64,000 bases of DNA from Porphyromonadaceae bacterium (GTDB lineage Bacteria; Bacteroidota; Bacteroidia; Bacteroidales; Dysgonomonadaceae): NCBI GenBank assembly GCA_022840285.1, contig JALHIE010000027.1, positions 13,080-77,079 of the forward strand, read 5' to 3'. The position numbers were made by a program, and so were the translations under genes. This document shows positions 1 to 64,000 of the stretch, piece by piece; position 1 is the stretch's first letter, and every line of letters begins with the position of its first letter. The notes under the pieces are model-generated. The model saw only the letters and a program-made list of their open reading frames with translations. It was not told the origin of the DNA and did no database searches.

Positions 1-2
1 GC

Positions 3-1202
3 TGTCCGCCTGAAGAACAACCGGTCCGTGAACTTTCAGGAGGTGAACGCCGCCGGGTGGCACTGTGCCGTCTGCTACTGCAGGAGCCCGACGTGTTGCT
101 TCTCGACGAACCGACCAACCACCTCGATGCCGAGTCGATCGACTGGCTGGAGCAGCATTTGCAGCAATACAAGGGAACGGTGATCTGCATCACGCACGAC
201 CGCTACTTCCTCGATCATGTGGCGGGCTGGATCCTCGAACTCGACCGCGGTGAGGGAATCCCCTGGAAAGGGAACTACACCTCGTGGCTGGAGCAGAAAA
301 CCAAACGGATGGAACAGGAAGAGAAGCAGGTGAGCAAGCGTCGCAAAACGCTGGAACGGGAGCTGGAATGGATCAACCTGGCGCCCAAGGCGCGCCAGGC
401 CAAAGGAAAAGCACGTCTGAACTCGTACGAGCAACTCCTGAACCAGGATCAGAAAGAGCGTGAGGAGAAACTGGAGATTTTTATTCCCAACGGCCCCCGG
501 TTAGGAAACAAGGTGATTGAAGCTAGAAACGTGAAGAAAGCCTTTGGTGACAAGCTGCTGTTCGACAACCTTAACTTCATGCTTCCACCCAACGGGATCG
601 TTGGCGTTATCGGCCCCAACGGTGCTGGAAAAACCACCCTTTTCCGATTGATACAGGGAATGGAGACCCCGGACAATGGCTCGTTCGAGGTGGGAGAGAC
701 CGTTGTTACGGCTTATGTGGATCAGGCTCACGAAGCCATCGATCCCGGTAAGACCGTCTATCAGGTGGTGTCCGGTGGATTGGAGTTTGTACGCGTGGGG
801 GGCAAAGAGGTGAACTCCCGGGCATACCTGTCGCGATTCAATTTCTCGGGAGCGGACCAGGAAAAACTGTGCGGTGTTCTTTCCGGCGGTGAACGAAACC
901 GTCTACACCTGGCATTGACACTCAAAGCCGGGGCAAACGTACTGTTGCTCGACGAGCCGACCAACGATATCGACGTGAATACCCTCCGTGCACTGGAAGA
1001 AGGGCTGGAAAACTTTGCCGGATGTGCCGTGGTAATCTCGCACGACCGGTGGTTCCTGGATCGTATCTGTACCCATATCCTTGCGTTTGAAGGAAATTCA
1101 GAAGTATTTTATTTCGAGGGTTCCTATAGCGAGTATGAGGAGAACAAGAAAATGCGCCTAGGCAACGTAGAGCCGAAAAGGGTACGCTACCGGAAGCTGT
1201 AA
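3..1202 (+). CDS. ettA: Energy-dependent translational throttle protein EttA (ABC-F ATPase), 5' end outside the window
   Basis: Frame is open from base 3 ([26 protein letters not shown]); two ABC cassettes with LSGGE signatures, LLLDEPTN Walker B, GPNGAGKT Walker A; PtIM linker [10 protein letters not shown]. Confidence 0.95.
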
Positions 1203-1216
1203 ACAGAAAATTAAGA

Positions 1217-2874
1217 ATGAGGAAGTTTCTGATTCTGTTTTTCTTGCCGGTATTAAGCCTGCCAGTACTTGCTCAATACAAAGAGGTCAGTGGGGTGCAT
1301 TTTTGTGGGCATTAATAGCACGATTTACAGTACTTGCTCAATACAAAGAGGTCAGTGGGGTAGTTATCGATGCGCAGTACAACACGCCGGTCCCCTACGC
1401 CGCGATCTTTGTGGAGCATACCAAGATCGGAGTAGTGGCCAGTAATGTGGGTGAATTCTCACTTCAGGTACCCGATTCATTGAAGAATAACCGCCTGGTG
1501 AGTGTGGGAGAAGGGTATCGACTGACCTACCTCTCGCCGGAGGACTATGGGCATGCTCCGCTTCGCATCGCGCTGGTGCCCCAGGACCGTGAGACGGCAC
1601 TGTTATCGCCGCCGGGCGACGCTGCCGTGAAACCCGGGAAGGCCGTATCGTTGCTGAGCAAGGCGGCCCGGTTTGTGATGGACGACTGGATCCCGCTGGG
1701 AAACCCGGAGACCAACACGTTCGATTTTGGCCGGATCCAGACTCTTCCCACTTACAATCCCGTCGAAGGCGTCCGCCTGCGGGCGGGAGCAGCATCCAAT
1801 TCGCGCCTGAGTCCCCATTTTTTTATGAAGGGATACTTGGCTTATGGTTTTAAAGACCAGCAGTTCAAGTACCGCGGAGAAGCCGTCTGGTCGTTCGATA
1901 AAAAAGCCTATCATGAGGACGAATTCCCCAAAAACAATATGCGCCTGGTGTATGAAAACGATCTGTTCTCCCCCGGCGAGATGCACCCGCGTTCTCTAAA
2001 CGACCTGTTGCTGATTACCTACCGGAGGTCGGTTAATGAAGCGACGTACCGTAACTTTGCCGAGATAAACTACGAGAGGGAGTACAAAAACGGTCTTGCG
2101 CACACCTTCTGGTGGCGAAAATCGAGGTTGATCCCGCAGGGAGAACTGGAGTTCCGGAGGAGTTCCGACGCCGGGCTTACCGCATACGATGGGCTGGACA
2201 CTTCCGAGGGTGGGGTGCTGCTGCGGTACTCTTTCGAAGAGGCCTATTTACAGCAAAAACGCAAACGAAAACCTGTCGATGTGACAAGTCCCGTCTTTTT
2301 TCTTTCTCACTCCATCGGTTTCACGCATCTTCCCGAAAGCGACGCGACATACCACAAAACGGAATTCTCCGCACAAAAACGTTTCTATCTGGGTTACGTT
2401 GGCCGGCTGGATGCCGTGGGAGAGTTTTCGAAAGTGTGGAATGCGGTGCCCTTTCCCCTGTTGGTCTATCCCAACCAACGCTACAAGCATCATATCGAGA
2501 GCAATGCGTTCTTTCTGAACCGGGCCCTCGAATTTGTTGCCGATGAGCAGTTCACGATTCGTACAACCTTTGTGGGCGATGATTTCCTGCTGGCAAAAAT
2601 CCCGTTGCTGGAAGCTTTGGGAACGAAAGAGTTGATCTCTCTGCGCGCTTCTTACGGCAGACTGAGCGACAAAAACGATCCGTTGCACTCCTCTTCCCGC
2701 ATCTACGACTTTCCGCCGGTATCCTACCGGTACGGCTCCCTGCCTTATGTGGAGGGAACCATCGGGATCACGAATATACTGGGCCTTTTGCGTGTGGAAT
2801 ATGTTCATCGTTTCACGTATCGCGATCATCCCGGCGCTTTGCTGGGCAGGGTGCGGGTAGACGTGACGCTGTGA
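1217..2874 (+). pseudogene. DUF5686 / carboxypeptidase-regulatory-like domain outer-membrane protein; signal peptide uncoupled from the body by a 65-bp duplication/insertion
   Basis: ATG 1217 gives signal peptide MRKFLILFFLPVLSLPVLA-QYKEVSGV and then stops; the body (YNPVEGVRLRAG, YLAYGFKDQQFKY, C-terminal beta-barrel strands) continues in another frame after the second copy of a 34-bp repeat. Confidence 0.7.
1263..1361 (+). repeat. Exact 34-bp direct repeat (1263-1296 and 1328-1361) around a 31-bp unrelated spacer
   Basis: CAGTACTTGCTCAATACAAAGAGGTCAGTGGGGT is read twice. Confidence 0.95.
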
Positions 2875-2919
2875 GAACATTGTCCCCGTCTATTTTTCTT
2901 ATCAAACGTTTTTTTGTGT

Positions 2920-2927
2920 TATCTTTG
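2920..2927 (+). promoter_or_regulatory. Bacteroidetes sigma-A -7 element upstream of tsaD
   Basis: TATCTTTG matches TAnnTTTG, 35 bp before the tsaD start. Confidence 0.6.
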
Positions 2928-2962
2928 TCGTTCCAATATTATACAACATCAGCTGAATTAAA

Positions 2963-3979
2963 TTGATTACGATTTTAGGTATAGAATCTTCCTGTGACGA
3001 TACCTCGGCAGCGGTCATCCGCGACGGTGTCATTTTGTCGAACGTGATTGCCTCCCAGGCAGTCCATGAGCGCTACGGCGGCGTAGTGCCCGAACTGGCG
3101 TCGCGCGCGCACCAGCAGAACATCATTCCTGTGGTGCACGATGCCCTGAAACAGGCCGGCATTGCGAAACAAGAAGTTTCGGCAGTGGCTTTCACGCGCG
3201 GACCGGGATTGCTGGGCTCGTTGTTGGTGGGAACCTCCTTTACGAAAGGATTTTCATCGGCGCTCAATATCCCGATGATTGAGGTGAATCACCTGCAGGC
3301 ACACGTACTGGCCCACTTCATCAAGGAGGAAGAGCACGACACGAACCAGCCGAAGTTTCCGTTTCTGTGCTTACTGGTATCGGGCGGTAACTCGCAGGTT
3401 ATTCTCGTGAAGTCGCACCGGGAGATGGAGATTATCGGTCAGACCATCGACGATGCCGCCGGTGAAGCCTTTGACAAATGCGCCAAGGTGATGGGCCTGG
3501 GTTATCCCGGAGGACCGATCGTGGATAGATTAGCCAAACAGGGCGCTCCCGGCCGGTTCACTTTCAGTAAACCCCATATCGCGGGATACGATTATAGCTT
3601 CAGCGGGTTGAAAACATCGTTTTTGTATTTCCTGCGTGATGAACTGAAAAACGATCCCGGCTTCGTCGAAAAAAATAAGGAAGACCTCTGCGCGTCCCTG
3701 CAGAAAACGATCGTCGATATTCTGATGGATAAGCTGTATCGTGCAGCAAAAGAGTTAAAAATAAAGGAAGTGGCCGTGGCGGGTGGTGTGTCTGCCAATT
3801 CAGGCTTGCGCGCTGCTTTTGAAGATTATAGTCGCCGTTATGGATGGAAAATACATATCCCGAAATTTGCCTACACTACCGATAATGCGGCTATGGTAGC
3901 TATCTCAGGGTACTACAAGTATCTCGACGGTGAGTTTTGCGGAAAAGACGCGGCACCGTACGCCAGGGTATCCATATAA
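2963..3979 (+). CDS. tsaD: tRNA N6-threonylcarbamoyltransferase subunit TsaD
   Basis: ILGIESSCDDT, HxxxH metal motif NHLQAH, LLVSGG, DDAAGEAFDK, GGVSAN, TDNAAM. Confidence 0.97.
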   Translation: MITILGIESSCDDTSAAVIRDGVILSNVIASQAVHERYGGVVPELASRAHQQNIIPVVHDALKQAGIAKQEVSAVAFTRGPGLLGSLLVGTSFTKGFSSALNIPMIEVNHLQAHVLAHFIKEEEHDTNQPKFPFLCLLVSGGNSQVILVKSHREMEIIGQTIDDAAGEAFDKCAKVMGLGYPGGPIVDRLAKQGAPGRFTFSKPHIAGYDYSFSGLKTSFLYFLRDELKNDPGFVEKNKEDLCASLQKTIVDILMDKLYRAAKELKIKEVAVAGGVSANSGLRAAFEDYSRRYGWKIHIPKFAYTTDNAAMVAISGYYKYLDGEFCGKDAAPYARVSI

Positions 3980-4011
3980 CAGTAAAATTAAAAATTAACC
4001 GACCATATATT

Positions 4012-5643
4012 ATGTCACAAAAAGAGATTCCTGCTGTGGAAGAAAACAAGAAAAGTCTCAACTTCATCGAACAGATTGTTGAAAACGATTTAAAAGAAGG
4101 TAAAAACGACGGTCGTGTGCAAACCCGCTTTCCGCCGGAACCAAACGGGTACCTGCATATCGGACACGCCAAAGCCGTGTGTATCGACTTCGGTATTGCC
4201 GAAAGATACGGTGGCATTTGCAACCTCCGGTTCGATGATACCAATCCGGTCAAGGAAGACGTTGAATACGTGGACTCCATCATGGAAGATATCCAGTGGC
4301 TCGGTTTTCAGTGGAAGAACGTGTTTTACGCCTCCGATTACTTCCAGCAGTTGTGGGATTTTGCCGTCCAGCTTATTCGGGAAGGAAAAGCCTATATCGA
4401 TGAGCAATCGGCCGAAGAGATTGCGCGGCAAAAAGGGACGCCAACCGTTCCCGGGACGCCCAGCCCTTACCGCGAACGCCCTGTCCAGGAATCGCTCGAC
4501 CTGTTTCACAAGATGAACAGCGGTGAGGTTCCCGAAGGAAAAATGGTGCTACGCGCCAAGATAGACATGGCGTCGTCAAACATGCACTTCCGCGACCCCA
4601 TCCTATACCGGGTCCTCCATATCCCGCACCACCGTACGGGGACTGCCTGGAAAGCCTATCCCATGTACGATTTCGCACACGGGCAATCCGACTATTTCGA
4701 AGGGGTGACCCATTCCATCTGTACCCTGGAATTTGTGGTACACCGCCCGCTTTACGATTGGTTTATCGATCAGCTGGCCACCGGTGATTACCGTCCGCAC
4801 CAGTACGAGTTCAACCGCCTGAACATGACCTACACCCTGATGAGCAAGCGCAAGCTGCTTCAGCTCGTACAGGAGAAGCTGGTTTCGGGATGGGACGACC
4901 CGCGCATGCCCACGCTTTGCGGACTGCGCCGCCGCGGCTACACACCACAATCAATACGCAACTTTGTCGATAGTATCGGCTATACCAAATACGACGGGAT
5001 GATCGACGTGTCCCTGCTCGAGTTTGCCGTGCGCGAGGACCTGAACAAAAAAGCCGTCCGCGTGTCGGGCGTTATCGACCCCGTAAAGCTTATCCTCACG
5101 AATTATCCCGAAGGACAAACGGAAGAGATGGAGGCGGTCAACAACCCCGAGGACGAATCGATGGGAAGCCGCCGGGTTAAATTCTCGCGCGAACTCTGGA
5201 TCGAACGCGACGATTTTATGGAAGACGCATGTACCGGATGCAAAAAAGATGAAGACGGAAACATCACGGAAGTATACGCCGAGTACGATCCGCAGACCCG
5301 GAGCGGGATGCTTGAGGCCAACCGCAAAGTGAAAGGAACCATCCACTGGGTGTCGGCGCCCCATGCCATCGACGCTGAAGTACGGCTTTACGACCGGCTG
5401 TTTATCGTGGAAGACCCGGCTGGTGAGAAAGAAAAGGACTTCCGCGAACTACTGAATCCCGATTCGCTTATCGTGAAGAAAAATTGCAAGGTGGAAGAAT
5501 ACCTGGCCGGCGCCGTACCGCTGGACAGCTTTCAATTCCAGCGCATCGGGTACTTTAACGTGGATGCCGATTCCACAGGCGAAAAGCTTGTCTTCAACCG
5601 GACGGTAGCCCTGAAAGATTCGTGGAAGAAACAGAATAGTTAA
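4012..5643 (+). CDS. glnS: Glutamine--tRNA ligase, with an apparent in-frame deletion near 5229
   Basis: RFPPEPNGYLHIGH, MSKRK, FQFQRIGYF; ATG 4012 preferred as start; sequence reads ERDDFMEDA|CTGCKKDE where GlnRS normally has the FFRLxPGxEVRL segment. Confidence 0.95.
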   Translation: MSQKEIPAVEENKKSLNFIEQIVENDLKEGKNDGRVQTRFPPEPNGYLHIGHAKAVCIDFGIAERYGGICNLRFDDTNPVKEDVEYVDSIMEDIQWLGFQWKNVFYASDYFQQLWDFAVQLIREGKAYIDEQSAEEIARQKGTPTVPGTPSPYRERPVQESLDLFHKMNSGEVPEGKMVLRAKIDMASSNMHFRDPILYRVLHIPHHRTGTAWKAYPMYDFAHGQSDYFEGVTHSICTLEFVVHRPLYDWFIDQLATGDYRPHQYEFNRLNMTYTLMSKRKLLQLVQEKLVSGWDDPRMPTLCGLRRRGYTPQSIRNFVDSIGYTKYDGMIDVSLLEFAVREDLNKKAVRVSGVIDPVKLILTNYPEGQTEEMEAVNNPEDESMGSRRVKFSRELWIERDDFMEDACTGCKKDEDGNITEVYAEYDPQTRSGMLEANRKVKGTIHWVSAPHAIDAEVRLYDRLFIVEDPAGEKEKDFRELLNPDSLIVKKNCKVEEYLAGAVPLDSFQFQRIGYFNVDADSTGEKLVFNRTVALKDSWKKQNS

Positions 5644-5644
5644 A

Positions 5645-7075
5645 ATGGACGAAGAACTGGACGACATATCCTCCCTGGTGGAAAAATACGAGCAAATGCG
5701 CATGTTCGGCAGGAAGATTTATTTCGATGCCGATGAGTTTGCCATGCTTGCCGATCATTACAACGGCCTGGGAGACAATGAACAGGCCGAAGAGATCATT
5801 GAGGAAGGACTCAAGATGCATCCAGCCAGTCCGGAGTTGATGATTTTAAAGGCCAAGACATTGGTCTACTCCGAGTTGTATGACGAGGCGTTGTCGTACC
5901 TGAACAATATCCCCGGAGAGGGCGATATCGAACTGCCCCTGCTTCGGATCGAAAGCCTGCTGCACCTGGAAAAAACGGAGGAAGCCAATGAGGTGATCAA
6001 CGAGACGATGAACAGGGAGCTGTCGATCGATGATCTGTACGTTTTTATTACCGAGGTCGGCTACGTGATGAACGATGTCGAGTATTTCGACCGGGCCATT
6101 TCCTACCTCGAAGAGAGCTTGAAAATCGATGAATCCAATCCCGATGTGCTTATCGATCTGGCATATGCCAACGAGATGAAAGGCGATTTCGCGCGTGCCA
6201 TAGAATACAACAACCGGTTGCTCGACCTGGATCCTTATTCGTTTGAGGGGTGGGTAAACATCGGCAAACTCTACTCGATGAATGAACAGTACGAAAAAGC
6301 CATTGATTCCTTTGATTTTGCGCTGACCATAAACGAAAACGATGTCTCGGCCCTGAAGATGAAAGCGCTGTCGCTCTACCTGAACGACAATGCTTCCGAG
6401 GCTATCCGCATCTTCGAAGAATGCATCCGCATATCGCCCGATGACGAGTCGCTTTATGACTCGTTGCTCGAAGGGTATGAGGCGATGGAGCAGTACGGCC
6501 AGATGTCGCGCGTTATCGATATCAAGGAAAAGCGTTTCGGACCGAAAGGGATCGCTACGCGCCGGGCATTCGTCGAGCTGTTGAAAGACAACATGGCTTT
6601 GGCCCGGGAATTATACAACAACATTCCCGCCGATGAAAAGGAATCGCTCGACTACTACATGCTCGAAGGAGAGCTGATGTTTATCGACGGCGATTTGAGG
6701 GCAGCGGAAGCGGCATACATAAAGGCCGCACTGCTGTCGGAAGATAACGAGGAGATCATTGACCGCCTGGCCAACGTGAGTGTTGCCCAGGAGAAGTACG
6801 AGCAGGCCGCGGAGTATCTGGAACAGTTGCTAAAGATCGATCCCGATTATCCAACGGCAAAGTCGCGCCTGGCCTTTATCCGTTTCGAGATCGGAAACAA
6901 AGAACCTTTCGACGAAATCATGAAGCAATTCTCGGACGATGAACTCCGTGCCTTGCTGAACATCATCTCCGGCTACGAAAGTGCCGATATCTCTAAGTAT
7001 AACCGTCAAAAGATGTTGATTCGCCTCAACGAAGCGCGTGAAAACAGGGTGTTGTTTAAGAACATAAAATATTGA
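5645..7075 (+). CDS. Tetratricopeptide repeat protein
   Basis: Repeated TPR-like helices (YEKAIDSFDFAL, YEQAAEYLEQLL); N-terminal YFDADEF motif typical of Bacteroidales TPR proteins. Confidence 0.85.
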   Translation: MDEELDDISSLVEKYEQMRMFGRKIYFDADEFAMLADHYNGLGDNEQAEEIIEEGLKMHPASPELMILKAKTLVYSELYDEALSYLNNIPGEGDIELPLLRIESLLHLEKTEEANEVINETMNRELSIDDLYVFITEVGYVMNDVEYFDRAISYLEESLKIDESNPDVLIDLAYANEMKGDFARAIEYNNRLLDLDPYSFEGWVNIGKLYSMNEQYEKAIDSFDFALTINENDVSALKMKALSLYLNDNASEAIRIFEECIRISPDDESLYDSLLEGYEAMEQYGQMSRVIDIKEKRFGPKGIATRRAFVELLKDNMALARELYNNIPADEKESLDYYMLEGELMFIDGDLRAAEAAYIKAALLSEDNEEIIDRLANVSVAQEKYEQAAEYLEQLLKIDPDYPTAKSRLAFIRFEIGNKEPFDEIMKQFSDDELRALLNIISGYESADISKYNRQKMLIRLNEARENRVLFKNIKY

Positions 7076-7079
7076 TCAA

Positions 7080-8204
7080 ATGAATACACATTCCATCCCC
7101 TCCAATCGCCTCGCGTCCCTGGATATCCTGCGCGGCTTTGACCTTTTTATGCTGGTTTTCTTTCAACCTGTTTTCGTAGCCTTTGTCCGGCACTGGAAAG
7201 ACGTGCCGGTTTTTTCCTCCCTGTTGCACCAGTTTGAACATGTTCAATGGGAGGGATTTAGTGCCTGGGATCTGGTGATGCCGCTTTTCCTTTTTATGGT
7301 GGGTGCCGCCATGCCTTTCTCGTTTGAGAAATACCGCGCGAATCCGGACAAACGGGCCATCTACAGAAAAATCACCAGACGATTTGTCATCCTCTTCATA
7401 CTCGGAGCTGTAGTGCAGGGCGACCTGTTGAGCCTCGATCCGATGCAGATCCGCATTTATACCAATACGTTGCAGGCCATTGCCGTAGGTTACGTTATTT
7501 CGGCCATGCTCCTGCTCCATATGTCCCGGAAAGGCCAGGTTATTGCCACTTTACTGTTGCTGGCGGGTTACTGGGCATTGCTGACATTCCTGGGGGATTT
7601 CACTCCCGATGGTAATTTTGCGGAAGCAGTCGACAGGGCGGTGCTGGGAAGAGTTCGCGACGGCGTGACCTATGCGGAGGACGGTTCGTGGAGTTTTTCG
7701 GATAATTACCGCTATACCTGGGTGCTGACCAGCATGGTGTTCGGGGTGACCACCATGATGGGCGCTTTTGCCGGACAGATCATGAAAAACGGCAAGGATA
7801 AACGGAAGAACAGCCGGTTGTTGTTCATTATTGGTGTGTCGCTGCTTCTTTCAGCCTGGTTGTTGAGCTTCCAAACCCCCATCATCAAGAAGATCTGGTC
7901 GGCCAGCATGACACTCTGGTCCGGCGGGTTGTGCTTCCTGTTGATGGCACTGTTCTATTACGTTGTCGATTACAAAGGCTGGTCAAAAGGATTGAACTGG
8001 CTTAAAATTTATGGAATGAATTCGATCGTTGCGTACACCGTTGGAATGGTTGTCAACTTCAGAAGTGCAGCGCACTCCTTGCTTTGGGGATTAGAGAAAT
8101 ATACGGGTGACTATTATTCCGCCATACTCACCTTTGCCAATTTTCTGATCCTCTTTTTTATTTTGCGGTTGATGTACCGGTGGCGGATCTTTGTGAAGAT
8201 TTAA
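7080..8204 (+). CDS. DUF5009 / heparan-alpha-glucosaminide N-acetyltransferase family membrane protein
   Basis: RLASLDILRGF, HVQWEGFSAWDLVMPLFLFMVG, PIIKKIWSAS, YGMNSI; many TM segments. Confidence 0.85.
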   Translation: MNTHSIPSNRLASLDILRGFDLFMLVFFQPVFVAFVRHWKDVPVFSSLLHQFEHVQWEGFSAWDLVMPLFLFMVGAAMPFSFEKYRANPDKRAIYRKITRRFVILFILGAVVQGDLLSLDPMQIRIYTNTLQAIAVGYVISAMLLLHMSRKGQVIATLLLLAGYWALLTFLGDFTPDGNFAEAVDRAVLGRVRDGVTYAEDGSWSFSDNYRYTWVLTSMVFGVTTMMGAFAGQIMKNGKDKRKNSRLLFIIGVSLLLSAWLLSFQTPIIKKIWSASMTLWSGGLCFLLMALFYYVVDYKGWSKGLNWLKIYGMNSIVAYTVGMVVNFRSAAHSLLWGLEKYTGDYYSAILTFANFLILFFILRLMYRWRIFVKI

Positions 8205-8422
8205 GCGTAGCGCAGAACTTAAACGGACACGGTAAAGGATTCTTTGCCATAAGGTGCTTTTTGGTTATTTATTTTATTGAAAATTTTAGTTGTTCAGTTT
8301 TTTTCTCTATTTTTACGGCAATTATTCTTTATCTGTCTTTCCCAAGAGAAAAAGAGTAACTTGATTAATCATAAAAGTTATAAAACAATATTTTTGAATT
8401 ATTTAATCTAAAACAAATTGTT

Positions 8423-9850
8423 ATGTCATCAAAAATGTCAAGAAGGAAGTTTATCCAGGCAGGCGCAACAGCTGCGGTTGGATTAACTGTCGTACCTTCA
8501 TCGGTACTCGGTAAAAGCATTGGAGTCGGAGGGATGGGTTTTGCTAACCTGAAAAACCTGGAAAGCCAGAACATAGTGGGTCTGTGCGATGTGGATTGGA
8601 AGTACAGCAAACGCGTTTTCGATTATTTCCCGAAAGCGAAAAAATATTACGACTACCGTAAGATGTATGACGAACTGGGAAAATCGATCGACGGCGTTGT
8701 TGTAGCTACTGCTGACCATACTCACGCGATTGTTGCAGCCGATGCAATGACCATGGGAAAACACGTTTACGTACAGAAACCGTTGACACACAGTGTTTAT
8801 GAATCAAGACTTTTGACCAATCTGGCTAAGAAATACAAGGTGGCCACACAGATGGGTAACCAGGGATCTTCCGGTCCCGGCGTACGCCAGGTGATCGATT
8901 GGATCAGCGACGGACAAATTGGTGAAGTTACACGCGTGGATACTTTCACCGACAGACCCATCTGGCCGCAAGGTCTGATGATACCGAAGCAAGTAGACAA
9001 AGTTCCATCTACCCTGAACTGGGATTTGTTTATCGGCCCCGCTAACAAACGTCCGTTCAACAACATTTATCACCCCTGGAACTGGCGTGGATGGTGGGAT
9101 TTTGGAACAGGCGCATTAGGAGATATGGCCTGCCATATTCTGCATCCGGTATTTAAAGGGTTGAACCTGGGTTATCCCACAAAGGTTCAGGGTTCATCCA
9201 CCATGTTGCTGACAGACTGCGCACCCAATGCACAGATGGTGAAATATGTTTTCCCGGCTCGCGACAACATGCCGAAGGTAGCAATGCCTGAAGTGGAAGT
9301 GACCTGGTACGACGGCGGTTTGCAACCATTCCGTCCCGAAGGAGTTCCCGCTGGAAAGAACCTGAACGACTCGGGCGGCGGTGTTGTTTTCCACGGAACG
9401 AAAGACACGTTGATCTGCGGCTGCTACGGTGTAAATCCGTGGTTGGTATCGGGAAGAAAACCCAATTCGCCGAAGACCCAGCGTGAAGTAACCGTTTCTC
9501 ACGAGTTAGACTGGGTACGTGCATGTAAGGAAAGCCCTGAAAATCGCGTTGAGACAGCCTCTCCTTTCTCGGAAGCCGGACCTTTCAACGAAATGGTGGT
9601 AATGGGTGTTCTTGCCGTAAGACTGCAGAGCCTCAATCAGGAACTGCACTGGGACGGTCAAAACATGAAGTTTACCAACATTCCAGCTGACGCGAAAATC
9701 AGAACAATCATCGAGGATGGTTTCAAAATTACCGACGGTCATCCGACGTTTAACAAAACATGGACGGAACCCGTAAATGCTAACGAGTATGCTGCAGAAT
9801 TGATCAACCATTCGTATCAAAACGGTTGGAAATTGCCGGCAATGCCGTAA
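8423..9850 (+). CDS. Gfo/Idh/MocA family oxidoreductase (BT2158-like), Tat-type signal; short deletion before the GxGxxG motif
   Basis: SRRKFIQ twin-Arg, GVGGMG, ATADHTH, KHVYVQKPLTH, GTGALGDMACH. Confidence 0.9.
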   Translation: MSSKMSRRKFIQAGATAAVGLTVVPSSVLGKSIGVGGMGFANLKNLESQNIVGLCDVDWKYSKRVFDYFPKAKKYYDYRKMYDELGKSIDGVVVATADHTHAIVAADAMTMGKHVYVQKPLTHSVYESRLLTNLAKKYKVATQMGNQGSSGPGVRQVIDWISDGQIGEVTRVDTFTDRPIWPQGLMIPKQVDKVPSTLNWDLFIGPANKRPFNNIYHPWNWRGWWDFGTGALGDMACHILHPVFKGLNLGYPTKVQGSSTMLLTDCAPNAQMVKYVFPARDNMPKVAMPEVEVTWYDGGLQPFRPEGVPAGKNLNDSGGGVVFHGTKDTLICGCYGVNPWLVSGRKPNSPKTQREVTVSHELDWVRACKESPENRVETASPFSEAGPFNEMVVMGVLAVRLQSLNQELHWDGQNMKFTNIPADAKIRTIIEDGFKITDGHPTFNKTWTEPVNANEYAAELINHSYQNGWKLPAMP

Positions 9851-9862
9851 GTTTTTAGATAA

Positions 9863-9936
9863 CAGAAGTCAGATGTCAGACTCGTTATGCTGTTGGAAAA
9901 CAAATTTTTGAGTCTGATATCTGCTGTCTGATATCT
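9863..9936. repeat. Intergenic hairpin whose arms have 7-bp periodicity
   Basis: CAGATGTCAGACTC (left arm) pairs with GAGTCTGATATCTG (right arm); arms are built from (A/T)GTCAGA and TCTGATA/TCTGCTG units. Confidence 0.6.
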
Positions 9937-9971
9937 TGAAAGAAAAGTTTAAATTTAAAAAAAGAACAAGT

Positions 9972-10844
9972 ATGAAAAAAGTTTTTAATGTGCTCTTAAG
10001 CATTGTGGTTGCCACAGCTTTTGTAGCTTGTACCGGAGGTGCAAAAAAAACAGCAGAAACAGAAAGTGTTGATTCTATGAAAACAGAAACTCCGCAATAT
10101 TCAGTAGTTGACAAGCCGCAAGTTGACCTGTCGAAGTTTGAGACGGATAAAGACGGTTACATCGTGTTGTTCAACGGTAAGGACTTTACTGGTTGGCGCG
10201 GATACGGCAAAGATGCAGTCCCCGGAAAATGGACCATCGATGACGGTGCCATCAAGTTCAACGGTTCGGGTGGCGGCGAAGCCCAGGACGGTGACGGTGG
10301 CGATATTATCTTCGACCACAAGTTCAAAAACTTCGAACTGGTGCTGGAATGGAAAGTTTCCAAAGGAGGCAACTCAGGCATTTTCTATCTGGCGCAGGAA
10401 GTAACCACTACCGATAAAGACGGTAATGTAAAGACCGAACCTATCTACATCTCCTCTCCCGAGTACCAGGTGCTGGATAATGCCAACCATCCGGATGCCA
10501 AGCTGGGCAAAGACAACAACAGACAGTCTGCTTCGCTCTACGATATGATTCCTGCAGTTCCTCAAAACCAAAAACCTTTCGGAGAATGGAACGCAGCGAA
10601 GATTATGGTGTATAAGGGAACAGTTGTTCACGGACAGAACAACGAAAATGTTCTGGAGTACCACTTGTGGACTCCTCAATGGACAGAGATGCTCCAAGCC
10701 AGCAAGTTCAGCCAGGAAAAATGGCCGTTGGCATTTGAACTGCTGAATAACTGCGGAGGCCCCAATCGCGAAGGATTCATCGGTTTCCAGGACCACGGGG
10801 ATGATGTTTGGTTCCGCAACATTAAAATTAAAATATTAGAATAA
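9972..10844 (+). CDS. DUF1080 (3-keto-disaccharide hydrolase) lipoprotein, BT2157-like
   Basis: Lipobox FVAC; LFNGKDFTGW, GGNSGIFY, EYQVLD, GFIGFQDHG, WFRNIKIK. Confidence 0.92.
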   Translation: MKKVFNVLLSIVVATAFVACTGGAKKTAETESVDSMKTETPQYSVVDKPQVDLSKFETDKDGYIVLFNGKDFTGWRGYGKDAVPGKWTIDDGAIKFNGSGGGEAQDGDGGDIIFDHKFKNFELVLEWKVSKGGNSGIFYLAQEVTTTDKDGNVKTEPIYISSPEYQVLDNANHPDAKLGKDNNRQSASLYDMIPAVPQNQKPFGEWNAAKIMVYKGTVVHGQNNENVLEYHLWTPQWTEMLQASKFSQEKWPLAFELLNNCGGPNREGFIGFQDHGDDVWFRNIKIKILE

Positions 10845-10856
10845 GCATAAAATCTG

Positions 10857-10897
10857 AAAAAGAGTGTTTCTGTCGTGTTCGGAAATGCTCTTTTTTT
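10857..10897 (+). terminator. Intergenic stem-loop / intrinsic terminator-like
   Basis: AAAAAGAGTGTTTC ... GAAATGCTCTTTTT followed by a T run. Confidence 0.55.
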
Positions 10898-10911
10898 AAC
10901 AGTACAAAAGA

Positions 10912-11805
10912 ATGAAAAAGATTTCAAATTTATTTGCAGTAGTTTTATTGGGTAGCCTGTTCCTCTTGTCGGGTTGCAACCAAGGACAGAAAAAAGAAGC
11001 AGCGGAAGTGAAGGTTAAAAAAGATATTTATCTTCAGCTCTATTCCCTTCGCGATGACATAAAGGCCGATTATGCAGCAACAATTGCAAAAACAGCTGAA
11101 ATAGGCTATACCGGAGTAGAAGCGGCAGGGTATAACGACGGAAAGTTCTACGGAATGGCTCCCGCCGATTTCAAAAAATCGATCGAAGATGCCGGCCTGG
11201 AAGTTCTCTCTTCACACGCCGGACGTCCGTTGGCTGAAAACACAAAAGATACCAACTGGGACGAAATCTGGAAATGGTGGGATACCGCCATTCAGGCTCA
11301 CAAGGATGCAGGCATGAAGTATTTGGTGGTTGCCTGGATCCCTACACCAAAAACGTTAGCTGATCTTCAGGCATACTGCGATTACTTTAACCAGGTCGGA
11401 GAAAAATGTAACGCCGCAGGAATCCGTTTTGGATACCATAACCACAATTTCGAATTCAAAGAAATTGAAGGGGAAGTGATGTACGACTATATGTTAAAAA
11501 ATACCGACCCCGCCAAGGTGTTCTTCCAGATGGACGTGTACTGGGTAGGAGAAGGCGGTAAAGATCCGGTCGAATATTTCAACAACTATCCGGGCAGGTT
11601 TGAAGTGCTTCATATCAAAGACGAAACCGAGCTGGGTAGAAGTGGAAAAGTGAATTTTGAAAATATTTTCAACAACGTTGATAAATCAGGTGCAAAATAC
11701 ATGGTTGTCGAGGTTGAAAGATATACCGGCACACCGGTGGAAGGTGTAAAAGAAAGTTATGATTACTTGGCGAACGCTGCTTTCGTGAAAGATAGCTATA
11801 AATAA
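10912..11805 (+). CDS. Sugar phosphate isomerase/epimerase TIM-barrel lipoprotein, BT2156-like
   Basis: Lipobox LSGC; LQLYSLR, GYHNHNFEF, QMDVYW, LHIKD, VVEVE. Confidence 0.9.
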   Translation: MKKISNLFAVVLLGSLFLLSGCNQGQKKEAAEVKVKKDIYLQLYSLRDDIKADYAATIAKTAEIGYTGVEAAGYNDGKFYGMAPADFKKSIEDAGLEVLSSHAGRPLAENTKDTNWDEIWKWWDTAIQAHKDAGMKYLVVAWIPTPKTLADLQAYCDYFNQVGEKCNAAGIRFGYHNHNFEFKEIEGEVMYDYMLKNTDPAKVFFQMDVYWVGEGGKDPVEYFNNYPGRFEVLHIKDETELGRSGKVNFENIFNNVDKSGAKYMVVEVERYTGTPVEGVKESYDYLANAAFVKDSYK

Positions 11806-11808
11806 TTC

Positions 11809-11838
11809 AAAAAAACCCGGCATTTGCCGGGTTTTTTT
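11809..11838. terminator. Bidirectional intrinsic terminator
   Basis: AAAAAAACCCGG-CATTTG-CCGGGTTTTTTT between convergent genes. Confidence 0.85.
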
Positions 11839-11844
11839 ATTCAA

Positions 11845-13008
11845 CTACCCCTCTCTATATTCTCCGGGAGTTACTTTTTCTTTTGCCTTGAATACCCTGT
11901 AAAACGCGCTTAAACTGGAGAATCCAGACATTTCGGCAATCTGTAACATCGACAATCCGTTGTACTCCGGGTTCTTCATTATCTCCTTTACATGCTCGAT
12001 GCGAAATCCATTCACCCAATCGCAAAAGTTCGTCTGCATCTCTTCGTTTACGATCCGCGAGATGTAGGTTCGGTTGGTTCCTGCCATCAAGGCAATATCG
12101 GTTATTCGCAGATCGGGATTCTTATACAACTCGTTTTTTTTCACTAAATCCAGAAGTTGCTGCCGGGTAATTTTGTCGCTCAACGCAGGCTGATTCCTCT
12201 CCGTGGATTTACCCTTTCTTTTTCGGTAATCTTTCACATCACTGTTGAAATTGGCCACCGTAAAGTTCTGGCGATACCCAACGTAACCGATAAAAAACAA
12301 GAAAAGCGAATGGGTGAGAGCGGGAAAAGCTATCAAATAGCCTTTATTGATGAAGAAATCCTTCCCAACTACACTGGAGACGACCGAGACAACCGAGGCA
12401 AACAGGAAAGCGAAAAGAAGCCACTTTACGGAACTGAGGTCCTTGCCTCCCGTGTTGGAGTAAAACTCTTTCACCTCTCTGTTGTACCGGACGATAAGCC
12501 GATACCCGAACCACACCGATAAGACTACCTGTATCAAGAAAAATGCCTTAAACAGGGTTGTGCGAAGCACCTGCAGCCGGACCAGTTGCGGATAGGACTC
12601 GGTGTAGGCCTGTTCGTGGTACATGACTCCGCGGATAAATAAATCCAGCTCTTCGGGTGACATGGCGAAGTAGATGATGAACGAAAAAAACGATAAGGTC
12701 AATGCAGGCAGTAAAATCCAACTCCACCGCCAGTCGATCCGGATATCGCGCGTAAGAAGCCGGATGTAATAATAATAAAGCGGGTATGAGGAGAGGGATG
12801 TGAAGACCCAGATGTTGTCCATGAAAGCAAACAGGTCGTATTGACGGTTAAAAAACGCGGCGTGCACAAAATAATTGATTGCCGATAACGTCAGGAAAAA
12901 AGCCAGGTATTTTTTGGGCAAATTGTGGTCGCTGTCACACAGTAGGAGTATCACCCAAAACAGGCATACGAACATGGGCATGACCGAGAGGATAAGATGG
13001 AACAACAT
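11845..13008 (-). CDS. Membrane-anchored AraC-family transcriptional regulator
   Basis: Multi-TM N-terminus; C-terminal AraC HTH (LYKNPDLRI, GTNRTYISR, IAEMSGFSSLSAFYRVFK). Confidence 0.9.
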   Translation of the reverse strand: MLFHLILSVMPMFVCLFWVILLLCDSDHNLPKKYLAFFLTLSAINYFVHAAFFNRQYDLFAFMDNIWVFTSLSSYPLYYYYIRLLTRDIRIDWRWSWILLPALTLSFFSFIIYFAMSPEELDLFIRGVMYHEQAYTESYPQLVRLQVLRTTLFKAFFLIQVVLSVWFGYRLIVRYNREVKEFYSNTGGKDLSSVKWLLFAFLFASVVSVVSSVVGKDFFINKGYLIAFPALTHSLFLFFIGYVGYRQNFTVANFNSDVKDYRKRKGKSTERNQPALSDKITRQQLLDLVKKNELYKNPDLRITDIALMAGTNRTYISRIVNEEMQTNFCDWVNGFRIEHVKEIMKNPEYNGLSMLQIAEMSGFSSLSAFYRVFKAKEKVTPGEYREG

Positions 13009-13182
13009 ACGGGGCAGTTTTTTTGCAAAAATAAGTATTTTTTATGAATTAGGAATAAATTTTTACGAATCAGGAACACAAACGTATTTTTAAGCAAAAA
13101 AGGTAAAAAATATTGCGGTAATTTTACCGGCGAATAAATAAAAATCATTAACACTACCGCATTTTAATGCATCATTTTCATT

Positions 13183-13875
13183 ATGAAAAATTTAAAAGCG
13201 TTTTCTAAATTGTTTATCTCTTTACTATGTGGAATTTTTTTACTGTCTGCTTGCGAAAAAGAAGGAGGTAGCTCAAGTACAGAATTGGGGGGAGATACAA
13301 ACTTGACTAAAAATCAAGTGGGAAATACTTCAACCGGAACAATAAAACTGGGCGGAACAGCTTCAAGCATCAATTCACAGGTGAAGGTTGTCGAAAACAA
13401 CAACGGTTTAATCGCTGTTGAATTTTCATTCCCCATCTCCTCAAGTTTTAGCAGCACCGTTGATAACATAGGAAATGCTCTGTACGGAGAAGATTTTATT
13501 AATTACAAGTCGTCATTTATCGACTCCAACGGAAATTTCAAAGGGAAATTCAAATTTAAAAACAGTTCAGAAGGTGTTGCGATAGTAAATGCATCCGGCA
13601 AACAGGCTGTTGTCATGAAATATGACGTGAACGTCGGTGATAAATGGACATATACGAAAAAGAACGGGAAGACGGCCAATTTTAAAGTTACGAAAAAATC
13701 GACCACCGATGATTACGATTACGGATCCCTCAAAATTAAAACCGTACAGGTGGAAAGAACTTCCAGCGAACCGGGCATAACCAAAATCACCTATATCGGA
13801 AACCATAAATTCGGATTGATTGGGGTGGAAATACACCTTGAAGATGGAAGTGTCTTAAAATATACCATCAACTAA
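13183..13875 (+). CDS. Hypothetical beta-rich lipoprotein
   Basis: Lipobox LSAC followed by EKE; MKYDVNVGDKWTY motif. Confidence 0.7.
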   Translation: MKNLKAFSKLFISLLCGIFLLSACEKEGGSSSTELGGDTNLTKNQVGNTSTGTIKLGGTASSINSQVKVVENNNGLIAVEFSFPISSSFSSTVDNIGNALYGEDFINYKSSFIDSNGNFKGKFKFKNSSEGVAIVNASGKQAVVMKYDVNVGDKWTYTKKNGKTANFKVTKKSTTDDYDYGSLKIKTVQVERTSSEPGITKITYIGNHKFGLIGVEIHLEDGSVLKYTIN

Positions 13876-13888
13876 TATCAAAGAAAAG

Positions 13889-14302
13889 GTGGATAGTAAG
13901 AATATATTTCTAACGGCAACGGGATCGATTTTTATTGCTGTCGGCTTGCTGGGATTATACTTCTTTGTCTTTAAAGGCATAAAGCCTGACTGGTTACAGT
14001 TGAATGTTTTCACTGTTTACTCAAAATATTTAGAAACAAAAACATTTACTGTTATTCAAAACAACCAGGGAGACGAGTTAGCTGTCACGAGCTACTGCAC
14101 GGGGTGGCTCTTGATTATCCTCAGACACAAGCCATCTTTTCCGAGCAGACAGTCGTTGGTCATCCTTTTTTTTATTGCCGGATATTTATTTTTGCATGGA
14201 TTGGCCGTAATCTATTTTATGCTTTCGTTGCTTTTTATGCTGCCTCTATTCTTTCTTATACATATAAAACATGAATCCTTTCTTTCAAAACATAAGGGAT
14301 AA
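13889..14302 (+). CDS. Small hypothetical membrane protein
   Basis: 3-4 hydrophobic segments; lies in an operon with overlapping neighbours. Confidence 0.6.
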   Translation: MDSKNIFLTATGSIFIAVGLLGLYFFVFKGIKPDWLQLNVFTVYSKYLETKTFTVIQNNQGDELAVTSYCTGWLLIILRHKPSFPSRQSLVILFFIAGYLFLHGLAVIYFMLSLLFMLPLFFLIHIKHESFLSKHKG

Positions 14303-15032
14303 CACAGAATGGTTGTACGGCGTCATCTTTGAATACAACTGGTTCTATTATGACTTCTGGTCGTTTGTTCATCTCTGGAGCGGAGCCATCATTTTCGCGG
14401 TTTTATCGGCTTGCAACGTCAAGAAAAGATGGTTAAAACTGCTCTTGATCTTGGGCGTTTTTGAAGTAGTGGAAACCCTGTTTTTTATCGCAATACTGAA
14501 CTTGTTCAAGCCGGAGAAAGCCGTCGATGTAGTAAACGATATTGTGATTGGAATGCTTGGAGGAGCACTTATGTACGCTTTCTTCAGATGGAATGACACC
14601 GGAAGGTACACAAGGTTTCTCGCGTTATTTATTTCAGCAGTAACCGTTGCTTTTATTTGGGTAGGCTGGTATGGATATAACTATACTATACCTTTTTTTA
14701 ATTCTCCTTACGTGAATTGGTGGGCGCTAAGCTGCTGGACGATATCGGGGGGGACGGTCATCTTATTGTTCAGTAATTTCAAAGCTAAAGGAAGTACTTT
14801 CTTTGCAATCACTTTTCCTTGGCTGATTTACCTTGTTCTGCTTTTTGCGGTAGAGTACGCAGCTTACCATCTGTTGTCGTTCAGAGAAATTACACAAGGG
14901 TCAACGCCATTGATTTTTGATATTGTACACGGGAGCAAGATCATGCATGTTTTTTATGTTACCGCCCCCCTGTTCTTTATAGGATTGTTTGTTTTACTTG
15001 ACGCATTATTAAAGAAGTATGAACAGCCGTAA
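14271..15032 (+). CDS. Multi-pass membrane protein with metal-hydrolase-like intramembrane His/Glu/Asp residues
   Basis: DFWSFVHLWSG ... VFEVVE ... DVVNDIVIG pattern; about 7 TM segments. Confidence 0.55.
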   Translation: MNPFFQNIRDNTEWLYGVIFEYNWFYYDFWSFVHLWSGAIIFAVLSACNVKKRWLKLLLILGVFEVVETLFFIAILNLFKPEKAVDVVNDIVIGMLGGALMYAFFRWNDTGRYTRFLALFISAVTVAFIWVGWYGYNYTIPFFNSPYVNWWALSCWTISGGTVILLFSNFKAKGSTFFAITFPWLIYLVLLFAVEYAAYHLLSFREITQGSTPLIFDIVHGSKIMHVFYVTAPLFFIGLFVLLDALLKKYEQP

Positions 15033-15672
15033 AATAAAGGGAACAATTAACAGGTTCTTGTATGCTTTAGGGGCAATTGTATTGTTTTACCTCTTGTTGT
15101 ATAGTATTGACAGGATATATGGTCGTCATTACAGCCGGACTAATTCGTCCGGAACAATTACCGTTGAACGTGGTGATATCATTTACAAAGTAACCTCTTT
15201 TATGTTGGCAGGCAGCAACTACCCGCATTACGGATCTTTCCCCGGCCACTTGGGTATCTTCTTAAGCGATACCACAATCGCTGTTAAAAACAGCGATTTT
15301 AAAAAATTGTTGGTTGCGGAGTCATCTTTGTTCAATATAAAAGAGAAAAAGGTGATGCCTGTTCTCCGGATTAATCCGGCAGAAAACAATTACGGTTATG
15401 CGGGAGGGAGGTTGCTGCTCGTCAAAACACACCTGAATGATAGTCAGAAGGAAAAACTGCAACGGTATGTTGAATTAAACAGCGGAAAACCCTATCAACT
15501 GTTTGCCAAAAAAAATGATTCGATCAGTTTTAACTGCGCCACTTTTGTGTGGAATGCCTTTAACAGTGCCGTAAATATTGATGTGGATGCCAACGGAGGG
15601 AAGACGGTATTGCCAGCCGATATATTGAGTTATTTTATGAAAAAGGAAGATGCTGAGATTATAAGGTTTTAG
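15019..15672 (+). CDS. Permuted papain-like (YiiX/YebB, NlpC/P60 superfamily) amidase
   Basis: GDII ... GHLGI (His first) ... GKPY ... FNCATFVWNAF (Cys last) permuted order. Confidence 0.75.
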   Translation: MNSRKIKGTINRFLYALGAIVLFYLLLYSIDRIYGRHYSRTNSSGTITVERGDIIYKVTSFMLAGSNYPHYGSFPGHLGIFLSDTTIAVKNSDFKKLLVAESSLFNIKEKKVMPVLRINPAENNYGYAGGRLLLVKTHLNDSQKEKLQRYVELNSGKPYQLFAKKNDSISFNCATFVWNAFNSAVNIDVDANGGKTVLPADILSYFMKKEDAEIIRF

Positions 15673-15757
15673 CACCCCTCGCTCTACGTGCTAGATGGAT
15701 AGTCTTTCTTACTTTTTCTGGAACGGAGATACTAAAAAAACAAACATTTTTAAAACA

Positions 15758-15907
15758 ATGAGAACAGAACAAACACCAACGGAGAAAGCTGCTGAACTTT
15801 ACACAGCACCTCAAATTGAGGTTGTCGACATCGAACTGGTACAAAACATCATGGAAAGCACCGGTACGTTGCCGGGGGATGGTATCATACCGGGAGGCGA
15901 CTGGTAA
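15758..15907 (+). CDS. 49-aa peptide with YxAPxIEVxxIE motif upstream of fimbrillin-like genes
   Basis: ATG preceded by an A-rich Bacteroidetes-type initiation region (TAAAACA); MRTEQTPTEKAAELYTAPQIEVVDIELVQNIMESTGTLPGDGIIPGGDW. Confidence 0.65.
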   Translation: MRTEQTPTEKAAELYTAPQIEVVDIELVQNIMESTGTLPGDGIIPGGDW

Positions 15908-15946
15908 GTACATCTTTTACAAATTACACTTTACAAATTTTAAATT

Positions 15947-16499
15947 ATGAAAAATAAATGTTTACTGTGGGCAGCGTCGGCCCTCTTTGTAATTGCCGGG
16001 TGCACCAACGATGTGATTGTGGACGAAAAAGATGTCACGACGAAAGGGCGTAAAATTACGCTGACGGCATCCATGCCCGACGAGGCATCAACTACCCGTC
16101 TCGGCTTAGAACAGGAAACGGGTACCAAAAACATCACTGTCATTCAAGCAAGGTGCAACGCTCGTGACCGGGTCATCCGTAACGCTGGCTGCGGAAGACA
16201 TTACCATGGAGGGTAAGAAAGCTGCCTTTTCCCTCGAAGTTCCCACGGAGATCGATGAGCGGTCCGCCTTTACGGTCTACACGCTTCACGGGGCGGAAGC
16301 TTCCGTCAGCGGAGGGAAGATAAACGCAAATGTTTCCCCGGTAGGGTTCAAGCCCATAAGCGAGTTGACCGAATCGGAAGTGACGGTGAAGTCAGGCACC
16401 CGGGTTGCAGCGGTGAATATCGGCCCTGAATTCTTTTCGGTCTATACCGATAACGCCGACTCAAAGATCAAAATCCGGAAAATCATAGTACCCCAATAA
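15947..16499 (+). pseudogene. Fimbrillin-like lipoprotein, frameshifted at ~16141 and internally deleted at ~16370
   Basis: Lipobox IAGC; ITLTASMPDE...TRL N-terminus homologous to 16637..18253; two frames must be joined; the C-terminal 42 aa match 18371-18499. Confidence 0.7.
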
Positions 16500-16532
16500 A
16501 AGTAAAAATCCCCGGCCACATTGGCCGGGGAT
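16370..16532 (+). repeat. ~163-bp direct repeat, copy A (gene 3' end plus terminator)
   Basis: Aligns gap-free to 18370-18532; 19 mismatches over 162 bp by hand count; period is exactly 2000 bp. Confidence 0.9.
16504..16532 (+). terminator. Intrinsic terminator-like hairpin
   Basis: ATCCCCGGCCA-CAT-TGGCCGGGGAT. Confidence 0.7.
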
Positions 16533-16636
16533 ACTACTGACTTTCCGGAAAATGTCTTAAAAATTGTGTTTTATTTACAATTTGAGAATAATTTTTACGG
16601 TATGGGAAGTTTTTAATTATTACCAATTAATAGACC

Positions 16637-18253
16637 ATGAGAACAATCAATTTCACTATTGCCCTCTTGCTGATGCTTTGGGTAACTGCCTGCAGCAATC
16701 AAGAGATCGTTGAAGAAGATCCGATGGAAACGGCGCACGCCCGTACCCTCAAGTTGAACGCTTCGATGCCGGATGAGGAGAAAAAGAGCGGCACGTCATC
16801 CACCCGTCTCACTTTCACGGAGACCGATGAGGGAGCCATTTCTGTAAGCTGGAAAGCGGGAGACAAGATCCATCTTTGCTTTGTCAGTGAAAATGGAAGC
16901 ATCGTAAGGACAGTCCCAGATGTGGCTGTGACCAATATCTCCGCGGATGGGAAGAGGGCCGATTTTGAAGTGGTGATTCCCGAAGAGATCACCGGCACCT
17001 TCCATCTCTATGGTATCTATGGGGCATCCTTCTCACCGGCAAACAGCAAGACGGTGCTATTCCCGGCTCCGGCAGGAACCACTTCCGGAACTTTGCTGGG
17101 CGACACCGAGCCGATCAACGTGATGCGGTTCGCGGCGGAGAACCTGACGGAGGCATCTTCTCCGCAGGTATCTTTCAGCCACATAGGCTCCATCTTTTCC
17201 GTTTGGATCTACAACGATACACCATCCCCTGTGAGCGTGGGGCAAATTACCCTCTCCAGCGCCGGAAAGGGTTATAACTGGCTGCGGAACAGCACCGGAA
17301 ATGCCACATTCGATATTGCCGACAACAGCTTTATCAATACCAATGCCGGTACCGAGCTGGTCTATTCTCCTCCTGCAGGAACCACTATCGCCGCAGGGGA
17401 GTCGCTCAAGCTCTATCGCTGGGTGGTGCCGGGCGATGAGGTTGACCCTTCCGACACCTCCAAATTGATGGATATCAAAGATATCAACGGTTCATTATTT
17501 ACCGAGACAATTTTTGCCAGGGCCATGCAACTCGGGAAGTACTACCGCCTCAAAATGGTGTATGACGGCAGCCGGTTCAGGTATATCAAGATCCCGACCG
17601 ACAGCGGGCTGACAGGGTACTGGTCCTTCGACGGCAATGCGAACGATATGGTAGGTACAAACAACGGAACCGTATACGGGAACGTGACACTCACCACCGA
17701 TCGGAAAGGCAACAGCAACCGTGCTTACCAATTCAACGGCGGCAGCGGTGACTATATCAAGTGCTCCTCTCCCGGGATCACCGGCACCGCCGCACGTACC
17801 TTCTCCTTCTGGGCTAAAGCGGATGCCTTATCTGCTTCAGAACAGGCCATTCTGAGCTACGGTGGTCCAACAACGGATTATGGAGGCCGTTTTGAAATAA
17901 GTCTCGTGAACGGCGAGCTGATATGTGATATCTCATGGTCGAACTTGGGAAAGAAATCGACTGCGATCACTCCAGCCGTGTGGAATTTTTATACGGTTGT
18001 ATTCATCGGTGGAGAAGGCCAGACACTCACTACAGGTGTGCGCTATTATGTGAATGGCACGTTAATCACCGATGTTGGTAAGATAACAAGGAATGATGTT
18101 ATCAATACACGAAGCGATAATCCAATCTTTTTCGGCTCTCTTTATGGAACAGGTCGTCCTTTTAATGGGGTTATCGACGAGGTGAGGATGTACGACAGGG
18201 CGTTGACCGGATCGGAAGTGAAAGGTCTCTATTACATGGATCGCCAGTTCTGA
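16637..18253 (+). CDS. Fimbrillin-like lipoprotein with C-terminal LamG/ConA-like lectin domain
   Basis: Lipobox VTAC; TRL processing-like motif, SWKAGDKIHL; LamG motifs GYWSFDGNAND, TFSFWAK, FNGVIDEVRMYDRALT. Confidence 0.8.
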   Translation: MRTINFTIALLLMLWVTACSNQEIVEEDPMETAHARTLKLNASMPDEEKKSGTSSTRLTFTETDEGAISVSWKAGDKIHLCFVSENGSIVRTVPDVAVTNISADGKRADFEVVIPEEITGTFHLYGIYGASFSPANSKTVLFPAPAGTTSGTLLGDTEPINVMRFAAENLTEASSPQVSFSHIGSIFSVWIYNDTPSPVSVGQITLSSAGKGYNWLRNSTGNATFDIADNSFINTNAGTELVYSPPAGTTIAAGESLKLYRWVVPGDEVDPSDTSKLMDIKDINGSLFTETIFARAMQLGKYYRLKMVYDGSRFRYIKIPTDSGLTGYWSFDGNANDMVGTNNGTVYGNVTLTTDRKGNSNRAYQFNGGSGDYIKCSSPGITGTAARTFSFWAKADALSASEQAILSYGGPTTDYGGRFEISLVNGELICDISWSNLGKKSTAITPAVWNFYTVVFIGGEGQTLTTGVRYYVNGTLITDVGKITRNDVINTRSDNPIFFGSLYGTGRPFNGVIDEVRMYDRALTGSEVKGLYYMDRQF

Positions 18254-18256
18254 TAA

Positions 18257-18499
18257 AAAGGGTATGTTGGCTATGAGTGTGCCTCGCTTGTTGCATTGCC
18301 GGGTATACGGGTAATATGTGGAGTCAGTGGTGCAAACCTGTTCACTAAGTACAACACAGTGGAAAATATCGAATCGGAAGTGACGGTGAAAGCAGGCACC
18401 CAGGTTGCGGCGGTGAATATCGGCACGGATTTCTTTTCGGTGTATACCGATAACGCCGACTCAAAGATCAAAATCCGAAAAATAACAATACCCTTGTAA
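18257..18499 (+). pseudogene. Orphan C-terminal fragment of a paralog of the 15947 gene
   Basis: Open frame begins directly after a stop codon and has no convincing start; ends ESEVTVKAGTQVAAVNIG...KIKIRKITIPL. Confidence 0.65.
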
Positions 18500-18532
18500 A
18501 AGTAAAAATCCCCGGCCAGTGTAGCCGGGGAT
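18370..18532 (+). repeat. ~163-bp direct repeat, copy B
   Basis: See copy A at 16370-16532. Confidence 0.9.
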
Positions 18533-18536
18533 TTTT
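18504..18536. terminator. Bidirectional terminator between the lipoprotein locus and fba
   Basis: AAAAATCCCCGGC ... GCCGGGGATTTTT. Confidence 0.8.
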
Positions 18537-18562
18537 GTATCGTTCAGAAACCGTAAAGTGGA

Positions 18563-19536
18563 TTACGCTTTGCCTGCGCTGCCGAGTACTTTCTCGGTTT
18601 TGTGCATATAGAGTTTCTTCAACGATTCGCGAGCCGGGCCCACTCAGCGGGCTGGTTGGCGAACACTTCACGAACGGCAGCTGTCATAGCCAGGCGTCCG
18701 TCGGAGTCGATGTTGATTTTACATACAGCCGATTTGGCAGCTTCGCGCAGCCACTCTTCGGGAATGCCGATCGAGTCTTTCAGCTTGCCGCCGTATTGGT
18801 TGATGATATCCACGTATTCCTGCGGAACCGAAGAAGAACCGTGCAGAACGATGGGGAACCCGGGTATGCGTTCTTCGATCTCTTTCAAAATGTCGAAACG
18901 CAGCATGGGAGGAACCAACTTGCCGTTCTCGTCGCGTGTACACTGGTCGGGCGTAAATTTAAACGCTCCGTGCGATGTTCCGATGGAGATAGCCAGAGAA
19001 TCAACTCCGGTGCGGGTGACAAAATCAACCACTTCATCCGGTTCGGTGTACGTGTGGTGTTCGGCCTGAACATCGTCTTCGATACCGGCCAAAACGCCCA
19101 GTTCACCTTCAACCGTCACGTCGAATTGGTGCGCATAGTCCACCACTTTCTTGGTCAACGCGATGTTTTCTTCGTACGGAAGGTGCGAACCATCAATCAT
19201 AACCGAAGAGAAACCGCTTTCGATACAATCCTTGCACAATTCAAAGCTGTCACCGTGGTCCAGGTGAAGGACAATGGGTATCTCATATCCCAGTTCCTTT
19301 GCATACTGAACGGCGCCTTGAGCCATATAACGCAGCAGGGTCTGATTGGCATACTTACGCGCACCGCTGGAAACCTGCAAAATTACGGGCGACTTTGTTG
19401 CCACGCAAGCAGAAACAATTGCCTGCAACTGTTCCATGTTGTTAAAATTGAAAGCAGGAATAGCATAGCCTCCCTCAATCGCTTTTTTAAACAATTCTTT
19501 TGAGTTTACCAAACCCAACTCTTTGTAACTTACCAT
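18563..19536 (-). CDS. fba: Class II fructose-1,6-bisphosphate aldolase; frameshift near 18642 in this sequence
   Basis: LHLDHG, VMIDGS, SIGTSHGA, VLHGSS, KINIDSDGR; the true C-terminus GPARESLKKLYMHKTEKVLGSAGKA* lies in another frame ending at 18563, with the FDPRKY segment missing. Confidence 0.92.
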
Positions 19537-19806
19537 ATTCTTGTTATTTAAAAAATTAATGAATTACGTTCCCAAAACAAGGTACAAAAATAACATTTAT
19601 TCTGCACAAACGGAAATTTTTTCTCCTAAGAGAATGTAAAAGAGTTGAGTTTATTAGAGATGGAGTCTCATATTTTTGTTAAAACTGTCGTTATGTCATT
19701 TTTTTCTCCTATTTTTGTGATTAATTTTTGAGTGGCCTTTACAAAGAGAAACATCCAAAAAGTTAGTTTTCTAATATTATTTTGAACAATAAATTACAAA
19801 TCAATT

Positions 19807-20964
19807 ATGATCGTAGGGATTCCCAAGGAAATTATGTCGGGAGAAGCTCGTGTGGCTGCTACCCCCGAAACCGTGAAGAAATTTATTCAGGACGGCATGA
19901 CCGTGCTTGTGGAAGCCGGTGCCGGAGTAAAATCGCTTTATTACGACGAACAGTATAGAGAAGCCGGAGCCGAAATGGTGGGCGACGCGGAGCACCTCTT
20001 CGAAAGAGCTGACCTTATCCTGAAAGTGAAAGAACCGCTTTTTAACGAAAATGTGGGCAAACACGAAGTGGAGATGATGCATCCGGGGCAGTTCCTGATT
20101 ACGTTCATCCATCCCGCCTCACCCGTAAACCACAACATGGTAAAGCAGTTGGTCGCCCGGGGCGTGACCGGCCTCACACTCGATAGCATCCCCCGCATCT
20201 CGCGCGCTCAAAACATGGACGCCCTCACCTCGATGAGTACTTGTGCAGGTTACAAGGGAATCATCATGGCGGCCGACGACCTGTCGGTATTCATGCCGCA
20301 GATGTTCACCGCCGTAGGAATGCTTAAGCCTGCCAACGTGCTGGTTATCGGTGCCGGTGTTGCCGGATTGCAGGCGCTGGCCACTGCCAAGCGGCTGGGG
20401 GCAGTGACTTACGCCATGGATATTCGTCCTGCTGCCAGCGAACAGGCCAAAAGCGTCGGAGCCAGGATCATTGAAACCGGCATTCCGGAAGAGTTGGCGG
20501 TCGGCAAGGGCGGATATGCGCAAAAGCTCCCCGAGGAGTGGTTGGCGAAAGAGCGTGAAGTGCTGGCAAGTGTGCTGAAAGATATGGACATTGTGTTCTG
20601 CAGCGCGTTGATTCCGGGAAAGGTGGCGCCGGTTCTTATTACCGGGGAAATGGTGGAATCGATGAAAAACGGAGCGGTGATTGTGGATATCTCCATCGAT
20701 CAGGGCGGTAACTGCGAGGTTACCCCGGCAGGAAGAAAAGAGGTGATCCACAACGTGATGGTTCAGGGAATCAAGAATATACCGGGATTAATTCCCACCA
20801 GCTCTACCTGGATGTTCTCTCAAAACGTTTATAACCTGGTGAAATACTTATCGAAAGACGGAGAGGTAGCGCTGGACCTGAACGATGAAATTGTCCGTTC
20901 TATCCTGGTAACCCATAAGGGCGAGATCGTGCACGAGGGAACGCGTGAAGCGATGGGATTGTGA
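19807..20964 (+). CDS. pntA: NAD(P) transhydrogenase subunit alpha, part 1 (domain I)
   Basis: GIPKE...EARVAATP, RISRAQNMDALTSM, GAGVAGLQA, DISIDQGGNC. Confidence 0.93.
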   Translation: MIVGIPKEIMSGEARVAATPETVKKFIQDGMTVLVEAGAGVKSLYYDEQYREAGAEMVGDAEHLFERADLILKVKEPLFNENVGKHEVEMMHPGQFLITFIHPASPVNHNMVKQLVARGVTGLTLDSIPRISRAQNMDALTSMSTCAGYKGIIMAADDLSVFMPQMFTAVGMLKPANVLVIGAGVAGLQALATAKRLGAVTYAMDIRPAASEQAKSVGARIIETGIPEELAVGKGGYAQKLPEEWLAKEREVLASVLKDMDIVFCSALIPGKVAPVLITGEMVESMKNGAVIVDISIDQGGNCEVTPAGRKEVIHNVMVQGIKNIPGLIPTSSTWMFSQNVYNLVKYLSKDGEVALDLNDEIVRSILVTHKGEIVHEGTREAMGL

Positions 20965-20992
20965 AAAATAAATTTTAATTGCCGAGGTTGAC

Positions 20993-21289
20993 ATGAATCC
21001 AGTTTTTTTGATAGTGATTTTTGCATTGGCCACCGGGGTCGGATACGTGATCATCAAAAACGTGCCGAGCTTGCTGCATACCCCGCTGATGTCGGGAATG
21101 AACGCCCTGTCGGGAATTACCATTCTTGGTGCGGTAGCCGCGGTGGGCTTGTCGGTGGCGGCAACCGGACAGATCCTGGGTGGATTGGCCGTTGTTGCCG
21201 CTACGGTAAATGTTGTCGGAGGTTTCGGGGTTACACACCGGATGCTTAAGATGTTCGACAAGAAAAAGAAGGAGGAAAAGCCATCATGA
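20993..21289 (+). CDS. pntA: NAD(P) transhydrogenase subunit alpha, part 2
   Basis: VPSLLHTPLMSGMNALSG, NVVGGFGVTHRMLKMF. Confidence 0.93.
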   Translation: MNPVFLIVIFALATGVGYVIIKNVPSLLHTPLMSGMNALSGITILGAVAAVGLSVAATGQILGGLAVVAATVNVVGGFGVTHRMLKMFDKKKKEEKPS

Positions 21290-22710
21290 CACCCACTCTT
21301 TATTACGTTGTTTGTGCGGTTTTGTCCGTCACCGTTTTGTTGGGGATCTCCATGATGAGCCGGGTGAAGACGGCTGTCCGGGGCAACATCATCAGTGCGG
21401 CCAGTGTTCTCGCGGGGATTGTGGTTACGTTGCTTTACAACCGGATTGCTTCTGTTGGAAGCATATACGTTTATATGTTGGTGGGGGTTGTTATCGGAAG
21501 CGCGTTTGCCGTCCATGTAAAAATGATCCAGATGCCGCAGCTGGTCGCCTTGCTGAACGGGGTAGGCGGGCTGGCATCTGCCCTGGTAGGTATCCTGACG
21601 TTGCTGGGAGTGGGGCAGTGGGTAAGTGATTTTCCCGTCTTTTCCAACGTTACCGCCGTCCTGGCGATAGTGGTGGGGGTTATCACCCTGGTTGGCAGCC
21701 TGGTCGCTGCCGGAAAGCTGCATAAGCTTTTGTCCCAGAGGCCGGTAATCTGGAAAAACCACGCTGCCGTGTTGAACTTCAGCCTGATTGTGCTCGCCGT
21801 TTCCGTGGTTTATTCCGCTTTTGCGGGAAACGTGTTTGGCCTGCCTGCGGACGTTGCGTTGATTCTGTTGATAAGCATCGCATTCAGCGCACTTTTCGGA
21901 TTTGCTTTTTCCATCCGCGTGGGAGGAGCGGACATGCCCATTACCATCTCGCTGCTTAACTCGTTGAGCGGTGTGGCCGGAGCTATTGCCGGTATGGCGA
22001 TCAGCGATATTCTGCTGGTTTCGGTCGGAGGGATTGTGGGCGCGTCCGGATTGTTCCTCACACAGATCATGTGCCGTTCGATGAACCGTAGCCTGATGGA
22101 CATTTTAACCGGAAAAACCTCCGTTTCGGGGAAAAAGGCGGCTCAGTCCCGGCCGGTAATGGAAGAGCCGAAAGACGAAACGCCGGATGAGCAACCCGGT
22201 AAGCCGTCGGCCGGAGAAATCCTGCGGAATGCCCGGTCGGTGATCATCGTTCCCGGATACGGAATGGCCCTGGCGCAGGCACAACACCTGGTACGCCAGC
22301 TGGCCGACAAGCTGGAAGCGAACGGTGCGGAAGTGCGTTACGCCATCCATCCCGTCGCCGGCCGCATGCCCGGCCACATGAACGTGCTGCTGGCGGAGGC
22401 CGACGTGCCTTACGAACAGCTTTACGAGATGGATGCGATCAACGGTGACTTCAAAGACACCGATGCCGTGATCGTGATCGGTGCCAACGACGTGCTCAAC
22501 CCCGCCGCACGTGATGCCGCGGATACACCCATCTACGGGATGCCCGTATTGAATGTGGACGAAGCCCCGGAGGTCTTCATCTGCAATTTCGATCTGAGTC
22601 CCGGTTACGCCGGCGTGGAGAACCCGCTTTACACCAAAAAGAGCGGCGTGCACCTGATGCTGGGAGACGCCAAGGATTCGCTCTCGACAATGATCGCGTG
22701 GTTGAATTAA
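21286..22710 (+). CDS. pntB: NAD(P) transhydrogenase subunit beta
   Basis: GGADMPITISLLNS, VPGYGMALAQAQH, HPVAGRMPGHMNVLLAEA, GANDVLNP. Confidence 0.96.
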   Translation: MTPTLYYVVCAVLSVTVLLGISMMSRVKTAVRGNIISAASVLAGIVVTLLYNRIASVGSIYVYMLVGVVIGSAFAVHVKMIQMPQLVALLNGVGGLASALVGILTLLGVGQWVSDFPVFSNVTAVLAIVVGVITLVGSLVAAGKLHKLLSQRPVIWKNHAAVLNFSLIVLAVSVVYSAFAGNVFGLPADVALILLISIAFSALFGFAFSIRVGGADMPITISLLNSLSGVAGAIAGMAISDILLVSVGGIVGASGLFLTQIMCRSMNRSLMDILTGKTSVSGKKAAQSRPVMEEPKDETPDEQPGKPSAGEILRNARSVIIVPGYGMALAQAQHLVRQLADKLEANGAEVRYAIHPVAGRMPGHMNVLLAEADVPYEQLYEMDAINGDFKDTDAVIVIGANDVLNPAARDAADTPIYGMPVLNVDEAPEVFICNFDLSPGYAGVENPLYTKKSGVHLMLGDAKDSLSTMIAWLN

Positions 22711-22827
22711 AAAAACAACCCATTTCCCCATTTTCCCTTGCGGATAGCTTTGTAGTTTAATAAATTTTATATTTCTTTGTTTGGCTTTATTTATCTTTTC
22801 CACACTTAATGTTTAATTTCTCGGCAA

Positions 22828-23139
22828 ATGGAAAATTTCAGCAACGACAATCAAATTCAGATAGAGCTCACGGAAGAAATTGCTCAGGGAACCTATTCGA
22901 ATCTGGCCATCATCTCGCACTCCTCTTCGGAATTTGTGGTGGATTTCGTACGGATTGTCCCGGGTATTCCCAAGGCAAAAGTAAAATCGCGCATTATCCT
23001 CACGCCCGAACACGCCAAAAGACTTCTTCTGGCGCTGAAGGACAATATCGATAAGTTTGAGAAGATGAACGGGACCATTTCGGTGAACAACGAAAATCCC
23101 GGTTTTCTCCCTCCCATAGGAGGAATGGGGCAGGCGTAG
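22828..23139 (+). CDS. DUF3467 family protein
   Basis: GTYSNLAIISHSSSEFVVDF, KSRIILTPEHAKRLL. Confidence 0.88.
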   Translation: MENFSNDNQIQIELTEEIAQGTYSNLAIISHSSSEFVVDFVRIVPGIPKAKVKSRIILTPEHAKRLLLALKDNIDKFEKMNGTISVNNENPGFLPPIGGMGQA

Positions 23140-23190
23140 CCTCTCCCCCTTTTTTTGTTTACATTTATTTTAAAAATCACACTTTTTTTT

Positions 23191-23436
23191 ATGGAATCAG
23201 AAGTAAAAAAAGAAAAATTCAATTGGTTCACCATGTTTTGGGAGGGCTTTACCGGCATGTCGAAACTCGGCAGGACACTGTGGATAATAGTGATTGTAAA
23301 GCTCATCATCATGTTTGCCATACTCAAGCCCATTTTTTTTCCCGATTTTCTCAAGGCACAGGTAAACGACGAATCGGAAAAAGCGGGATACGTGCGTGAA
23401 CAAATGATTGAAAGGTCGTCTTTCGATTCAGAATAA
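23191..23436 (+). CDS. DUF4492 family small membrane protein (cyd operon leader)
   Basis: EGFTGMSKLGRTLWIIVIVKLIIMFAILKPIFFPDF; sits directly upstream of cydA. Confidence 0.85.
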   Translation: MESEVKKEKFNWFTMFWEGFTGMSKLGRTLWIIVIVKLIIMFAILKPIFFPDFLKAQVNDESEKAGYVREQMIERSSFDSE

Positions 23437-23477
23437 TAAAAATAAAATTATTAACCCAATTAATCTTTTAAAGATCT

Positions 23478-24933
23478 ATGGACTTATTACTGAATGCATC
23501 AGCTGTGGGTTGGGCGAGGGGGCAGTTCGCCCTTACGGCCGGCTATCATTGGATTTTTGTCCCGCTTACGCTGGGACTGGCCGTGATCATGTCTATCATG
23601 GAAACCATGTATGTGCGTACCGGGGACGAAAAATGGAAAAAAACCGCCAAGTTCTGGCAAATCATTTTCGGTATCAATTTCGCTATCGGCGTGGCAACGG
23701 GCATTATCCTGGAATTTCAGTTCGGTACAAACTGGTCGAATTACAGTTTGTTCGTGGGCGATATTTTTGGCGCGCCACTGGCCATTGAAGGTATTGTAGC
23801 GTTCTTCCTCGAAGCAACGTTTATTTCCATCATGTTTTTCGGGTGGGACCGGGTAAGCAAAAAGATGCACCTGGCGTCGACCTGGCTGGTAACCCTCGGG
23901 GCCACCCTGTCGGCGTTCTGGATCCTGGTGGCGAACGCCTGGATGCAATATCCCATCGGGATGGAGTTCAACCCCGAGACCATGAGGAACGAGATGGTCG
24001 ACTTCTGGGCGGTGGCCGGATCTCCCGTGGCCATCAACAAGTTTTTTCACACGGTTACTTCGTCGTGGGGCCTCGGCGCCGCGTTCGTGGTGGGGGTAAG
24101 CAGCTGGTACCTGATCAAGAAGAGGCACCAGGATTTTGCGCTCAGGAGCATAAAGATTGCCACCATATTCGGATTGGTGTCGTTTATATTGATTGCGGTC
24201 AGCGGTGACGGGTCGGCCTACGAAGTCACGCAAAAGCAGCCGATGAAGCTGGCCGCCATGGAAGGCCTGTACGAAGGAAAGGAAGGGGCCGGATTGGTAG
24301 CTGTCGGTTTGCTTAACCCGAAAAAGGAAGCATACAACGACGACGTGAACCCCTACCTGTTCAAGATAGAAATCCCCAAGCTTTTGTCCCTTATGGGTTA
24401 TCGGAATATAAACGCGTTTGTGCCCGGCATCAAGGACGTTATTGACGGCGGATACACACTGCCCGACGGCTCCACCGCCTTGTCTTTCCGGGAAAAAAGG
24501 GAGCGCGGCCTGCTGGCCCACAAGGCGCTGGCCGATTTCCAGCAAGCGAAGAGTGAAGGACGGGATACCGATGCCGCCAATTTCGAAACCATCATCAAAG
24601 ACAATTACAGCTACTTCGGCTACGGGTTCCTGGAAAAGGAAGAAGACCTGATCCCGAACGTTCCCCTCACGTTTTACATGTTCCACTTTATGGTGATGGT
24701 AGGTGGATATTTCATCCTGTTCTTTGCGGTGGTTTGGTATTTCCACAGCAGGAAAAAGCTGGCGCCAGCCGTGGACCATACAGGATGTGTTGCCTGTTCA
24801 GGCGGCAGCGTCTGGAGTGTCTGCCGGTAATGTGATAACCACTTTTATCCTCTTCGCGGTGCTGTTCACCGTTCTGCTTATTGCCGAAGTTACCATTATG
24901 CTGAAACAGATCCGGAAAGGGCCTGATTTTTAA
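23478..24933 (+). CDS. cydA: Cytochrome bd ubiquinol oxidase subunit I; deletion and frameshift at ~24761
   Basis: YHWIFVPLTLG, EFQFGTNWS, QPMKLAAMEG; after RKKL the sequence jumps to RQPWTIQDVLP in another frame that ends at 24933. Confidence 0.93.
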
Positions 24934-24976
24934 TCTTTCACAGAATAATTTATACACTTTAAAACACAAGCAAACT

Positions 24977-26131
24977 ATGATAACTTACGAATTTCTACAG
25001 AATTACTGGTGGTTTATAATATCGCTGTTGGGAGGATTGTTGGTATTTCTTCTTTTTGTGCAGGGCGGACAGTCGATGATCCATTCGATCTCGAAGACGG
25101 AAGATGAAAAGAAACTGGTCATAAATGCCCTGGGCCGCAAGTGGGAGTACACCTTTACCACGCTGGTCACGTTCGGGGGTGCGTTCTTTGCATCGTTCCC
25201 GTTGTTTTACGCCACCAGCTTCGGCGGGGCATACTGGGTATGGATGTTGCTTTTGTTCTCTTTTGTGGTACAGGCCGTATCCTATGAATTTCAATCGAAG
25301 CCGGGCAATGTGTTCGGGCCGAAGACCTACCGGTCGTTCCTGTTCTTCAACGGGATAATCGGCACATTCGTGCTGGGTGTTGCCGTAGCCACGTTCTTCA
25401 CCGGATCGGAGTTTACCATCAACAAGGTGAACCTGGTGAGCTTCGGAACTGCCGGAAACGTGATGAGCGGGTGGGACAATCCGCTTCACGGCCTCGAAGC
25501 GCTGGGGAACCTGAGGAACTGGTGCTTGGGGCTGGCCGTTCTTTTCCTGGCAAGGACGATGGCGAGCCTGTTTTTTGTGAACAGGTTGGATCACGACGTG
25601 TTGCACAACAGATCGAGAAAATACACGCTGTACAACGGTGTGCCGTTTGTGGTGTTCTTTCTGGCTTTCCTGATCTGGACGCTGGTTTCCGACGGCTATG
25701 CCGTTAATCCGGATACGAAGGAAGTATTTATGGAGCCCTACAAGTACCTGAACAACTTCATCCAGATGCCGGTGGTGCTTGTCCTTTTCCTGCTGGGTGT
25801 CCTGTCGGTCCTGTGGGGAATTTTCGGTACGGTGGCCAACAGATCGTTCAATAAGGGAATCTGGTTTGCCGGGGCAGGCACGGTGGTGGCGGTAACCATG
25901 CTGCTGCTTGTGGCCGGATACAACCATACGGCATATTATCCGTCGTATACCAGCCTGCAAAGCTCGCTTACCGTACAAAACTCATCCTCCAGCGAGTTCA
26001 CGTTGACAGCCATGTCGATTGTTTCGTTGCTCGTTCCTTTTGTGTTTGCCTACATCGTTTATGCCTGGAGGGCGCTGGAAGGGAAAAAGCTGAAGCTTGA
26101 AGACCTGAACAAAGACGGGCACGCCTATTAA
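24977..26131 (+). CDS. cydB: Cytochrome bd ubiquinol oxidase subunit II
   Basis: LGRKWEYTFTTLVTFGGAFFASFP, VQAVSYEF; follows cydA. Confidence 0.93.
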   Translation: MITYEFLQNYWWFIISLLGGLLVFLLFVQGGQSMIHSISKTEDEKKLVINALGRKWEYTFTTLVTFGGAFFASFPLFYATSFGGAYWVWMLLLFSFVVQAVSYEFQSKPGNVFGPKTYRSFLFFNGIIGTFVLGVAVATFFTGSEFTINKVNLVSFGTAGNVMSGWDNPLHGLEALGNLRNWCLGLAVLFLARTMASLFFVNRLDHDVLHNRSRKYTLYNGVPFVVFFLAFLIWTLVSDGYAVNPDTKEVFMEPYKYLNNFIQMPVVLVLFLLGVLSVLWGIFGTVANRSFNKGIWFAGAGTVVAVTMLLLVAGYNHTAYYPSYTSLQSSLTVQNSSSSEFTLTAMSIVSLLVPFVFAYIVYAWRALEGKKLKLEDLNKDGHAY

Positions 26132-26205
26132 AAATTTTATTTTAACCGTTACGGGGCAGGTGTGAAGAATAAAATGTGTATATTTGCATACGTTTTTTTT
26201 AACAG

Positions 26206-27114
26206 ATGAGACGAAAAGTATTCGTGTTTTCATTCTTTACGGCGGTTCTGGTCTCTTCACTCTTCTTCTCCTGCAACCAGGACAAGAGAAGTTTGTTTAA
26301 GGCCGACAACGGGGTAGAGTTTGATACGATAAACATAGAAAAGAAATACTTTCTGGATGATAATCCGGAAAATCCCTCGTGTAACCTGAAGCTGACTTTT
26401 GTTTATCCGGAAAGCATTGCGAATTTCGATGCGCGGGCAGCCAGAAGTGTTTTTCTAAGGACGGTGATCGGTCCGAGCTACGACAGCTTGTCCGCCAAGG
26501 AAGCCGTTGACAGGTACATTCGTAATTACATCGGGAACTACCGGAATGACGCCGGGATTTACCAGATCAACAAACCTTTGCAGGAACATGTCGGAAACAG
26601 ATCAGACGGCCCGTATGTTGCCGATGAAGAGCTCGATTATCTTCCCGAGGTGTTCTATTCCTATTACGAAACCCTTTCCGATTCCATCGTGTACAACCAG
26701 TACGGCATTATCTCGTTCCAGGTGAGACAAGTGAACAACAAGGGTGGCCGCATGTCGTACGAAACCGTCAGGAACTACGTGCTTGACTTGTCGAGCGGTG
26801 AACTGATGACCGAGGGCGAAATTTTCTCCGCCGGTTACGATTTGGCGTTGCGTCCGATCCTGCAAAACTCGTTGCTGGAAGCAAACGGCGTGAAGTCCAT
26901 CCAGGAGCTCGAAGACCTGGGCTTTTTCGGTATCGACGAGATCGTTCCGAACAAGAACTTTCTCATCACCGATAAGGGGATAACCTACACGTTCAATAAG
27001 GGAGAGTACTCGGCTTACCAGCTTCAGGTCCCGCAGGTTTTTATCCCGTATGCGGCTGTCCGTTCCCTGTTGCGTGAGAATTCCGTTGTCTCAAAATTAA
27101 CCCGGCTGAAGTGA
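26206..27114 (+). CDS. DUF3298/DUF4163 (RsiV/PdaC-like) lipoprotein
   Basis: Lipobox FFSC; NYVLDLSSGELMTEGEIF, NKNFLITDKGITYTFNKGEYS; TATATTTG promoter at 26179-26186. Confidence 0.8.
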   Translation: MRRKVFVFSFFTAVLVSSLFFSCNQDKRSLFKADNGVEFDTINIEKKYFLDDNPENPSCNLKLTFVYPESIANFDARAARSVFLRTVIGPSYDSLSAKEAVDRYIRNYIGNYRNDAGIYQINKPLQEHVGNRSDGPYVADEELDYLPEVFYSYYETLSDSIVYNQYGIISFQVRQVNNKGGRMSYETVRNYVLDLSSGELMTEGEIFSAGYDLALRPILQNSLLEANGVKSIQELEDLGFFGIDEIVPNKNFLITDKGITYTFNKGEYSAYQLQVPQVFIPYAAVRSLLRENSVVSKLTRLK

Positions 27115-27679
27115 GTGTCATCGATACATATTTCCCCTCGCTTTCCGGGAAGCAGAAAGAGCAGTTCGACGCCCTTTTTGATTTATACTCCGACTGGAAC
27201 TCCCGGATAAACGTCATTTCCCGTAAGGATATCGATAATCTTTACCTCCACCACGTTCTGCATTCATTAGCCATTGCCCGGTTCATCCGTTTTCAACCCG
27301 GTACGTCCGTCATCGACGTAGGAACCGGCGGCGGGTTTCCCGGTGTGCCGCTGGCCGTGTTTGTTGCTGGACAGCATCGGGAAGAAGGTAAAGGTAGCCC
27401 GCGAGGTTTCGCAAGCCATCGGCCTGGAAAACGTGGACTTCATCCATTCGCGTATGGAGGACGAGAAGCGGAAGTTCGACTTCGCAGTGAGCCGTGCCGT
27501 GATGCCGTTGCCTGATCTGGAGAAGATCGTGCGGAAAAACATCTCCTCCGAGCAGAGTAATGCCCTCCCCAACGGGATCATCTGCCTTAAGGGCGGTAAT
27601 CTGGCCTCCGAGCTGTCCCCGTTCAAGAACAAGGCGGAGGTGTTCTCCCTCAGCAGCTACTTCCCCGAACCTTTCTTCT
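27111..27679 (+). pseudogene. rsmG: 16S rRNA m7G527 methyltransferase RsmG, frameshifted at ~27360 and lacking its normal 3' end
   Basis: WNSRINVISRKD, HVLHSL, DVGTGGGFPG in frame 1; LDSIGKK, SRAV, LKGG in frame 2; no stop before the tRNA promoter. Confidence 0.85.
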
Positions 27680-27694
27680 TATTTTTGCAAACCC

Positions 27695-27769
27695 GAATTG
27701 TTAGCTCAGCTGGTTTAGAGCGCTGCCTTGACAGGGCAGAGGTCGTTGGTTCGAATCCAACACAGTTCA
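27695..27769 (+). tRNA. trnV: tRNA-Val(GAC)
   Basis: Acceptor stem GAATTGT/ACAGTTC, D arm TAGCTCAGCTGGTTTAGAGC, anticodon stem CTGCC/GGCAG with loop TTGACAG, T loop GGTTCGAATCC; TATTTTTG -7 box just upstream. Confidence 0.95.
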
Positions 27770-27779
27770 CTGCATAGCT

Positions 27780-28922
27780 TTACTTGTCTCCACGTGGATT
27801 CACAATCGTTCGTCGTTTAAATATCTCAATAATCTTTTCATCACTGTTAGACGAAAGAATTTCTTCCTCGGTGAACCATGTAGAGATGATTTGTTGCAAG
27901 TTTGTACGATCAAAATCGTAGATCAAATAGATTTTCCCGTCGGAGGATTGTTGTCCGTCAGGATAGGAAACACCTAATCTCTCATCAATTAATAGTCCTT
28001 TGGACCATGTTTTCCCGTCGTCTTTAGAAATAAACGCCATGAGATGTGAACGTCCGGTTTTAACAGCTACGGGTCCGTGTTTAACTAGCAACAGATTCCC
28101 CGATTGAAGTCGCCGGATAAAGAAGCGGCTACTGGTATGTTTTATTTTTGATGGATAAAGATCACTCCACGTCTTTCCTTTGTCGGACGAGAAACTTTCG
28201 CCGATACCGTATTTTGTACGGACCAGCATCCATAAGGAACCATCCTGTCGTTCAACAATCATATGTTCATCAAACTCCCTATCCTGGACAGGAACATTAA
28301 CTGCACCCTGCAATGTCCAATTTTGTCCTTGATCCCTTGTAATATATACTTTGGCGCTGTTATCTGTATAACGCCACGTCGAAATCGGAAACAGCCACTC
28401 ATCGTTGAGCAGAACAGTTGGTTTACACATCATTACTCCATCAGTTATTCTACAGGGTTTTCCCCAGTCGGTTTCTTTTTGTTCGCAATCCTCGGCTGTA
28501 ATATACCAGACACCGTATCTGTTGCCTCCATGTCCTACATTTTGAGTCCAGAAGAGCCATAATTTTCCTTCAGGATCAATCCAAACCTCCGGATCATAAG
28601 CTCGAACAGGGCCTTTTCCATCGGGGTCAATGACCAATACTTCTTCCCATATATAATCTTTTTTATTACACGTTGCCAATACGATATAATTATTGGAATC
28701 CTCGCTTGGAGTTGTCCCCGAATACCATGTTGCCCACAACCTTCCACCCTGTGTTACCGCGATGCTTGGAATTCCGGTAAAACGGCGACTGTCGGAAGAA
28801 TATCCACAGTAGTTACCAGGAGATTTAATAACTTTTGCTGTATTCAATTCAGCTTGTCCAAATCCATTTGTGACAGTGAAAATACAAAGTAGAATAATGT
28901 GTAAAAACCTGTAGCTTGCCAT
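27780..28922 (-). CDS. BNR/Asp-box exo-alpha-sialidase-like (GH33-like) secreted protein
   Basis: Start moved to ATG 28922 (MASYRFLHIILL signal peptide); RRFTGIP, Asp boxes TRDQGQNW, SSDKGKTW, SKDDGKTW; VSYPD. Confidence 0.85.
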   Translation of the reverse strand: MASYRFLHIILLCIFTVTNGFGQAELNTAKVIKSPGNYCGYSSDSRRFTGIPSIAVTQGGRLWATWYSGTTPSEDSNNYIVLATCNKKDYIWEEVLVIDPDGKGPVRAYDPEVWIDPEGKLWLFWTQNVGHGGNRYGVWYITAEDCEQKETDWGKPCRITDGVMMCKPTVLLNDEWLFPISTWRYTDNSAKVYITRDQGQNWTLQGAVNVPVQDREFDEHMIVERQDGSLWMLVRTKYGIGESFSSDKGKTWSDLYPSKIKHTSSRFFIRRLQSGNLLLVKHGPVAVKTGRSHLMAFISKDDGKTWSKGLLIDERLGVSYPDGQQSSDGKIYLIYDFDRTNLQQIISTWFTEEEILSSNSDEKIIEIFKRRTIVNPRGDK

Positions 28923-29046
28923 ATTTATTTTTATTATCAGTAATGAATTCAATGAATCGCAACTCAGGATCAGTGTTTCGGATGATCTCAAGCCCGGAAT
29001 GGAGTGGGGGAACTTTTCTGCCAGCTCTTCAGGTTCCTTGGCCTCT

Positions 29047-29118
29047 TCCCGGAGCTTGACGTCCTGTTCCGGTAAAGCGCAAAACGAGATTTCTTTGTAC
29101 CCGTCGATGGAGACTTTC
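29047..29118. repeat. Cassette-boundary repeat, copy 1
   Basis: CCCGGAGCTTGACGTCCTGTTCCGGTAAAGCGCAAAACGAGATTTCTTTGTACCCGTCGA; homologous to 33270-33343. Confidence 0.9.
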
Positions 29119-29426
29119 ATCAATAAACACGCTGCTACAAACTTAAGAGAAAAAAATCGAATAGTCTCAAATCAATCAAATAATTTTAATCCCTTACTAA
29201 CCGGACAGAAAACCCGCTAATCAAGTAGCTGTCCCCTCCGTTCAAGCTGGTTGTTGGCAGCGACTTGATTCTATTCTCATTCCGCTAGTGAATCTACAAA
29301 CTTACCAAACATCAAAATCTTCTCACTGTTTGCTTTACAAATGCAACCGGACTTTTACACACAGTTAATGATTTTGTCTAACCAGGAATAATCTTACAAA
29401 AGTGACGAAGAACCTAAAATATTGTT

Positions 29427-29665
29427 CTTTTTTGGTAGTTTTAACTACATTCACTACATTTGTGCAAAACAGAAATCGTATTTCCAGCGGTTGCCATTTT
29501 AGGTCCAAGTCAATGCGGAAAGTCCACCTTAGGCTTTTGGAGTGCTATAGAAACCACAAAACCGGATAAAACACATGTTGTTTCTCCCGTGTCAGCATCT
29601 TATCCATTTAAAAATGATGTGGAAGTTTGTGGGTTGAGTGATCTTTTGAAAAAAGTCGTATAAAT
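29427..29665 (+). pseudogene. Miniature, doubly deleted copy of the AAA-DUF4143 unit with intact promoter
   Basis: TTTG-N20-TACATTTG promoter, Walker A GPSQCGKST and last ~43 codons all match 32040-33267 with scattered SNPs. Confidence 0.9.
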
Positions 29666-29709
29666 ATAATCTGATCTCCCCGGAGCTTGACATTCTGTTC
29701 CGGCAAAGC
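29665..29709. repeat. Cassette-boundary repeat, copy 2 (left half)
   Basis: TATAATCTGATCTCCCCGGAGCTTGACATTCTGTTCCGGCAAAGC, identical to 33258-33302. Confidence 0.92.
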
Positions 29710-29796
29710 ACCATTCAAACTGAAAGATTACGAAGAATGGTACAATAAGTTGAACATTAAAAACAACAAAATTTATATAAATTATTCGTATATATT

Positions 29797-30486
29797 ATGA
29801 AAAGTAATAAAAGACTTGTGAAACTACTTACATTTTTCATGTTGTTTTTCTGCATGAATGTATGGACAAACAATCCAGACGAAAAATCATCAAATCACTT
29901 CACCATCATGGGGCTGGGAGATTCCATCACGCAAGGAGGAGAAGATGCATATCTATGTTCACTTAACCAGATGCTTGATTCGGCAGGTTACTCCGTTGAA
30001 TTTATTGGCCCAAACGTGAGGACATGCAACGGGCTGCCATTACATCATTGCGGTTTCAGCGGGAAGACAATCGAATTTCTCGAAGCCCGTATAGACACGA
30101 TTTATCGAAAGTACCCTGCGGATGTGGTATTGCTCCATGCTGGGCATAATCATACCTATACCGAAAAACCTGTTACAGGAATGATTGCCGCATATAAATC
30201 GCTCATCTGTAAAATCAGGGAAATCAATCCCGATGCAAAAATTTTTGTTGCCCAGGTGATTCCAAGCGGAAAACTGCCCAAGTATTCTTACATACCCGAA
30301 CTGAACCGCGAAATTGCCAAAATGGTCAGAAAACAGAACGACAAAAATGTTTTGTTAGTTGATCTGTCTCGCAATTTCGATTGGAAACGCTATACACATG
30401 AGGATATGGTACATCCCAACCATGCTGGTGTTGAAAAAATGGCTGGAGCATGGTACGCTGCGATACAAAAATATTTCAAGAATTAA
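29797..30486 (+). CDS. SGNH/GDSL-family hydrolase, secreted
   Basis: Block I GLGDSIT, block III HAGHN, block V DMVHPN; signal peptide. Confidence 0.9.
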   Translation: MKSNKRLVKLLTFFMLFFCMNVWTNNPDEKSSNHFTIMGLGDSITQGGEDAYLCSLNQMLDSAGYSVEFIGPNVRTCNGLPLHHCGFSGKTIEFLEARIDTIYRKYPADVVLLHAGHNHTYTEKPVTGMIAAYKSLICKIREINPDAKIFVAQVIPSGKLPKYSYIPELNREIAKMVRKQNDKNVLLVDLSRNFDWKRYTHEDMVHPNHAGVEKMAGAWYAAIQKYFKN

Positions 30487-30621
30487 TCCCTTGTTATCAG
30501 GAAAAAAACAGCAGGAAAAACAGTATCTTTGCAAAACAATGATTATATACTATAAAATAACATGAGCGTTTGCTTTTAATTGATTACTTCTGCACAATAA
30601 ACCAATTATCATCATAAAAAC

Positions 30622-31842
30622 ATGAAGAAAACGATTTTTTTGCTGATTGCTGTGTTCTGTTTATCAGCTACAGTCAAGAATGAGCCGAAAGACTCCAAGA
30701 CAAGTTATGCAAAAACAGTGCTGCAACCCTACGTGGACAGTGGTCAGTTGGCCGGTGCCATTAGTGTATTCTACAAGGACGGCGTGCAGGAAACCTGCTG
30801 CATAGGCTATGCCGACGTATCAAAAAAGCGCCCAATAAAGATGGACAATGTATTCATGCAATGTTCACAGACAAAAGGCTTCTGCGGAGTGACAATCGCC
30901 AAGCTGGTGGAAGAGGGCCGTATTTCACTCGACGACCCTGTTTCAAAGTATCTTCCGGAGTTTGTGGAATTATGGGTGCTGGATGCAGCAAATGACAGTA
31001 CCAAGACCCTTCGTAAGGCCAAGAACGTCCTTACCATCCGTATGGTGCTCAACCATACTGGAGGCTTTCCCTTCGAAATTAGTGCCAAGCGCTCCGACGT
31101 CAGGGGTGGCGGATGGTCCGGAGGAGCTCCTCTTCGCCAGACAGCCTCCATCGCTGCCGCATCGCCCATCATGTTCGAGCCCGGTACCCGCGAGCTCTAT
31201 TCCAATACGGGAATTGACATTGGTGCAGCTATTGTTGAGGTCGTCACAGGGATGAAGTGGGAGGTATATCTCAAGCAGGAGGTGCTTGATCCCTTGGGAA
31301 TGAAGTCCACATGGTTCTGGCCTACCGACAAACAGCTTAAGAACAAGATAGAACTCTATGAGAACAAAGAAAATGCTCCAGCTGAGTGGCGTGAAGAAAT
31401 GCCATGGCAGCAACGGCCTTATAATGACTCCCATGTATTTGCTTCTGCCGGTGCGGGTCTCTGGACTACCGCCAATGACCAGCTGAAGTTCTATAAGATG
31501 CTGATGAATCTTGGCTTGGGAGAGAATGGCGTGCGCATCTTGAAAGAAGAAACCGTGAAGAATCTTCTCGCTCTTTCCACCCGTCCCAAGGGTCTGGGCG
31601 GCTATTCCCTCGGCTTGTCAGCACCAGAACAGGACAGCGAAGACGCTTGGTTTGGTCATGGTGGTGCCTGGGGTACTAACTGTTCCGTCAATTGGCACAA
31701 GAAAGAGCTTAAGCTCTGGGTGGTCCAATCCGCCGGAGGAGGACAGCCATGGCTTGCCGAAATCAGTAAAGCTGCCGAGAAGTTCTTCGCTCAACCATTA
31801 AGCAAATCTGGCGTTGATGCATATACTGGAAGGACCGAATAA
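30622..31842 (+). CDS. Serine hydrolase, class C beta-lactamase / family VIII esterase fold, secreted
   Basis: SxxK (SQTK), YxN (YSN), LNHTGG, FGHGGAWG; TATCTTTG promoter at 30524-30531. Confidence 0.88.
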   Translation: MKKTIFLLIAVFCLSATVKNEPKDSKTSYAKTVLQPYVDSGQLAGAISVFYKDGVQETCCIGYADVSKKRPIKMDNVFMQCSQTKGFCGVTIAKLVEEGRISLDDPVSKYLPEFVELWVLDAANDSTKTLRKAKNVLTIRMVLNHTGGFPFEISAKRSDVRGGGWSGGAPLRQTASIAAASPIMFEPGTRELYSNTGIDIGAAIVEVVTGMKWEVYLKQEVLDPLGMKSTWFWPTDKQLKNKIELYENKENAPAEWREEMPWQQRPYNDSHVFASAGAGLWTTANDQLKFYKMLMNLGLGENGVRILKEETVKNLLALSTRPKGLGGYSLGLSAPEQDSEDAWFGHGGAWGTNCSVNWHKKELKLWVVQSAGGGQPWLAEISKAAEKFFAQPLSKSGVDAYTGRTE

Positions 31843-31889
31843 TTCATTTCATGAGTCGGCTTGAATGATATCCGTGTCAGACGGTCCTC

Positions 31890-31933
31890 GACATTCTGTT
31901 CCGGCAAAGCGCGAAACGAGATTTCTTTGTACC
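31890..31933. repeat. Cassette-boundary repeat, copy 3 (right half)
   Basis: GACATTCTGTTCCGGCAAAGCGCGAAACGAGATTTCTTTGTACC. Confidence 0.92.
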
Positions 31934-32039
31934 ATCTTGCTTGATTTTTATTTGTTACAATCATAAGACTTCAATTCTCTTTATCCGGTTACAATAGTTT
32001 TCTTTTTTCCCTTTCCCTGGGAACAAAGCGGCTGTCTCT

Positions 32040-32071
32040 TTTGGTAGTTTTAAATACATTCACTACATTTG
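32040..32071 (+). promoter_or_regulatory. Bacteroidetes sigma-A promoter of the AAA gene
   Basis: TTTG-N20-TACATTTG fits the TTTG-N19-21-TAnnTTTG consensus. Confidence 0.8.
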
Positions 32072-32097
32072 TGTAAAATAGAAATTGTATTTATGAT

Positions 32098-33267
32098 ATG
32101 CAAAAACTGATCGACAGAAAAATAGAAACATTTGTAAAAGAGAATCTAAGCGTATTTCCTGCGGTTGTCATTTTAGGCCCAAGGCAATGCGGAAAGTCCA
32201 CCTTGGTGAAGATGCTCTATCAAAATTCGAATGCCTATCTATATTTGGACCTTCAGAACCTGGATGACTTGAACAAGTTGAGAGAGCCTATGTTATTCTT
32301 CCAGGCTAATCAGGATGTAACAATTTGTTTGGACGAGATTCAGTTAGTACCGGAACTTTTTTCTGTCTTACGAAGTGAAATAGACCGTCACCGTCGTCCA
32401 GGACGGTTCATTTTGCTTGGATCTGCTTCGCAGGACCTTATACAGAAAACGTCAGAATCGCTAGCCGGAAGAGTCGGGCTTATTGAACTCACACCCTTTA
32501 CAATTGAAGAAGTTGAGCAAAACATAGATTTTGAATTGAATAAGTTCTGGCTTCGTGGAGGATATCCTGATAGCTATCTCGCATCATCTGAACAAGGAAG
32601 TGTACTTTGGAGAGAAAATTTCCTTAGAACATATGTAGAACGGGATATTCCACAGCTCGGATTTCAAATTCCCGCATTGCAACTTCGTCGTCTGCTGACT
32701 ATGTGTGCGCACAATCAAGGGCAACTTTTTAATTCGTCCAAATTGGGAGAATCGCTAGGTGTAACCTATCAAACTATTCGCCGGTATATCGACCTGATGG
32801 AACAGACCTTTATTATCCGTTCGCTACCGCCATTTGAAAAGAATATCAAGAAACGTCTGGTTAAATCCCCAAAAATTTTTGTGAGAGATAGTGGGTTATT
32901 ACATAGGCTGCTACAAGTGGATGATTTCAATTCACTAATGGGCAACCCTGTTTTCGGATCATCTTGGGAAGGATTTGTAATTGAAAACATCATTTCTTCA
33001 TTGAGAGATTGTAAGTTTTCTTTTTATCGCAGTGCTACAGGGGATGAGTTAGACTTGCTTATTGAGAGGGGTTCCCGAACGATAGCGGTAGAATGTAAAG
33101 CCTCATCGGCACCACAGGTGACCAAAGGCTTTTGGAGAGCTCTAGAAACCACAAAACCGGATAAAACATATATTGTTTCTCCCGTATCAGCATCTTATCC
33201 ATTTAAAAATGATGTGGAAGTTTGCGGGTTGAGTGATTTTTTGAAAAAGGTCGTAACTATAATCTGA
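32098..33267 (+). CDS. AAA_14 ATPase with C-terminal DUF4143 domain
   Basis: GPRQCGKST, CLDEIQ, LLGSAS, RGGYP, KSPKIFVRDSGL, ELDLLIE, AVECKAS. Confidence 0.93.
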   Translation: MQKLIDRKIETFVKENLSVFPAVVILGPRQCGKSTLVKMLYQNSNAYLYLDLQNLDDLNKLREPMLFFQANQDVTICLDEIQLVPELFSVLRSEIDRHRRPGRFILLGSASQDLIQKTSESLAGRVGLIELTPFTIEEVEQNIDFELNKFWLRGGYPDSYLASSEQGSVLWRENFLRTYVERDIPQLGFQIPALQLRRLLTMCAHNQGQLFNSSKLGESLGVTYQTIRRYIDLMEQTFIIRSLPPFEKNIKKRLVKSPKIFVRDSGLLHRLLQVDDFNSLMGNPVFGSSWEGFVIENIISSLRDCKFSFYRSATGDELDLLIERGSRTIAVECKASSAPQVTKGFWRALETTKPDKTYIVSPVSASYPFKNDVEVCGLSDFLKKVVTII

Positions 33268-33343
33268 TCTCCCCGGAGCTTGACATTCTGTTCCGGCAAA
33301 GCGCGAAACGAGATTTCTTTGTACCCGTCGACGGAGAACTTCA
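33258..33343. repeat. Cassette-boundary repeat, copy 4 (full length)
   Basis: Contains the sequences of copies 1, 2 and 3 contiguously. Confidence 0.92.
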
Positions 33344-33473
33344 GCATTTTGTTTACGCTTTGGAGATTTGTGAATGCAAATTCACCGTGCTCATCGGTCA
33401 TGGTTTCGTTGATCAGTACCGAGTCCGGCAGGGTGTAGACAGTTTTTATCTTGGCGCTCATGGGTATGATCAA
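33270..33473 (-). pseudogene. Fragment of a carboxypeptidase-regulatory-like domain from an outer-membrane protein gene; source of the boundary repeat
   Basis: VYTLPDSVLINETMTDEHGEFAF...LKFSVDGYKEISF; truncated where the AAA unit begins. Confidence 0.65.
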
Positions 33474-33622
33474 CCCGCTTTTTTCTTTTCACTGGAAACT
33501 AAGCGGCCGTCAGGTACATTTCCACCGGCCTTTTACGCAAATTGTTTTGTCTAACTTGGGACTGTCCTACAAAAAGAGAAGGTTACAAGGGTAAGAATTA
33601 TTTTGATATAACAAACCAAATG

Positions 33623-33644
33623 TAAACAAAATTGTTTATTTTTG
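33623..33644 (+). promoter_or_regulatory. Palindromic operator overlapping the -7 box of the HigA-like gene
   Basis: TAAACAA-AA-TTGTTTA is a perfect inverted repeat overlapping TATTTTTG. Confidence 0.65.
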
Positions 33645-33659
33645 TAGAAAGAATTATTT

Positions 33660-34094
33660 ATGAATAATCTTATCGACATAATAAAAGGTATTCATCCTGG
33701 GAAATTTATTGAAAGGGAATTGAAAAAGAAGCACCTCACTCAACGTGCGTTAGCTGATGAGACAGGTATTCCATTTCAAACTATTAATGCCATTATCGCA
33801 GGTAGGCGTAGTTTGACTACTAAGCAAGCCTTAAAAATAGATCAGATATTAGGGTATGAAGAAGGCTTTTTCGCTATTCTTCAAACTCACTATGATATTA
33901 AGCAATACAAGGAAAAAGATTTAGCTAGTATTTATACAGAAGCTCCCCACATTCGCAAATCTTTATTTTGGGATACTGATTTCAATAAAATTAATTGGGC
34001 TAAATATAAAAATGCAGTTATCAAACGTGTTTTTGAAAGAGGAAGCAAAGACGAAATAGAAGAAATTACCCGATATTATAATCTATCAAATTAG
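33660..34094 (+). CDS. HigA/VapI-family antitoxin HTH fused to a DUF6922-like C-terminus
   Basis: IKGIHPG, LTQRALA, INAIIAGRRSLT; C-terminal SLFWDTDF...VIKRVFERG. Confidence 0.85.
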   Translation: MNNLIDIIKGIHPGKFIERELKKKHLTQRALADETGIPFQTINAIIAGRRSLTTKQALKIDQILGYEEGFFAILQTHYDIKQYKEKDLASIYTEAPHIRKSLFWDTDFNKINWAKYKNAVIKRVFERGSKDEIEEITRYYNLSN

Positions 34095-34226
34095 ACAATG
34101 GCTATCAAATAACTCCCTTTATAGTCACTTTGCAGGTAACCGGTAATGGAAGGGCGAGTTTTGAGTTACCTGGAAAGAAAGTAGTACTTTCCTGATGGCC
34201 AGAAAAATCAAGAAGTAGTTACTCGG

Positions 34227-34387
34227 GTTTTTACGATCCTTCAAATTATAGGTATCTCTCACTGATAAGATTCACTGGAGTGATATCTTCAAAAAATCAA
34301 ATATCAATAATGTCAATGAACGATTCGGTTATAGTGAACTGTGTTTATTTAATTTTTAATCGTTCACATTTTTAACGGACAGTAGTG
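34227..34387 (+). mobile_element. Right-end remnant of a Bacteroidetes IS4-family element
   Basis: Translates with one frameshift as ILQIIGIS-TDKIHWSDIFKKSNINNVNERFGYSELCLFNF*, resembling IS4/DUF4372 transposase C-termini as I recall them, followed by a TTTTAACGGACAGTAGTG end-like sequence. Confidence 0.6.
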
Positions 34388-34463
34388 ATTTGAATTGAGT
34401 TTTGATCGGAGAAACCATTGAGAATACTTATCAGATTACCACTCTCTAAAGAAAGCAACAAGC

Positions 34464-34494
34464 TTTGAAATGAAATTATAATGTTGTATTTTTG
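34464..34494 (+). promoter_or_regulatory. Sigma-A promoter of the SIR2 gene
   Basis: TTTG-N19-TATTTTTG. Confidence 0.75.
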
Positions 34495-34561
34495 AATTGA
34501 GATCTGGTATCTTTTTGGATGAAATAAACAAATTAAAAGAGTGCGGTAAAATTTAAACCTT

Positions 34562-37500
34562 ATGTCGATTAATAATGAAGAAACGATCGGGAAGTTAATA
34601 GATCTTCTTGATGCCGAAAAGCTTTCGGTTGTTGTAGGAGCAGGTTTTAGCAAGAATGCAAGTCCAAAATTCCTTACTTGGAAAGAGCTTCTTAAGGATA
34701 TGGTTATAGAAATGTATGGTTCTATGGCACGAGAATTAGTTGAGTATGTCAAGGTGCGTGGAAGTAATAAAGAACAACGTTTTTGGAAAGATTTTGTTGA
34801 TCAGGTCATTAACGAAAAAGGGTATTTAACTATCGCATCTGAATATGTCAAAAGGCATGGTTATAGAGAAGTTATTGACGAATATATTGAAGCAAGAACG
34901 CCACTGGTTATTGAGGATCGGGATAGGTTTTATACAAAACTAAACGGTACTAAACACGAGGTCGATTTAAATACTCACGATCAACTTCTCGCTGTTAAAT
35001 GGAATAACGTTTACACATTCAATTATGACAATCTTTTGGATGTTGTGGGTGGGGCTGAAAGGCATAAGGTGCTTGAAGAGGAGATAATTGAATTAGAGAA
35101 GAACGTTTCCGATATCGATTTACGACTTGTCGTTATTGAGGAGGAGCTAGGAAGAATTGAAAAAGTAGAAGATGCAAAATCACAGCTAAAAGATACTTTC
35201 AATAATAAAGAGAGCCCTATCAGCTCAGGAATAAGAACGAATGAATTAAGGGTTATAGACAAGAAATCACTCATAGTTGAACAAAGTGATTTAAAGGGAA
35301 AGAAAAATATCAATAAAGTTGCCATTGAGTCTAAAAAGAGCGAACAAGATAATCTGTATTACCTGGTTCAAAATTCTTTTGATTTATCACTCCGGAAGAA
35401 GCAAAACATCATCAAACTTCATGGAACTGTTAGAAAGGCTAAATGTGAGAAGTATGGTTTTGATAATGACCCACGTTGCCATTATATCATTACTGCCGAT
35501 GACTACGAGAATTACCAGGAAAAACACGAGGCATTTGTGAACCTCATGCGAATAGCGTTATTACAAGATTCATTCTGTCTAATTGGTTTTTCTGGTGATG
35601 ATCCCAACTTTACAAGCTGGCTGTGCTGGGTAAGAGATATATTAGACCGAAGAAGTGTAGAGAATAAAGAAGAGAAAGTTTTTTTCATAGATGTCAGCGG
35701 ACACCCTTTGAGTGAAAGCAAGAAGTTGTTTTTCAAGAATCACTATATCAAACATGTACCTCTTTTTAGTGATCCCCAAGAAGCGACTCCGTCCAAGATC
35801 AAGGAAGCATTAAATCAACTATTTCAAAAATTAAATCGTAAAGGAAAAGCTGTAAAAGAAGTTCAGCAATACACAGACTTTTGGCAAGAATATAACTTTA
35901 ATCCCCCAAAGAACGACGATTCCTATTTATATGGCCTTAAACGAAAAATGATAAGCGAAGTTTGGAATAATAGAGAATTTAACCGTTTACCGAGATTGGA
36001 GCTTGACTATATTGGTATAAAACAAAGAGTAATTAGTGATTTGATTCTGAGAATAAAGGAAGGAAAAGTAAATGAGGATATAGCAAAATTGTTCATATTA
36101 GCTTTTAAGGAATTTTTTATTCCCTTAAACACGGTAATCGATAACGATATGCTTGCAGCTCTTCCTGATTTGTTCAAACCATATCCCGATATCTCAGAAG
36201 AACTGGAACTACTATATTTAAGAAGCTTGAACTTAACAGGTAGGAATATTTCGGAACTCACGAGAAACAGAACTTCGGACGCAATAGTTTATGAATCGAT
36301 ATTAAACGCAGCTTTTCATTTCGATTTCACCTCAATGAATCAACAGCTTAATCGTTGGAACCCGGGAGGATTACGTTGGAAAAGTGGGAAAATTGCATTG
36401 ATAAGTTACTTTAATTCTAAAATAGATTCGAGTAATAGTGAATATGAGAAAACATCAGAAACAAACATCCAAGAATATATATATTTCTTGGATACAAAAT
36501 TGATTGCAACTTTTGGTAAAGAATGGACTTCAAAAAGTGATGAGTTTTATATAATCCATGATAAAGAAAGAAATACTATTGGACAAAATCTAAATAGGCT
36601 GGATGATAACATTAAACATCTAACAAAAAAACTATCAGAACAAAAAGTAGATTTATCTCCCCGGGGTAATACTTCTAGAACATATTACCTAGGAGACAAT
36701 ATGTCTTTGAAGTATTCCATTCAATACCTTCAAGTAATCATTGAAGTTGGTCTTCCTCTACAGGAAGTAGGTATAACCCACATCAAGAAGGAGGACTGGT
36801 ATCGTGCATTTAAAAATATTTATACTCGCTATCCCTACCCATGTCTGTTTTATTCGTTGCAGTATGGAGGTGATGAAAATTTCCTGAAGAGAATCGCGGA
36901 AGATTATGTGTATTCTAATGAATTGTCTGCCATCCACGATGAAATGTTATCCTATTGCCTGAAAGCATATCAAATGCCAGAAACTCCCAATAATATCAAA
37001 CAAGGCATTCTTTCTTTTACCCCGTTATTTTTCAAGAAGGTATCGCCTTCATCGTGGCGAAAAGATTTCGAGAGAATAGTTAATACATTTGATTTACTTA
37101 ATCGAAACCCGAATAGAAATATAGGAAACCCTACCTACAATTTTCTTTATATAGGACTCCAATATACCAGCAGTCAGATTTTTAAGATCAAGATCGCGAA
37201 TAAAATATTATCTCTTGGCAATAAAATAGATCATATTGACAATCATATCCTAATTGCTGCAAGAAGCAATCTGAATAAAAAGTTTAAACAACGGGTAAAG
37301 GTTACTTATATTGACCAGCTCATTGAAACTTTGGAGCAGGTTAGTCAATATTATGTGCTTTTTAATCTTCAAGATTTCCTTTCTCCGTCACAAAAAGAGA
37401 AACTCGTTGCTAAACTTGTTCAGTTCAATTTCAAGAGCTGTAATGAAGAGGGAATGCTAGAAGCATCATCACGGTTATCACAATTAAATCTTTTGTTGGC

Positions 37501-38287
37501 TCGAAAAATAGAACGTGCATTAATTGAGAATAGTTTATTATGGCATAACGGCATAAACTATGACCACGAAAAAAGATACATCGGGTACGGTAGAGATTTT
37601 ATAAAAGTCAGTAAAGTACAAAACCATATAAGTTTTTCTAGATCCACGGTTTTGACCATTTTTAGTAAATTAAAAGAATCTCTCAACAGCATAAAATCGG
37701 TATTAGAAGATGGGAGAGAACTTTTTATTTTTAAATCGTATTGGGCAAGATTGGTATTAGAAATGCAACTATTTTTAAGGGTTAACTTACCTATTTTGAA
37801 ATTCGAAAAGGAATTCGAGAAGGTAAGTAAACTTGTAGAAGAAACCTATCATCAATTAAGCAAATCAGAATCTATTATGAGTTCGCTTATATCTAATGAC
37901 GACTACAAAGTAAGGGAAGGTATACAAAAACTCGTATTCGAGGTTGATAGCTTTGGAGTTCAGAAATTCATTTCAGAGTATCTTGTTGTGGTAAACAGAA
38001 TTGCCTCCAAAGCTAATCCAGGATTAAACAGTTGCATAAATAATTTTGCTTCGGTTATGCAATACCATTTTGAAGATATTGATAAAGAACTTTTCAAGCC
38101 TTTCGTGATCAATATATTAGTGCAATACGGAGAGTATTTTTCAAATCCTGAGGCCATGTGGGACATAAGCGCCAAAAAAGAAGATGTTGAAGATGCAATG
38201 CTCCAACTGAATAACGTAGCATGTGAGTGGAATGTAGGAAATAAATATTGGAGTGGTCACAAAAGAATATTCAAGGTTTCAGAATAA
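34562..38287 (+). CDS. Large SIR2-domain (DSR-like) putative anti-phage NADase, 1241 aa
   Basis: VVVGAGFS, TFNYD (N154), KLHG (H287), IGFSGDDPNF; long helical C-terminal region. Confidence 0.85.
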   Translation: MSINNEETIGKLIDLLDAEKLSVVVGAGFSKNASPKFLTWKELLKDMVIEMYGSMARELVEYVKVRGSNKEQRFWKDFVDQVINEKGYLTIASEYVKRHGYREVIDEYIEARTPLVIEDRDRFYTKLNGTKHEVDLNTHDQLLAVKWNNVYTFNYDNLLDVVGGAERHKVLEEEIIELEKNVSDIDLRLVVIEEELGRIEKVEDAKSQLKDTFNNKESPISSGIRTNELRVIDKKSLIVEQSDLKGKKNINKVAIESKKSEQDNLYYLVQNSFDLSLRKKQNIIKLHGTVRKAKCEKYGFDNDPRCHYIITADDYENYQEKHEAFVNLMRIALLQDSFCLIGFSGDDPNFTSWLCWVRDILDRRSVENKEEKVFFIDVSGHPLSESKKLFFKNHYIKHVPLFSDPQEATPSKIKEALNQLFQKLNRKGKAVKEVQQYTDFWQEYNFNPPKNDDSYLYGLKRKMISEVWNNREFNRLPRLELDYIGIKQRVISDLILRIKEGKVNEDIAKLFILAFKEFFIPLNTVIDNDMLAALPDLFKPYPDISEELELLYLRSLNLTGRNISELTRNRTSDAIVYESILNAAFHFDFTSMNQQLNRWNPGGLRWKSGKIALISYFNSKIDSSNSEYEKTSETNIQEYIYFLDTKLIATFGKEWTSKSDEFYIIHDKERNTIGQNLNRLDDNIKHLTKKLSEQKVDLSPRGNTSRTYYLGDNMSLKYSIQYLQVIIEVGLPLQEVGITHIKKEDWYRAFKNIYTRYPYPCLFYSLQYGGDENFLKRIAEDYVYSNELSAIHDEMLSYCLKAYQMPETPNNIKQGILSFTPLFFKKVSPSSWRKDFERIVNTFDLLNRNPNRNIGNPTYNFLYIGLQYTSSQIFKIKIANKILSLGNKIDHIDNHILIAARSNLNKKFKQRVKVTYIDQLIETLEQVSQYYVLFNLQDFLSPSQKEKLVAKLVQFNFKSCNEEGMLEASSRLSQLNLLLARKIERALIENSLLWHNGINYDHEKRYIGYGRDFIKVSKVQNHISFSRSTVLTIFSKLKESLNSIKSVLEDGRELFIFKSYWARLVLEMQLFLRVNLPILKFEKEFEKVSKLVEETYHQLSKSESIMSSLISNDDYKVREGIQKLVFEVDSFGVQKFISEYLVVVNRIASKANPGLNSCINNFASVMQYHFEDIDKELFKPFVINILVQYGEYFSNPEAMWDISAKKEDVEDAMLQLNNVACEWNVGNKYWSGHKRIFKVSE

Positions 38288-38507
38288 AAATTTGTTTATA
38301 GTTGGTACTATCCAAATTTTTGTGTAAACCCCATACTACAGGGTTCAAGTTCTATACTCGAATCCTGCTTTCAAATATTGTAAGAAATTGGTTAAAAATC
38401 AAGCCCCAATTCCAAATACGCTGATTCCAACTTTTCTCAATTTGGACAGTGTTAACCAATACGAACTTGCATGTTACTATTGGTATTTTTCTCTATAACT
38501 ACACGAA

Positions 38508-39074
38508 TCAAATAAATTCAAAATAGGGATGATCTGCATAATCGTGGCTACCTTCCTCAAGCATAGGATTATTCACAAAAAATGATTTGATATACAAATC
38601 CCGAGCGAAAGAAGTCACAATCGAATTATCTTCAATGTACATGGGCATGATGCAGTATAATCCATTTGACAGCGAGCGATTACTTGCATACATCGATGAC
38701 ATATGGCTCATGATAAGGCCGGTGAATACTTGCTCCTGCACATGGAAAAATTTTCCCAATATGACCATGGCATCATAGCCAAAGCCATAAGCTGCATTGA
38801 TCAGTGCAGCGTATATGATTGCTCTGTCTCCGGTGTATTTAAGACTTGTAAGGTATTCCTGCTTGTGCTCTTCAATGAAAGGATAAAGCGGGTTGCGTTG
38901 TGTCAATTTACCAATGATACTGCGAGCTTTATTGATTCGGTTTGCGCCCTGGTATTCACCGGCAGCCAAGTCTGCAGCATACTCAGGCGTGAAGCTGCCG
39001 TCGAGACAAGCTTTTATGGCCATCTCCATTACATGTATACTTATTCGTTGGTTGATACCTATAATTTTTTCCAT
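38508..39074 (-). CDS. brxA: BREX type 3 BrxA-like protein
   Basis: 188 aa, last gene of the operon, 1 bp after the pglZ stop; N-terminal IGINQRI. Assignment rests mainly on position. Confidence 0.6.
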   Translation of the reverse strand: MEKIIGINQRISIHVMEMAIKACLDGSFTPEYAADLAAGEYQGANRINKARSIIGKLTQRNPLYPFIEEHKQEYLTSLKYTGDRAIIYAALINAAYGFGYDAMVILGKFFHVQEQVFTGLIMSHMSSMYASNRSLSNGLYCIMPMYIEDNSIVTSFARDLYIKSFFVNNPMLEEGSHDYADHPYFEFI

Positions 39075-39075
39075 T

Positions 39076-40545
39076 TCAATCTTTTTCTATTGTGACAAAA
39101 GGGACGATTACCTCCAGGAAATGGGAACCTCCATGGGTTATTTCATCTTTTCCCTTAAAGCATCGACTGTTTTTCCAGACGGCCCAATTATCATGTACAA
39201 GCAACTCTTTATGAATCTCCGGATTATTTTGAATAAAATTGTCCAGGTAGGTTGCATTTGAATAAATAAGATGTCTACTCCCTTTGCTTTCTTTCTCGTA
39301 TAAAAATGTGCGTTCCTGTGAATTGAGCGATCGCCAGGAATGAGCCATGATATTGCCATGGTCGGCAGTAATATAAATTGTATATCCCTGCTCATGCAAC
39401 AATTTGATATTCTCTGCTGCTTCTTCTGCCCAGTTTTCCGTCAAATCGTATAAGTCTTTATTGCTGGAAGAGCTGTGCATTTTACGATCCAGACTGACAT
39501 CCACAAACGCTTGTTTATACAGAACGTTGTCATCTGTCAAGAGACTATCGTGTGTATAGGCAATTTCATAAGGTTGCATCTGTTTGGAACCCCTGTAACG
39601 ATTGGACCAAAACTCGCTCCAAAGTCTTCCCTCAGCGATGGGAGTCTGCCCGTAATCTTGTTGTGGAATATTTCCTCTAAAAATAGCTTGACGCGATAGT
39701 TTGGTAATAGAGGGAATCCAAGCCATGGTTGAATCCTTCTTCGTTTTAATCCCCAACCCTGTTAATTTTTGTTCCAATATCAGGTATTGCCAAAACGTCA
39801 TACCGTCTATCACAACCAACGCCACCTTTTCGGTACGATTGTGTTTGTAAGCCAAATGAGGCAATATTTTATTTACCGTTTTAGGCTTAACGATGTGTGA
39901 CGATGAAGACAAAGCAAAATATTTCTCGGCAATATATTGTTGGAAATCTTCATTAATAATTTCTACAGCTGACTCCATCTTATCATAAACTCCTTGGTTA
40001 ATCGCCTTGAGTAAGATGTGGCAAATGGAATCCATCGTTTCCACCTTCTCCCATTTTAATGGGATTGATTTTAGTTTTGTAGTCAGTTCATTTATGTCTT
40101 CTCCGTAGCGTTTTTTTGCCTCTTCAATCACTTCTTTGGTTTCAACAGCAGAAAGGTTATAAACGAATTTCTTGTTGTGGATGTAAGAAGCCATCCCAAA
40201 TGTCAGTCGAGCTTGACGGATTTCAGCCTCATTGCAAGCAGGCATAAGATCTGGAATTGAAAAGGTATGGGCGTTGTATAACAATCGCTTAATATCAGGT
40301 AAGACAGAGGATGGGTCATCCATGATGTAGCAAATTCGCTCTCGGGTGTTTTTGTCGTACAGTTCATACCTCACACGAAGTTCAAGTGAAGAAGAGATTG
40401 GTAGTAAAAGCAAGCCACAAGCGTTAAGTACAGCTTGTTGTGTGTCTGGCCGTTGTAAGAAACCATCCGGATTTCTCACAATACTGAGACGCTTACCTTC
40501 ACCGGTAAGCCTCTGTTCTAACCTATGAATAAATTCATCCATCAA
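39076..40545 (-). CDS. pglZ: BREX PglZ alkaline-phosphatase-superfamily protein
   Basis: LVVIDGM, IPSITKLSRQAIF, ITADHG, THGG. Confidence 0.92.
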   Translation of the reverse strand: MMDEFIHRLEQRLTGEGKRLSIVRNPDGFLQRPDTQQAVLNACGLLLLPISSSLELRVRYELYDKNTRERICYIMDDPSSVLPDIKRLLYNAHTFSIPDLMPACNEAEIRQARLTFGMASYIHNKKFVYNLSAVETKEVIEEAKKRYGEDINELTTKLKSIPLKWEKVETMDSICHILLKAINQGVYDKMESAVEIINEDFQQYIAEKYFALSSSSHIVKPKTVNKILPHLAYKHNRTEKVALVVIDGMTFWQYLILEQKLTGLGIKTKKDSTMAWIPSITKLSRQAIFRGNIPQQDYGQTPIAEGRLWSEFWSNRYRGSKQMQPYEIAYTHDSLLTDDNVLYKQAFVDVSLDRKMHSSSSNKDLYDLTENWAEEAAENIKLLHEQGYTIYITADHGNIMAHSWRSLNSQERTFLYEKESKGSRHLIYSNATYLDNFIQNNPEIHKELLVHDNWAVWKNSRCFKGKDEITHGGSHFLEVIVPFVTIEKD

Positions 40546-43303
40546 TTCTTACGGTTAAGATATGATTCACGTCGGGCACCACGCTAAGCCCTTTGGCAAA
40601 AGCACTTTTCCACTCTTCTTTTTCTGTAGTCAGCTTTCGTAACTTGGCATTTCTAATGTTTTCAATGCCAATGCGGTTGAGCCGATTCTCTGCATAACTC
40701 CAAGCCTTCAGTTTTTTCTCTGCTCTTGCTTGCAAAACGTTTTGAATTTCGGCTTCCATCCGATGGAACAAGGCATGAAGATTATTGTTTAAGGCTTGGT
40801 TTTCCTCTATAGCCAGATTGCATTCTGTTTCACCCACATATTGAAAACTGTTTTTCTCTTGCACCAATCTATTCCACACATCATTGCCGTAGGGAGCAAA
40901 TACCCTGCCCGCATCGGTAATAAACTGAGCAGAATAAGTTGTTTTGGTTTCGTAGTTGTTTTTGGCCAACACTTTCCATAAGGTCAGATAGCCACATGTC
41001 TCACCACCATTTTTAGACACAATTACAGGAACCATCGTTTGAATATTCCCATCCATCTCATCCAGAATTCGTTTCACGACGGGATGTTGCAAAGTAAGAT
41101 GTTCCGAACCAGGATTATCACCCAGCTTGTCTGCCTCAAATACAGCTTCCAGTCTATATCCGTTGATGGCGTATTCGGAAACACCGGACAATCGCTTCAC
41201 AATTTTACCCTTTTCATTCATCGTGTAAAGATCCATCAACTCTTCCAGCCATACAGGAAGCGGACTGTATTTTATTTCACCGGCACTTTCCTTTTTTATA
41301 TCGTCTCCTGTAAAAACAGGTAAAATACCTTCCGTAGATTTATAATCGTTGAGTTTGCTTTTTATCTCATACAGCCATTTGTCACTGGCAAAATCAAATC
41401 GATGGGGATCGAGCAATGATTGCAGATAAAGATGATTTACCTGCTTCATATCGATAGTAGAGTCCAGTACATCATTGGTTTTGTCAATTCCCAATTCTTG
41501 CAGTATGGCATCCAGTTTCTCCACGATAATCTCATATACTCTGGTGTCGACCGTGTTATTGGTCAACATATTGAAAGCAACTACCGGAAATTTCTGACCA
41601 ATACGATCTACACGTCCGATGCGTTGTTCTATGGCCATTGGATTCCAAGGCAAATCATAATTGAGAACGATGTGGCAAAACTGCATATTCAACGATTCAC
41701 CCGCCGCATCCGTTGCCACCATCACATTGGCTTCGTTCTTAAACTTCATAAGCGCCTGTTGTCGTTCCGCTAAATCCATGCTGCCATGTATTTCCACCGT
41801 AGTCAATCCTGCACCTTCAAGGATTTTTTTCAGATAGCCCTGTGTCTTGCGAAACTCGGTAAACACCAGTACTTTTAACTGAGAATTGTTGTACTTGTCT
41901 TGCAGTTTATAGATTTTCCGAACCAAAGCTGTCGCTTTGGCATCTTGTTCTGTTTCCAGGCAGGTGCGTGCCTCCACAATCAATTTTTGGAGTGCTGTTT
42001 CTTCATTGAAAAAGCCATTATCCTGCATTGCAACCGAAAAGTCGTTCGTATCTAAATCATCAAAGTCGACTACACCCTCTTCATCATAGTCGTCAATGTC
42101 ATCATCCGTTTCACCATGTTGCAACCTCCACAAACGAGTTTCCATGGCAGCCAAAATAGCGGCCGTACTGCTACTTGCCAACTTTTGCATCATCACCATC
42201 ACCAGTCCTGTAGCATTCCTATTACCTCGCTTGGCACGTCCAAAACAATACCTCACATAGTTGGTTACATGATTGTATAAATCTATCTGTAAGCGATGAT
42301 ATGTTTCGTCGAGTGGAACATCCAATCGTATGGTCATTCGCTGCTGAAAAAGTTTCTTCCCGTCATAATCCACCGCATATCGTTTTTCTGAACGCATCAC
42401 GTAAGGCTCAATCTCTTCAATACTCGGCATTCCGTCTCCCGGGAAAGCGTCGGCATCAATCAATTTGAGCACTCTGCGGAAATGATCGCTCTTGCCGCGA
42501 TGGGGAGTAGCGGTGAGAAGCAACACGTTCGGCACTGCATTGCATAGTGTTTCGGCCAATTGATAGCGAGATACCTGTGCCGTACTTCCACCCATGCGAT
42601 GGGCTTCATCAATAATAACCATGTCAAATTCAGCATTCACCACGGCTTCCAGGCGATACTTGTTGTATTCATCAATTTTCTCCTGGCTCCATCCTTGTCG
42701 AGCTGACAATGGCTTCAAAGCATCAGTAGAGACTATGATTTGATGATGCTGTTTCCAGAAATTCAACTCCTCTTCTGCTTCAAATCCGGCAAAAGTACGA
42801 GCCATCCCCGAAATAAAATCACTGTTGTAGATATGGAAGTTCTCGTTGAAGTGCTCCCTCAACTCCTGTTGCCACTGAAGCATAGCCGATTTAGGCACAA
42901 TCAACAAGATTCGCGTTATCTCGCCGCGCAATTTCTTCTCCTTTATCACAAGTCCAGCTTCAATGGTCTTTCCCATGCCCACTTCATCTGCCAACAAAAA
43001 ACGGGTTTGAATACCCTGCATTACTTTCTCCAATACCAGTATTTGGTGTGGCAAAGGAATAAGGCTACTTTCATAAGGGGCCAACAATCGCTTTTGAGCC
43101 ATTTCCTCTTTGATACGTGCCGCTATAGCCATATAACGAACGTATGCCAGACCCCTGTTGGAGTTCCTGTTCAGATCATCATCCAGATCAGAACTAAGCA
43201 CTTGGGCAAAACTGTTATCCTCCAGGATACGAATCCAGTGAGTTTCCTTGCCAAATAGCGTCTTACTACCTATTATCTCTATATTTTTGCCTTTATATTT
43301 CAT
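40535..43303 (-). CDS. brxHII: BREX type 3 SNF2-family helicase BrxHII
   Basis: LLADEVGMGKT, DEAH, LTATPH, TDAAGESLNMQ, QRIGRVDRIGQ. Confidence 0.88.
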   Translation of the reverse strand: MKYKGKNIEIIGSKTLFGKETHWIRILEDNSFAQVLSSDLDDDLNRNSNRGLAYVRYMAIAARIKEEMAQKRLLAPYESSLIPLPHQILVLEKVMQGIQTRFLLADEVGMGKTIEAGLVIKEKKLRGEITRILLIVPKSAMLQWQQELREHFNENFHIYNSDFISGMARTFAGFEAEEELNFWKQHHQIIVSTDALKPLSARQGWSQEKIDEYNKYRLEAVVNAEFDMVIIDEAHRMGGSTAQVSRYQLAETLCNAVPNVLLLTATPHRGKSDHFRRVLKLIDADAFPGDGMPSIEEIEPYVMRSEKRYAVDYDGKKLFQQRMTIRLDVPLDETYHRLQIDLYNHVTNYVRYCFGRAKRGNRNATGLVMVMMQKLASSSTAAILAAMETRLWRLQHGETDDDIDDYDEEGVVDFDDLDTNDFSVAMQDNGFFNEETALQKLIVEARTCLETEQDAKATALVRKIYKLQDKYNNSQLKVLVFTEFRKTQGYLKKILEGAGLTTVEIHGSMDLAERQQALMKFKNEANVMVATDAAGESLNMQFCHIVLNYDLPWNPMAIEQRIGRVDRIGQKFPVVAFNMLTNNTVDTRVYEIIVEKLDAILQELGIDKTNDVLDSTIDMKQVNHLYLQSLLDPHRFDFASDKWLYEIKSKLNDYKSTEGILPVFTGDDIKKESAGEIKYSPLPVWLEELMDLYTMNEKGKIVKRLSGVSEYAINGYRLEAVFEADKLGDNPGSEHLTLQHPVVKRILDEMDGNIQTMVPVIVSKNGGETCGYLTLWKVLAKNNYETKTTYSAQFITDAGRVFAPYGNDVWNRLVQEKNSFQYVGETECNLAIEENQALNNNLHALFHRMEAEIQNVLQARAEKKLKAWSYAENRLNRIGIENIRNAKLRKLTTEKEEWKSAFAKGLSVVPDVNHILTVRIDG

Positions 43304-44819
43304 GGTTCTCCTCTGAAAGAATAACTTTCATTGTAATGCCCAACTCCGTAAGTTTATATTTTTGTTTGGGGTGGTGGGGGGTGTCTGCATAGAGAGGGGC
43401 TATCCAACCAAGCTCGATAGCCGGTTTAAGAATATGCACCATAAAATAGCGTGCGGAGCTCGTGCGGAGTTCGAGCGGAGTTTGTGCGGAGTTCATACGA
43501 AGTTGCAATTCTCTCGCACTATAATAGTCACTATTGATGTTGCATATCAGTGATTTAACGCGAATTTTGAAGTTGTCGTCAAGTTGTGCCAACTTCGTGC
43601 GGAGTTCATCATGAGTTCGCTCTAAAGCCGTAACATTAGCATCCATAACCACCACTTCAAAGACGGTTAATTTATTTACATTAAAATGTGCCGGCTTAGA
43701 ACCATTGGTTTGAAGGTATTCCTGCACCCGGCTTATGCCTCGATTGAACATATTTACGTACTTCATTACCTTCATTGCTTCTGCCACGATAGGATTGCGG
43801 TAGGCATTCACATGGGGGAAGTTTTCCGGACGAGCTTCGCCATACAGTCCGCCAGCATTCATAATTTCAATGCGGTTGTCAAACTGATAGAGTCGAATGG
43901 GAGTGTTTGACTGATAATCTCTGTGCATGCAGGCATTCATCAAAAGTTCACGTAAAGCTCCTCCGGGGTAGTTTGTAACCGTTTTTTCGCGTAGCAGACT
44001 TATTTCTTCCGGTCGTTGCGTAACAATAGCATCGGCTACGAATGATTCTAATCGAGGTAACAAAGTTGTTAATCCTCCTTTAAATTCTTTTTCGTTGATG
44101 ATTTTGCCGGCCTTTGTTGTTCCCTCAAAGTGAACATATTGCACATAACAACCCGGCATAAAATATTTAGGCTGTTTACCAAAAAGTATGATTGCTGCCA
44201 TTGTGGGACAATCATATTGCTTGTTGTATAAGCGTAAAGAGGCCATCTGTTCCGTAAAACTACGAGTATCTGTTTCGAGTGTTTCGGTATCGATGGCTTG
44301 AGGAAAATATTGCTGTTTGATGATATCTGTATCAATATCATCCAATGTTGCTTCTCGGCAGGGCATTACATCGAAAGTGGCTAGATGTGCAGCATTTCGT
44401 TCGGTGAGGATCCGTTCTTCTTCAGCCGAAGCGATATCCTTACGTGGGCCGATGCGTACGAAAACGCGACCTCGGTAGCGGACAGGAGTGAAGAGAGAAG
44501 GAGTAACTGCGACGGCAAGCACATCGCCTTTTTCGGTTTCTACCTTTTCTGTACTCATTACAGGTAAAGGGAGGATGTTGCCGTCTGAACGAATTCCGGA
44601 AATCTTTTTTACCAGGGCATCATCCACTTTAAGTCCGCTCACCGAACCATCATCATTGACACCTATAAGTAGGTAGCCTTTCTTCCCGGAACCGGGAAGA
44701 TCATTGGAAAAAGCACAGATTGCCTCCTGAAACTTATCCATGTTGGAAGTGGAAGCAGTACGTTCTATGCGAAAATTTTCATCCGTTTGCAACAACTCGT
44801 TCAACTCTTCCTTGGTCAT
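43293..44819 (-). CDS. Schlafen/AlbA_2 + HATPase_c_4 + winged-HTH protein inserted in BREX
   Basis: ENFRIERT...ICAFSND...YLLIGVNDDG (AlbA_2); ALRELLMNACMHRDY (HATPase_c_4); LKPAIELGWI...PKQKYKLT (wHTH). Confidence 0.85.
   Translation of the reverse strand: MTKEELNELLQTDENFRIERTASTSNMDKFQEAICAFSNDLPGSGKKGYLLIGVNDDGSVSGLKVDDALVKKISGIRSDGNILPLPVMSTEKVETEKGDVLAVAVTPSLFTPVRYRGRVFVRIGPRKDIASAEEERILTERNAAHLATFDVMPCREATLDDIDTDIIKQQYFPQAIDTETLETDTRSFTEQMASLRLYNKQYDCPTMAAIILFGKQPKYFMPGCYVQYVHFEGTTKAGKIINEKEFKGGLTTLLPRLESFVADAIVTQRPEEISLLREKTVTNYPGGALRELLMNACMHRDYQSNTPIRLYQFDNRIEIMNAGGLYGEARPENFPHVNAYRNPIVAEAMKVMKYVNMFNRGISRVQEYLQTNGSKPAHFNVNKLTVFEVVVMDANVTALERTHDELRTKLAQLDDNFKIRVKSLICNINSDYYSARELQLRMNSAQTPLELRTSSARYFMVHILKPAIELGWIAPLYADTPHHPKQKYKLTELGITMKVILSEENHEI
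43450..43493. repeat. Four tandem 11-bp units inside the AlbA gene
   Basis: CGTGCGGAGCT CGTGCGGAGTT CGAGCGGAGTT TGTGCGGAGTT; a fifth copy lies at 43596-43606. Confidence 0.85.
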
Positions 44820-44854
44820 ACACTTTCGTTTTTACAACCCAACATTCTAAGAGA

Positions 44855-47548
44855 TTACACTCTTGAAACAGCAATATCGTAATACTGGAGCAGAATCTCA
44901 TCTTCTTGAAGCAGAGACTCCTGTATATGGTCGCCCACTGTGATAATTGCCTGGTAGTCCTTTTGCTTGTAACACTCCTTGAAACCATAGCGTAGTACTT
45001 CGAGACGGGTATCTCTCATCCGCCTAGCCTTTGGCTTTTGGGCCTGTTCCAGATACATATTATATTCTTTCATCATCTTTCTTCCCCGCATAATCTCCAT
45101 ATCGGCAGCCTTTTCGGCATCTGGCTTGCGCCATTTGCCATCAGCGTCTCTGATGAAATTATCTTCCAGAATTTCGGATAGCTCAGGAAGAATATCACCT
45201 TTCTTAGTGGGAGTCATATTCTTCATCCATTCAGGTTGCAATTCTGAATAGGTCTGGGGTGTTTCCAATTCACGCTTCAACCATTCAATGCCTTCTGCTT
45301 CACTGCCTATAAACAATGCCATTGGCACAATACCTGTTGTTTTACTCTTCTTGTCTTCATATTCCAATGCTTGAGAAGCCGTAAAGAACATCCCATCGCG
45401 CTCAATAAATCGTTCTCGAAGACCCTTCTGAAATTCTTGGGCATTTAGAGGTACTTCAATGCCATGCATAACAAAGTATGAAACGACTTTGTCATATAGA
45501 ATACGCTGATCACGTTCTACAACGCATTCAATATTATTATCTTTAATTAGAACTGGGGATAAATGTTCTAAATGTTCTTCAATAAAATTCCATATATTTT
45601 TTTCTATAGAATCTTTGTTTTCAAACTGCAAAACTATAGAAGGTTTATAGCATGAAATTACGAGATCTTGTTTTACAGCAGTTGTCGTTGTTATTGAACG
45701 CATACCACCTTGTCCTTTATTCAATGCAGCTACATTTGCTAGAACAAATCCTGCTTTAGTTATTGCCTGCCGAATAGAATTCCATATACCAGCATTGGTG
45801 TTACTAAATTCTACAGTCATCCATTTGCCTGGTTTAAGAACACGATAGTATTCAGCAAAACTTTTCGACATCTTATTTAAATAAAATGAGAAATTTTTAT
45901 CCTGACAAGAATTTATGATAGCTTCTGTCTGACTATTTGTTAGAACTTTCAACCATGCTTCTGGTAATATATTGAGTTCAGAATACATAATGTTTGAACC
46001 AAATGGAGGATCTGTAAATATGTAATCTACAGAAGCATCATTAATAGGAAATTTTTCTGCTGATCCTATATACAATGCATTATCGAATTCTCGTGGAAAG
46101 TATGGAATAGCTCTTAGATATCCACTCAATTTGTCTTCAATTTGTTCAAGTATTGATGTCTCTATGGGCAAGTTCGGTATGTATAAGGTGCCTTTTAAAT
46201 GACCTGCATTCCATCCGCCACCTCCATAAAAATAGTTACTGACATGGATTCGATTCATCTTAGTAGAACGATTCACCATTCCTGTAAAAATAAACTTTAG
46301 TTTGTTTGACAGTGCTGATTTCTGTATCTTATCAAAGAAAGTAGATAGCGCGATTAGGTTCCTCAAAGTATAAAATTGATGAACATAACATATGTTTTGA
46401 GCATTTTTGGGTTGTTGTGTATTATAACCATTAGGCAATTCATACGTAGGGACAAAGTAGTTGTTCTTATAATTCATTATTCTTTCGAGTAAAGCTTTGT
46501 CATATTCATCCGCTTTTTTTTCAAATCTTTTATTACCAACAGAATATACTAGAATTGCCGGAGTAGTTTTGTTAATTGACACCGTTTTACCTAAATAATT
46601 ATCATAGATAGTATTAAAGGCTCTTTTTGTTGAATATTTAGTATGTATAATATTGCAATGAGGGCAATAAAATTCATCCTTAATGCACTTATTATCCCTA
46701 TCTATTGCTGCATCCCAATAAACGAATTCCTTGCCACAGTTGGTACATATTAAAATATCACTCCATACCATGTAGTTAATTAACCCAATTTCTTTTCTTT
46801 CATGCATTGTAGTGTACAACCATTTACACTCTTCCTTTGTTTCACTGAATATTCTTTCAACTTCTTTCTTTAGTTCTAACGAATTGACTGGTGTATTATA
46901 ATTGTATGAAACCAAAGAAGCATATGGAGACAAATCTCCACAAATTGCATGACGTTTCCCCCAATTTGGATGTTTTCCTGATTGTTCACCCCATTCTCTT
47001 TCAATTGACTCTATGTCTTCTTTTGAAGGATTACCACAAGCTTGTGCGGCAATTCCAGTCATCCCTGTTCCTGCAAACCCATCGAATACAATGTCGCCCG
47101 GTTGGGTATAATGCAAAATATATCGCATGATAGCGGGATGAGGTACTTTTGTATGGTAGGTATGTGCAGTATACACTGGGTTATTTTTACCTACCTTTAC
47201 ATCATTTGCATATGGCTCTTTCACTTCAAAACGGGCCTGTCGTTTCCCTTCTGCCTGAAGTTGTTCTTTTTCTTTTTCCCATTCCCCAATAAAATCATTT
47301 AACCAGGGGTTGGGACAAGCTGTATAGTATGGGGGATCAGAGAGATTGACAATATCGTCATCTTCTCCAATAGGAAAGCCTTCTATCTTTTTTAGTTCCG
47401 GCAGTTTCTTGCGAAGCTCTTCCCGAAAATAATCCCGACGAGCCTCTTCACATGGAAATTCCATTCCAAAGCAAACTACGGGTTCGGGGTTTAAACTGGT
47501 CTCCTCAAATTCATCATCAAGAAACAGCCTGGGGTCTTTATTGCTCAT
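44855..47548 (-). CDS. pglXI: BREX type 3 DNA methyltransferase PglXI
   Basis: HTYHTKVPH, motif I FDGFAGTG, CxxC...CxxC, motif IV TDPPF. Confidence 0.88.
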   Translation of the reverse strand: MSNKDPRLFLDDEFEETSLNPEPVVCFGMEFPCEEARRDYFREELRKKLPELKKIEGFPIGEDDDIVNLSDPPYYTACPNPWLNDFIGEWEKEKEQLQAEGKRQARFEVKEPYANDVKVGKNNPVYTAHTYHTKVPHPAIMRYILHYTQPGDIVFDGFAGTGMTGIAAQACGNPSKEDIESIEREWGEQSGKHPNWGKRHAICGDLSPYASLVSYNYNTPVNSLELKKEVERIFSETKEECKWLYTTMHERKEIGLINYMVWSDILICTNCGKEFVYWDAAIDRDNKCIKDEFYCPHCNIIHTKYSTKRAFNTIYDNYLGKTVSINKTTPAILVYSVGNKRFEKKADEYDKALLERIMNYKNNYFVPTYELPNGYNTQQPKNAQNICYVHQFYTLRNLIALSTFFDKIQKSALSNKLKFIFTGMVNRSTKMNRIHVSNYFYGGGGWNAGHLKGTLYIPNLPIETSILEQIEDKLSGYLRAIPYFPREFDNALYIGSAEKFPINDASVDYIFTDPPFGSNIMYSELNILPEAWLKVLTNSQTEAIINSCQDKNFSFYLNKMSKSFAEYYRVLKPGKWMTVEFSNTNAGIWNSIRQAITKAGFVLANVAALNKGQGGMRSITTTTAVKQDLVISCYKPSIVLQFENKDSIEKNIWNFIEEHLEHLSPVLIKDNNIECVVERDQRILYDKVVSYFVMHGIEVPLNAQEFQKGLRERFIERDGMFFTASQALEYEDKKSKTTGIVPMALFIGSEAEGIEWLKRELETPQTYSELQPEWMKNMTPTKKGDILPELSEILEDNFIRDADGKWRKPDAEKAADMEIMRGRKMMKEYNMYLEQAQKPKARRMRDTRLEVLRYGFKECYKQKDYQAIITVGDHIQESLLQEDEILLQYYDIAVSRV

Positions 47549-47565
47549 ATTTGGTTTTATTCTCT

Positions 47566-50500
47566 TTATTTGATTATGATACGTACATCTTCCGGACGGT
47601 GTCCACGGCTTTGGGCCTCTATGTATTCAGCCAAAGCCTCAATAGCTTGTTGCTTAGTCATAGGCTTAGAAAAGATTCGAAGCATATCCCCATGATTGAT
47701 CTCGATTTTCGTGAAACTACGCTGTAATTTAGTAATAATTTCTATCAACGGATGTGCATACTGCCGATTGAGTTTGATCACTCCATCGGCAAACTGCTGA
47801 ATCATGGTCTTTTCCTGATGGCTCAGCATCTCCTGATTGCGCTTAGTTGTAGGATCATCCAGAGCATCACGGAATTGCTGCTCATATTCAGCGAAAATTT
47901 CGCTCAACTCGTCCTGTAATTCTCCAATTTGTGGTAGCTGCTCTCGCTGAAGTGTGGGATTGAAGCCATCGGGAGCTGTGGGCATGGATAGGATTGTCTG
48001 CTTACTGACAGTTGGATTCACAACTTGCAGCAGTGCTAATTTTCTTAACCATGCATCATACCGGGAAGGGTTAATGAAAGGTGCATCGCGAATAGTATCG
48101 CACACCTGTTTATAGTCATTGGCCCTAAGTTTCTGTGCCTTGCTATAGTCAATCTCACTGATATGTGCTTTTACATATTCGCTCATATACCAATCGGCAT
48201 ATCGCTCTTTTAGGGTCTTAAGTTCTGATTTATAGTTATCAACCACAGTTTTGTCCTGGCCTATTACCTCTTTAATATTGCTAATACCTGCGATAATATC
48301 CTCTTTGAGATTGGGCTCATTGATGTTGGACAGCGCAGTGCGTAGATAGCCAATCATATCCTTGAAGACATTCAACTCTTCCAGCATACGTTCTGTGTCA
48401 TCCAGCTTCCGCAAAGTTTCGTTCATCGCTTTTTTAACCACATCGATAGACCAATCAATATTGCGCATCTTGGCTTTGGTGTTGTATCGCTGAAGTTGGT
48501 TGCAAATGCCTTTTAAACGAACAAGTTCCTTGTCAAATTCCGAAGCTTCTTCGCTTGAGATCACTTCAATGTCACCGGCAAAACGATAGTCTCCTTGAAT
48601 CTTATGCTGTAAAGTGACCACGCGGTTCTCGATGCTTTGTGCCTTGCTCGACAAATCGGCAAACACACTGCTGTTTGGACTATCCAATTCATTCACACGG
48701 TCTATACCCAGCAGGCCCAACATCAACTCACGAACCAAGGCAACATTCAATCCTTTGGGGGGACATATATTCGAGAATGTGTAATTATCTTGCGGATTCA
48801 GTTTGTTGATATCGGCAATGTTGCTCGCATTGATACGTGTACCTCCTTGTAGCACAATCTCTATTTCACCCAAGGCTGCCATGGTTGCCATCACCAACAT
48901 TTGCAAATCGGCCTCAATATGAAAATCGGAGGAGATGTACTCGTGTGTTTCATCGAAGAACAAATCCAATATCTCATCCCGATTCACTACTTGACCATCT
49001 TTTGCCTCCAGTTTCTGCTTCAGACTACGGGCATATTGCGAGTGATCGGTGCTAAGGCGACCGTCATTCCACAAACCAAGTCCCATCAGGATGGCTTCTC
49101 CATTTCGGTTTATGATGGTAGGGTTGGCTATTTTAGCACGAGCTGAACGCAAAAGATTATCACGATTTTCCCGTGTCAAAGGTTGACCCAATTGTGAGAA
49201 CTTCGGGTAATGAGGGTTCTCTGCCTCAAACTGCAGCTCCATAATATAAGAAGTGACCGCACTGATGGCATCAATTTTTGATTCTGCTTGTGCTCCCTGC
49301 ATTGTTTCCATAGCAAGCTTTTCACCCAAATACTCCACCATGGTTTTGGCAAGAAACTGTTGGTTGAAAAGTTCACGTGCTTCCTTAAAGAATTTTTCGC
49401 GGAGTTGTTTGTAGCGAGGCTTTTCATCGCTACTTGCACTGCCTTCTTGAGAGAGAGCAGAACCATAGAGCGTAACTTTCTTTTTGAACTCATCGCTCAA
49501 ATCGTCCATCAGGAAGAAAACGCTATCTTTCTCTGTAGGATAAGATTTCCCAGCTGAATCAAAGATAGGCATAAAGTAGATGTAGAAATGCTGCTGTGGC
49601 TGAGTGGTTGAACGATCATTCGGATTACCCATAAAGATATATCCGGCACGATGGCATTTGTGGGATAACCATTCTATATTGTGTGCCCAGATCCGGAAAT
49701 TGCGACGGTATGTCTCGCCTTCCACCGGCAGTACTTCGGCCAGAAACATATAGAAGTATTCATCTTTCTGAGCGTCTCCCATCTGTGCGGCATAATCCTT
49801 CACCTTCTGTTCGTAATTGACGCCTCCTTCTATTCTGAGGTGGTATTCATTGTTTTCTCCTTTTTCAAAATATTGTCCGATGGTGGCCGAAACAATTGCA
49901 TCCAAAGTACGGTTAAATGCCAAATCTACCAACTCATCGTAGTTTTCACACGTATGATCGATATGGCAAAGGTCGTTGGCCAACGATTCGGCAGTAACTC
50001 CATTGTGCTGACTAAGGTCTGCTTGAAGCATCTTGATGGCTGCAGCAGATACAATACGGTGAGCCAACGTTCTTTTAGGAGCAAGGCCCTTCGTAAAGTT
50101 ATCTCTTATCTTTTGATCAATCAGTTCAGTAATATCGCTCACCTTACTTACATCGGGGTCGGCCTTCAGATCTACATTGTGCTGTATATCTTTCCAATAG
50201 GAGTCATAAGAGATTAGACCAGGCTCGTTTGTAGGCACCTCATCGTTCATGATACCTTCAAACTTATGGGATAGTGTCTTTAACACTTCACGTTGACTTT
50301 TGCCGATGCGTATCAAGGAAAAATTATCAAAGTAGCTTGGATGCACGGGATATAAGTTCACATAAGTATCCAGGTTGTTATTCATATTTGGAAACATAAC
50401 CAGAAATTGAGACAGATGTTGGCGAATCTGTGCTTTCTGATGTTCATCCTTTCGTAACAACCGTTGTTGTACGATGTATTGTACATCTTCTTTCTTTATA

Positions 50501-51234
50501 GTGAGGTCAACATATCGTTCGTTCACTCTTCCCAGCATATCTTTGGCAAATTGAAATTCGGGAGAGCGGTAAATAAGTTCCTGTACACCAAATACCATAC
50601 GAAAATGGGTACGATCGCTCATTTGACCCAACGCCTGCAAAACAGCCAGATCACGATTCAGTTTAGCGGGTTCACTGCGACCTTTTAAATAGGATAACAT
50701 TTCATCGATGACAAGCATAAAGCCTTTTTCAGGGTATTTTTCTTCAAAGGCTGCCATCATGCACTCTATCTTTTCAGAGTAAGATTTAGGAGAATCATCA
50801 CCCGAAATGGAATATTCAACACCCCATTGCGCCAAAGCCGAATCAATCTTATAAGTGATAATATCCCACAATTCCTGATTGTGCCCCAATTCAAAACGAT
50901 AAACCATGTATTTTCCAGCAATCGTTTTGAGCCAGTCTTTTGCTTTCTCACTCTGTACCATGGGTAGGTAATCCGCATTCTCAGCAATGATGGAGAATAG
51001 TGACATCAAGTGAGATTTACCGGTACCATAATTACCCACAATCTGGATACCTTTTGTTTCTGTTGTGGCATTCAAATCGAGTGTTGCACAGATTTTCGGA
51101 ATAATGTAGTTTTCGAAGGTATTGGAAAACACAAAGTTTTTTACCACTTTTGCACGATAATCATCATCATCGAGTTTCCCAAACTTGATGATTTCATCAA
51201 TCGGGTCAAATTGAATCAAATCTCTGTATCTCAT
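47566..51234 (-). CDS. brxC: BREX BrxC/PglY-type ATPase (DUF6079 family)
   Basis: Walker A GNYGTGKS, Walker B LVIDE, YPVHP; long coiled-coil C-terminus. Confidence 0.88.
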   Translation of the reverse strand: MRYRDLIQFDPIDEIIKFGKLDDDDYRAKVVKNFVFSNTFENYIIPKICATLDLNATTETKGIQIVGNYGTGKSHLMSLFSIIAENADYLPMVQSEKAKDWLKTIAGKYMVYRFELGHNQELWDIITYKIDSALAQWGVEYSISGDDSPKSYSEKIECMMAAFEEKYPEKGFMLVIDEMLSYLKGRSEPAKLNRDLAVLQALGQMSDRTHFRMVFGVQELIYRSPEFQFAKDMLGRVNERYVDLTIKKEDVQYIVQQRLLRKDEHQKAQIRQHLSQFLVMFPNMNNNLDTYVNLYPVHPSYFDNFSLIRIGKSQREVLKTLSHKFEGIMNDEVPTNEPGLISYDSYWKDIQHNVDLKADPDVSKVSDITELIDQKIRDNFTKGLAPKRTLAHRIVSAAAIKMLQADLSQHNGVTAESLANDLCHIDHTCENYDELVDLAFNRTLDAIVSATIGQYFEKGENNEYHLRIEGGVNYEQKVKDYAAQMGDAQKDEYFYMFLAEVLPVEGETYRRNFRIWAHNIEWLSHKCHRAGYIFMGNPNDRSTTQPQQHFYIYFMPIFDSAGKSYPTEKDSVFFLMDDLSDEFKKKVTLYGSALSQEGSASSDEKPRYKQLREKFFKEARELFNQQFLAKTMVEYLGEKLAMETMQGAQAESKIDAISAVTSYIMELQFEAENPHYPKFSQLGQPLTRENRDNLLRSARAKIANPTIINRNGEAILMGLGLWNDGRLSTDHSQYARSLKQKLEAKDGQVVNRDEILDLFFDETHEYISSDFHIEADLQMLVMATMAALGEIEIVLQGGTRINASNIADINKLNPQDNYTFSNICPPKGLNVALVRELMLGLLGIDRVNELDSPNSSVFADLSSKAQSIENRVVTLQHKIQGDYRFAGDIEVISSEEASEFDKELVRLKGICNQLQRYNTKAKMRNIDWSIDVVKKAMNETLRKLDDTERMLEELNVFKDMIGYLRTALSNINEPNLKEDIIAGISNIKEVIGQDKTVVDNYKSELKTLKERYADWYMSEYVKAHISEIDYSKAQKLRANDYKQVCDTIRDAPFINPSRYDAWLRKLALLQVVNPTVSKQTILSMPTAPDGFNPTLQREQLPQIGELQDELSEIFAEYEQQFRDALDDPTTKRNQEMLSHQEKTMIQQFADGVIKLNRQYAHPLIEIITKLQRSFTKIEINHGDMLRIFSKPMTKQQAIEALAEYIEAQSRGHRPEDVRIIIK

Positions 51235-51235
51235 T

Positions 51236-51655
51236 CTATAAGGTCTTATATGTTATATCTTTCAAGTTTAATGAATACTTGGTTTCGTTGTTTGTGGTAA
51301 GAAAGAAGACATGGTTATGAATAGTACCTTCGTGATGAATGATTAACACTCTGGTCCTCGACCACGAATCGACTTTCGCATGAAGATTGATATGCAATGC
51401 AGGTTCAAAGAGGATACCAATATTTCGGATAGCAACATAATCGCCAACATCAGGATCTTGTATTGTATATTGATCAATAATCTTGTCAAGAGCTTCTTCG
51501 GCCACCATTGAGAGCCGTTTTTCATGAAGTATATGCTCTATTGCTGCAGATAATTCAGTTCCCACATCCACAAACGATATATCTTCTATCTCACGCTTGA
51601 TAAAAAGCAGTTTGTGCCGGGAATTTGCAGCTATATGTTGTTTCCATGTTTCCAT
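51236..51655 (-). CDS. brxF: BREX type 3 BrxF-like protein with no recognisable Walker A
   Basis: First gene of the operon; NIGILFEPAL resembles the BrxF NxExLF motif; TATCTTTG promoter on the minus strand at 51731-51738. Confidence 0.7.
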   Translation of the reverse strand: METWKQHIAANSRHKLLFIKREIEDISFVDVGTELSAAIEHILHEKRLSMVAEEALDKIIDQYTIQDPDVGDYVAIRNIGILFEPALHINLHAKVDSWSRTRVLIIHHEGTIHNHVFFLTTNNETKYSLNLKDITYKTL

Positions 51656-51894
51656 TTATTGGATTTCTTCTTTGAAAGGATAATGTAATTTTTCCTTATT
51701 TTCTAAAGTAGTGTACGAAATATAACATAGCAAAGATAACGAAGATATTTCAAACCTCTTAAAAGATTTTTTGAAATCGTAATATCGTTACATGAACTGA
51801 ACTGAAAAATAAATCGTTAAGCACGTAATAACCGGAAACGCTGGGTATAATTCAACACCGACTCATCGCTGGGTCGTGCCGACCGCTCAGAGTC

Positions 51895-53160
51895 CTATTT
51901 ATTAGGTGTAGATTTTTTTTCATCATCACCGTTTGTTTTAGTCTTTTTCATAGATTTCTTAGGACTGTCAGTTTTATTCAAAGAAGAATCAAAAAAGTCA
52001 GATATATTTTTTGATGCTAACTTTTGAGCACTTAGCATGTCTGAAATACTTTTTGAAGTCATTGCCTGAGAACTCAATATATCAGAAATACTAATCGGTT
52101 TATATGATTGGGCACTAAGCATATCTGAAATACTCTTTGAAGTAATTGCTTGAGAACTTAACGTGTCAGAAATATTAATTGGTTTACAGGTCTGAGCACT
52201 TAGCATGTCTAAAATACTCTTTGAAGCAAGTGAGTGTGTGTTCAAAATATCACTTAAATTAGTATAATATTTTTCATCTGAAACACGAATATCTTTTACT
52301 TCTTCAATCGTCTCATCTTTAATTTCTGGTAGCAAACCTCTTTCCTTTGCATAAGTTAAAAACTGGTCAGCATTATAAATTAGAATTCTTATTCCTGTAA
52401 AATCAAAAAATTCCTTTATTAATTCTTCTCTTGGTCTTAAAGTTTTCCCTTTTTCAATTGTCCACCAATCTTCCTTTCTATCATCAGTTATAAAAATGAG
52501 AGGATTTTTTTTGTTTTTCGTATAATTAATTAATTCTTTCCAGACAATCAAATCACCATAAATGTTTCTGAGCCCTTTTTTTTGCTTTGTGTTTTCATCT
52601 TTATATCCAGGAGGGATTTCATTAGCATACCTTTCTTTTCCCTCTGAATAAATCTTAGTTAATTCATCTTTTGAGAATTCTTCACCCACACTATCATCAA
52701 AAAGTTCAGTAATTTCATTTAATACAGTATCTTCAGTTTTGAAATCTGGATGATTCGCTTTTTGTTTTTCAAGCTCATTGGATACATTCTCCAAGAAATT
52801 ATCATGTGTTTTTATTATTTCATCTATTAGGATTGACGGATGCTTTTTATAGTGATTTAATTGCTTTTGTAAGTTTTTATCAAAATTTTCTATAAGAAGA
52901 GAATTAATATCATCATATGATTTTTCGATTCCTTCAATTACCCCAAGTCTGTTTTCATGATATTCAAATGCGGCTTGATATGGAAGAAATAGCTTATCTT
53001 TTATCGTTTTCAATGCTCGAATAAAATCATTTCTTGTATTTACCGTATATCGATATAAGTTTAAAAGTGTATTTGCATCAAAAGCAAATACTCCTTTGCT
53101 CCAAGCTTCGTCAGTTTCTTTTTTATCTGGCGAATAATATCCAATAAATTTCTTTTTCAT
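51895..53160 (-). CDS. PIN-like domain protein (PIN_8/DUF4935-type) with a C-terminal 14-aa repeat tail
   Basis: FAFDANTLLNLY, AAFEY, YGDLIVW, FITDDRKEDWW acidic PIN motifs. Confidence 0.82.
   Translation of the reverse strand: MKKKFIGYYSPDKKETDEAWSKGVFAFDANTLLNLYRYTVNTRNDFIRALKTIKDKLFLPYQAAFEYHENRLGVIEGIEKSYDDINSLLIENFDKNLQKQLNHYKKHPSILIDEIIKTHDNFLENVSNELEKQKANHPDFKTEDTVLNEITELFDDSVGEEFSKDELTKIYSEGKERYANEIPPGYKDENTKQKKGLRNIYGDLIVWKELINYTKNKKNPLIFITDDRKEDWWTIEKGKTLRPREELIKEFFDFTGIRILIYNADQFLTYAKERGLLPEIKDETIEEVKDIRVSDEKYYTNLSDILNTHSLASKSILDMLSAQTCKPINISDTLSSQAITSKSISDMLSAQSYKPISISDILSSQAMTSKSISDMLSAQKLASKNISDFFDSSLNKTDSPKKSMKKTKTNGDDEKKSTPNK
51990..52262 (-). repeat. In-frame 84-bp (2 x 42-bp) tandem repeat in the PIN gene
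   Basis: TG(A/G)GCACT(T/A)AGCAT(G/A)TCT starts at 52025, 52109 and 52193; protein SKSISDMLSAQ / PISISDILSSQ alternate. Confidence 0.92.
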
Positions 53161-53311
53161 ATGTTTTCTGTTTAATTTCTGACTAACTTAAAATTAAATG
53201 TCAGTAATTCAATGGTTTATATTATGGGTTTTATTCAGTTTTCATTCACTTTTTTGACCATTCTATTACGTTAGCTTAAGTAGTCAATGTCTCTGGAATA
53301 GGGTGAATTAC

Positions 53312-53406
53312 GCCTAAAGTTTTCGGGATTTGCGTTAGGGCGGGTTTCGGAGCACAAAGCATCAAGTTTACACGTCACCCCGCCTGACACAAAATCCGTG
53401 TTATGC
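53312..53406 (-). other. attC-like integron cassette recombination site
   Basis: Minus strand GCATAAC-ACGGATTTTGTGTCAGGCGGG ... CCCGCCCTAACGCAAATCCCG-AAAAC-TTTAGGC forms an imperfect hairpin ~40 bp after the upstream stop codon. Confidence 0.65.
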
Positions 53407-53445
53407 GGTCGTGCTTCTCTGTCCGTTATACAAATTTCTATATTT

Positions 53446-54192
53446 TTATTTGTCAATTTCATTATAAAGCTGTGAAATGATGTCAGTGTAATTATTCTTT
53501 TCGCAAATCTTTATTAGTTCTTCAAAATTGTCAGGAGTCAAATGTTTAAGAAGTAATTCCTTTTTCGTTTTGTCTGAAAGCTTGGAATAATGAATACCCC
53601 AAATCAAGCTAGTTTTGTCTTTGTAGGTGAAGTTGGTATCAAAGTTTAATCTCAGTCCAATTAGTTCGGATAAACGATTGTCTAGGTCTTTTTTCTTCAG
53701 TCTTTGGTTGCACCAAGTTGTTATTGCCTTGTTGGGTTTAGGATAACGAAGAAGTCTATTTTGTATGTGTTCTGAAATTTCATAATTGTCTATGAGCCAG
53801 TCAATGTTTTCTTGTGAAAGTTCAATGTCTTTAATTGTCACGCTTAAACTCCAAACAATCGTCTCATTGACTTCATTTATTAATGACTTGAAAACGAAAA
53901 ACAATTTGTCAGAAGTTTTGCTGTCAATAAAAGAGTTATCATATTGCCAGCGAATTAACTTGATGAAGGTAATTTTCTGAAAACGTTGATTGCTTTTTAT
54001 TTTTTCAATAACAGTGTCAAGAAGATGATTTAAAATACGTTTGTCAGGTTTTGCATACCTAATAAGGTCTTTATACTCAAGAATCGTTTTGTAGTCCTGA
54101 AATATTTCGTCTGGAATCTGTGTTGGAAAATGTCTTAGAAAAGAATTTTCAAGCAGTATAAATTGTTCAGGTGTCAATTTCATTTTGTTCAT
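53446..54192 (-). CDS. Hypothetical AT-rich helical protein carried as a gene cassette
   Basis: ATG 54192 (MNKMKLTPEQ) lies ~40 bp after a GTTAGTGGTAA core site at 54220-54230; followed by the attC-like hairpin. Confidence 0.75.
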   Translation of the reverse strand: MNKMKLTPEQFILLENSFLRHFPTQIPDEIFQDYKTILEYKDLIRYAKPDKRILNHLLDTVIEKIKSNQRFQKITFIKLIRWQYDNSFIDSKTSDKLFFVFKSLINEVNETIVWSLSVTIKDIELSQENIDWLIDNYEISEHIQNRLLRYPKPNKAITTWCNQRLKKKDLDNRLSELIGLRLNFDTNFTYKDKTSLIWGIHYSKLSDKTKKELLLKHLTPDNFEELIKICEKNNYTDIISQLYNEIDK

Positions 54193-54386
54193 TCTTTTGG
54201 CGAAATACTGTCGCAAAGCTTACCACTAACATGTTTTTCACCCAATCAATCTCCTCCTTGCCTAAATGTTAAATTTAAAACATTCGTATATCTACACGCA
54301 ACAGGGGTGTTTACGAAAGTTTGTTGAATCCGGATAAATAATTGATGGAAACTTGTGTGTTGCATAAGTATCAGTATTTTGAATCG

Positions 54387-54394
54387 CAAATATA
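54387..54394 (-). promoter_or_regulatory. -7 element pointing into the cassettes (Pc-like)
   Basis: TATATTTG on the minus strand, ~155 bp upstream of the GTTAG site. Confidence 0.45.
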
Positions 54395-54529
54395 ACGATT
54401 ATTTGGATAAAAAAACGATATTGTTAAAAAGTTATGAGTTTTCTTCCATGAGTATATTTTATTGATGTGTTCTCCTATATGTTGGATATTGGCAAAGCGG
54501 AAGCAGATCCAAAAGAATAAATATGCTAA

Positions 54530-55210
54530 TTAAATATTATAGTGAGAAATTATTATCCGGGCATCAATATCCAGTTTAGAGAAAGCGAACAGTTTTTTCC
54601 CTAAGTCTTTCAGTGATGCTCCCAGGTGGTATACGTCGGTTTCGTCAATAATAAGGAACCGGTCATGTGCTTGTTTATATTCCCGGATGATTATCTCCGG
54701 GTATTGATTATTATGTTTCTGCAAATCTAAAAGAAGTCCCTCGGATACCTTTCCGGTATAGGTAATGGCCGTAACCCCAGAATTTCTTTTGGTCAGCATC
54801 AAAAGAACGCTTTCATCGACATAGTTATCAATGAGGATCAGTGATTTTTTAGCTGACTTGATTAGGTTGATAGCAAATACATAGGCATCGAATATTTGCC
54901 CGTTGAAAAAAATATCTTCCACTGGAGGGAGAGATGTACGAACAAAGAAATCTATCTTTTCGCCCTGTTCGGCAACGGTTCTCACCAACTTATCTATGCG
55001 TTGACTGACGACGTAACCTTTAAGCATATACTCTTTCAATACTTTGTTGGCAAATTGCCGGAATTGTGTGCCTCTGATGGATTTTACCCGATAACCAACT
55101 GATATGATAACATCCAAACTGTAAAATTTAACAGGCTTGTCAGAATTTGCAATGTGCAAAAAATGCACATTGCTTTTTTTGTCAAGTTCATTTTCCTTAA
55201 ACGTTTCCAA
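54530..55210 (-). pseudogene. RhuM-like DNA-binding protein with PLD-like C-terminal domain, 5' truncated
   Basis: YSLDVIISVGYRVKSIRGTQFR; LIDNYVD...HDRFLIID...GASLKDLGKK; TTG start in the middle of the domain. Confidence 0.7.
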
Positions 55211-55269
55211 AAGCCGTTACCAAAGATATTTTGGCTGAAAATAAGCTTTGATAAAGCTGCGCTATCGTC

Positions 55270-56053
55270 TTATTTCAAATATTTACGATTCTCAACTTCC
55301 TGCAACACCCGCATCTGTTGAATGGCTATCTGGTTAAGTTTTTGCAGCCGTTCCGATTGTGGAATTTTCTCGTTGATCAGGACGGCGTTGATGTTCTCCA
55401 TATTCGACAGGCATATCAGTTCGTTGATGGTTGCGTAATCACGGATATTGCCTTTCAATCCGGGATTGGCTGCACGCCACTGTCCTGCCGTTATCCCGAA
55501 AAGAGCCATATTCAACACGTCCGCTTCACTGGCATACACGATTGATATTTGTTGCGGGGTAAGCTTTGCCGGGATCAGATTGTGCTTTACAGCATCGGTA
55601 TGGATATGGTAATTGATTTTCGACAGTTCCCGTTTGGCCGAGCAGCCTAACGCTTTTTGCTCCTCAATTTTTAGTCGCTTAAATTCGGTTACGAGATAGA
55701 GTTCAAACTCTGCTGAAATCCATGCTGCAAATTTAAATGCAATATCCGAGTGAGCATACGTGCCTCCTCCGTAGCGACCCGATTTTGAGGTTATCCCTAT
55801 CGCGTTTGTTTCGGAAATCCATTTTTGAGATGACATCCAGAAGTGAGGTTTTGCTGATTCGTTTTTAAACCCCTCATAAATGTTCCCATAACCCGATATA
55901 TTCGATTGTGCTGTAGGTTCTTAACCACAAGCTGATTATTTGTGAAGGATTGTCTTTGTCCCGAATTTTTGAGATGTCTGTCAGTGAAATATAGTCTTCT
56001 TCTGACTTTTTGTAAAAGACTATATCTGTTCCCTTTACTGTTATTTAAGCCAT
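55270..56053 (-). pseudogene. KilA-N domain protein, inactivated
   Basis: ATG GCT TAA premature stop at codon 3; DYISLTDI...WLR...GLWE, then a frameshifting deletion near 55878; GRYGGGTYAHSDIAFKFAAW. Confidence 0.85.
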
Positions 56054-56135
56054 AATCCATATTCGGTATAATTAAAAGTCGATGTGTAGGGCAAAATGAA
56101 GTAATATCAGAGGCGACTGCACATTCCTCGAAACC

Positions 56136-56552
56136 TTATTTTCTGTCCTCTAACAACTTCTCCAGAAGGGCGCTCTTTTCTTTCTCCAATTCGAGCATTA
56201 GCTCGAAGAGAGCTGTTTTCTCTTTGTTCAGTTCCAGAATCTGTTCAATGGGATCGGAGTTGTTATGAATATCACCATCATTATAATAAATACCAGCCAT
56301 ACATCCTTTGTCAAAGGTATTATTTTCAATTATCAAAGTTACCTGATCTTCTTCCACTTCCTTGATCAGTTCGTGAGCCACGTTCAGGGCTTTGGCAAAA
56401 CGTTCGATTACATCGTCGTTGAGGACCTTCCTCTGTTCGTAGGTGAAAATCAGTGCCTGGCTAAGCTCCATTTCGACGGCGAGGGTTTCCTGCTTGATGT
56501 CCAGTGTATGACGGAAACGCTTGATAGCGTGCCCGTGATGGGTGTTTTTCAC
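56136..56552 (-). CDS. XRE-family HTH transcriptional regulator
   Basis: HHGHAIKRFR...KQETLA...SQ...YEQ...AKALNV. Confidence 0.85.
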   Translation of the reverse strand: MKNTHHGHAIKRFRHTLDIKQETLAVEMELSQALIFTYEQRKVLNDDVIERFAKALNVAHELIKEVEEDQVTLIIENNTFDKGCMAGIYYNDGDIHNNSDPIEQILELNKEKTALFELMLELEKEKSALLEKLLEDRK

Positions 56553-56699
56553 TTTTTGTTCTTTCGTTATCGGTTACTTTTACCTCTGGAAATAAATGAA
56601 TGTAGTCTGCAATAAATTTCACCTCTCAATGCGTTAATAAAAGTTATATTATTGTTAAATATCAGGTTTTATAACAAATATTTAAAATATTCTTCATTT

Positions 56700-56714
56700 A
56701 TTTGTCAGACAAAT
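56700..56714. promoter_or_regulatory. Putative FadR/GntR operator
   Basis: Perfect palindrome ATTTGTC-A-GACAAAT fitting TNGT-N3-ACNA, ~90 bp upstream of the FadR gene. Confidence 0.65.
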
Positions 56715-56801
56715 CAGATTAATAATATCTGTTGTTCATTTTTATCTGAAAACATCTTTCTTTTTTAAAAGGAAAAAAACATATTTGAAAATAATCTTAC
56801 G

Positions 56802-57542
56802 ATGGACAGGCTTAGGATTCAAAATAATTCAACTACACTGGTAGATCAGGTCGAGGACAGGCTTTTGAACTATTTCAAAGAGAAGGACTTGCAAAAAGGA
56901 GATGCTATTCCGAATGAAATGGAATTAACCGTCTCATTGGGGGTGTCGAGGAGTGTAGTACGGGAGGCATTAAGCCGACTGAAGATGATGGGAATAGTGG
57001 AGACACGCACACGACGGGGCATGGTACTTTCCGAGCCTTCTATATTCGGCGGAATGAAACGTGCTGTTGATCCGAGAATTCTAAGTGAAGATACCCTCTT
57101 TGATATTCTCGGATTTAGGATTGTTCTGGAAATAGGCATTTGTAGTGAAATATTCCGAAAAATTACTCCTGATGATATTGCAGATCTGGAAGAGATTGTG
57201 AATGTAGGAATCATGTATGAAAACAACGAATATGCTCCTTTTAGTGAATTTGCTTTTCACACAAAGCTTTATAAAATAACTGGCAACAAAACTATCTCCG
57301 AATTCCAGAATATCATTCATCCTGTGATGACATTTGTGAAGGACAAATTTCAGGAGTTTCTGGCACCCATTAATATCCGTTTAAAAGAGGAAGGGCGGAT
57401 TGTAACCCATCAGGACTTGCTACAGTTACTAAAAGATGGAGACGAAGACAGGTATAGAAAGGCCTTGGAGGAGCATTTTGAGGTTTACAGAATTTTTATC
57501 AGTCAAAGAAATCAATATCACATTGCTCAGCAAAACGGTTGA
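56802..57542 (+). CDS. FadR/GntR-family transcriptional regulator
   Basis: GDAIPNEMEL...GVSRSVVREAL wHTH plus FCD domain. Confidence 0.92.
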   Translation: MDRLRIQNNSTTLVDQVEDRLLNYFKEKDLQKGDAIPNEMELTVSLGVSRSVVREALSRLKMMGIVETRTRRGMVLSEPSIFGGMKRAVDPRILSEDTLFDILGFRIVLEIGICSEIFRKITPDDIADLEEIVNVGIMYENNEYAPFSEFAFHTKLYKITGNKTISEFQNIIHPVMTFVKDKFQEFLAPINIRLKEEGRIVTHQDLLQLLKDGDEDRYRKALEEHFEVYRIFISQRNQYHIAQQNG

Positions 57543-57649
57543 TTTGATCGGTACAGTGCAATGTTGCTATTTAAAGTGTTTATAAGGCTTTTTCGTCCTT
57601 GTAATCACCAGCCGAACACAAAAAGTATATTTACCAATTAAAAATATCT

Positions 57650-58561
57650 ATGAACAATTACAAAAAACTAAAAGGGCTAATTGCTGCAACCTTTACACCC
57701 GTTGATACTAACAGCGATATAAATTATTCTGTGATCAGAAAATATGCACAACATATTAAAGATTCCGGAATATCGGGTGTATTTGTTTGCGGGACGACAG
57801 GAGAGTTTACTTCCCTCACCACTGTCGAAAGAAAACTGATCTTGGAGGAATGGATAAAACGTGGTGAAGGAGACTTTCAAATTATTGCCCATGTGGGCAG
57901 CAATAACCAGCGCGAGGCAATGGAGCTGGCACGTCATGCTGCAGTGAAAGGCGCAGATGGAATCGGATGTATCGCCCCTTCTTTTTTCAAGCCTGAAAAA
58001 GTGAAAGATCTGATCGATTTCTTTACGCCCATTGCTTCTTCCGCTCCTCAATTGCCATTCTATTACTACAACATGCCCTCCATGACCGGGGTAAACCTTT
58101 CGGTTGCACAATTTCTTCACGAAGGGAAAAAAACTATTCCCAACCTGGCCGGAGTGAAGTTTACACACAACAACCTGATGGAAATGGGCGACTGTATTCA
58201 GCTGGATAACGGGGCATTTGAGGTGTTGCATGGCTTCGACGAGACACTGATTTGTGGATTAGCACTCGGAGCCGTAGCCGGTGTGGGAAGTACGTATAAC
58301 TATATACCCCATGTTTATCTGAATATTCTGAAATCTATGGAAAGTAACGATGTGGAAACGGCGCGTGCCTTTCAGATGCAGTCGGTAGAAATGGTGAAAA
58401 TCATTATTCAATATGGAGGTGGCGTGAGAGGCGGAAAAGCCATCATGAATCTGATTGGAATCGAATGTGGACCCTGCCGCCCTCCTTTTGCCACATTCGA
58501 AAGGGAAGAGTATGATGCTCTCAGGGAGAACCTCCAGGGCATTGGTTTATTGGTAAAATAG
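57650..58561 (+). CDS. N-acetylneuraminate lyase-like (DHDPS/NAL family) aldolase
   Basis: GTTGE, YYYNMP, Schiff-base Lys in GVKFT, GVGSTYN. Confidence 0.85.
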   Translation: MNNYKKLKGLIAATFTPVDTNSDINYSVIRKYAQHIKDSGISGVFVCGTTGEFTSLTTVERKLILEEWIKRGEGDFQIIAHVGSNNQREAMELARHAAVKGADGIGCIAPSFFKPEKVKDLIDFFTPIASSAPQLPFYYYNMPSMTGVNLSVAQFLHEGKKTIPNLAGVKFTHNNLMEMGDCIQLDNGAFEVLHGFDETLICGLALGAVAGVGSTYNYIPHVYLNILKSMESNDVETARAFQMQSVEMVKIIIQYGGGVRGGKAIMNLIGIECGPCRPPFATFEREEYDALRENLQGIGLLVK

Positions 58562-58640
58562 AGAAGGGAGTGTGTCCTCTAAACAATACCCCCTTCTGGA
58601 AGAATTTAAAAACACAATTATTTTTAAAATCTATACAAAG

Positions 58641-61600
58641 ATGAGAAAAATTTATCGATTTTTGGCCTTATTAACTGGTATAATCTTTTCAGTTGCTTTT
58701 CTCCAGGCACAGGAGATAATGGTTAAAGGTGAAGTGCGCGATAACGAAGGTGAAACTTTACCTGGTGTTTCTGTGGTTGTGAAAGGAACCACACATGGTA
58801 CCGTCACTGATATTGACGGGAATTATGCGTTGGCCGTTACTTCCGGTTCAACACTGATTTTTTCATATGTGGGTTATCAAACATTGGAAGTGAGAGTGAC
58901 AAGCTCACCGGTCATCAATGTTGTTTTAAACACATCGACAGTAGGTCTTGATGAAGTGGTGGTCGTGGGATATGGAACCCAGTCACGCCGTACCATCACG
59001 TCTGCCATTACCAAAGTGGGTGGGGAGGTATTACAAAATGTACCGGTAAACACGGTAGGAGAAGGATTGAAAGGGAAAATTTCCGGAACACGTATTTATT
59101 CAAACAACAATACGCCAGGTGAAGATGCAACCATTCGGATTCGCGGCGGTTCCTCCATCAACAAGAGCAATGAACCACTCATCCTGGTAGATGGAGTTGA
59201 AAGAGCGTTTAGTGGGATAAATCCGAACGATATTGAATCAATAGAAGTTCTTAAAGATGCCTCATCCACAGCTATATACGGTTCAAGAGCTTCCAATGGG
59301 GTTGTTTTGATTACAACGAAAAAAGGATCTGTTGGCAAAGCTCCGAACATCACTTTCGAAGCAAACATGGCATTGCAGGAAGCAGGGACACTCTATAAGT
59401 TCATGAACGCCAGGGATTATCTGAGTATTGTTCGTCCGGCAGTAGCTGCAGGTCCCAATGCAAAGTATAATTCAATGGATGGTTATTCCGCCAGTTCCGG
59501 CAATACAGCTACCTCCATCTATTCTACTCGTTATCTGGGAGAAGGAGAGACTATCCCGGCAGGTTATTATTCCATGCCCGATCCAATTGATCCGACAAAA
59601 ACGCTGATATTTCAGGATAACAACTTTCAGGATGAAATCTACAAGCAGGCAGTTTGGCAAAATTATTATGTCGGACTTGATGGGGGAAATGAAGGGATTC
59701 GTTACAATGTCAGCCTTGGCTATACCGACGACGCCGGTGTTGCCATAGCCACTGGGTTCGACCGATTGAATTTACGCAGTAACATCGATGTAAATATCAA
59801 TAAACATTTGTCACTTGTCGCGGGATTCGACTACTCCAGAGCTAATTCACAGGAGTACCCTAATCAGATGAATGTCATTTCAAGGGGTTTGGCGACACCA
59901 CCCACTCAGAAAAAGTACAATGATGATGGAACCCCCACCAAAGGATACAATGCCACCTCACCCAATCCACTCTGGTATGCCTATTATAATGATCAAAGCC
60001 GAGAAGATAAAAGATTGTCAGCTTTTGGTAAACTTACTTACCGCATTTTTGATGATCTGAAAATTGAATCGCAATTATCAACCTACAACCATCATTACCA
60101 AAGCAACAGCTTTCAGAGAGCCAATGAATTTAACGGACTCCGTCCAGCCAGTTCATCCTTTGGCGAGCTTAAACGAGACAAACTGGAGATCTATGCAACC
60201 TATATTAAGGGGTTAGACGATCATTCATTATCTATAATGGGAGGACACTCTTATCAGAAGGACAGTAACCAATCCCTGGGGGCTTCCGTTGATGGGGCTA
60301 GTTCTGATAAGGTGCCTACACTGACCGCAGGCCCCAATAAGAAGGATGCAACCAGCAATTTTACTCAGGATGTGACGATTGGTTATTTCGGTCGTTTGAC
60401 ATATGATTTTCAAAAAAAATATCTGCTTTCTGCAACATTTCGGGAGGATGCTTCCTCACGTTTTGCAAAAGGAAAACAGTGGGGATTCTTTCCAGGAGCA
60501 TCAGCCGGATGGATTATCTCGGATGAACCCTTTATGCAGGGAATAAAAAATCTTGATAACTTGAAAATCAGAGTTAGTTACGGCCAAACAGGGAACAATG
60601 CAATTGGTCTGTACGATGCGTACGGAAGGTATTCCACCAATGCAAGATATGATGGATTTGCGGGCATTGTAGCTTCTACTATGCCAAATATGGATCTGAC
60701 CTGGGAGACCTCTACGCAACTCGACCTGGGATTCGATCTGTCACTTTTCAAGAATCGATTCACAGTCTCAGCAGATTATTTCGATAAAATCACAGAAAAC
60801 CTACTTTTTAGCAAAGAGTTGCCAAATACCACCGGTTTTTCTTCTGTACAAACAAATATTGGAGAAGTAAAATTTTATGGATTCGACCTGGAGATTGGTT
60901 CGACCAATATTCGTACAAAAGATTTTGAATGGACTTCGAAATTCACCTGGAGTTTTGTAAAAAACAAGGTGCTTAAATTGCCAGATAACGGACGAGACAA
61001 GAATCGTATCGGGGGTATCACCCTAGCCGACGGAACGGCTTTCGGTGGAACTGCTGAAGGTGAGTCGCTTTACCGTTATTATGGATATATGGTAGACTAT
61101 ATCATTGAAACGGAAGAACAAGCCAAAACAGCGATGTATGATAATTCGGCAAAAGGTTATCTCCCTTCAGACGGGAAGAAAATTGCCGGAAGAAAGCATA
61201 TCGGAGACTATGAATGGAAGAACAGGCCAGGTAGTCAGACCCGAAACGATAAAGATTACATTGACAGTCAAGATCAGTTTTTTCTGGGGTACACTGTTCC
61301 ACACTCTACAGGAGGTTTAAATAACAATCTTACATTCAGAAATATATCTCTAAATGTTTTTGTTGATTGGGCATTGGGACACTCAATCAATAACAACTCT
61401 GAAATGCGATATTTTATGAACACCTTTGCCAATAATTACACATTGATTGATAAGGTAAAACAAACATGGAAAGCTCCCGGTGATAAAACAAAATATGCTC
61501 GTTTTACAGCCAATGATCCGGATGACGGAAATGCCAATTTTAGTCGTACATCCAACATCTTCAACTATAAAGGTGATTACCTTTGTATTCGTGAAATTAG

Positions 61601-61805
61601 CCTGCAATACAATGTACCTTCTTCAAAATTAGGTAAACTGGGTATGCAAAATCTGGCCATTACCTTAGCTGGTAATAATCTGCATTATTTCACCGCAGTG
61701 GAAGGCGTTTCACCTGAAGTAGGTGCATCCACCACATATAATGCTGGTTATTACAATTATCCTCCTATTCGTAAATATTCTATCGGAGTAAAAGTTACAT
61801 TCTAA
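58641..61805 (+). CDS. SusC-family TonB-dependent transporter
   Basis: LDEVVVVGYG, DIESIEVLKDASSTAIYGSRASNGVVLIT; C-terminal YSIGVKVTF; start moved to MRKIYRF. Confidence 0.97.
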   Translation: MRKIYRFLALLTGIIFSVAFLQAQEIMVKGEVRDNEGETLPGVSVVVKGTTHGTVTDIDGNYALAVTSGSTLIFSYVGYQTLEVRVTSSPVINVVLNTSTVGLDEVVVVGYGTQSRRTITSAITKVGGEVLQNVPVNTVGEGLKGKISGTRIYSNNNTPGEDATIRIRGGSSINKSNEPLILVDGVERAFSGINPNDIESIEVLKDASSTAIYGSRASNGVVLITTKKGSVGKAPNITFEANMALQEAGTLYKFMNARDYLSIVRPAVAAGPNAKYNSMDGYSASSGNTATSIYSTRYLGEGETIPAGYYSMPDPIDPTKTLIFQDNNFQDEIYKQAVWQNYYVGLDGGNEGIRYNVSLGYTDDAGVAIATGFDRLNLRSNIDVNINKHLSLVAGFDYSRANSQEYPNQMNVISRGLATPPTQKKYNDDGTPTKGYNATSPNPLWYAYYNDQSREDKRLSAFGKLTYRIFDDLKIESQLSTYNHHYQSNSFQRANEFNGLRPASSSFGELKRDKLEIYATYIKGLDDHSLSIMGGHSYQKDSNQSLGASVDGASSDKVPTLTAGPNKKDATSNFTQDVTIGYFGRLTYDFQKKYLLSATFREDASSRFAKGKQWGFFPGASAGWIISDEPFMQGIKNLDNLKIRVSYGQTGNNAIGLYDAYGRYSTNARYDGFAGIVASTMPNMDLTWETSTQLDLGFDLSLFKNRFTVSADYFDKITENLLFSKELPNTTGFSSVQTNIGEVKFYGFDLEIGSTNIRTKDFEWTSKFTWSFVKNKVLKLPDNGRDKNRIGGITLADGTAFGGTAEGESLYRYYGYMVDYIIETEEQAKTAMYDNSAKGYLPSDGKKIAGRKHIGDYEWKNRPGSQTRNDKDYIDSQDQFFLGYTVPHSTGGLNNNLTFRNISLNVFVDWALGHSINNNSEMRYFMNTFANNYTLIDKVKQTWKAPGDKTKYARFTANDPDDGNANFSRTSNIFNYKGDYLCIREISLQYNVPSSKLGKLGMQNLAITLAGNNLHYFTAVEGVSPEVGASTTYNAGYYNYPPIRKYSIGVKVTF

Positions 61806-61819
61806 ATCACACTACAAAA

Positions 61820-63283
61820 ATGAGAATCATGAAAAGTAAAATCATCATATGCTTAATGTCCTTTTTTACGTTATTGACAGCATGTCACGGTGATCTGGAC
61901 ATCGTACAAAAGAGTGAGGTATCTGCCAACTCTATGTGGCAGGATGAAGGAGATGCTACTTCGGCTATATATGGGCTATATAACAGATTCAGATCTACAT
62001 TTGAGCAAGGCTACATGTACTGGGGAGAGTATCGAACAGGATTGTGGGCCGACGGACTTGCTGGTCAGACGGCACGAGATCAGATTTATCAGAATCAGAT
62101 TCCCACCAACCATGGTTATGCCAATTGGACTGATTTATATACGACGATCAATCAGGCTAATCTGATCCTGAAATATACACCAGAAATAGAATTTGTCAGT
62201 GAAGAAACAAAAAATAAGGTATTGGCCAATGCTTATTTCGTGCGTGCATTCTGTTATTACTGGATAGGCCGAATTTGGGGAGATGCTCCGGTATTGCTGG
62301 AAGGTTTTGAGTCAGATAAACAGGAAGGATTGTTCCCCGGTCGCGATGCGGCAGATTTGGTGTTTAAGCAAGTTGGTGATGATATTAATGCTGCGCTTAG
62401 TCATATGCCCGCCTCTGTAACCGACCGTAAATTAGCTTCACAGGCCTCTATAAACATGTTAAAAGCTGATTATAATCTTTGGATGTTTAAGGTACGTAAC
62501 GGAGGCGATGCGGCACTCAACAATGCTGCAACGGCTGTTGCTGCAGTACTGGGAAACGGCAATTACAGCTTAGTAACTGATTATTCTTCCATTTTTAAGA
62601 ATGAAGGGGGACCGGAGGTTATCTTTGCCTGGAGTTATCTTCAGGATGAACACACAAGTGGTGCCACGAATGACTGGCTGGTGCCCTCCCAGTATATTTC
62701 CCCAGAATATATTGAAAATCCTGTGAAAGTGGGAAGTCATCAACAATGGTGTTTTTATACGGCCGATTACAAAGCATTGCTTTCAGAGTATGAAAATGAC
62801 CGACGAACCATTGTAAGTTTCCAGACGTTCTTTGATGATAAGAAAAATGGTACTTTCCAATGGATAAACAAGTATGCTGGATCCTGGGTAAGCGGTACTC
62901 GTATTTTCGATTCGGACGTGATCGTATATCGTTATGCAGATGCTGTACTGTTTGATGCAGAAATTAAAAATGCAAAAAACGACCGTAACGGAGCTGTGAC
63001 TGCTCTCAACAAAATTGCCAAACGTGCCTATGGAGTCGATAGTTTTTATTCGAATACGCTTACAGCTTCCGAAATTGATGCATTAATACTGAAGGAGCGA
63101 ATGAAAGAATTTGCAGCAGAAGGAAAGCTTTGGTGGGATTATATCCGTTTTGATGTAGTTTTTGAAAAAAATTCGTTCCTTGTAGGTCGTGAAAATGAAC
63201 AAAACATCTTGTTGTGGCCTGTAGCACAAGCATCTATCAATCGAAATCCCAATCTCAACCAGACCCCGGGTTATGATAAATAG
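61820..63283 (+). CDS. SusD/RagB-family lipoprotein
   Basis: Lipobox LTAC; AYFVRAFCY, YRYADAVL, ERMKEFAAEGKLWWD, NPNLNQTPGY. Confidence 0.95.
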   Translation: MRIMKSKIIICLMSFFTLLTACHGDLDIVQKSEVSANSMWQDEGDATSAIYGLYNRFRSTFEQGYMYWGEYRTGLWADGLAGQTARDQIYQNQIPTNHGYANWTDLYTTINQANLILKYTPEIEFVSEETKNKVLANAYFVRAFCYYWIGRIWGDAPVLLEGFESDKQEGLFPGRDAADLVFKQVGDDINAALSHMPASVTDRKLASQASINMLKADYNLWMFKVRNGGDAALNNAATAVAAVLGNGNYSLVTDYSSIFKNEGGPEVIFAWSYLQDEHTSGATNDWLVPSQYISPEYIENPVKVGSHQQWCFYTADYKALLSEYENDRRTIVSFQTFFDDKKNGTFQWINKYAGSWVSGTRIFDSDVIVYRYADAVLFDAEIKNAKNDRNGAVTALNKIAKRAYGVDSFYSNTLTASEIDALILKERMKEFAAEGKLWWDYIRFDVVFEKNSFLVGRENEQNILLWPVAQASINRNPNLNQTPGYDK

Positions 63284-63291
63284 AAAATAAT

Positions 63292-63328
63292 AAGAAGGAG
63301 ACTCTCTAATTTCATGAGTCTCCCTCTT
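63292..63328 (+). terminator. Intergenic stem-loop after susD
   Basis: AAGAAGGAGACTC ... GAGTCTCCCTCTT. Confidence 0.6.
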
Positions 63329-63349
63329 ATTTAAAATAACCATAAAAGA

Positions 63350-64000
63350 GTGAATATCAATTCGTCCATCTGTAACCTGAAATTTGGATTGTTCTTTCAT
63401 CTGCTTTTTTTATCATGTAGTAATAGAGATGAAGCAAAAGAACAAATACCCAATGTATTATTTATTGCGATAGATGATATGCTTCCGGTATTAGGTTGCT
63501 ATGGGAACTCAACGGCTCTTACACCCAATATCGACACGCTAGCAAATCAGGGAGTTTTATTTATGAATGCCTACTGTCAGGTGGGACTCAGTAATCCTTC
63601 CAGAGCTTCATTGATGACGGGAATGCGACCGGATGAAATTAAGGTATGGACGCTAAAACCTCATTTTCGTGAAGAAAAACCGAATGTAGTCACATTGCCT
63701 CAGTTCTATAAAGAAAAAGGCTACGCAACACGTGCAGTAGGAAAGATATATCATGATGGGGCATATCATCAGGATCCTATATCATGGTCGAATCCTTCCG
63801 TACTGAGTGTTACGCGTGACGGAAGAGGACATAAGTATGTATTACCTGAAAATTATATGCCCAAAAGGTCAAAAGCAACAACTACGGAGAATGCAAATGT
63901 ACAGGATACGGCATATATTGATGGGAAAGTATGTCAGGCAGCAATTGAATTACTAAATCAACTGACAGATTCAACTTTTTTTCTTGCAGTGGGTTTCAGG
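63350..64000 (+). CDS. Ser-type sulfatase (iduronate-2-sulfatase-like), runs off the window
   Basis: Translated by hand from GTG 63350: PNVLFIAIDDMLP...AYCQVGLSNPSRASLMTGMRPD...GKIYH. Confidence 0.9.
   Translation, partial: MNINSSICNLKFGLFFHLLFLSCSNRDEAKEQIPNVLFIAIDDMLPVLGCYGNSTALTPNIDTLANQGVLFMNAYCQVGLSNPSRASLMTGMRPDEIKVWTLKPHFREEKPNVVTLPQFYKEKGYATRAVGKIYHDGAYHQDPISWSNPSVLSVTRDGRGHKYVLPENYMPKRSKATTTENANVQDTAYIDGKVCQAAIELLNQLTDSTFFLAVGFR

Follow-up and report, generated by a model that had tools for sequence, protein, structure and literature searches.

The window (the whole 64 000-nucleotide stretch that was analysed) carries, between a tRNA-Val gene and a group of defence genes, several unrelated genes interspersed with four partial copies, c1–c4, of a small gene that we name S. 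The features are as follows, with positions inside S given as S nt.

27695–27770, plus strand: tRNA-Val(GAC), identified with ARAGORN; conserved left landmark of the variable region
27780–28922, minus strand: BNR_2 sialidase-like gene (Pfam BNR_2, 9e-28)
29020–29116, minus strand: S relic c1; S nt 11–108, the 3' third kept with the native C-terminus ...KLREEAKEPEELA
29346–29433, plus strand: ghost of a HigA-like module; left edge (as at ~33524–33574) joined to right edge 'aaaagtgacgaagaacctaaaatattgttc', the gene being deleted
29426–29674, plus strand: mini-AAA, with a 67-codon ORF at 29460–29663
29675–29709, minus strand: S relic c2; S nt 35–69 only, 100% identical to P. sulfuriphila-type S
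29710–30512, plus strand: SGNH/GDSL hydrolase segment; gene 29797–30486 (Pfam Lipase_GDSL_2, 1.4e-18)
30513–31886, plus strand: beta-lactamase-family serine hydrolase module with its own promoter region; gene 30622–31842 (Pfam PF00144, 1.4e-55)
31887–32034, minus strand: S relic c3; S nt 46–92, the S start codon and ~100 bp of upstream region
32035–33267, plus strand: AAA_14-DUF4143 ATPase, intact with promoter; gene 32098–33267 (Pfam DUF4143, 3.3e-45; AAA_14, 6e-29)
33268–33480, minus strand: S relic c4; S nt 35–209 and 259–295
33481–34198, plus strand: HigA-like module; HTH_3 and DUF6922 gene 33660–34094 (Pfam)
34457–34530, plus strand: relic resembling the right end of an IS21-family element (~80% similar), just upstream of a SIR2/Dsr2-like gene

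The tRNA gene is 100% identical in Petrimonas sulfuriphila (locus L027); in that species the position of the BNR_2 gene is occupied by rsgA, a gene of 357 aa and a further 1.2 kb. The length of the sialidase-like gene differs between gene callers (380 versus 446 aa); translation probably begins with MASYRF... at position 28922, and the mechanical ORF continues in frame across c1 to 29123. The HigA ghost lies 5' of the mini-AAA; its positions 29346–29401 match 33524–33574 (71% identity, E = 2e-5) and positions 29397–29469 match L050 and L026 (95.9 and 92%, respectively). The mini-AAA retains the promoter, the Walker-A region and the last ~47 codons of the AAA_14-DUF4143 gene, the middle having been lost through internal deletions. 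Direct repeats D2, D4 and D5 in this region, promoter included, are 91–93% identical to 32035–33255, and tblastn matches to the AAA protein lie at q19–36 and q342–388.

The SGNH DNA is lineage-specific: among 151 family genomes it was found in G000 only, and the donor context of its left junction ('caaagc|accattc') was not found in this set. It has the same context in nine of ten assemblies and once lies beside an IS. The beta-lactamase module has 99.2% identity to that of P. sulfuriphila and is present at 83–97% identity in 15 of 43 genomes of the sister genus g16, in which the module natively lies downstream of mnmE. The intact AAA_14-DUF4143 gene (99.4% identity to P. sulfuriphila) matches the PADLOC model PDC-S01 (5.4e-95) and is thus a candidate single-gene defence system of this type. 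The HigA-like module (98.9% identity to L026 96–1018) is placed exactly between 'aagcggccgtc' and the point at which the AAA promoter begins in strain L132, where the R–AAA junction is uninterrupted. No further block is shared with P. sulfuriphila before the swapped defence genes begin, and in L129–L131 the module has an AbiEii partner. The full form of the IS21-family element, with IstA and IstB, is G018:C38.

Gene S and its four relics

The initial annotation rested on a core, GACRTYCTGTTCCGGYAAAGC, said to recur at gene boundaries. An exact pattern match does find it four times in the window, at 29058, 29689, 31890 and 33282, always on the plus strand, and each copy is flanked by different genes (Pfam: BNR_2; mini-AAA; SGNH and beta-lactamase-family; AAA_14-DUF4143). 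None of 100 shuffled controls had any match, and a scan of the whole genome returned the same four sites and none elsewhere.

The core falls inside S, a 108-codon (327-bp) gene encoding a signal peptide and a CarboxypepD_reg domain. S is intact in P. sulfuriphila (L027 3100–3426; 108 aa with a signal peptide), where it scores 47.5 bits for CarboxypepD_reg and 39.6 bits for CarbopepD_reg_2, both above the gathering scores (32.3 and 32.2 bits, respectively). Copy c4 reaches 24.7 bits, below the cut-off, because it is truncated. The minus-strand ORF 33195–33473, which runs from c4 into the 3' end of the AAA gene, gives weak CarboxypepD_reg matches with Pfam. The core was thus rightly assigned to a carboxypeptidase-regulatory-like gene, but this gene is a conserved stand-alone small gene rather than the stump of a long outer-membrane gene. 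Similarly, the EEAKEPEE segment 3' of the first copy is the native C-terminus of S and not, as had been proposed, the other half of the gene in the fourth: c1 and c4 share ~75–79 nt at 89% identity and are two separate copies rather than the halves of one.

Each relic is worn differently. Copy c1, the most divergent of the four (92.9% identity to P. sulfuriphila S), has three SNPs within the 21-bp core and has had the 5' two-thirds of S replaced beyond 'tcatca'. On its left, copy c2 joins the AAA 3' end exactly as c4 does; its right edge adjoins the SGNH segment. In c3, S nt 46–92 are fused to the part with the start codon through TTTGTACC microhomology. Missing from copy c4 are the last 34 nt, an internal block of 50 bp, the signal peptide and the start codon. 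The 21-bp core (S nt 49–69) is the intersection of the extents of c1–c4; the recurring 21 bp is the overlap of four differently worn copies of S and not a site. Near-complete secondary copies exist in L132 (S2, S[-1..295]) and in L135 (S4, S[-1..293]), neither with the internal deletion. The type strain of P. sulfuriphila carries an IS21-family insertion just 5' of the same 21 bp, with the target-site duplication GAGTTT, so there may be some local fragility or insertion preference at this position.

Junctions and repeated units

The junctions are dispersed along S, at nt 35, 46–49, 69, 87 (the example being from the genus-g16 genome G112), 92, 108, 169, 209/259 and 293–295. For the three junctions that make the boundaries, the window form is a deletion between direct repeats of 5–8 bp and an undeleted ancestor is found in relatives. 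At the AAA/S junction, 75 bp have been lost between TCTCC repeats: L044 and L048 read 'gatctccacgaattct...T2...ggcctctccccggag', where T2 is a short terminator, versus 'gatctccccggag' in the window. The beta-lactamase/S junction arose by loss of the DNA between GACATTCT octamers: L027, L037, L046 and L132 read 'gtcctcGACATTCTactttttt...T2...agcttGACATTCTgttccgg' versus a single GACATTCT in the window. The P. sulfuriphila-type equivalents of c3 (L027, L037 and L046) are 75 bp longer and include S nt 1–48 and T2, and L132 has the same left junction but an undeleted S[-1..295]. The right edge of c3 is the TTTGTACC deletion, which brings 'ctttgtacc' (codons DGYKE) up against the start-codon sequence 'ttttgtaccat'. 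A further junction, from higA to S4, corresponds to a higA–AAA–T2 arrangement (L050) from which AAA has been removed between T-runs.

In P. sulfuriphila the beta-lactamase gene already adjoins a longer copy of S, and the 21-bp repeat therefore post-dates the arrival of this gene. Given these longer ancestral junctions, the perfect 21-bp repeat around the SGNH and beta-lactamase genes cannot be read as a target-site duplication or as an att core.

The homology between copies exceeds S itself and takes in terminator T2, the S upstream region, the AAA_14-DUF4143 (PDC-S01) gene and the HigA-like module, which means that whole multi-gene units are repeated. T2 is common to S2, S4 and the L044 copy; G018 has a 40-bp AAA relic between S1 and the beta-lactamase gene; and the sequence to the right of the beta-lactamase gene, 'ctgtcctcgacattct', shows homology to 'ctgatctccacgaattct', the 3' flank of AAA. 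The copies are truncated at different points and the deletion junctions lie on short repeats (TCTCC, GACATTCT, TTTGTACC and T-runs). The pattern indicates at least three putative tandem [S-(higA)-AAA] units decaying through short-homology deletions. We consider it likely that the 29.0–33.5 kb region is a decaying tandem array, produced by duplication and decay, rather than a capture site.

The repeating unit would be ~1.7–2.4 kb long and consist of S on the minus strand with its upstream region, an optional HigA-like HTH–DUF6922 module, AAA_14-DUF4143 and T2, which would precede the next S copy within the array. At the edge of a Petrimonas defence island nearest the tRNA-Val gene, at least three such units would have stood in tandem. 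Their number was probably raised by homology-driven events, namely tandem duplication or unequal crossing-over and also recombination with DNA of sister lineages anchored on the S copies and the conserved right flank. The units would then have been eroded by many small deletions between direct repeats of 4–8 bp; the 3' end of one AAA copy appears to have been replaced by the beta-lactamase-family gene, and the SGNH gene may have been added beside the latter in the lineage of the window. With each S copy truncated at different points, the 21 bp would be the only stretch left in all four. We infer both the order of these events and the manner of multiplication, in situ or by import.

Among known processes, the closest likeness is to tandem segmental duplication followed by microhomology-mediated (RecA-independent) deletion, which shares with the locus the head-to-tail multi-gene units, the homology over genes, promoters and terminators, the variable truncation, the junctions on direct repeats of 4–8 bp and the undeleted forms in relatives. 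The present case differs in that the copies are unusually divergent (3–10%), foreign genes (beta-lactamase-family and SGNH) are interleaved and the array borders a defence island with lineage-swapped cargo. On this reading the locus is an ordinary case of genes duplicated and then decayed and does not represent a novel system of DNA capture.

Some observations sit less easily with an array. Taken alone, the perfect direct repeat of 21 bp that brackets the 2.2-kb SGNH/beta-lactamase segment resembles an att or target duplication; of the junctions, three on the left and one on the right lie within ~40 bp of each other; and the 3–10% differences between copies of one array would fit duplication in situ only if this was old. 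The import of foreign alleles is an alternative source of this divergence.

Possible import from other lineages

In its full form, this alternative holds that the units came from other strains or species by homologous recombination and were not multiplied in situ. A resident non-allelic S and the conserved right flank would take one crossover each, or an S-carrying circle would insert in the Campbell manner; S would then act as portable homology for the stacking of modules without an integrase. The proposal overlaps the tandem array, the sole difference being how the copy number rose, and we regard it as possible but somewhat unlikely.

The divergence within the array (3–10%) is like that between species. 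The block from the beta-lactamase gene to higA and the right flank are more than 99% identical to P. sulfuriphila, with 87–97% for the left flank; in the comparison of G000 with G018 the values are 87–99% over the left 20 kb, 99.2–99.4% over the beta-lactamase-to-higA block and 99.3–99.6% over the right flank. The defence cargo between the blocks shared by these two genomes differs, as do the modules after the last S copy from strain to strain. This mosaic fits a putative exchange through flanking homology, which the tandem-array reading also includes. Copy c2 has a P. sulfuriphila-type core, yet the adjoining mini-AAA differs from the intact AAA gene by 7%; c1 and the mini-AAA together are 7–10% divergent, beside a block that is 99% identical to another species. 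In g16, one genome has the beta-lactamase gene with Petrimonas-like S fragments (80–85%), its own S being ~63% identical to that of Petrimonas, and S is also duplicated, as a 539-bp unit with 93% identity, around a 408-aa gene. As gene content varies around S and S is duplicated in a sister genus, homology-anchored accretion is plausible. Against import, S3 and S4 share derived features (the 5' truncation at 'caacccgc' and the 50-bp deletion), which argues that at least these two are duplicates, within the lineage, of an already damaged copy. The relics are short, with too few sites for a tree, and a circular intermediate was not observed.

In integrase-free defence-island hotspots, homologous recombination between the conserved genes on either side swaps the cargo. 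The locus resembles these in having variable defence cargo between 99%-identical flanks and no integrase: the window carries SIR2/Dsr2-like and BREX genes, and strains of P. sulfuriphila carry Vsr–HATPase–Z1, an SLFN helicase or AbiEii with a McrBC-like system. Here, unlike in such hotspots, the left 'flank' gene has itself been multiplied within the island, so that several non-allelic anchors are usable and modules could be stacked or deleted.

Unlikely alternatives: capture, homing and assembly

The initial annotation had proposed repeated site-directed capture: a recombinase encoded elsewhere would recognize the CCGGA-N14-TCCGG core in S and insert circular cassettes in succession, CCGGAGCTTGACATTCTGTTCCGG being the sequence that it would bind or cleave. 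The four cores at the borders of unrelated genes, the exact 21-bp repeat bracketing the two-hydrolase segment, the variable gene content beside S copies among strains and the movement of the beta-lactamase module between genera along with Petrimonas-like S fragments would all suit this model. Indeed, the comparison of relatives showed that gene content beside S is not invariant but differs between strains and species, and neither a tRNA nor an attC site is involved, as had been stated. Nevertheless, capture is very unlikely. Three of the borders have longer ancestral junctions, of which the window forms are microhomology deletions, the junctions spread across the whole 327-bp S, the repeats run on into neighbouring genes and the 21-bp repeat is younger than the arrival of the beta-lactamase gene beside a longer S. 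The inverted repeat is present in three of the four copies, c3 being without the left arm; its arms are 5 bp of coding sequence, its DNA fold (-4.7 kcal/mol, z = +0.3) is no better than that of shuffled sequences and it is absent from g16 S, which is duplicated nonetheless.

A linked recombinase, the search for which the initial annotation had suggested, was not found: 40 ORFs searched with Pfam (27–56 kb and several flanking ORFs) contained no integrase, resolvase or transposase domains, and none of the genes called up to 8 kb from S in ten variant loci encodes a recombinase. One encoded elsewhere in the genome could act in trans. No contig among the metagenome loci has a precise empty site at the core. 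The 2.2-kb SGNH/beta-lactamase segment has no transposase and no terminal repeats, which does not suit a transposon with a target-site duplication, a true instance of which is the IS21-family insertion in G018 (GAGTTT), and only the c2/c3 pair forms an identical repeat of the attL/attR kind, which arose by the GACATTCT deletion.

The same differences set the locus apart from known capture systems. It has a superficial likeness to integron cassette arrays in that unrelated genes are split by a recurring short sequence with a small inverted repeat, but IntI, attI and an attC-like structured site are all absent and the junction position is not fixed. An attC site is 57–141 bp long, with imperfect inverted repeats and a folded bottom-strand hairpin; here there is S coding sequence with a 5-bp repeat. 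Integron cassettes are promoterless, co-oriented single ORFs, whereas AAA, beta-lactamase and higA travel with conserved upstream regions and the S relics lie on the opposite strand. Island accretion at tRNA or gene 3' ends, with att duplication by a tyrosine recombinase, likewise leaves partial direct repeats of the target gene between blocks near a tRNA; here the repeated gene is not a tRNA, the repeats were once near-whole genes with flanks (330–540 bp) rather than an att core, no integrase was found and the borders are explained by deletions. The rAID-1 arrays of Bacteroidales, reportedly described by Ross and colleagues in 2019, are said to have a conserved tyrosine recombinase at the head and to carry immunity genes and toxin fragments. 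They are similar as accessory or defence-type gene arrays of Bacteroidia with recurring intergenic or fragment sequences, but both the head recombinase and the immunity and toxin-fragment content are absent here.

AAA_14-DUF4143, an ATPase with a PD-(D/E)XK-like domain, could alternatively be a selfish, homing-type element that copies itself beside the 3' end of S and drags S fragments along. At least three S copies do have an AAA copy or relic ahead of them, joined by the same AAA-stop/T2 junction, the left edge of the module ('ttttggtagtttta') is constant in three different upstream contexts and PDC-S01 genes are very abundant and often transferred (PMC12988326). We consider homing extremely improbable: in L039 the same AAA gene (98.9%) has another 3' neighbour and is not followed by S, the source genome has no S homologue besides this locus and one TonB-dependent-receptor N-terminus, terminal repeats were not found and the conserved module edges are a promoter and a stop codon, which selection alone would preserve.

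Finally, collapse or chimeric joining of repeats in a metagenome-assembled genome might be suspected, as the source genome is fragmented (256 contigs) and a related type-strain assembly breaks here, although an IS21 copy causes that break; such an artefact is effectively refuted, as gene order and junctions are the same in nine or more independent assemblies drawn from separate samples and projects. Locus L121 (GCA_022838265.1) is 100% identical across 27679–33478, the same junctions occur in L043, L119, L120 and L122–L127, all from other samples, and one 6.3-kb contig covers all four copies at 100% identity.

The repeated core and the small gene S

The degenerate core GACRTYCTGTTCCGGYAAAGC has four matches in the window, at 29058, 29689, 31890 and 33282, and none in 100 shuffles of the sequence; a scan of the whole assembly (3.65 Mb) returned the same four window positions only. 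The genes between the copies are, according to Pfam, those described in the initial annotation: a BNR_2 sialidase-like gene, a 67-codon mini-AAA gene, SGNH and Beta-lactamase-family hydrolases and a full AAA_14-DUF4143 gene (AAA). An assembly artefact is ruled out, because L121, a 6.3-kb contig from a different MAG, matches 27679–33478 at 100% identity and the same junctions are found in at least eight further assemblies from different projects.

Features of the array and its surroundings (window coordinates)
27111–27777: rsmG (GidB), over two frames, its end running into tRNA-Val
27695–27770: tRNA-Val
27780–29123: BNR_2 sialidase-like gene, left edge of the island
29797–30486: SGNH hydrolase gene, left edge of the island
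30513–31886: beta-lactamase module
33660–34094: HTH_3-DUF6922 (HigA-like) gene, the higA module
34198–55524 (21 kb): SIR2/Dsr2-like gene, BREX-type cluster and PIN_8
56802–64000: GntR, DHDPS-family (NanA-like) and SusC/SusD genes, right edge of the island

A DNA search for the region in 60 relatives found it only in P. sulfuriphila, one other species of Petrimonas, the genus of the window genome; besides the window genome, the repeat sequence was present in a single species genome, that of the type strain DSM 16547 (G018). Apart from loci of Petrimonas type, the pattern scan of genome and metagenome contigs matched L028, L030, L032, L033, L034 and L042, which are unrelated and mostly GC-rich; judging by their flanks these matches are due to chance.

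The minus-strand frame is intact in the type strain, with 108 codons (MVQKILFSILLSGLIIPMSAKIKGTVSDSNNNPIQYAKVAVYSLPDSVLINETTTDEHGEFAFTNLQSVNKMLKFSVDGYKEISFRALPEQNVKLRGEAKEPEELAVK); a signal peptide is present, and its CarboxypepD_reg domain scores over the Pfam cut-off. We call this gene S. It shows 45–52% identity to the N-terminus of frames of roughly 780 residues, presumably TonB-dependent receptors, and the initial annotation had placed the repeat inside a dead outer-membrane gene. Both Petrimonas and a sister genus (g16) nevertheless conserve S as a stand-alone gene of 108–118 codons, and S is thus a small gene in its own right rather than what is left of a long one. The window holds four relics of it.

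Relics of S in the window (S numbered from the stop-codon side, in the window + orientation)
c1: keeps nt 11–108 (92.9% identity)
c2: keeps nt 35–69
c3: keeps nt 46–92, the start codon and the upstream region
c4: keeps nt 35–209 and 259–295

The 21-bp core, S nt 49–69, is the exact intersection of the ranges kept by the four relics. As c1 and c4 overlap, with 89% identity, they are separate copies; this excludes a single gene split by insertions, and with it the suggestion that c4 was the 5' part of a gene continuing after the first core copy. Two S copies in another genome, G136, belong to a region of ∼10 kb duplicated across contigs at 99.9% and are uninformative.

An inverted repeat, CCGGA-N14-TCCGG, had been described as spanning the site. 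It is present in three of the four copies, by descent, lying within the codons for LPEQNVKLR, and copy 3 lacks its left arm; its fold is no better than that of shuffled sequence (z = +0.3), and the g16 S gene has been duplicated despite lacking the left arm.

Eroded borders and a probable multi-gene unit

Longer forms of the window junctions are retained in metagenome contigs and in the type strain. The AAA/S junction reads '...taatctgaTCTCCacgaattctactttttcataaaagtcaactgcttttactttacggccag...ggccTCTCCccggagcttgacattctg' in the contigs L044 and L048 and '...taatctgaTCTCCccggagcttgacattctg' at c2 and c4; the window form is a 75-bp deletion between TCTCC repeats, with loss of the S stop codon and of T2, the short terminator between AAA and the next S copy. 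The beta-lactamase/S junction is 'gtcctcGACATTCTactttttt...T2...gagcttGACATTCTgttccgg' in four loci (L027, from the type strain, and L037, L046 and L132), compared with one GACATTCT only in the window, so that c3 owes its left edge to a secondary deletion. At its right edge 'ctTTGTACCcgtcgac' (codons DGYKE) is fused to 'ttTTGTACCat' at the S start codon, most of the gene being lost. Counted along the P. sulfuriphila array, the third S copy (S3, the equivalent of c4) and the fourth (S4) have lost the same 50 bp internally and are both truncated on the 5' side at 'gatcaacccgc'; secondary copies free of the internal deletion occur in L132, a complete genome (S nt −1 to 295), and in L135 (S nt −1 to 293). 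In G112, a g16 genome, the same beta-lactamase flank joins S at nt 87.

The repeated material extends beyond S. What the mini-AAA gene retains of AAA is the promoter, the Walker-A region and the final ∼47 codons, with 91–93% identity to the intact copy; P. sulfuriphila has a 40-bp remnant of AAA between the upstream region of S1 and the beta-lactamase gene. To the right, the beta-lactamase gene is flanked by 'ctgtcctcgacattct', which is homologous to 'ctgatctccacgaattct' in the 3' flank of AAA; it follows that the beta-lactamase module took the place of the 3' end of one AAA copy. In L132 the AAA promoter comes immediately after a damaged S copy ('aagcggccgtc/ttttttggtag', the slash marking the join), and exactly at this point the window and the type strain carry the higA module. 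The higA-to-S4 junction of the type strain corresponds to higA-AAA-T2 minus the AAA gene, lost between T-runs; in L050 the higA flank is followed by AAA, and a ghost of the higA module, with both edges kept, lies upstream of the window mini-AAA gene. Taken together, these remnants lead us to infer three or more tandem units [S, upstream region, (higA), AAA, T2] that would have decayed differently by strain.

We think it likely that the array arose by homology-driven gain of copies, with foreign genes replacing parts of the units and with erosion that is still going on. Copy number would have been raised by homology-driven duplication and by unequal or non-allelic recombination, parts of units would have been replaced by foreign genes, and the copies would have been worn down through continuing microhomology deletion. 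The derived lesions common to S3 and S4 argue for duplication of units in situ, while the extent to which the copies differ, together with the mosaic identity described below, argues for stacking by import anchored on S.

Probable exchange between species and genera

The gene content around the repeat varies between strains and species. P. sulfuriphila-type contigs share the order S1, beta-lactamase, S2, AAA, S3, higA, and the cargo after higA differs.

Cargo after higA in P. sulfuriphila-type contigs
Variant 1: S4 and an SLFN-type helicase
Variant 2: AbiEii and a McrBC-like system, without S4
Variant 3 (type strain): S4 and Vsr, HATPase and Z1

The type-strain cargo occupies 11 kb (L026 1018–12063) and, between the same flanks, its genes are completely different from the 21 kb of the window. 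The right break of the swap falls inside a KilA-N-domain ORF and the flanks are 99% identical.

Identity of the window to P. sulfuriphila
Left 20 kb: 87–99%
Just left of the tRNA: 91–97.6%
Beta-lactamase-to-higA block: 99.2–99.4%
Right flank: 99.3–99.6%

This mosaic fits recent homologous exchange between the two species, in which a crossover may have fallen within an S copy. At c2 the core is of the P. sulfuriphila type, and the mini-AAA gene beside it differs from the intact AAA gene by 7%.

Of 43 g16 genomes, 15 also carry the beta-lactamase module (83–97% identity; L084–L093), whose native place, in several of them, is on the chromosome downstream of mnmE. In two genomes the gene, at 96–97%, adjoins Petrimonas-like S or S-upstream fragments, and parts of the array therefore cross genus borders. 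G132 (L115, G132:C45) has a 539-bp S unit, consisting of the whole S gene, terminator and promoter, duplicated at 5175–5711 and 7138–7682 (93% identity) on either side of a 408-codon oxidoreductase-like gene; the layout recurs in a second g16 species (G033, L140), where one S copy has an internal deletion, so S duplication is recurrent or ancient. Another g16 contig (L114, G112:C94) carries, at 5340–8494, an S fragment, the beta-lactamase gene in reverse, a 357-aa gene and a second S fragment; a simple derivation of this order from that of Petrimonas does not fit the arrangement.

A more ambitious reading, which we hold only tentatively and judge rather unlikely, is that S serves as a reusable homology anchor, at any copy of which DNA from other Petrimonas or Proteiniphilum-like lineages recombines without an integrase. 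If so, the S anchors left between modules would let defence and accessory modules be stacked, swapped or deleted, and the duplication of S around passenger genes would have come about independently in two genera.

The proposed site-specific capture and the island border

The initial annotation proposed repeated site-directed capture of cassettes at one site, served in trans, which would place exact junctions at GACATTCTGTTCCGGCAAAGC. Several junctions do lie no more than about 40 bp apart, and the type strain has an IS21-family element inserted immediately 5' of the core (target duplication GAGTTT). The junctions as a whole, however, are spread along the entire S gene (nt 35, 46–49, 69, 87, 92, 108, 169, 209/259 and 293–295), and the longer ancestral borders in relatives likewise contradict the proposal. 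No recombinase domain was found by Pfam among 40 ORFs (27–56 kb and several flanking ORFs). We regard such capture as very improbable; a dedicated site-specific system is unnecessary for this locus. A target-site duplication by the 2.2-kb SGNH/beta-lactamase segment is ruled out: relatives show that the beta-lactamase gene already had a longer S copy beside it when the window-specific deletion took place, so that the perfect 21-bp repeat is neither a target duplication nor an att core of the segment. At its left junction 'ttccggcaaagc' is a candidate microhomology partner, and none of 151 family genomes provided a donor context for the SGNH segment. The contig L118 (ERZ27298585 k141_29238) carries c1, mini-AAA, c2 and SGNH at 327–1961 (99.8% identity), has unrelated DNA on the left and ends on the right at a DDE_Tnp_1 transposase gene (1990–3201) inserted in the promoter of the beta-lactamase gene; this contig represents the window's array as rearranged by an IS and is uninformative on the donor.

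By their defining tests, the locus is not an integron, an att-flanked integrative element or a set of transposon target duplications. It is most probably a decaying tandem segmental duplication and so one more example of a structure type already known. A candidate 'new integron-like system' is thereby struck off, the 21-bp repeat and small palindrome being by-products of gene duplication and decay. A short exact repeat bordering unrelated genes can be the common remnant of longer, differently eroded copies, a trap exposed only by relatives with undeleted junctions.

The modest interest that is left concerns how a defence-island border is built: a flanking gene and a defence candidate, both present in repeated copies, stand beside cargo exchanged between species at 99% flank identity. 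This candidate is the AAA gene, which matches PDC-S01 (unvalidated), described as very common in prokaryotes and as combining an ATPase with a PD-(D/E)XK-superfamily domain in one fusion (PMC12988326). Right of the array the island comprises the HigA-like HTH-DUF6922 gene, the SIR2/Dsr2-like gene, the BREX-type set (PglZ, SNF2-type helicase, methylase, DUF6079/BrxC and BrxF), PIN_8, RhuM and KilA-N, and the GntR/DHDPS/SusCD locus begins beyond it at 56.8 kb. The HigA-like gene is an orphan here and in the type strain; in three other P. sulfuriphila-type contigs (L129–L131, 3533–4208) the next gene encodes its expected toxin partner, an AbiEii nucleotidyltransferase of 215 aa.

The IS21-family element (2.5 kb; IstA 512 aa, IstB 251 aa; ends TGT...ACA; G018:C38, L078) splits S3 of the type strain at 'ccggagttt/gacattctg' into L027 1–122 on contig 19 and L026 1–110 on contig 24, which is why that assembly breaks at S3. 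The window's own genome has a copy of the same element elsewhere (G000:C173:16232–18783), and window 34457–34530, just upstream of the SIR2/Dsr2-like gene, is ∼80% similar to its right end, probably an IS scar where the island cargo changes.

At the edges of the island, the sialidase and SGNH genes on the left and the GntR/DHDPS/SusCD genes on the right may be parts of one sialic-acid-type utilization system divided by the island. With some gene callers the sialidase ORF continues in frame into c1 (446 aa versus 380 aa). The rsmG gene is intact (206 codons) in P. sulfuriphila and in own-species assemblies (L119 and L120), and its split in the window is either a strain-specific frameshift or deletion or a MAG consensus error.

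Follow-up and report, generated by a model that had tools for sequence, protein, structure and literature searches.

The window (the whole 64,000-nucleotide stretch of DNA that we analysed) carries on its minus strand a 13-kb block, namely a complete and divergent type 3 BREX operon. It belongs to an uncultured Bacteroidales bacterium from anaerobic digesters, sludge and landfill. According to the ORF list, the genes follow each other in the order brxF-brxC-pglXI-[508-aa SLFN_AlbA_2 + GHKL ATPase + wHTH]-brxHII-pglZ-'brxA', as detailed below.

51236–51655, minus strand: brxF, the first gene of the operon, 139 aa
47566–51234, minus strand: brxC/pglY, a DUF6079 ATPase, 1222 aa
44855–47548, minus strand: pglXI, an N6_N4 DNA methyltransferase, 897 aa
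43293–44819, minus strand: the extra gene, very probably a Schlatpase-HTH (from Pfam, an AF2 model and Foldseek), 508 aa
40535–43303, minus strand: brxHII, an SNF2-family helicase, 922 aa
39076–40545, minus strand: pglZ, with a TTG start, 489 aa
38508–39074, minus strand: a brxA-like gene, the last of the operon, 188 aa

BrxC/PglY matched the DUF6079 family over its full length (Pfam, 6e-236, 786 bits) and the PADLOC BrxC model (8e-247); PglXI matched its PADLOC model with 1063 bits and Pfam N6_N4_Mtase (PF01555) at 1.1e-17, while residues 4–921 of BrxHII matched PADLOC BrxHI/BrxHII (1.4e-249) and the protein also contained Pfam SNF2-rel_dom, Helicase_C and ResIII. PglZ was recognized by Pfam PglZ (5.5e-15; 56 bits, cut-off 25), by PADLOC PglZ (1e-39) and by NCBIfam BREX_PglZ_3, which was the top model (1.8e-44), yet scored 152 against a cut-off of 250. 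Its short N-terminus is usual in this Bacteroidales clade, the proteins of loci L007 and L016–L018 being equal in length, and the start of pglZ overlaps the end of brxHII by 11 bp. Support for BrxF was weak and consistent: PADLOC BrxF gave 1.3e-8, the top-scoring model, NCBIfam BREX_3_BrxF, gave 6.6e-7 (29 bits, under the curated cut-off of 50), and tblastn showed that the position of the gene is kept in other type 3 loci. The 188-aa product of the last gene had no match in Pfam, PADLOC or NCBIfam, even at E ≤ 10; the gene was named for its position and for its conservation there, tblastn having found it at the same place in about 40 type 3 BREX loci.

Apart from one inserted gene, the window keeps the type 3 order brxF-brxC-pglXI-brxHII-pglZ-brxA. 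This order, which a preliminary description of the locus had taken as canonical, was found contiguous and insert-free in many of the surveyed loci (e.g., L009, L031, L038, L049 and L060), where only 3–28 bp separate pglXI from brxHII. The centre of pglXI (about 46038–47034) is hypervariable among strains: no nucleotide similarity to locus L001 was detected across 47034–46038, and the contigs of other samples drop out over about 45200–47900, in the pglXI region.

The extra gene begins (ATG at 44819) after a gap of 35 bp from the pglXI stop (44855–44857), and its own stop (43293–43295) lies beyond the ATG of brxHII (43303), so that the two genes overlap by 11 bp (ATGAAATATAA). The gene order, the gap and this overlap had all been claimed in the preliminary description, and the ORF list and the junction sequence confirmed them. 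The gene also appears to be co-transcribed with pglXI and brxHII: metatranscriptome contig X34 (38300–44603) covers brxA-pglZ-brxHII-Schlatpase, and X33 (42948–45175) and X41 (44671–45067) lie over brxHII-Schlatpase-pglXI, these being assembled contigs that may include carried-over DNA. An embedding in the operon core, with tight coupling to brxHII, is supported.

Three domains of the extra protein exceeded the Pfam gathering score, in the order that characterizes the HTH subclass of Schlatpases (SLFN_AlbA_2, then HATPase_c_4, then a C-terminal HTH).

44433–44771, minus strand (aa 17–129): Schlafen/AlbA_2 domain, Pfam SLFN_AlbA_2 (PF04326), 56.2 bits against a gathering cut-off of 25.3
43650–43904, minus strand (aa 306–390): GHKL ATPase domain, Pfam HATPase_c_4 (PF13749), 49.5 against 26
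43347–43559, minus strand (aa 421–491): wHTH, Pfam Fic-like_C, 33.3 against 27

When an AF2 model of the protein (pLDDT 77.7) was submitted to Foldseek, PDB 3LMM (DIP2311 of Corynebacterium diphtheriae, a structural-genomics entry with no assigned function) was returned as a full-length match (8e-18). The N-terminal domain matched SLFN12, SLFN11, SLFN13 and SAMD9; further matches were to CA domains of histidine kinases and to 4RGL, the C-terminal domain of Fic, a wHTH. Another such entry, PDB 2KYY (a 'RecG-related' N-terminal domain), matches the Schlafen-like N-domain and bears a canonical E-x4-E-x-K (DESARIEAK), and the PADLOC pAgo model PDLC02394 matches residues 8–385.

The ATP-binding motifs are intact. 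Of the N-box residues (R-E291-LLM-N295-ACMHRD), E291 occurs in 119 of the 120 close homologs and N295 in all of them; the 11 distant BREX-3 cargo proteins also have both without exception, and the NxGG box is likewise conserved in the close homologs. The clade as a whole is strongly conserved, with a mean column identity of 59% and numerous invariant residues. We are confident that the extra gene belongs to the published type of Schlatpase-HTH accessory modules.

The link of Schlafen/histidine-kinase/wHTH proteins to BREX, together with the idea of a 'backup suicidal effector', has already been published, as a hypothesis (NAR 2026; Nat Commun 2026), and the placement of a Schlatpase between methylase and helicase genes is already known, having been catalogued in two 2026 papers. 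A Schlafen-HisK-wHTH gene with a link to core loci of BREX or related systems has been reported from at least 1017 taxa (PMC12839542, NAR 2026), and clusters of Schlafen-ATPase-DNA-binding genes are described as tied to BREX and R-M (PMC13462974). [quoted passage not shown] Both papers, however, are computational in approach and regard the domain as an active RNase, whereas the clade of the window protein has Ex4ExT, not ExK. Further points of difference are the movement of this clade among R-M systems (types I and III) and BREX systems (types 1 and 3), and a wHTH region with a frame-shifting 11-bp repeat. BrxU (GmrSD) and PARIS/OLD-type modules (cited in PMC12839542) are likewise additional effectors nested in BREX operons, but they are other protein families with other targets (modified DNA; Ocr sensing).

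The near relatives of the extra gene (58–75% identity) occupy the same position, directly after a methylase or specificity gene. They were found in type III R-M loci (L002, L004 and L005, where they overlap res by 1–4 bp), in a type I R-M locus (L006) and in a type 1 BREX locus (L089). Further members of the clade have no such partner and lie by themselves in defence islands (L087, L090), implying that a partner system is not obligatory. Placement after the methylase recurs in four kinds of methylation-based systems, and Schlatpase-HTH is a very common portable, mobile defence module, not a peculiarity of BREX-3. With the same clade present in all these settings, the 'BREX variant' of the preliminary description turned out not to be distinctive.

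Association with type 3 BREX, on the other hand, proved to be recurrent and not sporadic. Among the 80 PglXI (type 3 BREX) loci surveyed, Schlatpase was the most frequent cargo cluster, present in 15 and in every case inside the operon, never outside. It was seen between pglXI and brxHII in 7 of 65 evaluable loci and between brxC and pglXI in 7 of 70, plus in locus L085. The four closest BREX-3 loci (the window, L001, L007 and L018) each have a Schlatpase in the pglXI-brxHII slot; in L007 and L018, which are the nearest BREX-3 relatives, these are canonical ExK proteins of about 23% identity. Since a Schlatpase of another clade occupies the same slot there, a functional link can be argued for. 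Other cargo in type 3 slots included HipA, Fic, GmrSD, OLD-type ATPases, YhcG, DEAD helicases and second PglXI copies.

Where the catalytic Schlafen motif reads Ex4(E/D)xK, the extra protein has E14-NFRI-E19-R-T21, i.e., Ex4ExT. Thr replaces the motif Lys in 119 of 120 close homologs, and it is also found at this position in 46 of the best 95 representatives (at 50% identity) with a readable motif. E14, R17 and E19 are each invariant in 119/120 close homologs, suggesting a working metal or substrate pocket. Further motifs of the window protein are C35AFSN39 (SAFAN box) and G53V-N-D56-D57-G (GV-x-D motif); judging from the sequence, position 56 is a candidate third acidic position and putative counterpart of SLFN11 D252, occupied by D in 85 and by N in 35 of the 120 close homologs, with N-N in 27. 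The catalytic acidic residues, to which the preliminary description had drawn attention, are represented by two Glu and one Asp, and the Lys of the motif is a Thr.

In CbCash, a CRISPR-associated Schlafen, the K24A substitution is reported to abolish tRNA cleavage, making this Lys essential (PMC13462974). Because Thr stands where CbCash needs Lys, RNase activity of the extra protein is uncertain, and specifically doubtful. The Ex4ExT motif of this Schlatpase clade appears to be a new detail.

The part of the extra gene that codes for the wHTH contains a short tandem repeat, and an isolated copy of its unit lies further upstream in the gene.

43450–43494, minus strand: 11-bp tandem repeat, 4.1 copies with period 11 (TRF), inside the wHTH-coding part
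43597–43607, minus strand: exact solitary copy of GAACTCCGCAC; on the gene strand it lies 113 bp before the array

On the gene strand, the units of the array read GAACTCCGCAC, AAACTCCGCTC, GAACTCCGCAC and GAGCTCCGCAC. A unit length of 11 is not divisible by 3, within coding sequence, and the copy number was 3 in L001, 5 in contigs X33 and X34, and 4 in 17 other samples. Simulated frameshifts predicted products of 460 aa (3 copies), 476 aa (5 copies) and 508 aa (4 copies), the 3- and 5-copy alleles cutting the protein short and uncoupling the extra gene from brxHII. In L001, where the product is 460 aa, brxHII is lost too. Alleles with other than 4 copies are rare (2 of 19 samples, from assembled contigs); frame-switching copy-number variants occur in natural populations, as they do for slipped-strand contingency (phase-variable) loci.

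A search with the repeat unit gave 5 matches in the window against 0.67 expected, 4 of them inside the extra gene, including the solitary one. The solitary copy has an equal offset in L001, L002 and L004 and, in L005, the corresponding offset 24 bp earlier. The arrays have a common core, nAaCTnnnCAC, and upstream and downstream copies co-vary among lineages. In the available portions of the literature on these Schlafen/BREX systems we found no mention of an 11-bp repeat, and a frame-shifting repeat in this gene appears to be a new detail.

Our favoured reading, to which we give an even chance, is that the extra gene, a portable defence accessory which has entered the operon between pglXI and brxHII, would serve as a second-layer effector. 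If RzAgo and CbCash are a guide, this second layer would be switched on by a signal connected with the methylase and motor proteins encoded next to it. Candidate signals would be the stalling or inhibition of the BREX complex, or foreign DNA sensed via the wHTH, and the response would probably consist of RNA (tRNA) cleavage and growth arrest. Nuclease activity, trigger and abortive outcome are features that we infer from these analogies, and an active tRNA-cutting backup effector, in the strict sense, seems to us possible at somewhat less than even chances.

The preliminary description had compared such an effector with PrrC of the EcoprrI type I R-M locus, which we take to be a latent RNA-cutting effector inside an R-M operon, stepping in as a backup once the first line of defence has been countered. 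PrrC combines an ABC-type NTPase with its own nuclease domain, and its regulation by the R-M complex has been demonstrated. The backup logic is the same, but there is no sequence or fold relationship, and no PrrC match of the extra protein was obtained in Pfam, NCBIfam or PADLOC, so that the comparison holds as an analogy only.

RzAgo, an SLFN-pAgo 'Schlatpase' (bioRxiv 10.64898/2026.05.29.728809), is made of SLFN (PF04326) and GHKL (PF13749) domains like the window protein, whose GHKL ATP-Mg residues E291/N295 correspond to E314/N318 of RzAgo. The same source reports that ATP-driven tetramerisation builds the Schlafen nuclease and that there is exchange of the Schlatpase module with type I R-M systems. 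RzAgo, however, keeps the canonical E(x)4(D/E)xK, and the window protein is without an Argonaute core; its sensor must consequently differ from that of RzAgo, and may be the wHTH, the BREX complex or both. By analogy with RzAgo, tetramerisation and cleavage of tRNA are candidate properties of the window protein.

CbCash (PMC13462974), which has the Schlafen domain in common with the window protein, serves a different immune system as its abortive, tRNA-cleaving effector; it differs in its activation by cA4 via Csx15 and in its complete E17-D22-K24 triad, the Lys position being Thr in the window protein. Against the effector reading, only 2 of 7 tested pSlfn genes were protective in the work of Taboada et al., neither of these having, as described there, a HisKinase or HisKinase-HTH architecture. 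The abortive backup effector of the preliminary description is in line with a hypothesis published for this protein class in BREX (PMC12839542), but the active site is not canonical.

The alternative that survives best, albeit a less likely one, is that the Schlafen domain is non-catalytic and the protein not a nuclease; it would bind DNA in an ATP-dependent way and sense or regulate the methylase-motor module. It might control transcription via the wHTH, with the 11-bp repeats in its own gene upstream of brxHII as a conceivable target, or else act allosterically on the complex. Such a role would fit the invariance of the Lys-to-Thr change across a large clade (119/120 close homologs; 46/95 best representatives), the frequent Asn at the candidate third acidic position and the conserved C-terminal wHTH, and mammalian Schlafens without catalytic residues are reported to exist (PMC13462974). 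The 11-bp period also approximates one helical turn, and the common core and the co-variation resemble iteron or operator sites co-evolving with a DNA-binding domain. The repeat motif is missing, however, from the promoters of the operon and elsewhere in the window (4 of the 5 matches lie in the extra gene), and the gene sits mid-operon, unlike the operon-head regulators BrxR and C-protein. The pocket suggested by the invariant E14, R17 and E19 also speaks for catalysis, as does the fact that sister loci fill the same slot with canonical ExK Schlatpases.

We consider it improbable that the gene is an autonomous hitch-hiker, i.e., a self-sufficient single-gene defence or selfish module that uses permissive intergenic slots of R-M-like operons and borrows their transcription with no coupling to BREX. 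In 7 of 9 sampled contexts, spanning four system types, the gene follows the methylase or S gene directly and precedes the motor gene, often with a translational overlap with the latter; fusions of Schlatpases to the type I S subunit are reported in the literature, and the closest BREX-3 loci keep the slot occupied with a Schlatpase of a different clade. Autonomy would nonetheless account for the stand-alone clade members in defence islands (L087, L090) and for the many unrelated cargo genes held by the same slots, and the Schlatpase proteins of the SLFN-pAgo study showed no conserved partner there (bioRxiv 10.64898/2026.05.29.728809). Finally, it is scarcely credible that the gene is now functionless, as a pseudogene or an insertion in decay: frameshifted alleles do exist (L001, with 460 aa and brxHII lost, and the 5-copy X33 and X34), but in the window the ORF is full-length, 17/19 samples examined have the 4-copy, in-frame state, and the clade is strongly conserved (59% mean column identity).

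Seven adjoining ORFs on the minus strand, running from 51655 to 38508 (139, 1222, 897, 508, 922, 489 and 188 aa), make up the BREX operon. Six of the seven were identified by Pfam and PADLOC profiles:

First gene, minus strand: BrxF (PADLOC, 1.3e-8)
Second gene, minus strand: BrxC/PglY (DUF6079; Pfam, 6e-236)
Third gene, minus strand: PglXI (PADLOC, 1063 bits)
Fourth gene, 44819 to 43293, minus strand: the extra gene
Fifth gene, minus strand: BrxHII, an SNF2 helicase (PADLOC, 1.4e-249)
Sixth gene, minus strand: PglZ (Pfam and PADLOC)
Seventh gene, minus strand: 'brxA'

The last gene gave no match in our profile searches, NCBIfam included, even at E ≤ 10. Within the complete type 3 BREX claimed in the preliminary description, this gene is BrxA-like by its conserved position only. 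The NCBIfam BREX-3 models were the best matches for BrxF and PglZ, yet scored under their curated cut-offs, which, together with a brxA that lacks profile support, points to a divergent Bacteroidales type 3 BREX. The junctions of the extra gene are as originally described: it starts 35 bp after the pglXI stop and overlaps the brxHII start by 11 bp (ATGAAATATAA). Both junctions are crossed by metatranscriptome contigs from other samples, X33 (42948-45175) and X41 (44671-45067), and a third such contig, X34 (38300-44603), runs in one piece from brxA to most of the extra gene. This is weakly consistent with a polycistronic transcript, these being assembled contigs in which carried-over DNA is possible. 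Promoters of Bacteroidota differ from the sigma-70 consensus.

The product of the extra gene contains three domains scoring above the Pfam gathering thresholds:

aa 17-129: SLFN_AlbA_2
aa 306-390: HATPase_c_4
aa 421-491: Fic-like_C wHTH

When its AlphaFold2 model (pLDDT 77.7) was compared by Foldseek, the full-length match was the uncharacterised structure 3LMM (8e-18). The N-terminal domain matched SLFN12, SLFN11, SLFN13, SLFN5 and the SAMD9 tRNase, the middle domain matched PDK4 and the CA domains of histidine kinases, and the C-terminal domain matched the wHTH of the Fic protein 4RGL. The mammalian Schlafens were reached by this fold search only, having been missed by single-sequence and profile searches of the PDB, and no NCBIfam model matched the gene. 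The extra gene is a 'Schlatpase' supradomain (SLFN plus GHKL) with a C-terminal HTH. According to the respective surveys, this supradomain occurs in 58.6% of 103,533 prokaryotic Schlafen proteins (Kuzmenko et al.), and the HisKinase-HTH class accounts for 19.2% of 5,930 pSlfns (Taboada et al.). Our own searches show a very large family: of 8,000 candidates that were scored, 3,768 reached E ≤ 1e-10, and 9,350 50%-identity representatives reached E ≤ 1e-3.

A PglXI profile scan, with one genome per species, yielded 80 loci from Bacteroidota, Proteobacteria, Firmicutes, Spirochaetes and a Methanosarcina. Onto these we mapped the BREX proteins of the window, taking the ORFs found in the brxC-pglXI and pglXI-brxHII slots. 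The canonical contiguous order was present in many loci, and cargo was frequent in both internal slots; BrxHII was absent from 18 of 60 loci, in agreement with its published presence in 77% of type 3 systems. The largest cargo cluster consisted of SLFN_AlbA_2 plus HATPase_c_4, with or without Fic-like_C. An HMM search of all ORFs of the 80 loci detected Schlatpases in 15 and none outside the operon. The pglXI-brxHII and brxC-pglXI slots each held seven of them, and that of L085 was not assigned to a slot. The survey therefore bears out the reported Schlafen/AlbA gene inside the operon core as a real, recurrent, operon-embedded accessory. By BrxC identity, the nearest BREX-3 relatives are the loci L001 (89%), L018 (76%) and L007 (74%), and all three have a Schlatpase in the pglXI-brxHII slot, as the window does. 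The L007 and L018 proteins share no more than about 23% identity with the window protein and fall in a different clade; that a Schlatpase from another clade occupies this slot argues for a functional relationship and not a chance insertion. Other cargo included HipA kinases, Fic, GmrSD, OLD-type AAA_21/AAA_15 ATPases and YhcG/DUF1016 nucleases, as well as (within L007-L086) a DEAD helicase of 1460-1525 aa and second PglXI copies. A BREX-3-like locus on a Methanosarcina contig (L057) has its Schlatpase between brxC and pglXI.

The GHKL N-box of the window protein reads R-E291-LLM-N295-ACMHRD. E291 is found in 119 and N295 in all 120 of the close homologs (P0001-P0120), both residues are invariant in 11 distant Schlatpases, and the NxGG box is kept in close and distant relatives alike, making ATP binding likely. 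The Schlafen pocket departs from the canonical one. CbCash, a CRISPR-associated Schlafen tRNase, has the triad E17-D22-K24, and its K24A mutant no longer cleaves tRNA (PMC13462974). In the window protein and 119 of the 120 close homologs, a threonine (T21) replaces the catalytic lysine of the Ex4(E/D)xK motif (ExK), giving Ex4ExT (ExT); E14, R17 and E19 are each conserved in 119 of the 120. The Schlafen box of the window protein is C35-A-F-S-N39, with D56/D57 next to G53-V54. At the putative third acidic position, 85 of the 120 clade members have D and 35 have N. Hence the catalytic acidic residues, which the preliminary description had singled out for checking, all appear to be present as read from the sequence, but the catalytic lysine is not. 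Among the best 150 50%-identity representatives (P0241-P0390), ExT characterizes the 46 closest readable ones and ExK 33 more distant ones, and the distant Schlatpases of other BREX-3 slots have a canonical ExxxxEFK in 10 of 11 cases. The ExT clade is large and conserved, with a non-canonical pocket that should not be taken for a working RNase site without proof. That E14, R17, E19 and T21 are so strongly conserved argues for some role of this pocket.

We compared the genomic contexts of nine clade members, namely the window gene and the eight homologs listed below.

Contexts of eight homologs of the extra gene (protein, identity, locus, context)
P0002, 89%, L001: same BREX-3 operon
P0006, 75%, L002: type III R-M, Mod-Res slot, with a 1-4 bp overlap at the res start
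P0015, 75%, L004: type III R-M, Mod-Res slot as in L002
P0020, 74%, L005: type III R-M, Mod-Res slot as in L002
P0030, 66%, L006: type I R-M, between hsdS and hsdR
P0038, 58%, L089: type 1 BREX, pglX-pglZ slot, with an overlap at the pglX end
P0047, 61%, L087: stand-alone, in a defence island
P0064, 61%, L090: stand-alone, in a defence island

The idea of a distinctive BREX-3 variant does not survive this comparison, since the same clade also occurs in type III R-M, type I R-M and type 1 BREX systems and on its own. The extra gene is a portable module common to R-M systems and type 1 BREX. The relative slot (methylase or specificity gene, Schlatpase, motor gene) is the same in four kinds of methylation-based systems, and this recurrence after the methylase suggests a common interface or signal. 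In the type 1 BREX locus (L089, 7001-9403), the 548-aa ExT-clade Schlatpase shares the space between pglX and pglZ with a 247-aa gene that has no annotation. An SNF2 helicase gene and a DUF4391 gene precede two of the type III R-M systems (L002, 470-5325, which also has DUF4238, and L005, 1934-5934); upstream of the third (L004, 5145-6100) there is a short DUF4391 fragment and the SNF2 gene is absent. Where they occur together, the SNF2/DUF4391 genes and the type III R-M genes may form a larger composite system.

In recent reports, a close link with the core loci of BREX and BREX-related systems is described for Schlafen/HisK/wHTH genes, which are read as backup suicidal effectors (PMC12839542), Schlafen-ATPase-DNA-binding clusters are strongly linked with BREX and R-M (PMC13462974, Nat Commun, July 2026), and both an ATP-driven Schlafen nuclease assembly that cleaves tRNA and the exchange of Schlatpase modules with type I R-M systems are described (bioRxiv 10.64898/2026.05.29.728809). 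These three sources contain no test of a BREX-embedded Schlatpase-HTH. The class is thus already known from computational work, and the window locus is a further member of it. The abortive backup effector put forward in the preliminary description coincides with the leading published hypothesis for the class; the non-canonical catalytic motif of the window copy makes a sensor or regulator a serious rival. We know of no mechanistic study of type 3 BREX, nor of any Schlafen-ATPase-HTH embedded in BREX or R-M that has been tested. The window locus offers a compact example, apparently intact and apparently transcribed, and raises the questions of whether a guarded abortive effector is part of methylation-based systems, what would trigger it, and whether RNA can still be cut by a Schlafen pocket devoid of the catalytic lysine.

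The gene also contains a short repeat:

43450-43494, minus strand: 11-bp tandem repeat, 4.1 copies, in the wHTH-coding part of the extra gene
43597-43607, minus strand: solitary exact copy of the 11-bp unit, 113 bp upstream of the array

The repeat core is nAaCTnnnCAC, with a period of about one helical turn. The motor gene coupled in translation, which is brxHII here and res in the type III R-M loci, lies 150-190 bp downstream of the repeats. Elsewhere in the window, promoters included, there was one match with 1 mismatch outside the gene (869-879, minus strand), which we take as chance. Copy number varies between samples.

Copy number of the 11-bp unit and predicted product
3 copies (perfect), L001: 460 aa, truncated, stop 122 nt before the brxHII ATG
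4 copies, window and 17 further samples: 508 aa, full length, overlapping brxHII by 11 bp
5 copies (exact one-unit duplication), X33 and X34, from one study: 476 aa, truncated, stop 96 nt before the brxHII ATG

The 3- and 5-copy states are predicted to lose the conserved wHTH wing and the translational overlap with brxHII. The duplication is recent, because another contig, X8, shares its SNP haplotype yet has four copies. The variant allele occurs in only 2 of the 19 samples of the contig census, which falls short of demonstrating high-frequency phase variation. The Schlatpase genes of the type III R-M loci, which are about 75% identical, have the same repeat in the same place (3.9-5.0 near-perfect copies), and more distant relatives have different 11- or 12-bp units at that site; repeats were also noted in L001, L002, L004, L005, L057, L072, L087 and L090. 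Of the 1.54 Mb of retrieved loci, Schlatpase genes account for 2.7%, yet they hold 13 of 33 period-11 and 6 of 48 period-12 arrays. At the protein level, 84 of 115 homologs repeat a peptide word of 4 aa or more within their C-terminal 125 aa, compared with 19 of 115 N-terminal windows and 15 of 115 shuffles. The peptide preceding the 'VKSLI' helix is found again after 'ELQL' in many lineages, matching within a gene and differing between lineages, and the upstream and downstream repeat copies co-vary between lineages. Judged by these comparisons, period-11/-12 arrays in this part of the gene are common to the family as a whole.

The repeat could be any of three things: an inconsequential linker prone to slippage, a contingency switch, or a set of iteron-like sites for the protein's own wHTH. 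That ExT-clade genes carry a built-in DNA-level switch or recognition element, composed of the array and the solitary copy, is a tentative proposal that we regard as rather unlikely. If it held as a switch, gain or loss of one unit would truncate the wHTH and uncouple translation of the downstream helicase, so that the accessory effector would be toggled together with the motor of the BREX or R-M system. If the repeats were iterons, they would be bound by the co-evolving wHTH; the gene's own DNA would be a docking or regulatory site for an oligomeric ATPase, and the Schlafen pocket, with Thr for Lys, would have changed function. Literature searches turned up no relevant account of repeats or phase variation in AlbA_2/Schlafen genes. 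Both the ExT clade and the repeat that shifts the frame appear undescribed. The latter provides a simple handle on whether accessory genes of this kind are turned on and off in natural populations.

The BREX operon lies within a defence island of lower GC:

32098-33267, plus strand: AAA_14/DUF4143 (PDC-S01), flanking the operon
34562-38287, plus strand: SIR2_2 protein, 1241 aa (PADLOC Dsr2, 3e-32; ThsA-like), convergent on brxA
51895-53160, minus strand: PIN_8, 421 aa, 239 bp upstream of brxF
53446-54216, minus strand: 256-aa ORF, flanking the operon
54530-55210, minus strand: RhuM (PDC-S05), flanking the operon
55270-55836, minus strand: KilA-N (PDC-S22), flanking the operon

The SIR2_2 gene looks like a separate, Dsr2-like defence gene. 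Contigs from other samples part ways with the window near 38386-38443 on one side and near 51837-51912 on the other, and the latter point places PIN_8 outside the mobile BREX block. In L001 (GCA_009771425.1, WPCJ01129024.1) the same operon has other neighbours, MnmE and a beta-lactamase; together with the divergence points, this indicates that the BREX block and its Schlatpase move as a unit. The operon sequence is present in anaerobic digester, sludge, landfill and bioreactor metagenomes, with Bacteroidales as its source, and megablast found no counterpart of the whole operon among complete E. coli genomes. A tRNA-Val (27695-27770) was considered as the border of an integrase-bearing island and rejected, the adjoining ORF being BNR/sialidase-like and not an integrase.

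The L001 operon lacks brxHII through a clean deletion, equivalent to 43274-40547 of the window (beginning 28 nt into brxHII and ending at the start of pglZ), and the same operon has the frameshifted 460-aa Schlatpase. The two operons are otherwise 79-84% identical, but about 1 kb in the centre of pglXI (47034-46038) has no nucleotide similarity between them. This suggests that the centre of pglXI is probably a target-recognition region exchanged between strains. In the contigs from other samples the pglXI drop-out is wider, at about 45200-47900, and the contigs continue into unlike sequence at 45175.

What the first reader, a model, noticed from the sequence alone, without database searches (positions are those of the whole stretch)
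51825..54400. Integron-like cassette array without an integrase, feeding into BREX
Seen (minus strand): -7 promoter box (54394), GTTAGTGGTAA core site (54230), short leader, orphan ORF, a 95-bp imperfect hairpin GCATAAC...TTTAGGC, then the PIN gene followed by a degenerate site sharing GCACGACC just after the stop. Established: cassettes are promoterless ORFs bounded by GTTRRRY and attC hairpins; attC clusters lacking intI (CALINs) exist; cassettes often encode phage defence. The hairpin resembles attC-like repeats I recall from other Bacteroidetes, shortened centrally, with the crossover G changed to T. Inference: two fixed cassettes captured into a Bacteroidales defence island; the 54192 ORF is a prime unknown defence candidate.
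Basis: partly seen in the sequence, partly recalled or inferred. Interest (0 to 1): 0.68.

Follow-up and report, generated by a model that had tools for sequence, protein, structure and literature searches.

The report
Two fossil integron cassettes beside BREX
Just upstream of a BREX phage-defence operon in a digester Bacteroidales genome sit two genuine integron-type gene cassettes (an unknown helical protein and a PIN-like nuclease) with no integrase nearby, which shows that a little-described cassette-capture system widespread in Bacteroidota also supplies genes to defence islands.

Summary
The 95-nt element at 53406-53312 (minus strand) belongs to a highly conserved, roughly 140-nt attC family (nhmmer E=6e-26). 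I found that family in same-strand arrays in at least 44 Bacteroidota genomes and plasmids.

Orthologues of both genes are clean cassettes elsewhere, with the same 5' boundaries:
- Daejeonella: GTTAGTGGT.
- Metagenome contig L273: GTTAGGCGTAA.

In 56% of neighbouring attC pairs the start of a cassette is complementary to the inverse core (R'') of its own attC. For non-cognate pairs the figure is 3.8%.

It is the R'' box of the PIN cassette, followed by a roughly 70-nt relic of the end of an IS91-family element that inserts into attC sites.

The 230 nt upstream of the first cassette looks like an attI site. In digester metagenomes it is multi-copy and is followed, exactly at G|TT (54230|54229), by at least four other cassettes.

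No tyrosine recombinase is encoded in the 64 kb. A defence function for the cassettes and read-through transcription into BREX remain untested.

The parts
54387..54394 (-). TATATTTG, a Bacteroidetes-type -7 promoter box (TAnnTTTG) upstream of the cassettes
   Evidence: Read directly from the sequence. The consensus comes from established knowledge of Bacteroides promoters. Function was not tested. An IS110-family insertion in other contigs joins exactly at 54390 and rebuilds the box.
54231..54456 (-). attI-like platform or leader. Module B is 54346-54456, module A is 54231-54293, and the motif TACGAATGTT is at 54288-54279.
   Evidence: It is multi-copy in digester metagenomes: depth up to 150x against 5.6x for the neighbouring gene and 165x against 7x. 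It is followed by different sequences exactly at 54228/54227. The 10-mer is shared with the two direct repeats between an IntI-like recombinase gene and the first cassette in L092, and with L219. It has no significant fold, so it is not an attC-type hairpin.
54224..54230 (-). GTTAGTG, the R'-type core site. The crossover lies between G54230 and T54229 and marks the 5' boundary of cassette 1.
   Evidence: The Daejeonella orthologue has an upstream attC ending ...cggtc|GTTAGTGGTCATG, 36 nt before the same start codon. Loose ends of metagenome contigs begin at 54228/54227.
53318..54229 (-). Cassette 1: a 37-nt leader, the orphan ORF and attC1
   Evidence: Boundaries follow.
53446..54192 (-). Orphan ORF of 248 aa, an all-alpha helical-repeat protein of unknown function
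   Evidence: No family hit. 64 homologues, where named all from Bacteroidota, 38-99% identical. AlphaFold2 mean pLDDT 93.8 with 16 helices. No fold match in PDB or BFVD at E<0.1.
53312..53410 (-). attC1, a member of the Bacteroidota 'F1' attC family. R'' GCATAAC is at 53406-53400; R' TTTAGGC is at 53318-53312, with the crossover G replaced by T at 53318.
   Evidence: nhmmer E=6e-26. Alignment and consensus hairpin. 75-87% identity to partial matches in intergenic elements of Flavobacteriia and Cytophagia plasmids.
51902..53317 (-). Cassette 2: starts TTAGGCGTAA, carries the PIN gene and ends with the R'' box of its former attC
   Evidence: Its start is complementary to its own R'' at 8 of 10 positions. 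Against the R'' complements of the 38 other cassette pairs the best match is 7 of 10. Orthologous cassette L273 has G|TTAGGCGTAAATT...TCTACGCCTAAC.
51895..53160 (-). PIN_8 / PIN_12 (DUF4935-type) PIN-like protein of 421 aa, with five 14-aa C-terminal tandem repeats
   Evidence: Pfam PF18476 E=1.3e-64. Repeats of 42 nt at 52024-52275. 504 homologues at E<=1e-10. The last four codons and the stop are read from the R'' box and the IS relic.
51902..51912 (-). TCTACACCTAA, the R'' (inverse core) relic of the PIN cassette's attC
   Evidence: Homologous to TCTACGCCTAA(C) of L273. Complementary to the cassette start.
51832..51901 (-). Relic of the transposase-distal end of an IS91-family element (element family 'F2'), inserted after ...TAA of R''
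   Evidence: nhmmer E=5.7e-19. In 40 of 59 other copies an IS91-type transposase gene (Y2_Tnp + Zn_Tnp_IS91) with a tyrosine recombinase gene lies at a fixed distance on the opposite strand. Logan contigs break at 51880 inside it.
38508..51655 (-). Type 3 BREX operon downstream (BrxF, BrxC, PglXI, a Schlafen/AlbA_2 insert, BrxHI/II, PglZ and a 188-aa ORF). This is context, not part of the array.
   Evidence: PADLOC and Pfam hits. Same order in 10 further contigs.

Best explanation
**What it is.** The stretch 54456-51832 (minus strand) is a short, decayed integron-type cassette array. It lies in a defence island of a Bacteroidales bacterium from anaerobic digesters.

**Layout.** A promoter-bearing, attI-like platform ends at a GTT core (54230). 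Two cassettes follow.
- Cassette 1 carries an unknown all-alpha protein and a complete attC of a Bacteroidota-wide family.
- Cassette 2 carries a PIN_8 nuclease-like protein. Its attC was cut right after its inverse core by an IS91-family element, of which only about 70 nt remain.

**How it arose.**
- Shown by comparison: each gene once existed as a free cassette.
- Inferred: a tyrosine recombinase inserted each one by attC x attI/attC recombination at G|TT.
- That recombinase was probably of the IntI/Xer-like kind found beside such arrays in other Bacteroidota. None is encoded in this 64-kb window.

**Current state.** In this lineage the pair is frozen:
- the crossover G of attC1 is mutated to T;
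- attC2 is destroyed;
- the same pair sits in front of BREX in every related contig.

Inferred and not shown: both genes are expressed from the upstream TAnnTTTG promoter, and they add a nuclease-based layer of phage or mobile-element defence next to BREX.
For: 1. **attC1 belongs to a real family.** Profile hit E=6e-26. The alignment shows canonical ...YAAC / GTTR... boxes and a conserved 25-pair imperfect hairpin.
2. **The family behaves as integron attC sites.**
   - Same-strand arrays occur with 0.6-2.5 kb spacing; L059 and L107 have 6 copies and L130 has 5.
   - The first 8-10 nt after G| of one site are complementary to the R'' of the next site in 22 of 39 cognate pairs, against 3.8% of non-cognate pairs.
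   - Some copies are disrupted by group II introns; L123's locus has Rfam intron matches and its attC, like L112's, breaks off at the GTT core.
   - In plasmids the sites separate resistance genes: arr, lnu(H), a GNAT acetyltransferase gene, blaOXA, MYO-1 and aadS.
3. **Both genes are cassettes elsewhere, with the same 5' ends.** See Daejeonella L266 and L273.
4. **Cassette 2's start matches its own R''** at 8 of 10 positions.
5. **Population data support a variable slot.**
   - Contigs at least 95% identical to the platform continue with other sequences from 54228/54227: TTGGCTACCCTAATAGG... and TTATGGGCAACTG....
   - Contigs laid at an 85% identity threshold add TTGACTAATATTT... and TTGGCTACTATTTGAG....
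   - The two-cassette block 51879-54260 forms one contig at depth 7, while its flanks reach 17-165.
6. **The platform shares TACGAATGTT** with the repeat pair next to an IntI-like recombinase gene in L092.
7. **No tyrosine recombinase** is found in any six-frame ORF of 80 aa or more in the window.
8. **The arrangement is fixed** in 10 further contigs.
Against: - No integrase is present, so activity cannot be argued from this locus.
- Single-sequence folding of attC1 is no better than shuffled sequence.
- The start of cassette 1 (TTAGTGGT) pairs with its own R'' (ACCGCATAA) only if one base is bulged and one G-T pair is allowed.
- The attI reading of the platform rests on a 10-mer, on depth and on loose ends. 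It does not rest on a demonstrated binding site.
- The contig 'depths' come from Logan assemblies of mixed communities, so paralogous platforms in other species contribute to them.
- Homologues of the orphan ORF in Chryseobacterium, Myroides and Terrimonas have no recognisable attC nearby.
- Nothing shows that either protein defends against phage. PADLOC has no model for them.
- Metatranscriptome support is thin. A few low-depth PIN fragments appear in X33, and the runs X25-27 labelled 'RNA' look like DNA.
Confidence: 0.85

Rival explanations
1. The array is not a fossil. An integrase encoded elsewhere in the genome still exchanges cassettes at the platform (54230), so this is a live, trans-served hot spot upstream of BREX.
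For: At least four to five alternative continuations occur exactly at G|TT in six runs from four samples (X1, X2, X3 and X25-27). The two-cassette block has 3-20 times lower depth than its flanks. Classical integrases act in trans on integrase-less attC clusters (established knowledge).
Against: attC1 lacks the crossover G and attC2 is truncated, so these two cassettes could at best leave as one block. All 11 assembled versions carry the same pair. The high-depth platform copies may belong to other species.
Confidence: 0.35
2. The two genes are ordinary accessory members of this BREX operon. The flanking repeats are incidental intergenic repeats (REP/MITE or terminator-like) with no role in gene capture.
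For: The gene pair is always found with this BREX in the contigs retrieved. The hairpin's folding energy is unremarkable. No integrase is present.
Against: Orthologues occur without BREX, as single genes bounded by attC sites. The start/R'' complementarity rule holds across 39 pairs. The same elements separate resistance genes in plasmids. Identity to CP073276.1 falls from 100% in the pieces compared upstream of the PIN stop to 89-91% from the IS relic onward, so the cassette block and BREX have different histories.
Confidence: 0.05
3. The site after the PIN stop is a degenerate attC. If so, the locus is a true two-attC CALIN.
For: It sits where an attC should be, begins with a good R'' box, and contains small hairpins with compensatory changes relative to a Persicobacter copy.
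Against: Everything 3' of ...CCTAA belongs to a family of more than 120 copies. In 40 of 59 testable cases that family is the end of an IS91-type element. F2-to-next-cassette junctions do not obey the complementarity rule. In L232 and Myroides L003 the remainder of the interrupted attC resumes after the other IS end (...TTAGTTCAA|C).
Confidence: 0.05
4. The cassettes are not defence genes. One or both could be an addiction, stabilising or selfish module (for example a PIN toxin), or an anti-defence or regulatory protein carried by the cassette pool.
For: PIN domains are common toxins of toxin-antitoxin pairs, and integron arrays are known to carry such pairs (PMC13108822). The orphan protein has no catalytic signature. 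There is no PADLOC hit.
Against: The PIN_8 protein has 421 aa and no small partner gene. The contexts of homologues are defence-rich: Lamassu, CBASS/SMODS, HipA, Kiwa and HEPN. The locus sits between RhuM/KilA-N candidate defence genes and BREX.
Confidence: 0.3

Closest known systems
CALIN / SALIN elements (clusters of, or single, attC sites lacking an integron integrase; IntegronFinder terminology, PMC9024848)
   Same: Same-strand cassettes bounded by attC sites with RYYYAAC / GTTRRRY-type boxes. No integrase within reach. Signs of decay.
   Different: Only one attC is intact; the second is reduced to R'' by an IS insertion. An attI-like platform with a promoter is retained. [quoted passage not shown]
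Defence cassettes of sedentary chromosomal integrons (Vibrio 'biobank' of anti-phage systems, bioRxiv 10.1101/2024.07.02.601686)
   Same: Small single-gene cassettes of unknown function or nuclease type, in an array, in a defence context.
   Different: There, defence was shown experimentally and the arrays have a canonical IntI and hundreds of cassettes. Here there are two frozen cassettes, function is untested, and they adjoin BREX rather than a large array.
Canonical integron integrases (IntI1, VchIntIA; PDB 2A3V)
   Same: Recombinases next to F1 arrays (L092, L082) are the best non-Xer match to IntI: E=1.4e-40 to 2A3V and TIGR02249 at 198-232 bits. They lie divergently from the cassettes, as intI does.
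   Different: They lack the roughly 41-residue IntI-specific insertion (2A3V residues 203-243 are unaligned). They score below the TIGR02249 cut-off. None is in the window.
attC-targeting mobile elements: the IS1111-attC group and group IIC-attC introns (own knowledge of the literature)
   Same: Elements that insert specifically into attC sites and thereby immobilise cassettes. Group II introns are also seen in this attC family.
   Different: The element here belongs to the IS91 family (Y2 HUH transposase plus an accessory tyrosine recombinase). It resembles the tandem 'ISWz1/ISMno24' IS91-family gene annotations in Elizabethkingia (PMC10973501). It inserts between AA and C of R''. I found no description of attC targeting for this family.
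Homology-independent acquisition of lnu(H), blaRATA and aph(3')-IVb in Riemerella anatipestifer (PMC13148043)
   Same: Resistance genes move together with a short 5' leader and a roughly 140-bp 3' region that folds like an attC. An Empedobacter lnu(H) is followed by an F1 attC scoring 138 bits, and a Riemerella plasmid carries two F1 copies.
   Different: That work leaves the mechanism open and concerns resistance genes in Flavobacteriales. The window shows the same element family in a Bacteroidales defence island.

Membership tests
attC recombination site | Inverse core R'' (RYYYAAC) at the 5' end and core R' (GTTRRRY) at the 3' end | tested here: inconclusive
   R'' GCATAAC matches 6 of 7 positions. 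R' reads TTTAGGC, so the invariant crossover G is replaced by T. In the family alignment this G is at least 90% conserved across the 39 rows.
attC recombination site | Imperfect hairpin (L''/L' stems with bulges) conserved in structure | tested here: met
   RNAalifold gives a 25-pair consensus hairpin, kept in the window copy. There is little covariation because the sequence is so conserved. Single-sequence folding energy is not significant.
attC recombination site | The cassette's first bases are complementary to the R'' of its own attC (the signature of a circular intermediate) | tested here: met
   For the family: 56% of cognate pairs reach at least 8 of 10, against 3.8% of non-cognate pairs. 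Window cassette 2 reaches 8 of 10. Window cassette 1 fits only with a bulge and a G-T pair.
attC recombination site | Recombined by an integron integrase | not testable with these tools
   This needs a recombination assay.
Complete integron | intI gene (tyrosine recombinase with the IntI-specific extra domain) adjacent to the array | tested here: not met
   No tyrosine recombinase in six-frame ORFs of 80 aa or more across the 64-kb window. Recombinases next to related arrays lack the extra domain.
Complete integron | attI site and Pc promoter upstream of the first cassette | tested here: inconclusive
   A TAnnTTTG box lies at 54394-54387. The platform is multi-copy, carries the TACGAATGTT motif, and is followed by alternative cassettes at G|TT. 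No binding or transcription data exist.
CALIN (IntegronFinder definition) | At least two attC sites less than 4 kb apart and no integrase | tested here: inconclusive
   There is one complete attC and one R''-only relic, 1.4 kb apart. IntegronFinder itself could not be run.
IS91 family insertion sequence (end relic) | Terminal sequence found at a fixed distance from a Y2 HUH transposase gene | tested here: met
   Window 51904-51832 matches the F2 profile (E=5.7e-19). 40 of 59 copies have the transposase gene 240-400 nt away on the opposite strand. Pfam finds Y2_Tnp and Zn_Tnp_IS91. The transposase itself is absent from the window.
BREX type 3 | BrxF, BrxC, PglXI, BrxHII, PglZ and BrxA in one operon | tested here: met
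   PADLOC finds BrxF, PglX/PglXI, BrxHI/II and PglZ. The 188-aa last ORF, putatively BrxA, has no hit.
PIN-like nuclease (PIN_8 / DUF4935 clade) | PIN-like domain profile match; acidic catalytic residues | tested here: inconclusive
   The profile match is full length (residues 24-247, E=1.3e-64). Catalytic residues and activity were not examined.

The most novel reading that the evidence does not exclude
Bacteroidota may possess their own phylum-wide integron-like system. Its proposed parts are:
- a nearly invariant attC of about 140 nt;
- an attI with TACGAATGTT repeats;
- an IntI/Xer-like recombinase that lacks the hallmark IntI insertion, and is therefore missed as a 'complete integron' by standard tools.

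On this reading the platform at 54231-54456 is a live, population-variable slot. It loads different single-gene defence cassettes in front of BREX. The same machinery would explain the unexplained homology-independent uptake of resistance genes in Riemerella and its relatives.
Probability: 0.3. Interest if true: 0.85.

Novelty: new member of a known kind. Interest (0 to 1): 0.6.

Why it matters
- **Integron biology.** It has been worked out almost entirely in Proteobacteria, and surveys report next to nothing in Bacteroidetes. This locus, and the roughly 44 genomes it led to, show canonical cassette logic operating across Bacteroidota. It carries both resistance genes (in Flavobacteriia plasmids) and candidate defence genes (here).
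- **A mechanism to test.** The acquisition of resistance genes in Riemerella was recently described as unexplained. This gives a concrete candidate mechanism.
- **Testable defence candidates.** The two short single-gene cassettes are an all-alpha protein with no structural relative and a PIN_8 nuclease-like protein. Both have been exchanged between classes of the phylum.
- **A possibly new targeting behaviour.** The IS91-family element appears to home into attC sites, which, as far as I could find, has not been described for that family.

Tried and rejected
- **Rfam.** Nothing relevant, neither at the gathering cut-off on the whole window nor at E<=10 on 51-55 kb. F2 loci also gave nothing except group II introns.
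- **Folding energy.** It was uninformative as a test of the hairpin, the platform and site 2.
- **Exact-sequence look-ups.** The orphan ORF (248- and 256-aa starts) and the RhuM gene (212-aa start) are not on record.
- **Searches for the platform.** BLAST against plasmids found no match. Two pattern scans of viral contigs found none.
- **F2 as a second attC family.** I first treated site 2 this way, because its left flank obeys the R'' rule (L248, L164). I rejected it when the downstream sequence proved to be an IS91-type element and F2-to-next junctions failed the rule.
- **Myroides p63039 recombinase as the integrase.** I first took this tyrosine recombinase for an integron integrase. It is the companion gene of an IS91 transposase.
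- **Cassette 1 starting at TTATGC (54366).** I considered this start, and an attC spanning 54431-54230. Neither has fold support, and the Daejeonella orthologue places the boundary at 54230.
- **Sequence and fold searches for the orphan protein.** PDB sequence search, and PDB and BFVD Foldseek searches, gave only generic helical-repeat noise.
- **RNA evidence.** The runs labelled RNA are mostly metagenomic. They cannot show co-transcription.


Full report
**Setting.** On the minus strand the window carries a type 3 BREX operon at 51655-38508: BrxF, BrxC, PglXI, an inserted Schlafen/AlbA_2 gene, BrxHI/II, PglZ and a last small ORF. Reading upstream from it, the order is:
- a PIN_8 gene (53160-51895);
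- an ORF with no family (54192-53446);
- N-terminally short RhuM-like (PADLOC PDC-S05) and KilA-N-like (PDC-S22) genes;
- a helix-turn-helix (HTH) gene.

The island (about 32-56.6 kb) lies between sialidase/esterase genes and a GntR-DHDPS-SusC cluster. The two genes and the spacers are AT-rich (28-34% GC), against about 42% elsewhere. The organism is a close relative of GCA_038561985.1 (97% identity over 11 kb). It lives in sludge, biogas and anaerobic-digester communities.

**The observation.** The hairpin taken alone is not statistically remarkable; its folding z-scores are about -0.5. Rfam has nothing for it.

**What the hairpin is.**
- A distant BLASTN of 53230-53460 against plasmids hit intergenic DNA in Empedobacter, Emticicia, Myroides and Riemerella plasmids.
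- In those records the hits lie between same-strand genes: arr, lnu(H), a GNAT acetyltransferase gene, blaOXA, MYO-1 and aadS, or small unknown genes next to Kiwa and RloB.
- Reading these spacers shows textbook attC anatomy...GCTAAC at the 5' end, GTTAGC... at the 3' end, and a long imperfect inverted repeat between them.
- A 17-nt core pattern then recovered the element from at least 44 Bacteroidota genomes. These include Bacteroidales, Prevotellamassilia, Flavobacteriales, Chitinophagales, Cytophagales, Sphingobacteriales and Saprospiraceae, plus one Ignavibacteriaceae.
- The family, called F1 here, is about 140 nt long and very conserved. The window copy aligns end to end. It lacks about 37 central columns, as two Emticicia copies do, and has T in place of the otherwise at least 90%-conserved G of GTT.
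- A profile HMM scores it at E=6e-26 and finds no second copy in the 64 kb.
- The alignment folds into a 25-pair consensus hairpin.

**Do F1 elements behave as integron attC sites?**
- They occur in same-strand arrays with gene-sized spacing, up to six in 8 kb.
- The defining cassette signature holds. The 10 nt that follow the G of one site are complementary to the 10 nt that end in AA at the next site's inverse core. This holds at 8 of 10 or better in 22 of 39 cognate pairs, against 3.8% of non-cognate pairings.
- The R' boxes of L112 and L123 continue as ...CGT|GTGTGAC, a typical group II intron 5' end. Rfam finds group II intron domains in L115, L123 and L243.
- I take this as sufficient to call F1 a family of attC sites.

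**The two window genes as cassettes.**
- *The orphan ORF.* It has 64 homologues, where named all from Bacteroidota, with up to 89% identity across classes. In Daejeonella the 89%-identical copy sits between two attC sites. The upstream site ends ...cggtc|GTTAGTGGTCATG, 36 nt before the same ATGAACAAA start.
- *The PIN protein.* It has 504 homologues. The 71%-identical one in L273 is a cassette that starts G|TTAGGCGTAAATT and ends with an attC whose inverse core, TCTACGCCTAAC, is its perfect complement. The window reads T|TTAGGCGTAATT at 53318|53317 and TCTACACCTAA at 51912-51902.
- *Conclusion.* Cassette 1 is 54229-53318 and cassette 2 begins at 53317.
- Homologues of the orphan ORF in Chryseobacterium, Myroides and Terrimonas have no attC nearby. 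They sit in defence-rich neighbourhoods with Lamassu, SMODS/CBASS and HipA genes.

**The second site.** The sequence after ...CCTAA is not a decayed attC.
- Its core (GAGCGGTCNGCANGACCCAGCGA) recovered more than 120 metagenome contigs, many of them breaking at it.
- The family, called F2 here, has a variable left flank that ends ...YAA, then an invariant TAAATAGG.... The window copy scores E=5.7e-19.
- In 40 of 59 copies with enough downstream sequence, an IS91-family transposase gene (Y2_Tnp + Zn_Tnp_IS91) lies on the opposite strand at a fixed distance. It is preceded by a tyrosine recombinase gene.
- In L248 and L164 the left flank of F2 is the complement of the start of the preceding cassette. 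So the IS has inserted between AA and C of an attC inverse core.
- L232 (a short derivative) and Myroides L003 show the other IS end...TTAGTTCAA. It is followed by C and the rest of the interrupted attC.
- In the window only about 70 nt of this end survive (51901-51832). The rest of the IS and of attC2 is gone.
- The PIN reading frame now runs through R'' and stops at the TAG inside the IS relic.
- The GCACGACC octamer shared with attC1 is coincidental.
- Several Logan contigs start at 51880 inside this repeat.
- Identity to CP073276.1 drops from 100% in the two pieces compared upstream of the PIN stop (54530-54217 and 53305-53161) to 89-91% from the IS relic onward. The cassette block and BREX therefore have partly separate histories.

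**The 5' side.**
- Laying contigs of digester metagenomes on the locus gives sharp depth peaks over attC1, over the IS relic and over 54231-54456.
- The last region is not a hairpin.
- Contigs at least 95% identical to it leave the window sequence exactly at 54228/54227, that is, after GTT or GTTA. They continue with other sequences that look like cassette starts: TTGGCTACCCTAATAGG and TTATGGGCAACTG. Contigs laid at an 85% identity threshold add TTGACTAATATTT, TTGGCTACTATTTGAG and GTTAGTGGT|TAGGTTAAG.
- In one sample the block 51879-54260 assembles as a single contig at depth 7, while the flanks have depth 17-165.
- The region contains TACGAATGTT (54288-54279). This 10-mer occurs only eight times in 1.8 Mb of collected loci. 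Two of those are a direct-repeat pair between an IntI-like recombinase gene and the first cassette of a Bacteroidales array (L092...AAGAC|GTTGTGCC). Another is in L219, with the same layout. The loose ends of two metagenome contigs carry the same extended motif.
- I therefore read 54231-54456 as an attI-like platform with its promoter (TATATTTG at 54394-54387). This is inference, not demonstration.
- In six other contigs the sequence upstream of 54390 is replaced by what looks like an IS110-family transposase start.

**Integrase.**
- No tyrosine recombinase is detectable in any six-frame ORF of 80 aa or more in the window.
- Among 56 F1 loci, five carry an 'L092-type' recombinase next to the array and no IS91 transposase.
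- This type matches NCBIfam's integron-integrase model at 198-232 bits, below the cut-off of 265. It also matches the 'XerA / integron integrase' model.
- It aligns to VchIntIA (2A3V) over residues 7-202 and 244-318, skipping the IntI-specific insertion.
- It is the obvious candidate enzyme, but I could not test this, nor whether this genome encodes one elsewhere.

**Function.**
- The PIN_8/PIN_12 protein is a PIN-like, presumably nucleolytic, protein. It has an unusual tail of five 14-residue repeats.
- The orphan protein is predicted with high confidence (pLDDT 93.8) as a 16-helix repeat. It has no relative in PDB or BFVD and no conserved polar constellation suggesting catalysis.
- A defence role is plausible from context but unproven.
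- No terminator-like site lies between the platform and brxF, so read-through is possible. However, a promoter-like TTTG...TATATTTC motif also precedes brxF, and the RNA data are too thin to decide.

**Comparison with what is known.**
- Integrase-less attC clusters, cassette-borne defence genes and attC-homing elements are all established.
- What is unusual is the host phylum. [quoted passage not shown]
- A 2026 paper on Riemerella still calls the integration of lnu(H), blaRATA and aph(3')-IVb with their attC-like 3' regions mechanistically unexplained.
- I file the window feature as a new member of a known kind: a decayed integron cassette array (between SALIN and CALIN) in a defence island.
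- The wider Bacteroidota system it points to may be a variant of its own.

Noticed in passing
window 51832-51901; loci L146-L265, L232, L003: An IS91-family element (Y2 transposase plus an upstream tyrosine recombinase gene) is very abundant in environmental Bacteroidota. It appears to insert precisely between AA and C of attC inverse cores. Its ends are TAAATAGGACTCTGAGCGGTCTGCAAGACCCAGCGA... and ...GGAGGGATTTAGTTCAA. Short MITE-like derivatives exist (L232, L160, L236). I found no published description of attC targeting by IS91-type elements.
   Followed up: partly
L092 6287-7180 (+) with 6100-6290; also L082, L118, L164, L057: Tyrosine recombinases next to F1 arrays resemble integron integrases but lack the roughly 41-aa IntI-specific insertion. 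L092 has two ATATACGAATGTT(A/G)TA direct repeats between the gene and the first cassette (a DUF262-like protein of 554 aa). A third, inverted copy lies just upstream of the recombinase gene's start.
   Followed up: partly
L001 1942-3143, L003 2900-5060, L004 856-1846: Resistance genes in Flavobacteriia plasmids (arr, lnu(H), a GNAT acetyltransferase gene, blaOXA, blaMYO-1, aadS) are each followed by attC sites, some of the same F1 family. This would explain the 'homology-independent' integration reported for Riemerella resistance genes (PMC13148043).
   Followed up: partly
L112 about 3780, L123 90-224 and 5270-7230, L115 6224-6395, L243 1365-2240: Group II introns are inserted in F1 attC sites, and in L243 in the IS91 end. 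Some F1 R' boxes read CGT|GTGTGAC.
   Followed up: no
window 54390; L017-L019, L022-L024 first 40-210 nt: In six related contigs the sequence upstream of 54390 is replaced. A divergent ORF there starts MRTVSGLDVHKDSIFMCILDEQGK, a weak DEDD_Tnp_IS110 match (E=0.004). The junction lies inside the -7 box, which the insertion rebuilds as TAAGTTTG.
   Followed up: partly
window 54429/56057 and 54535/55081: Single metagenome contigs join 54429 to 56057 (removing KilA-N and RhuM) and 54535 to 55081 (removing most of RhuM). Both genes also start 50-85 residues into their PADLOC profiles, and RhuM is not annotated in CP073276.1. These upstream genes may therefore be decaying or variably present.
   Followed up: no
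window 52024-52275: The PIN_8 gene ends in five tandem 42-nt (14-aa) repeats (SKSISDMLSAQ...-like), 61-82% identical to one another. Homologues differ in length at this end (354-517 aa).
   Followed up: no
window 43293-44819 and 45400-46900: A Schlafen/AlbA_2-HATPase_c_4-Fic_C protein gene is inserted between pglX and brxH of the BREX operon. A 1.5-kb stretch inside pglX drops to 30-35% GC and is where related contigs lose similarity (72-74% identity). That pattern would fit a swapped specificity region.
   Followed up: no
L280-L293 (IMG/VR contigs): Fourteen contigs classified as viral carry an exact 22-base core (24-nt pattern with two free positions) of the F1 attC family, so such cassettes may also ride on phages or phage-like elements.
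   Followed up: no
window 34562-38287: A 1241-aa SIR2_2-domain protein lies on the far side of BREX, together with a DUF4143 ATPase and an HTH-DUF6922 protein. These are further candidate defence genes of the same island.
   Followed up: no
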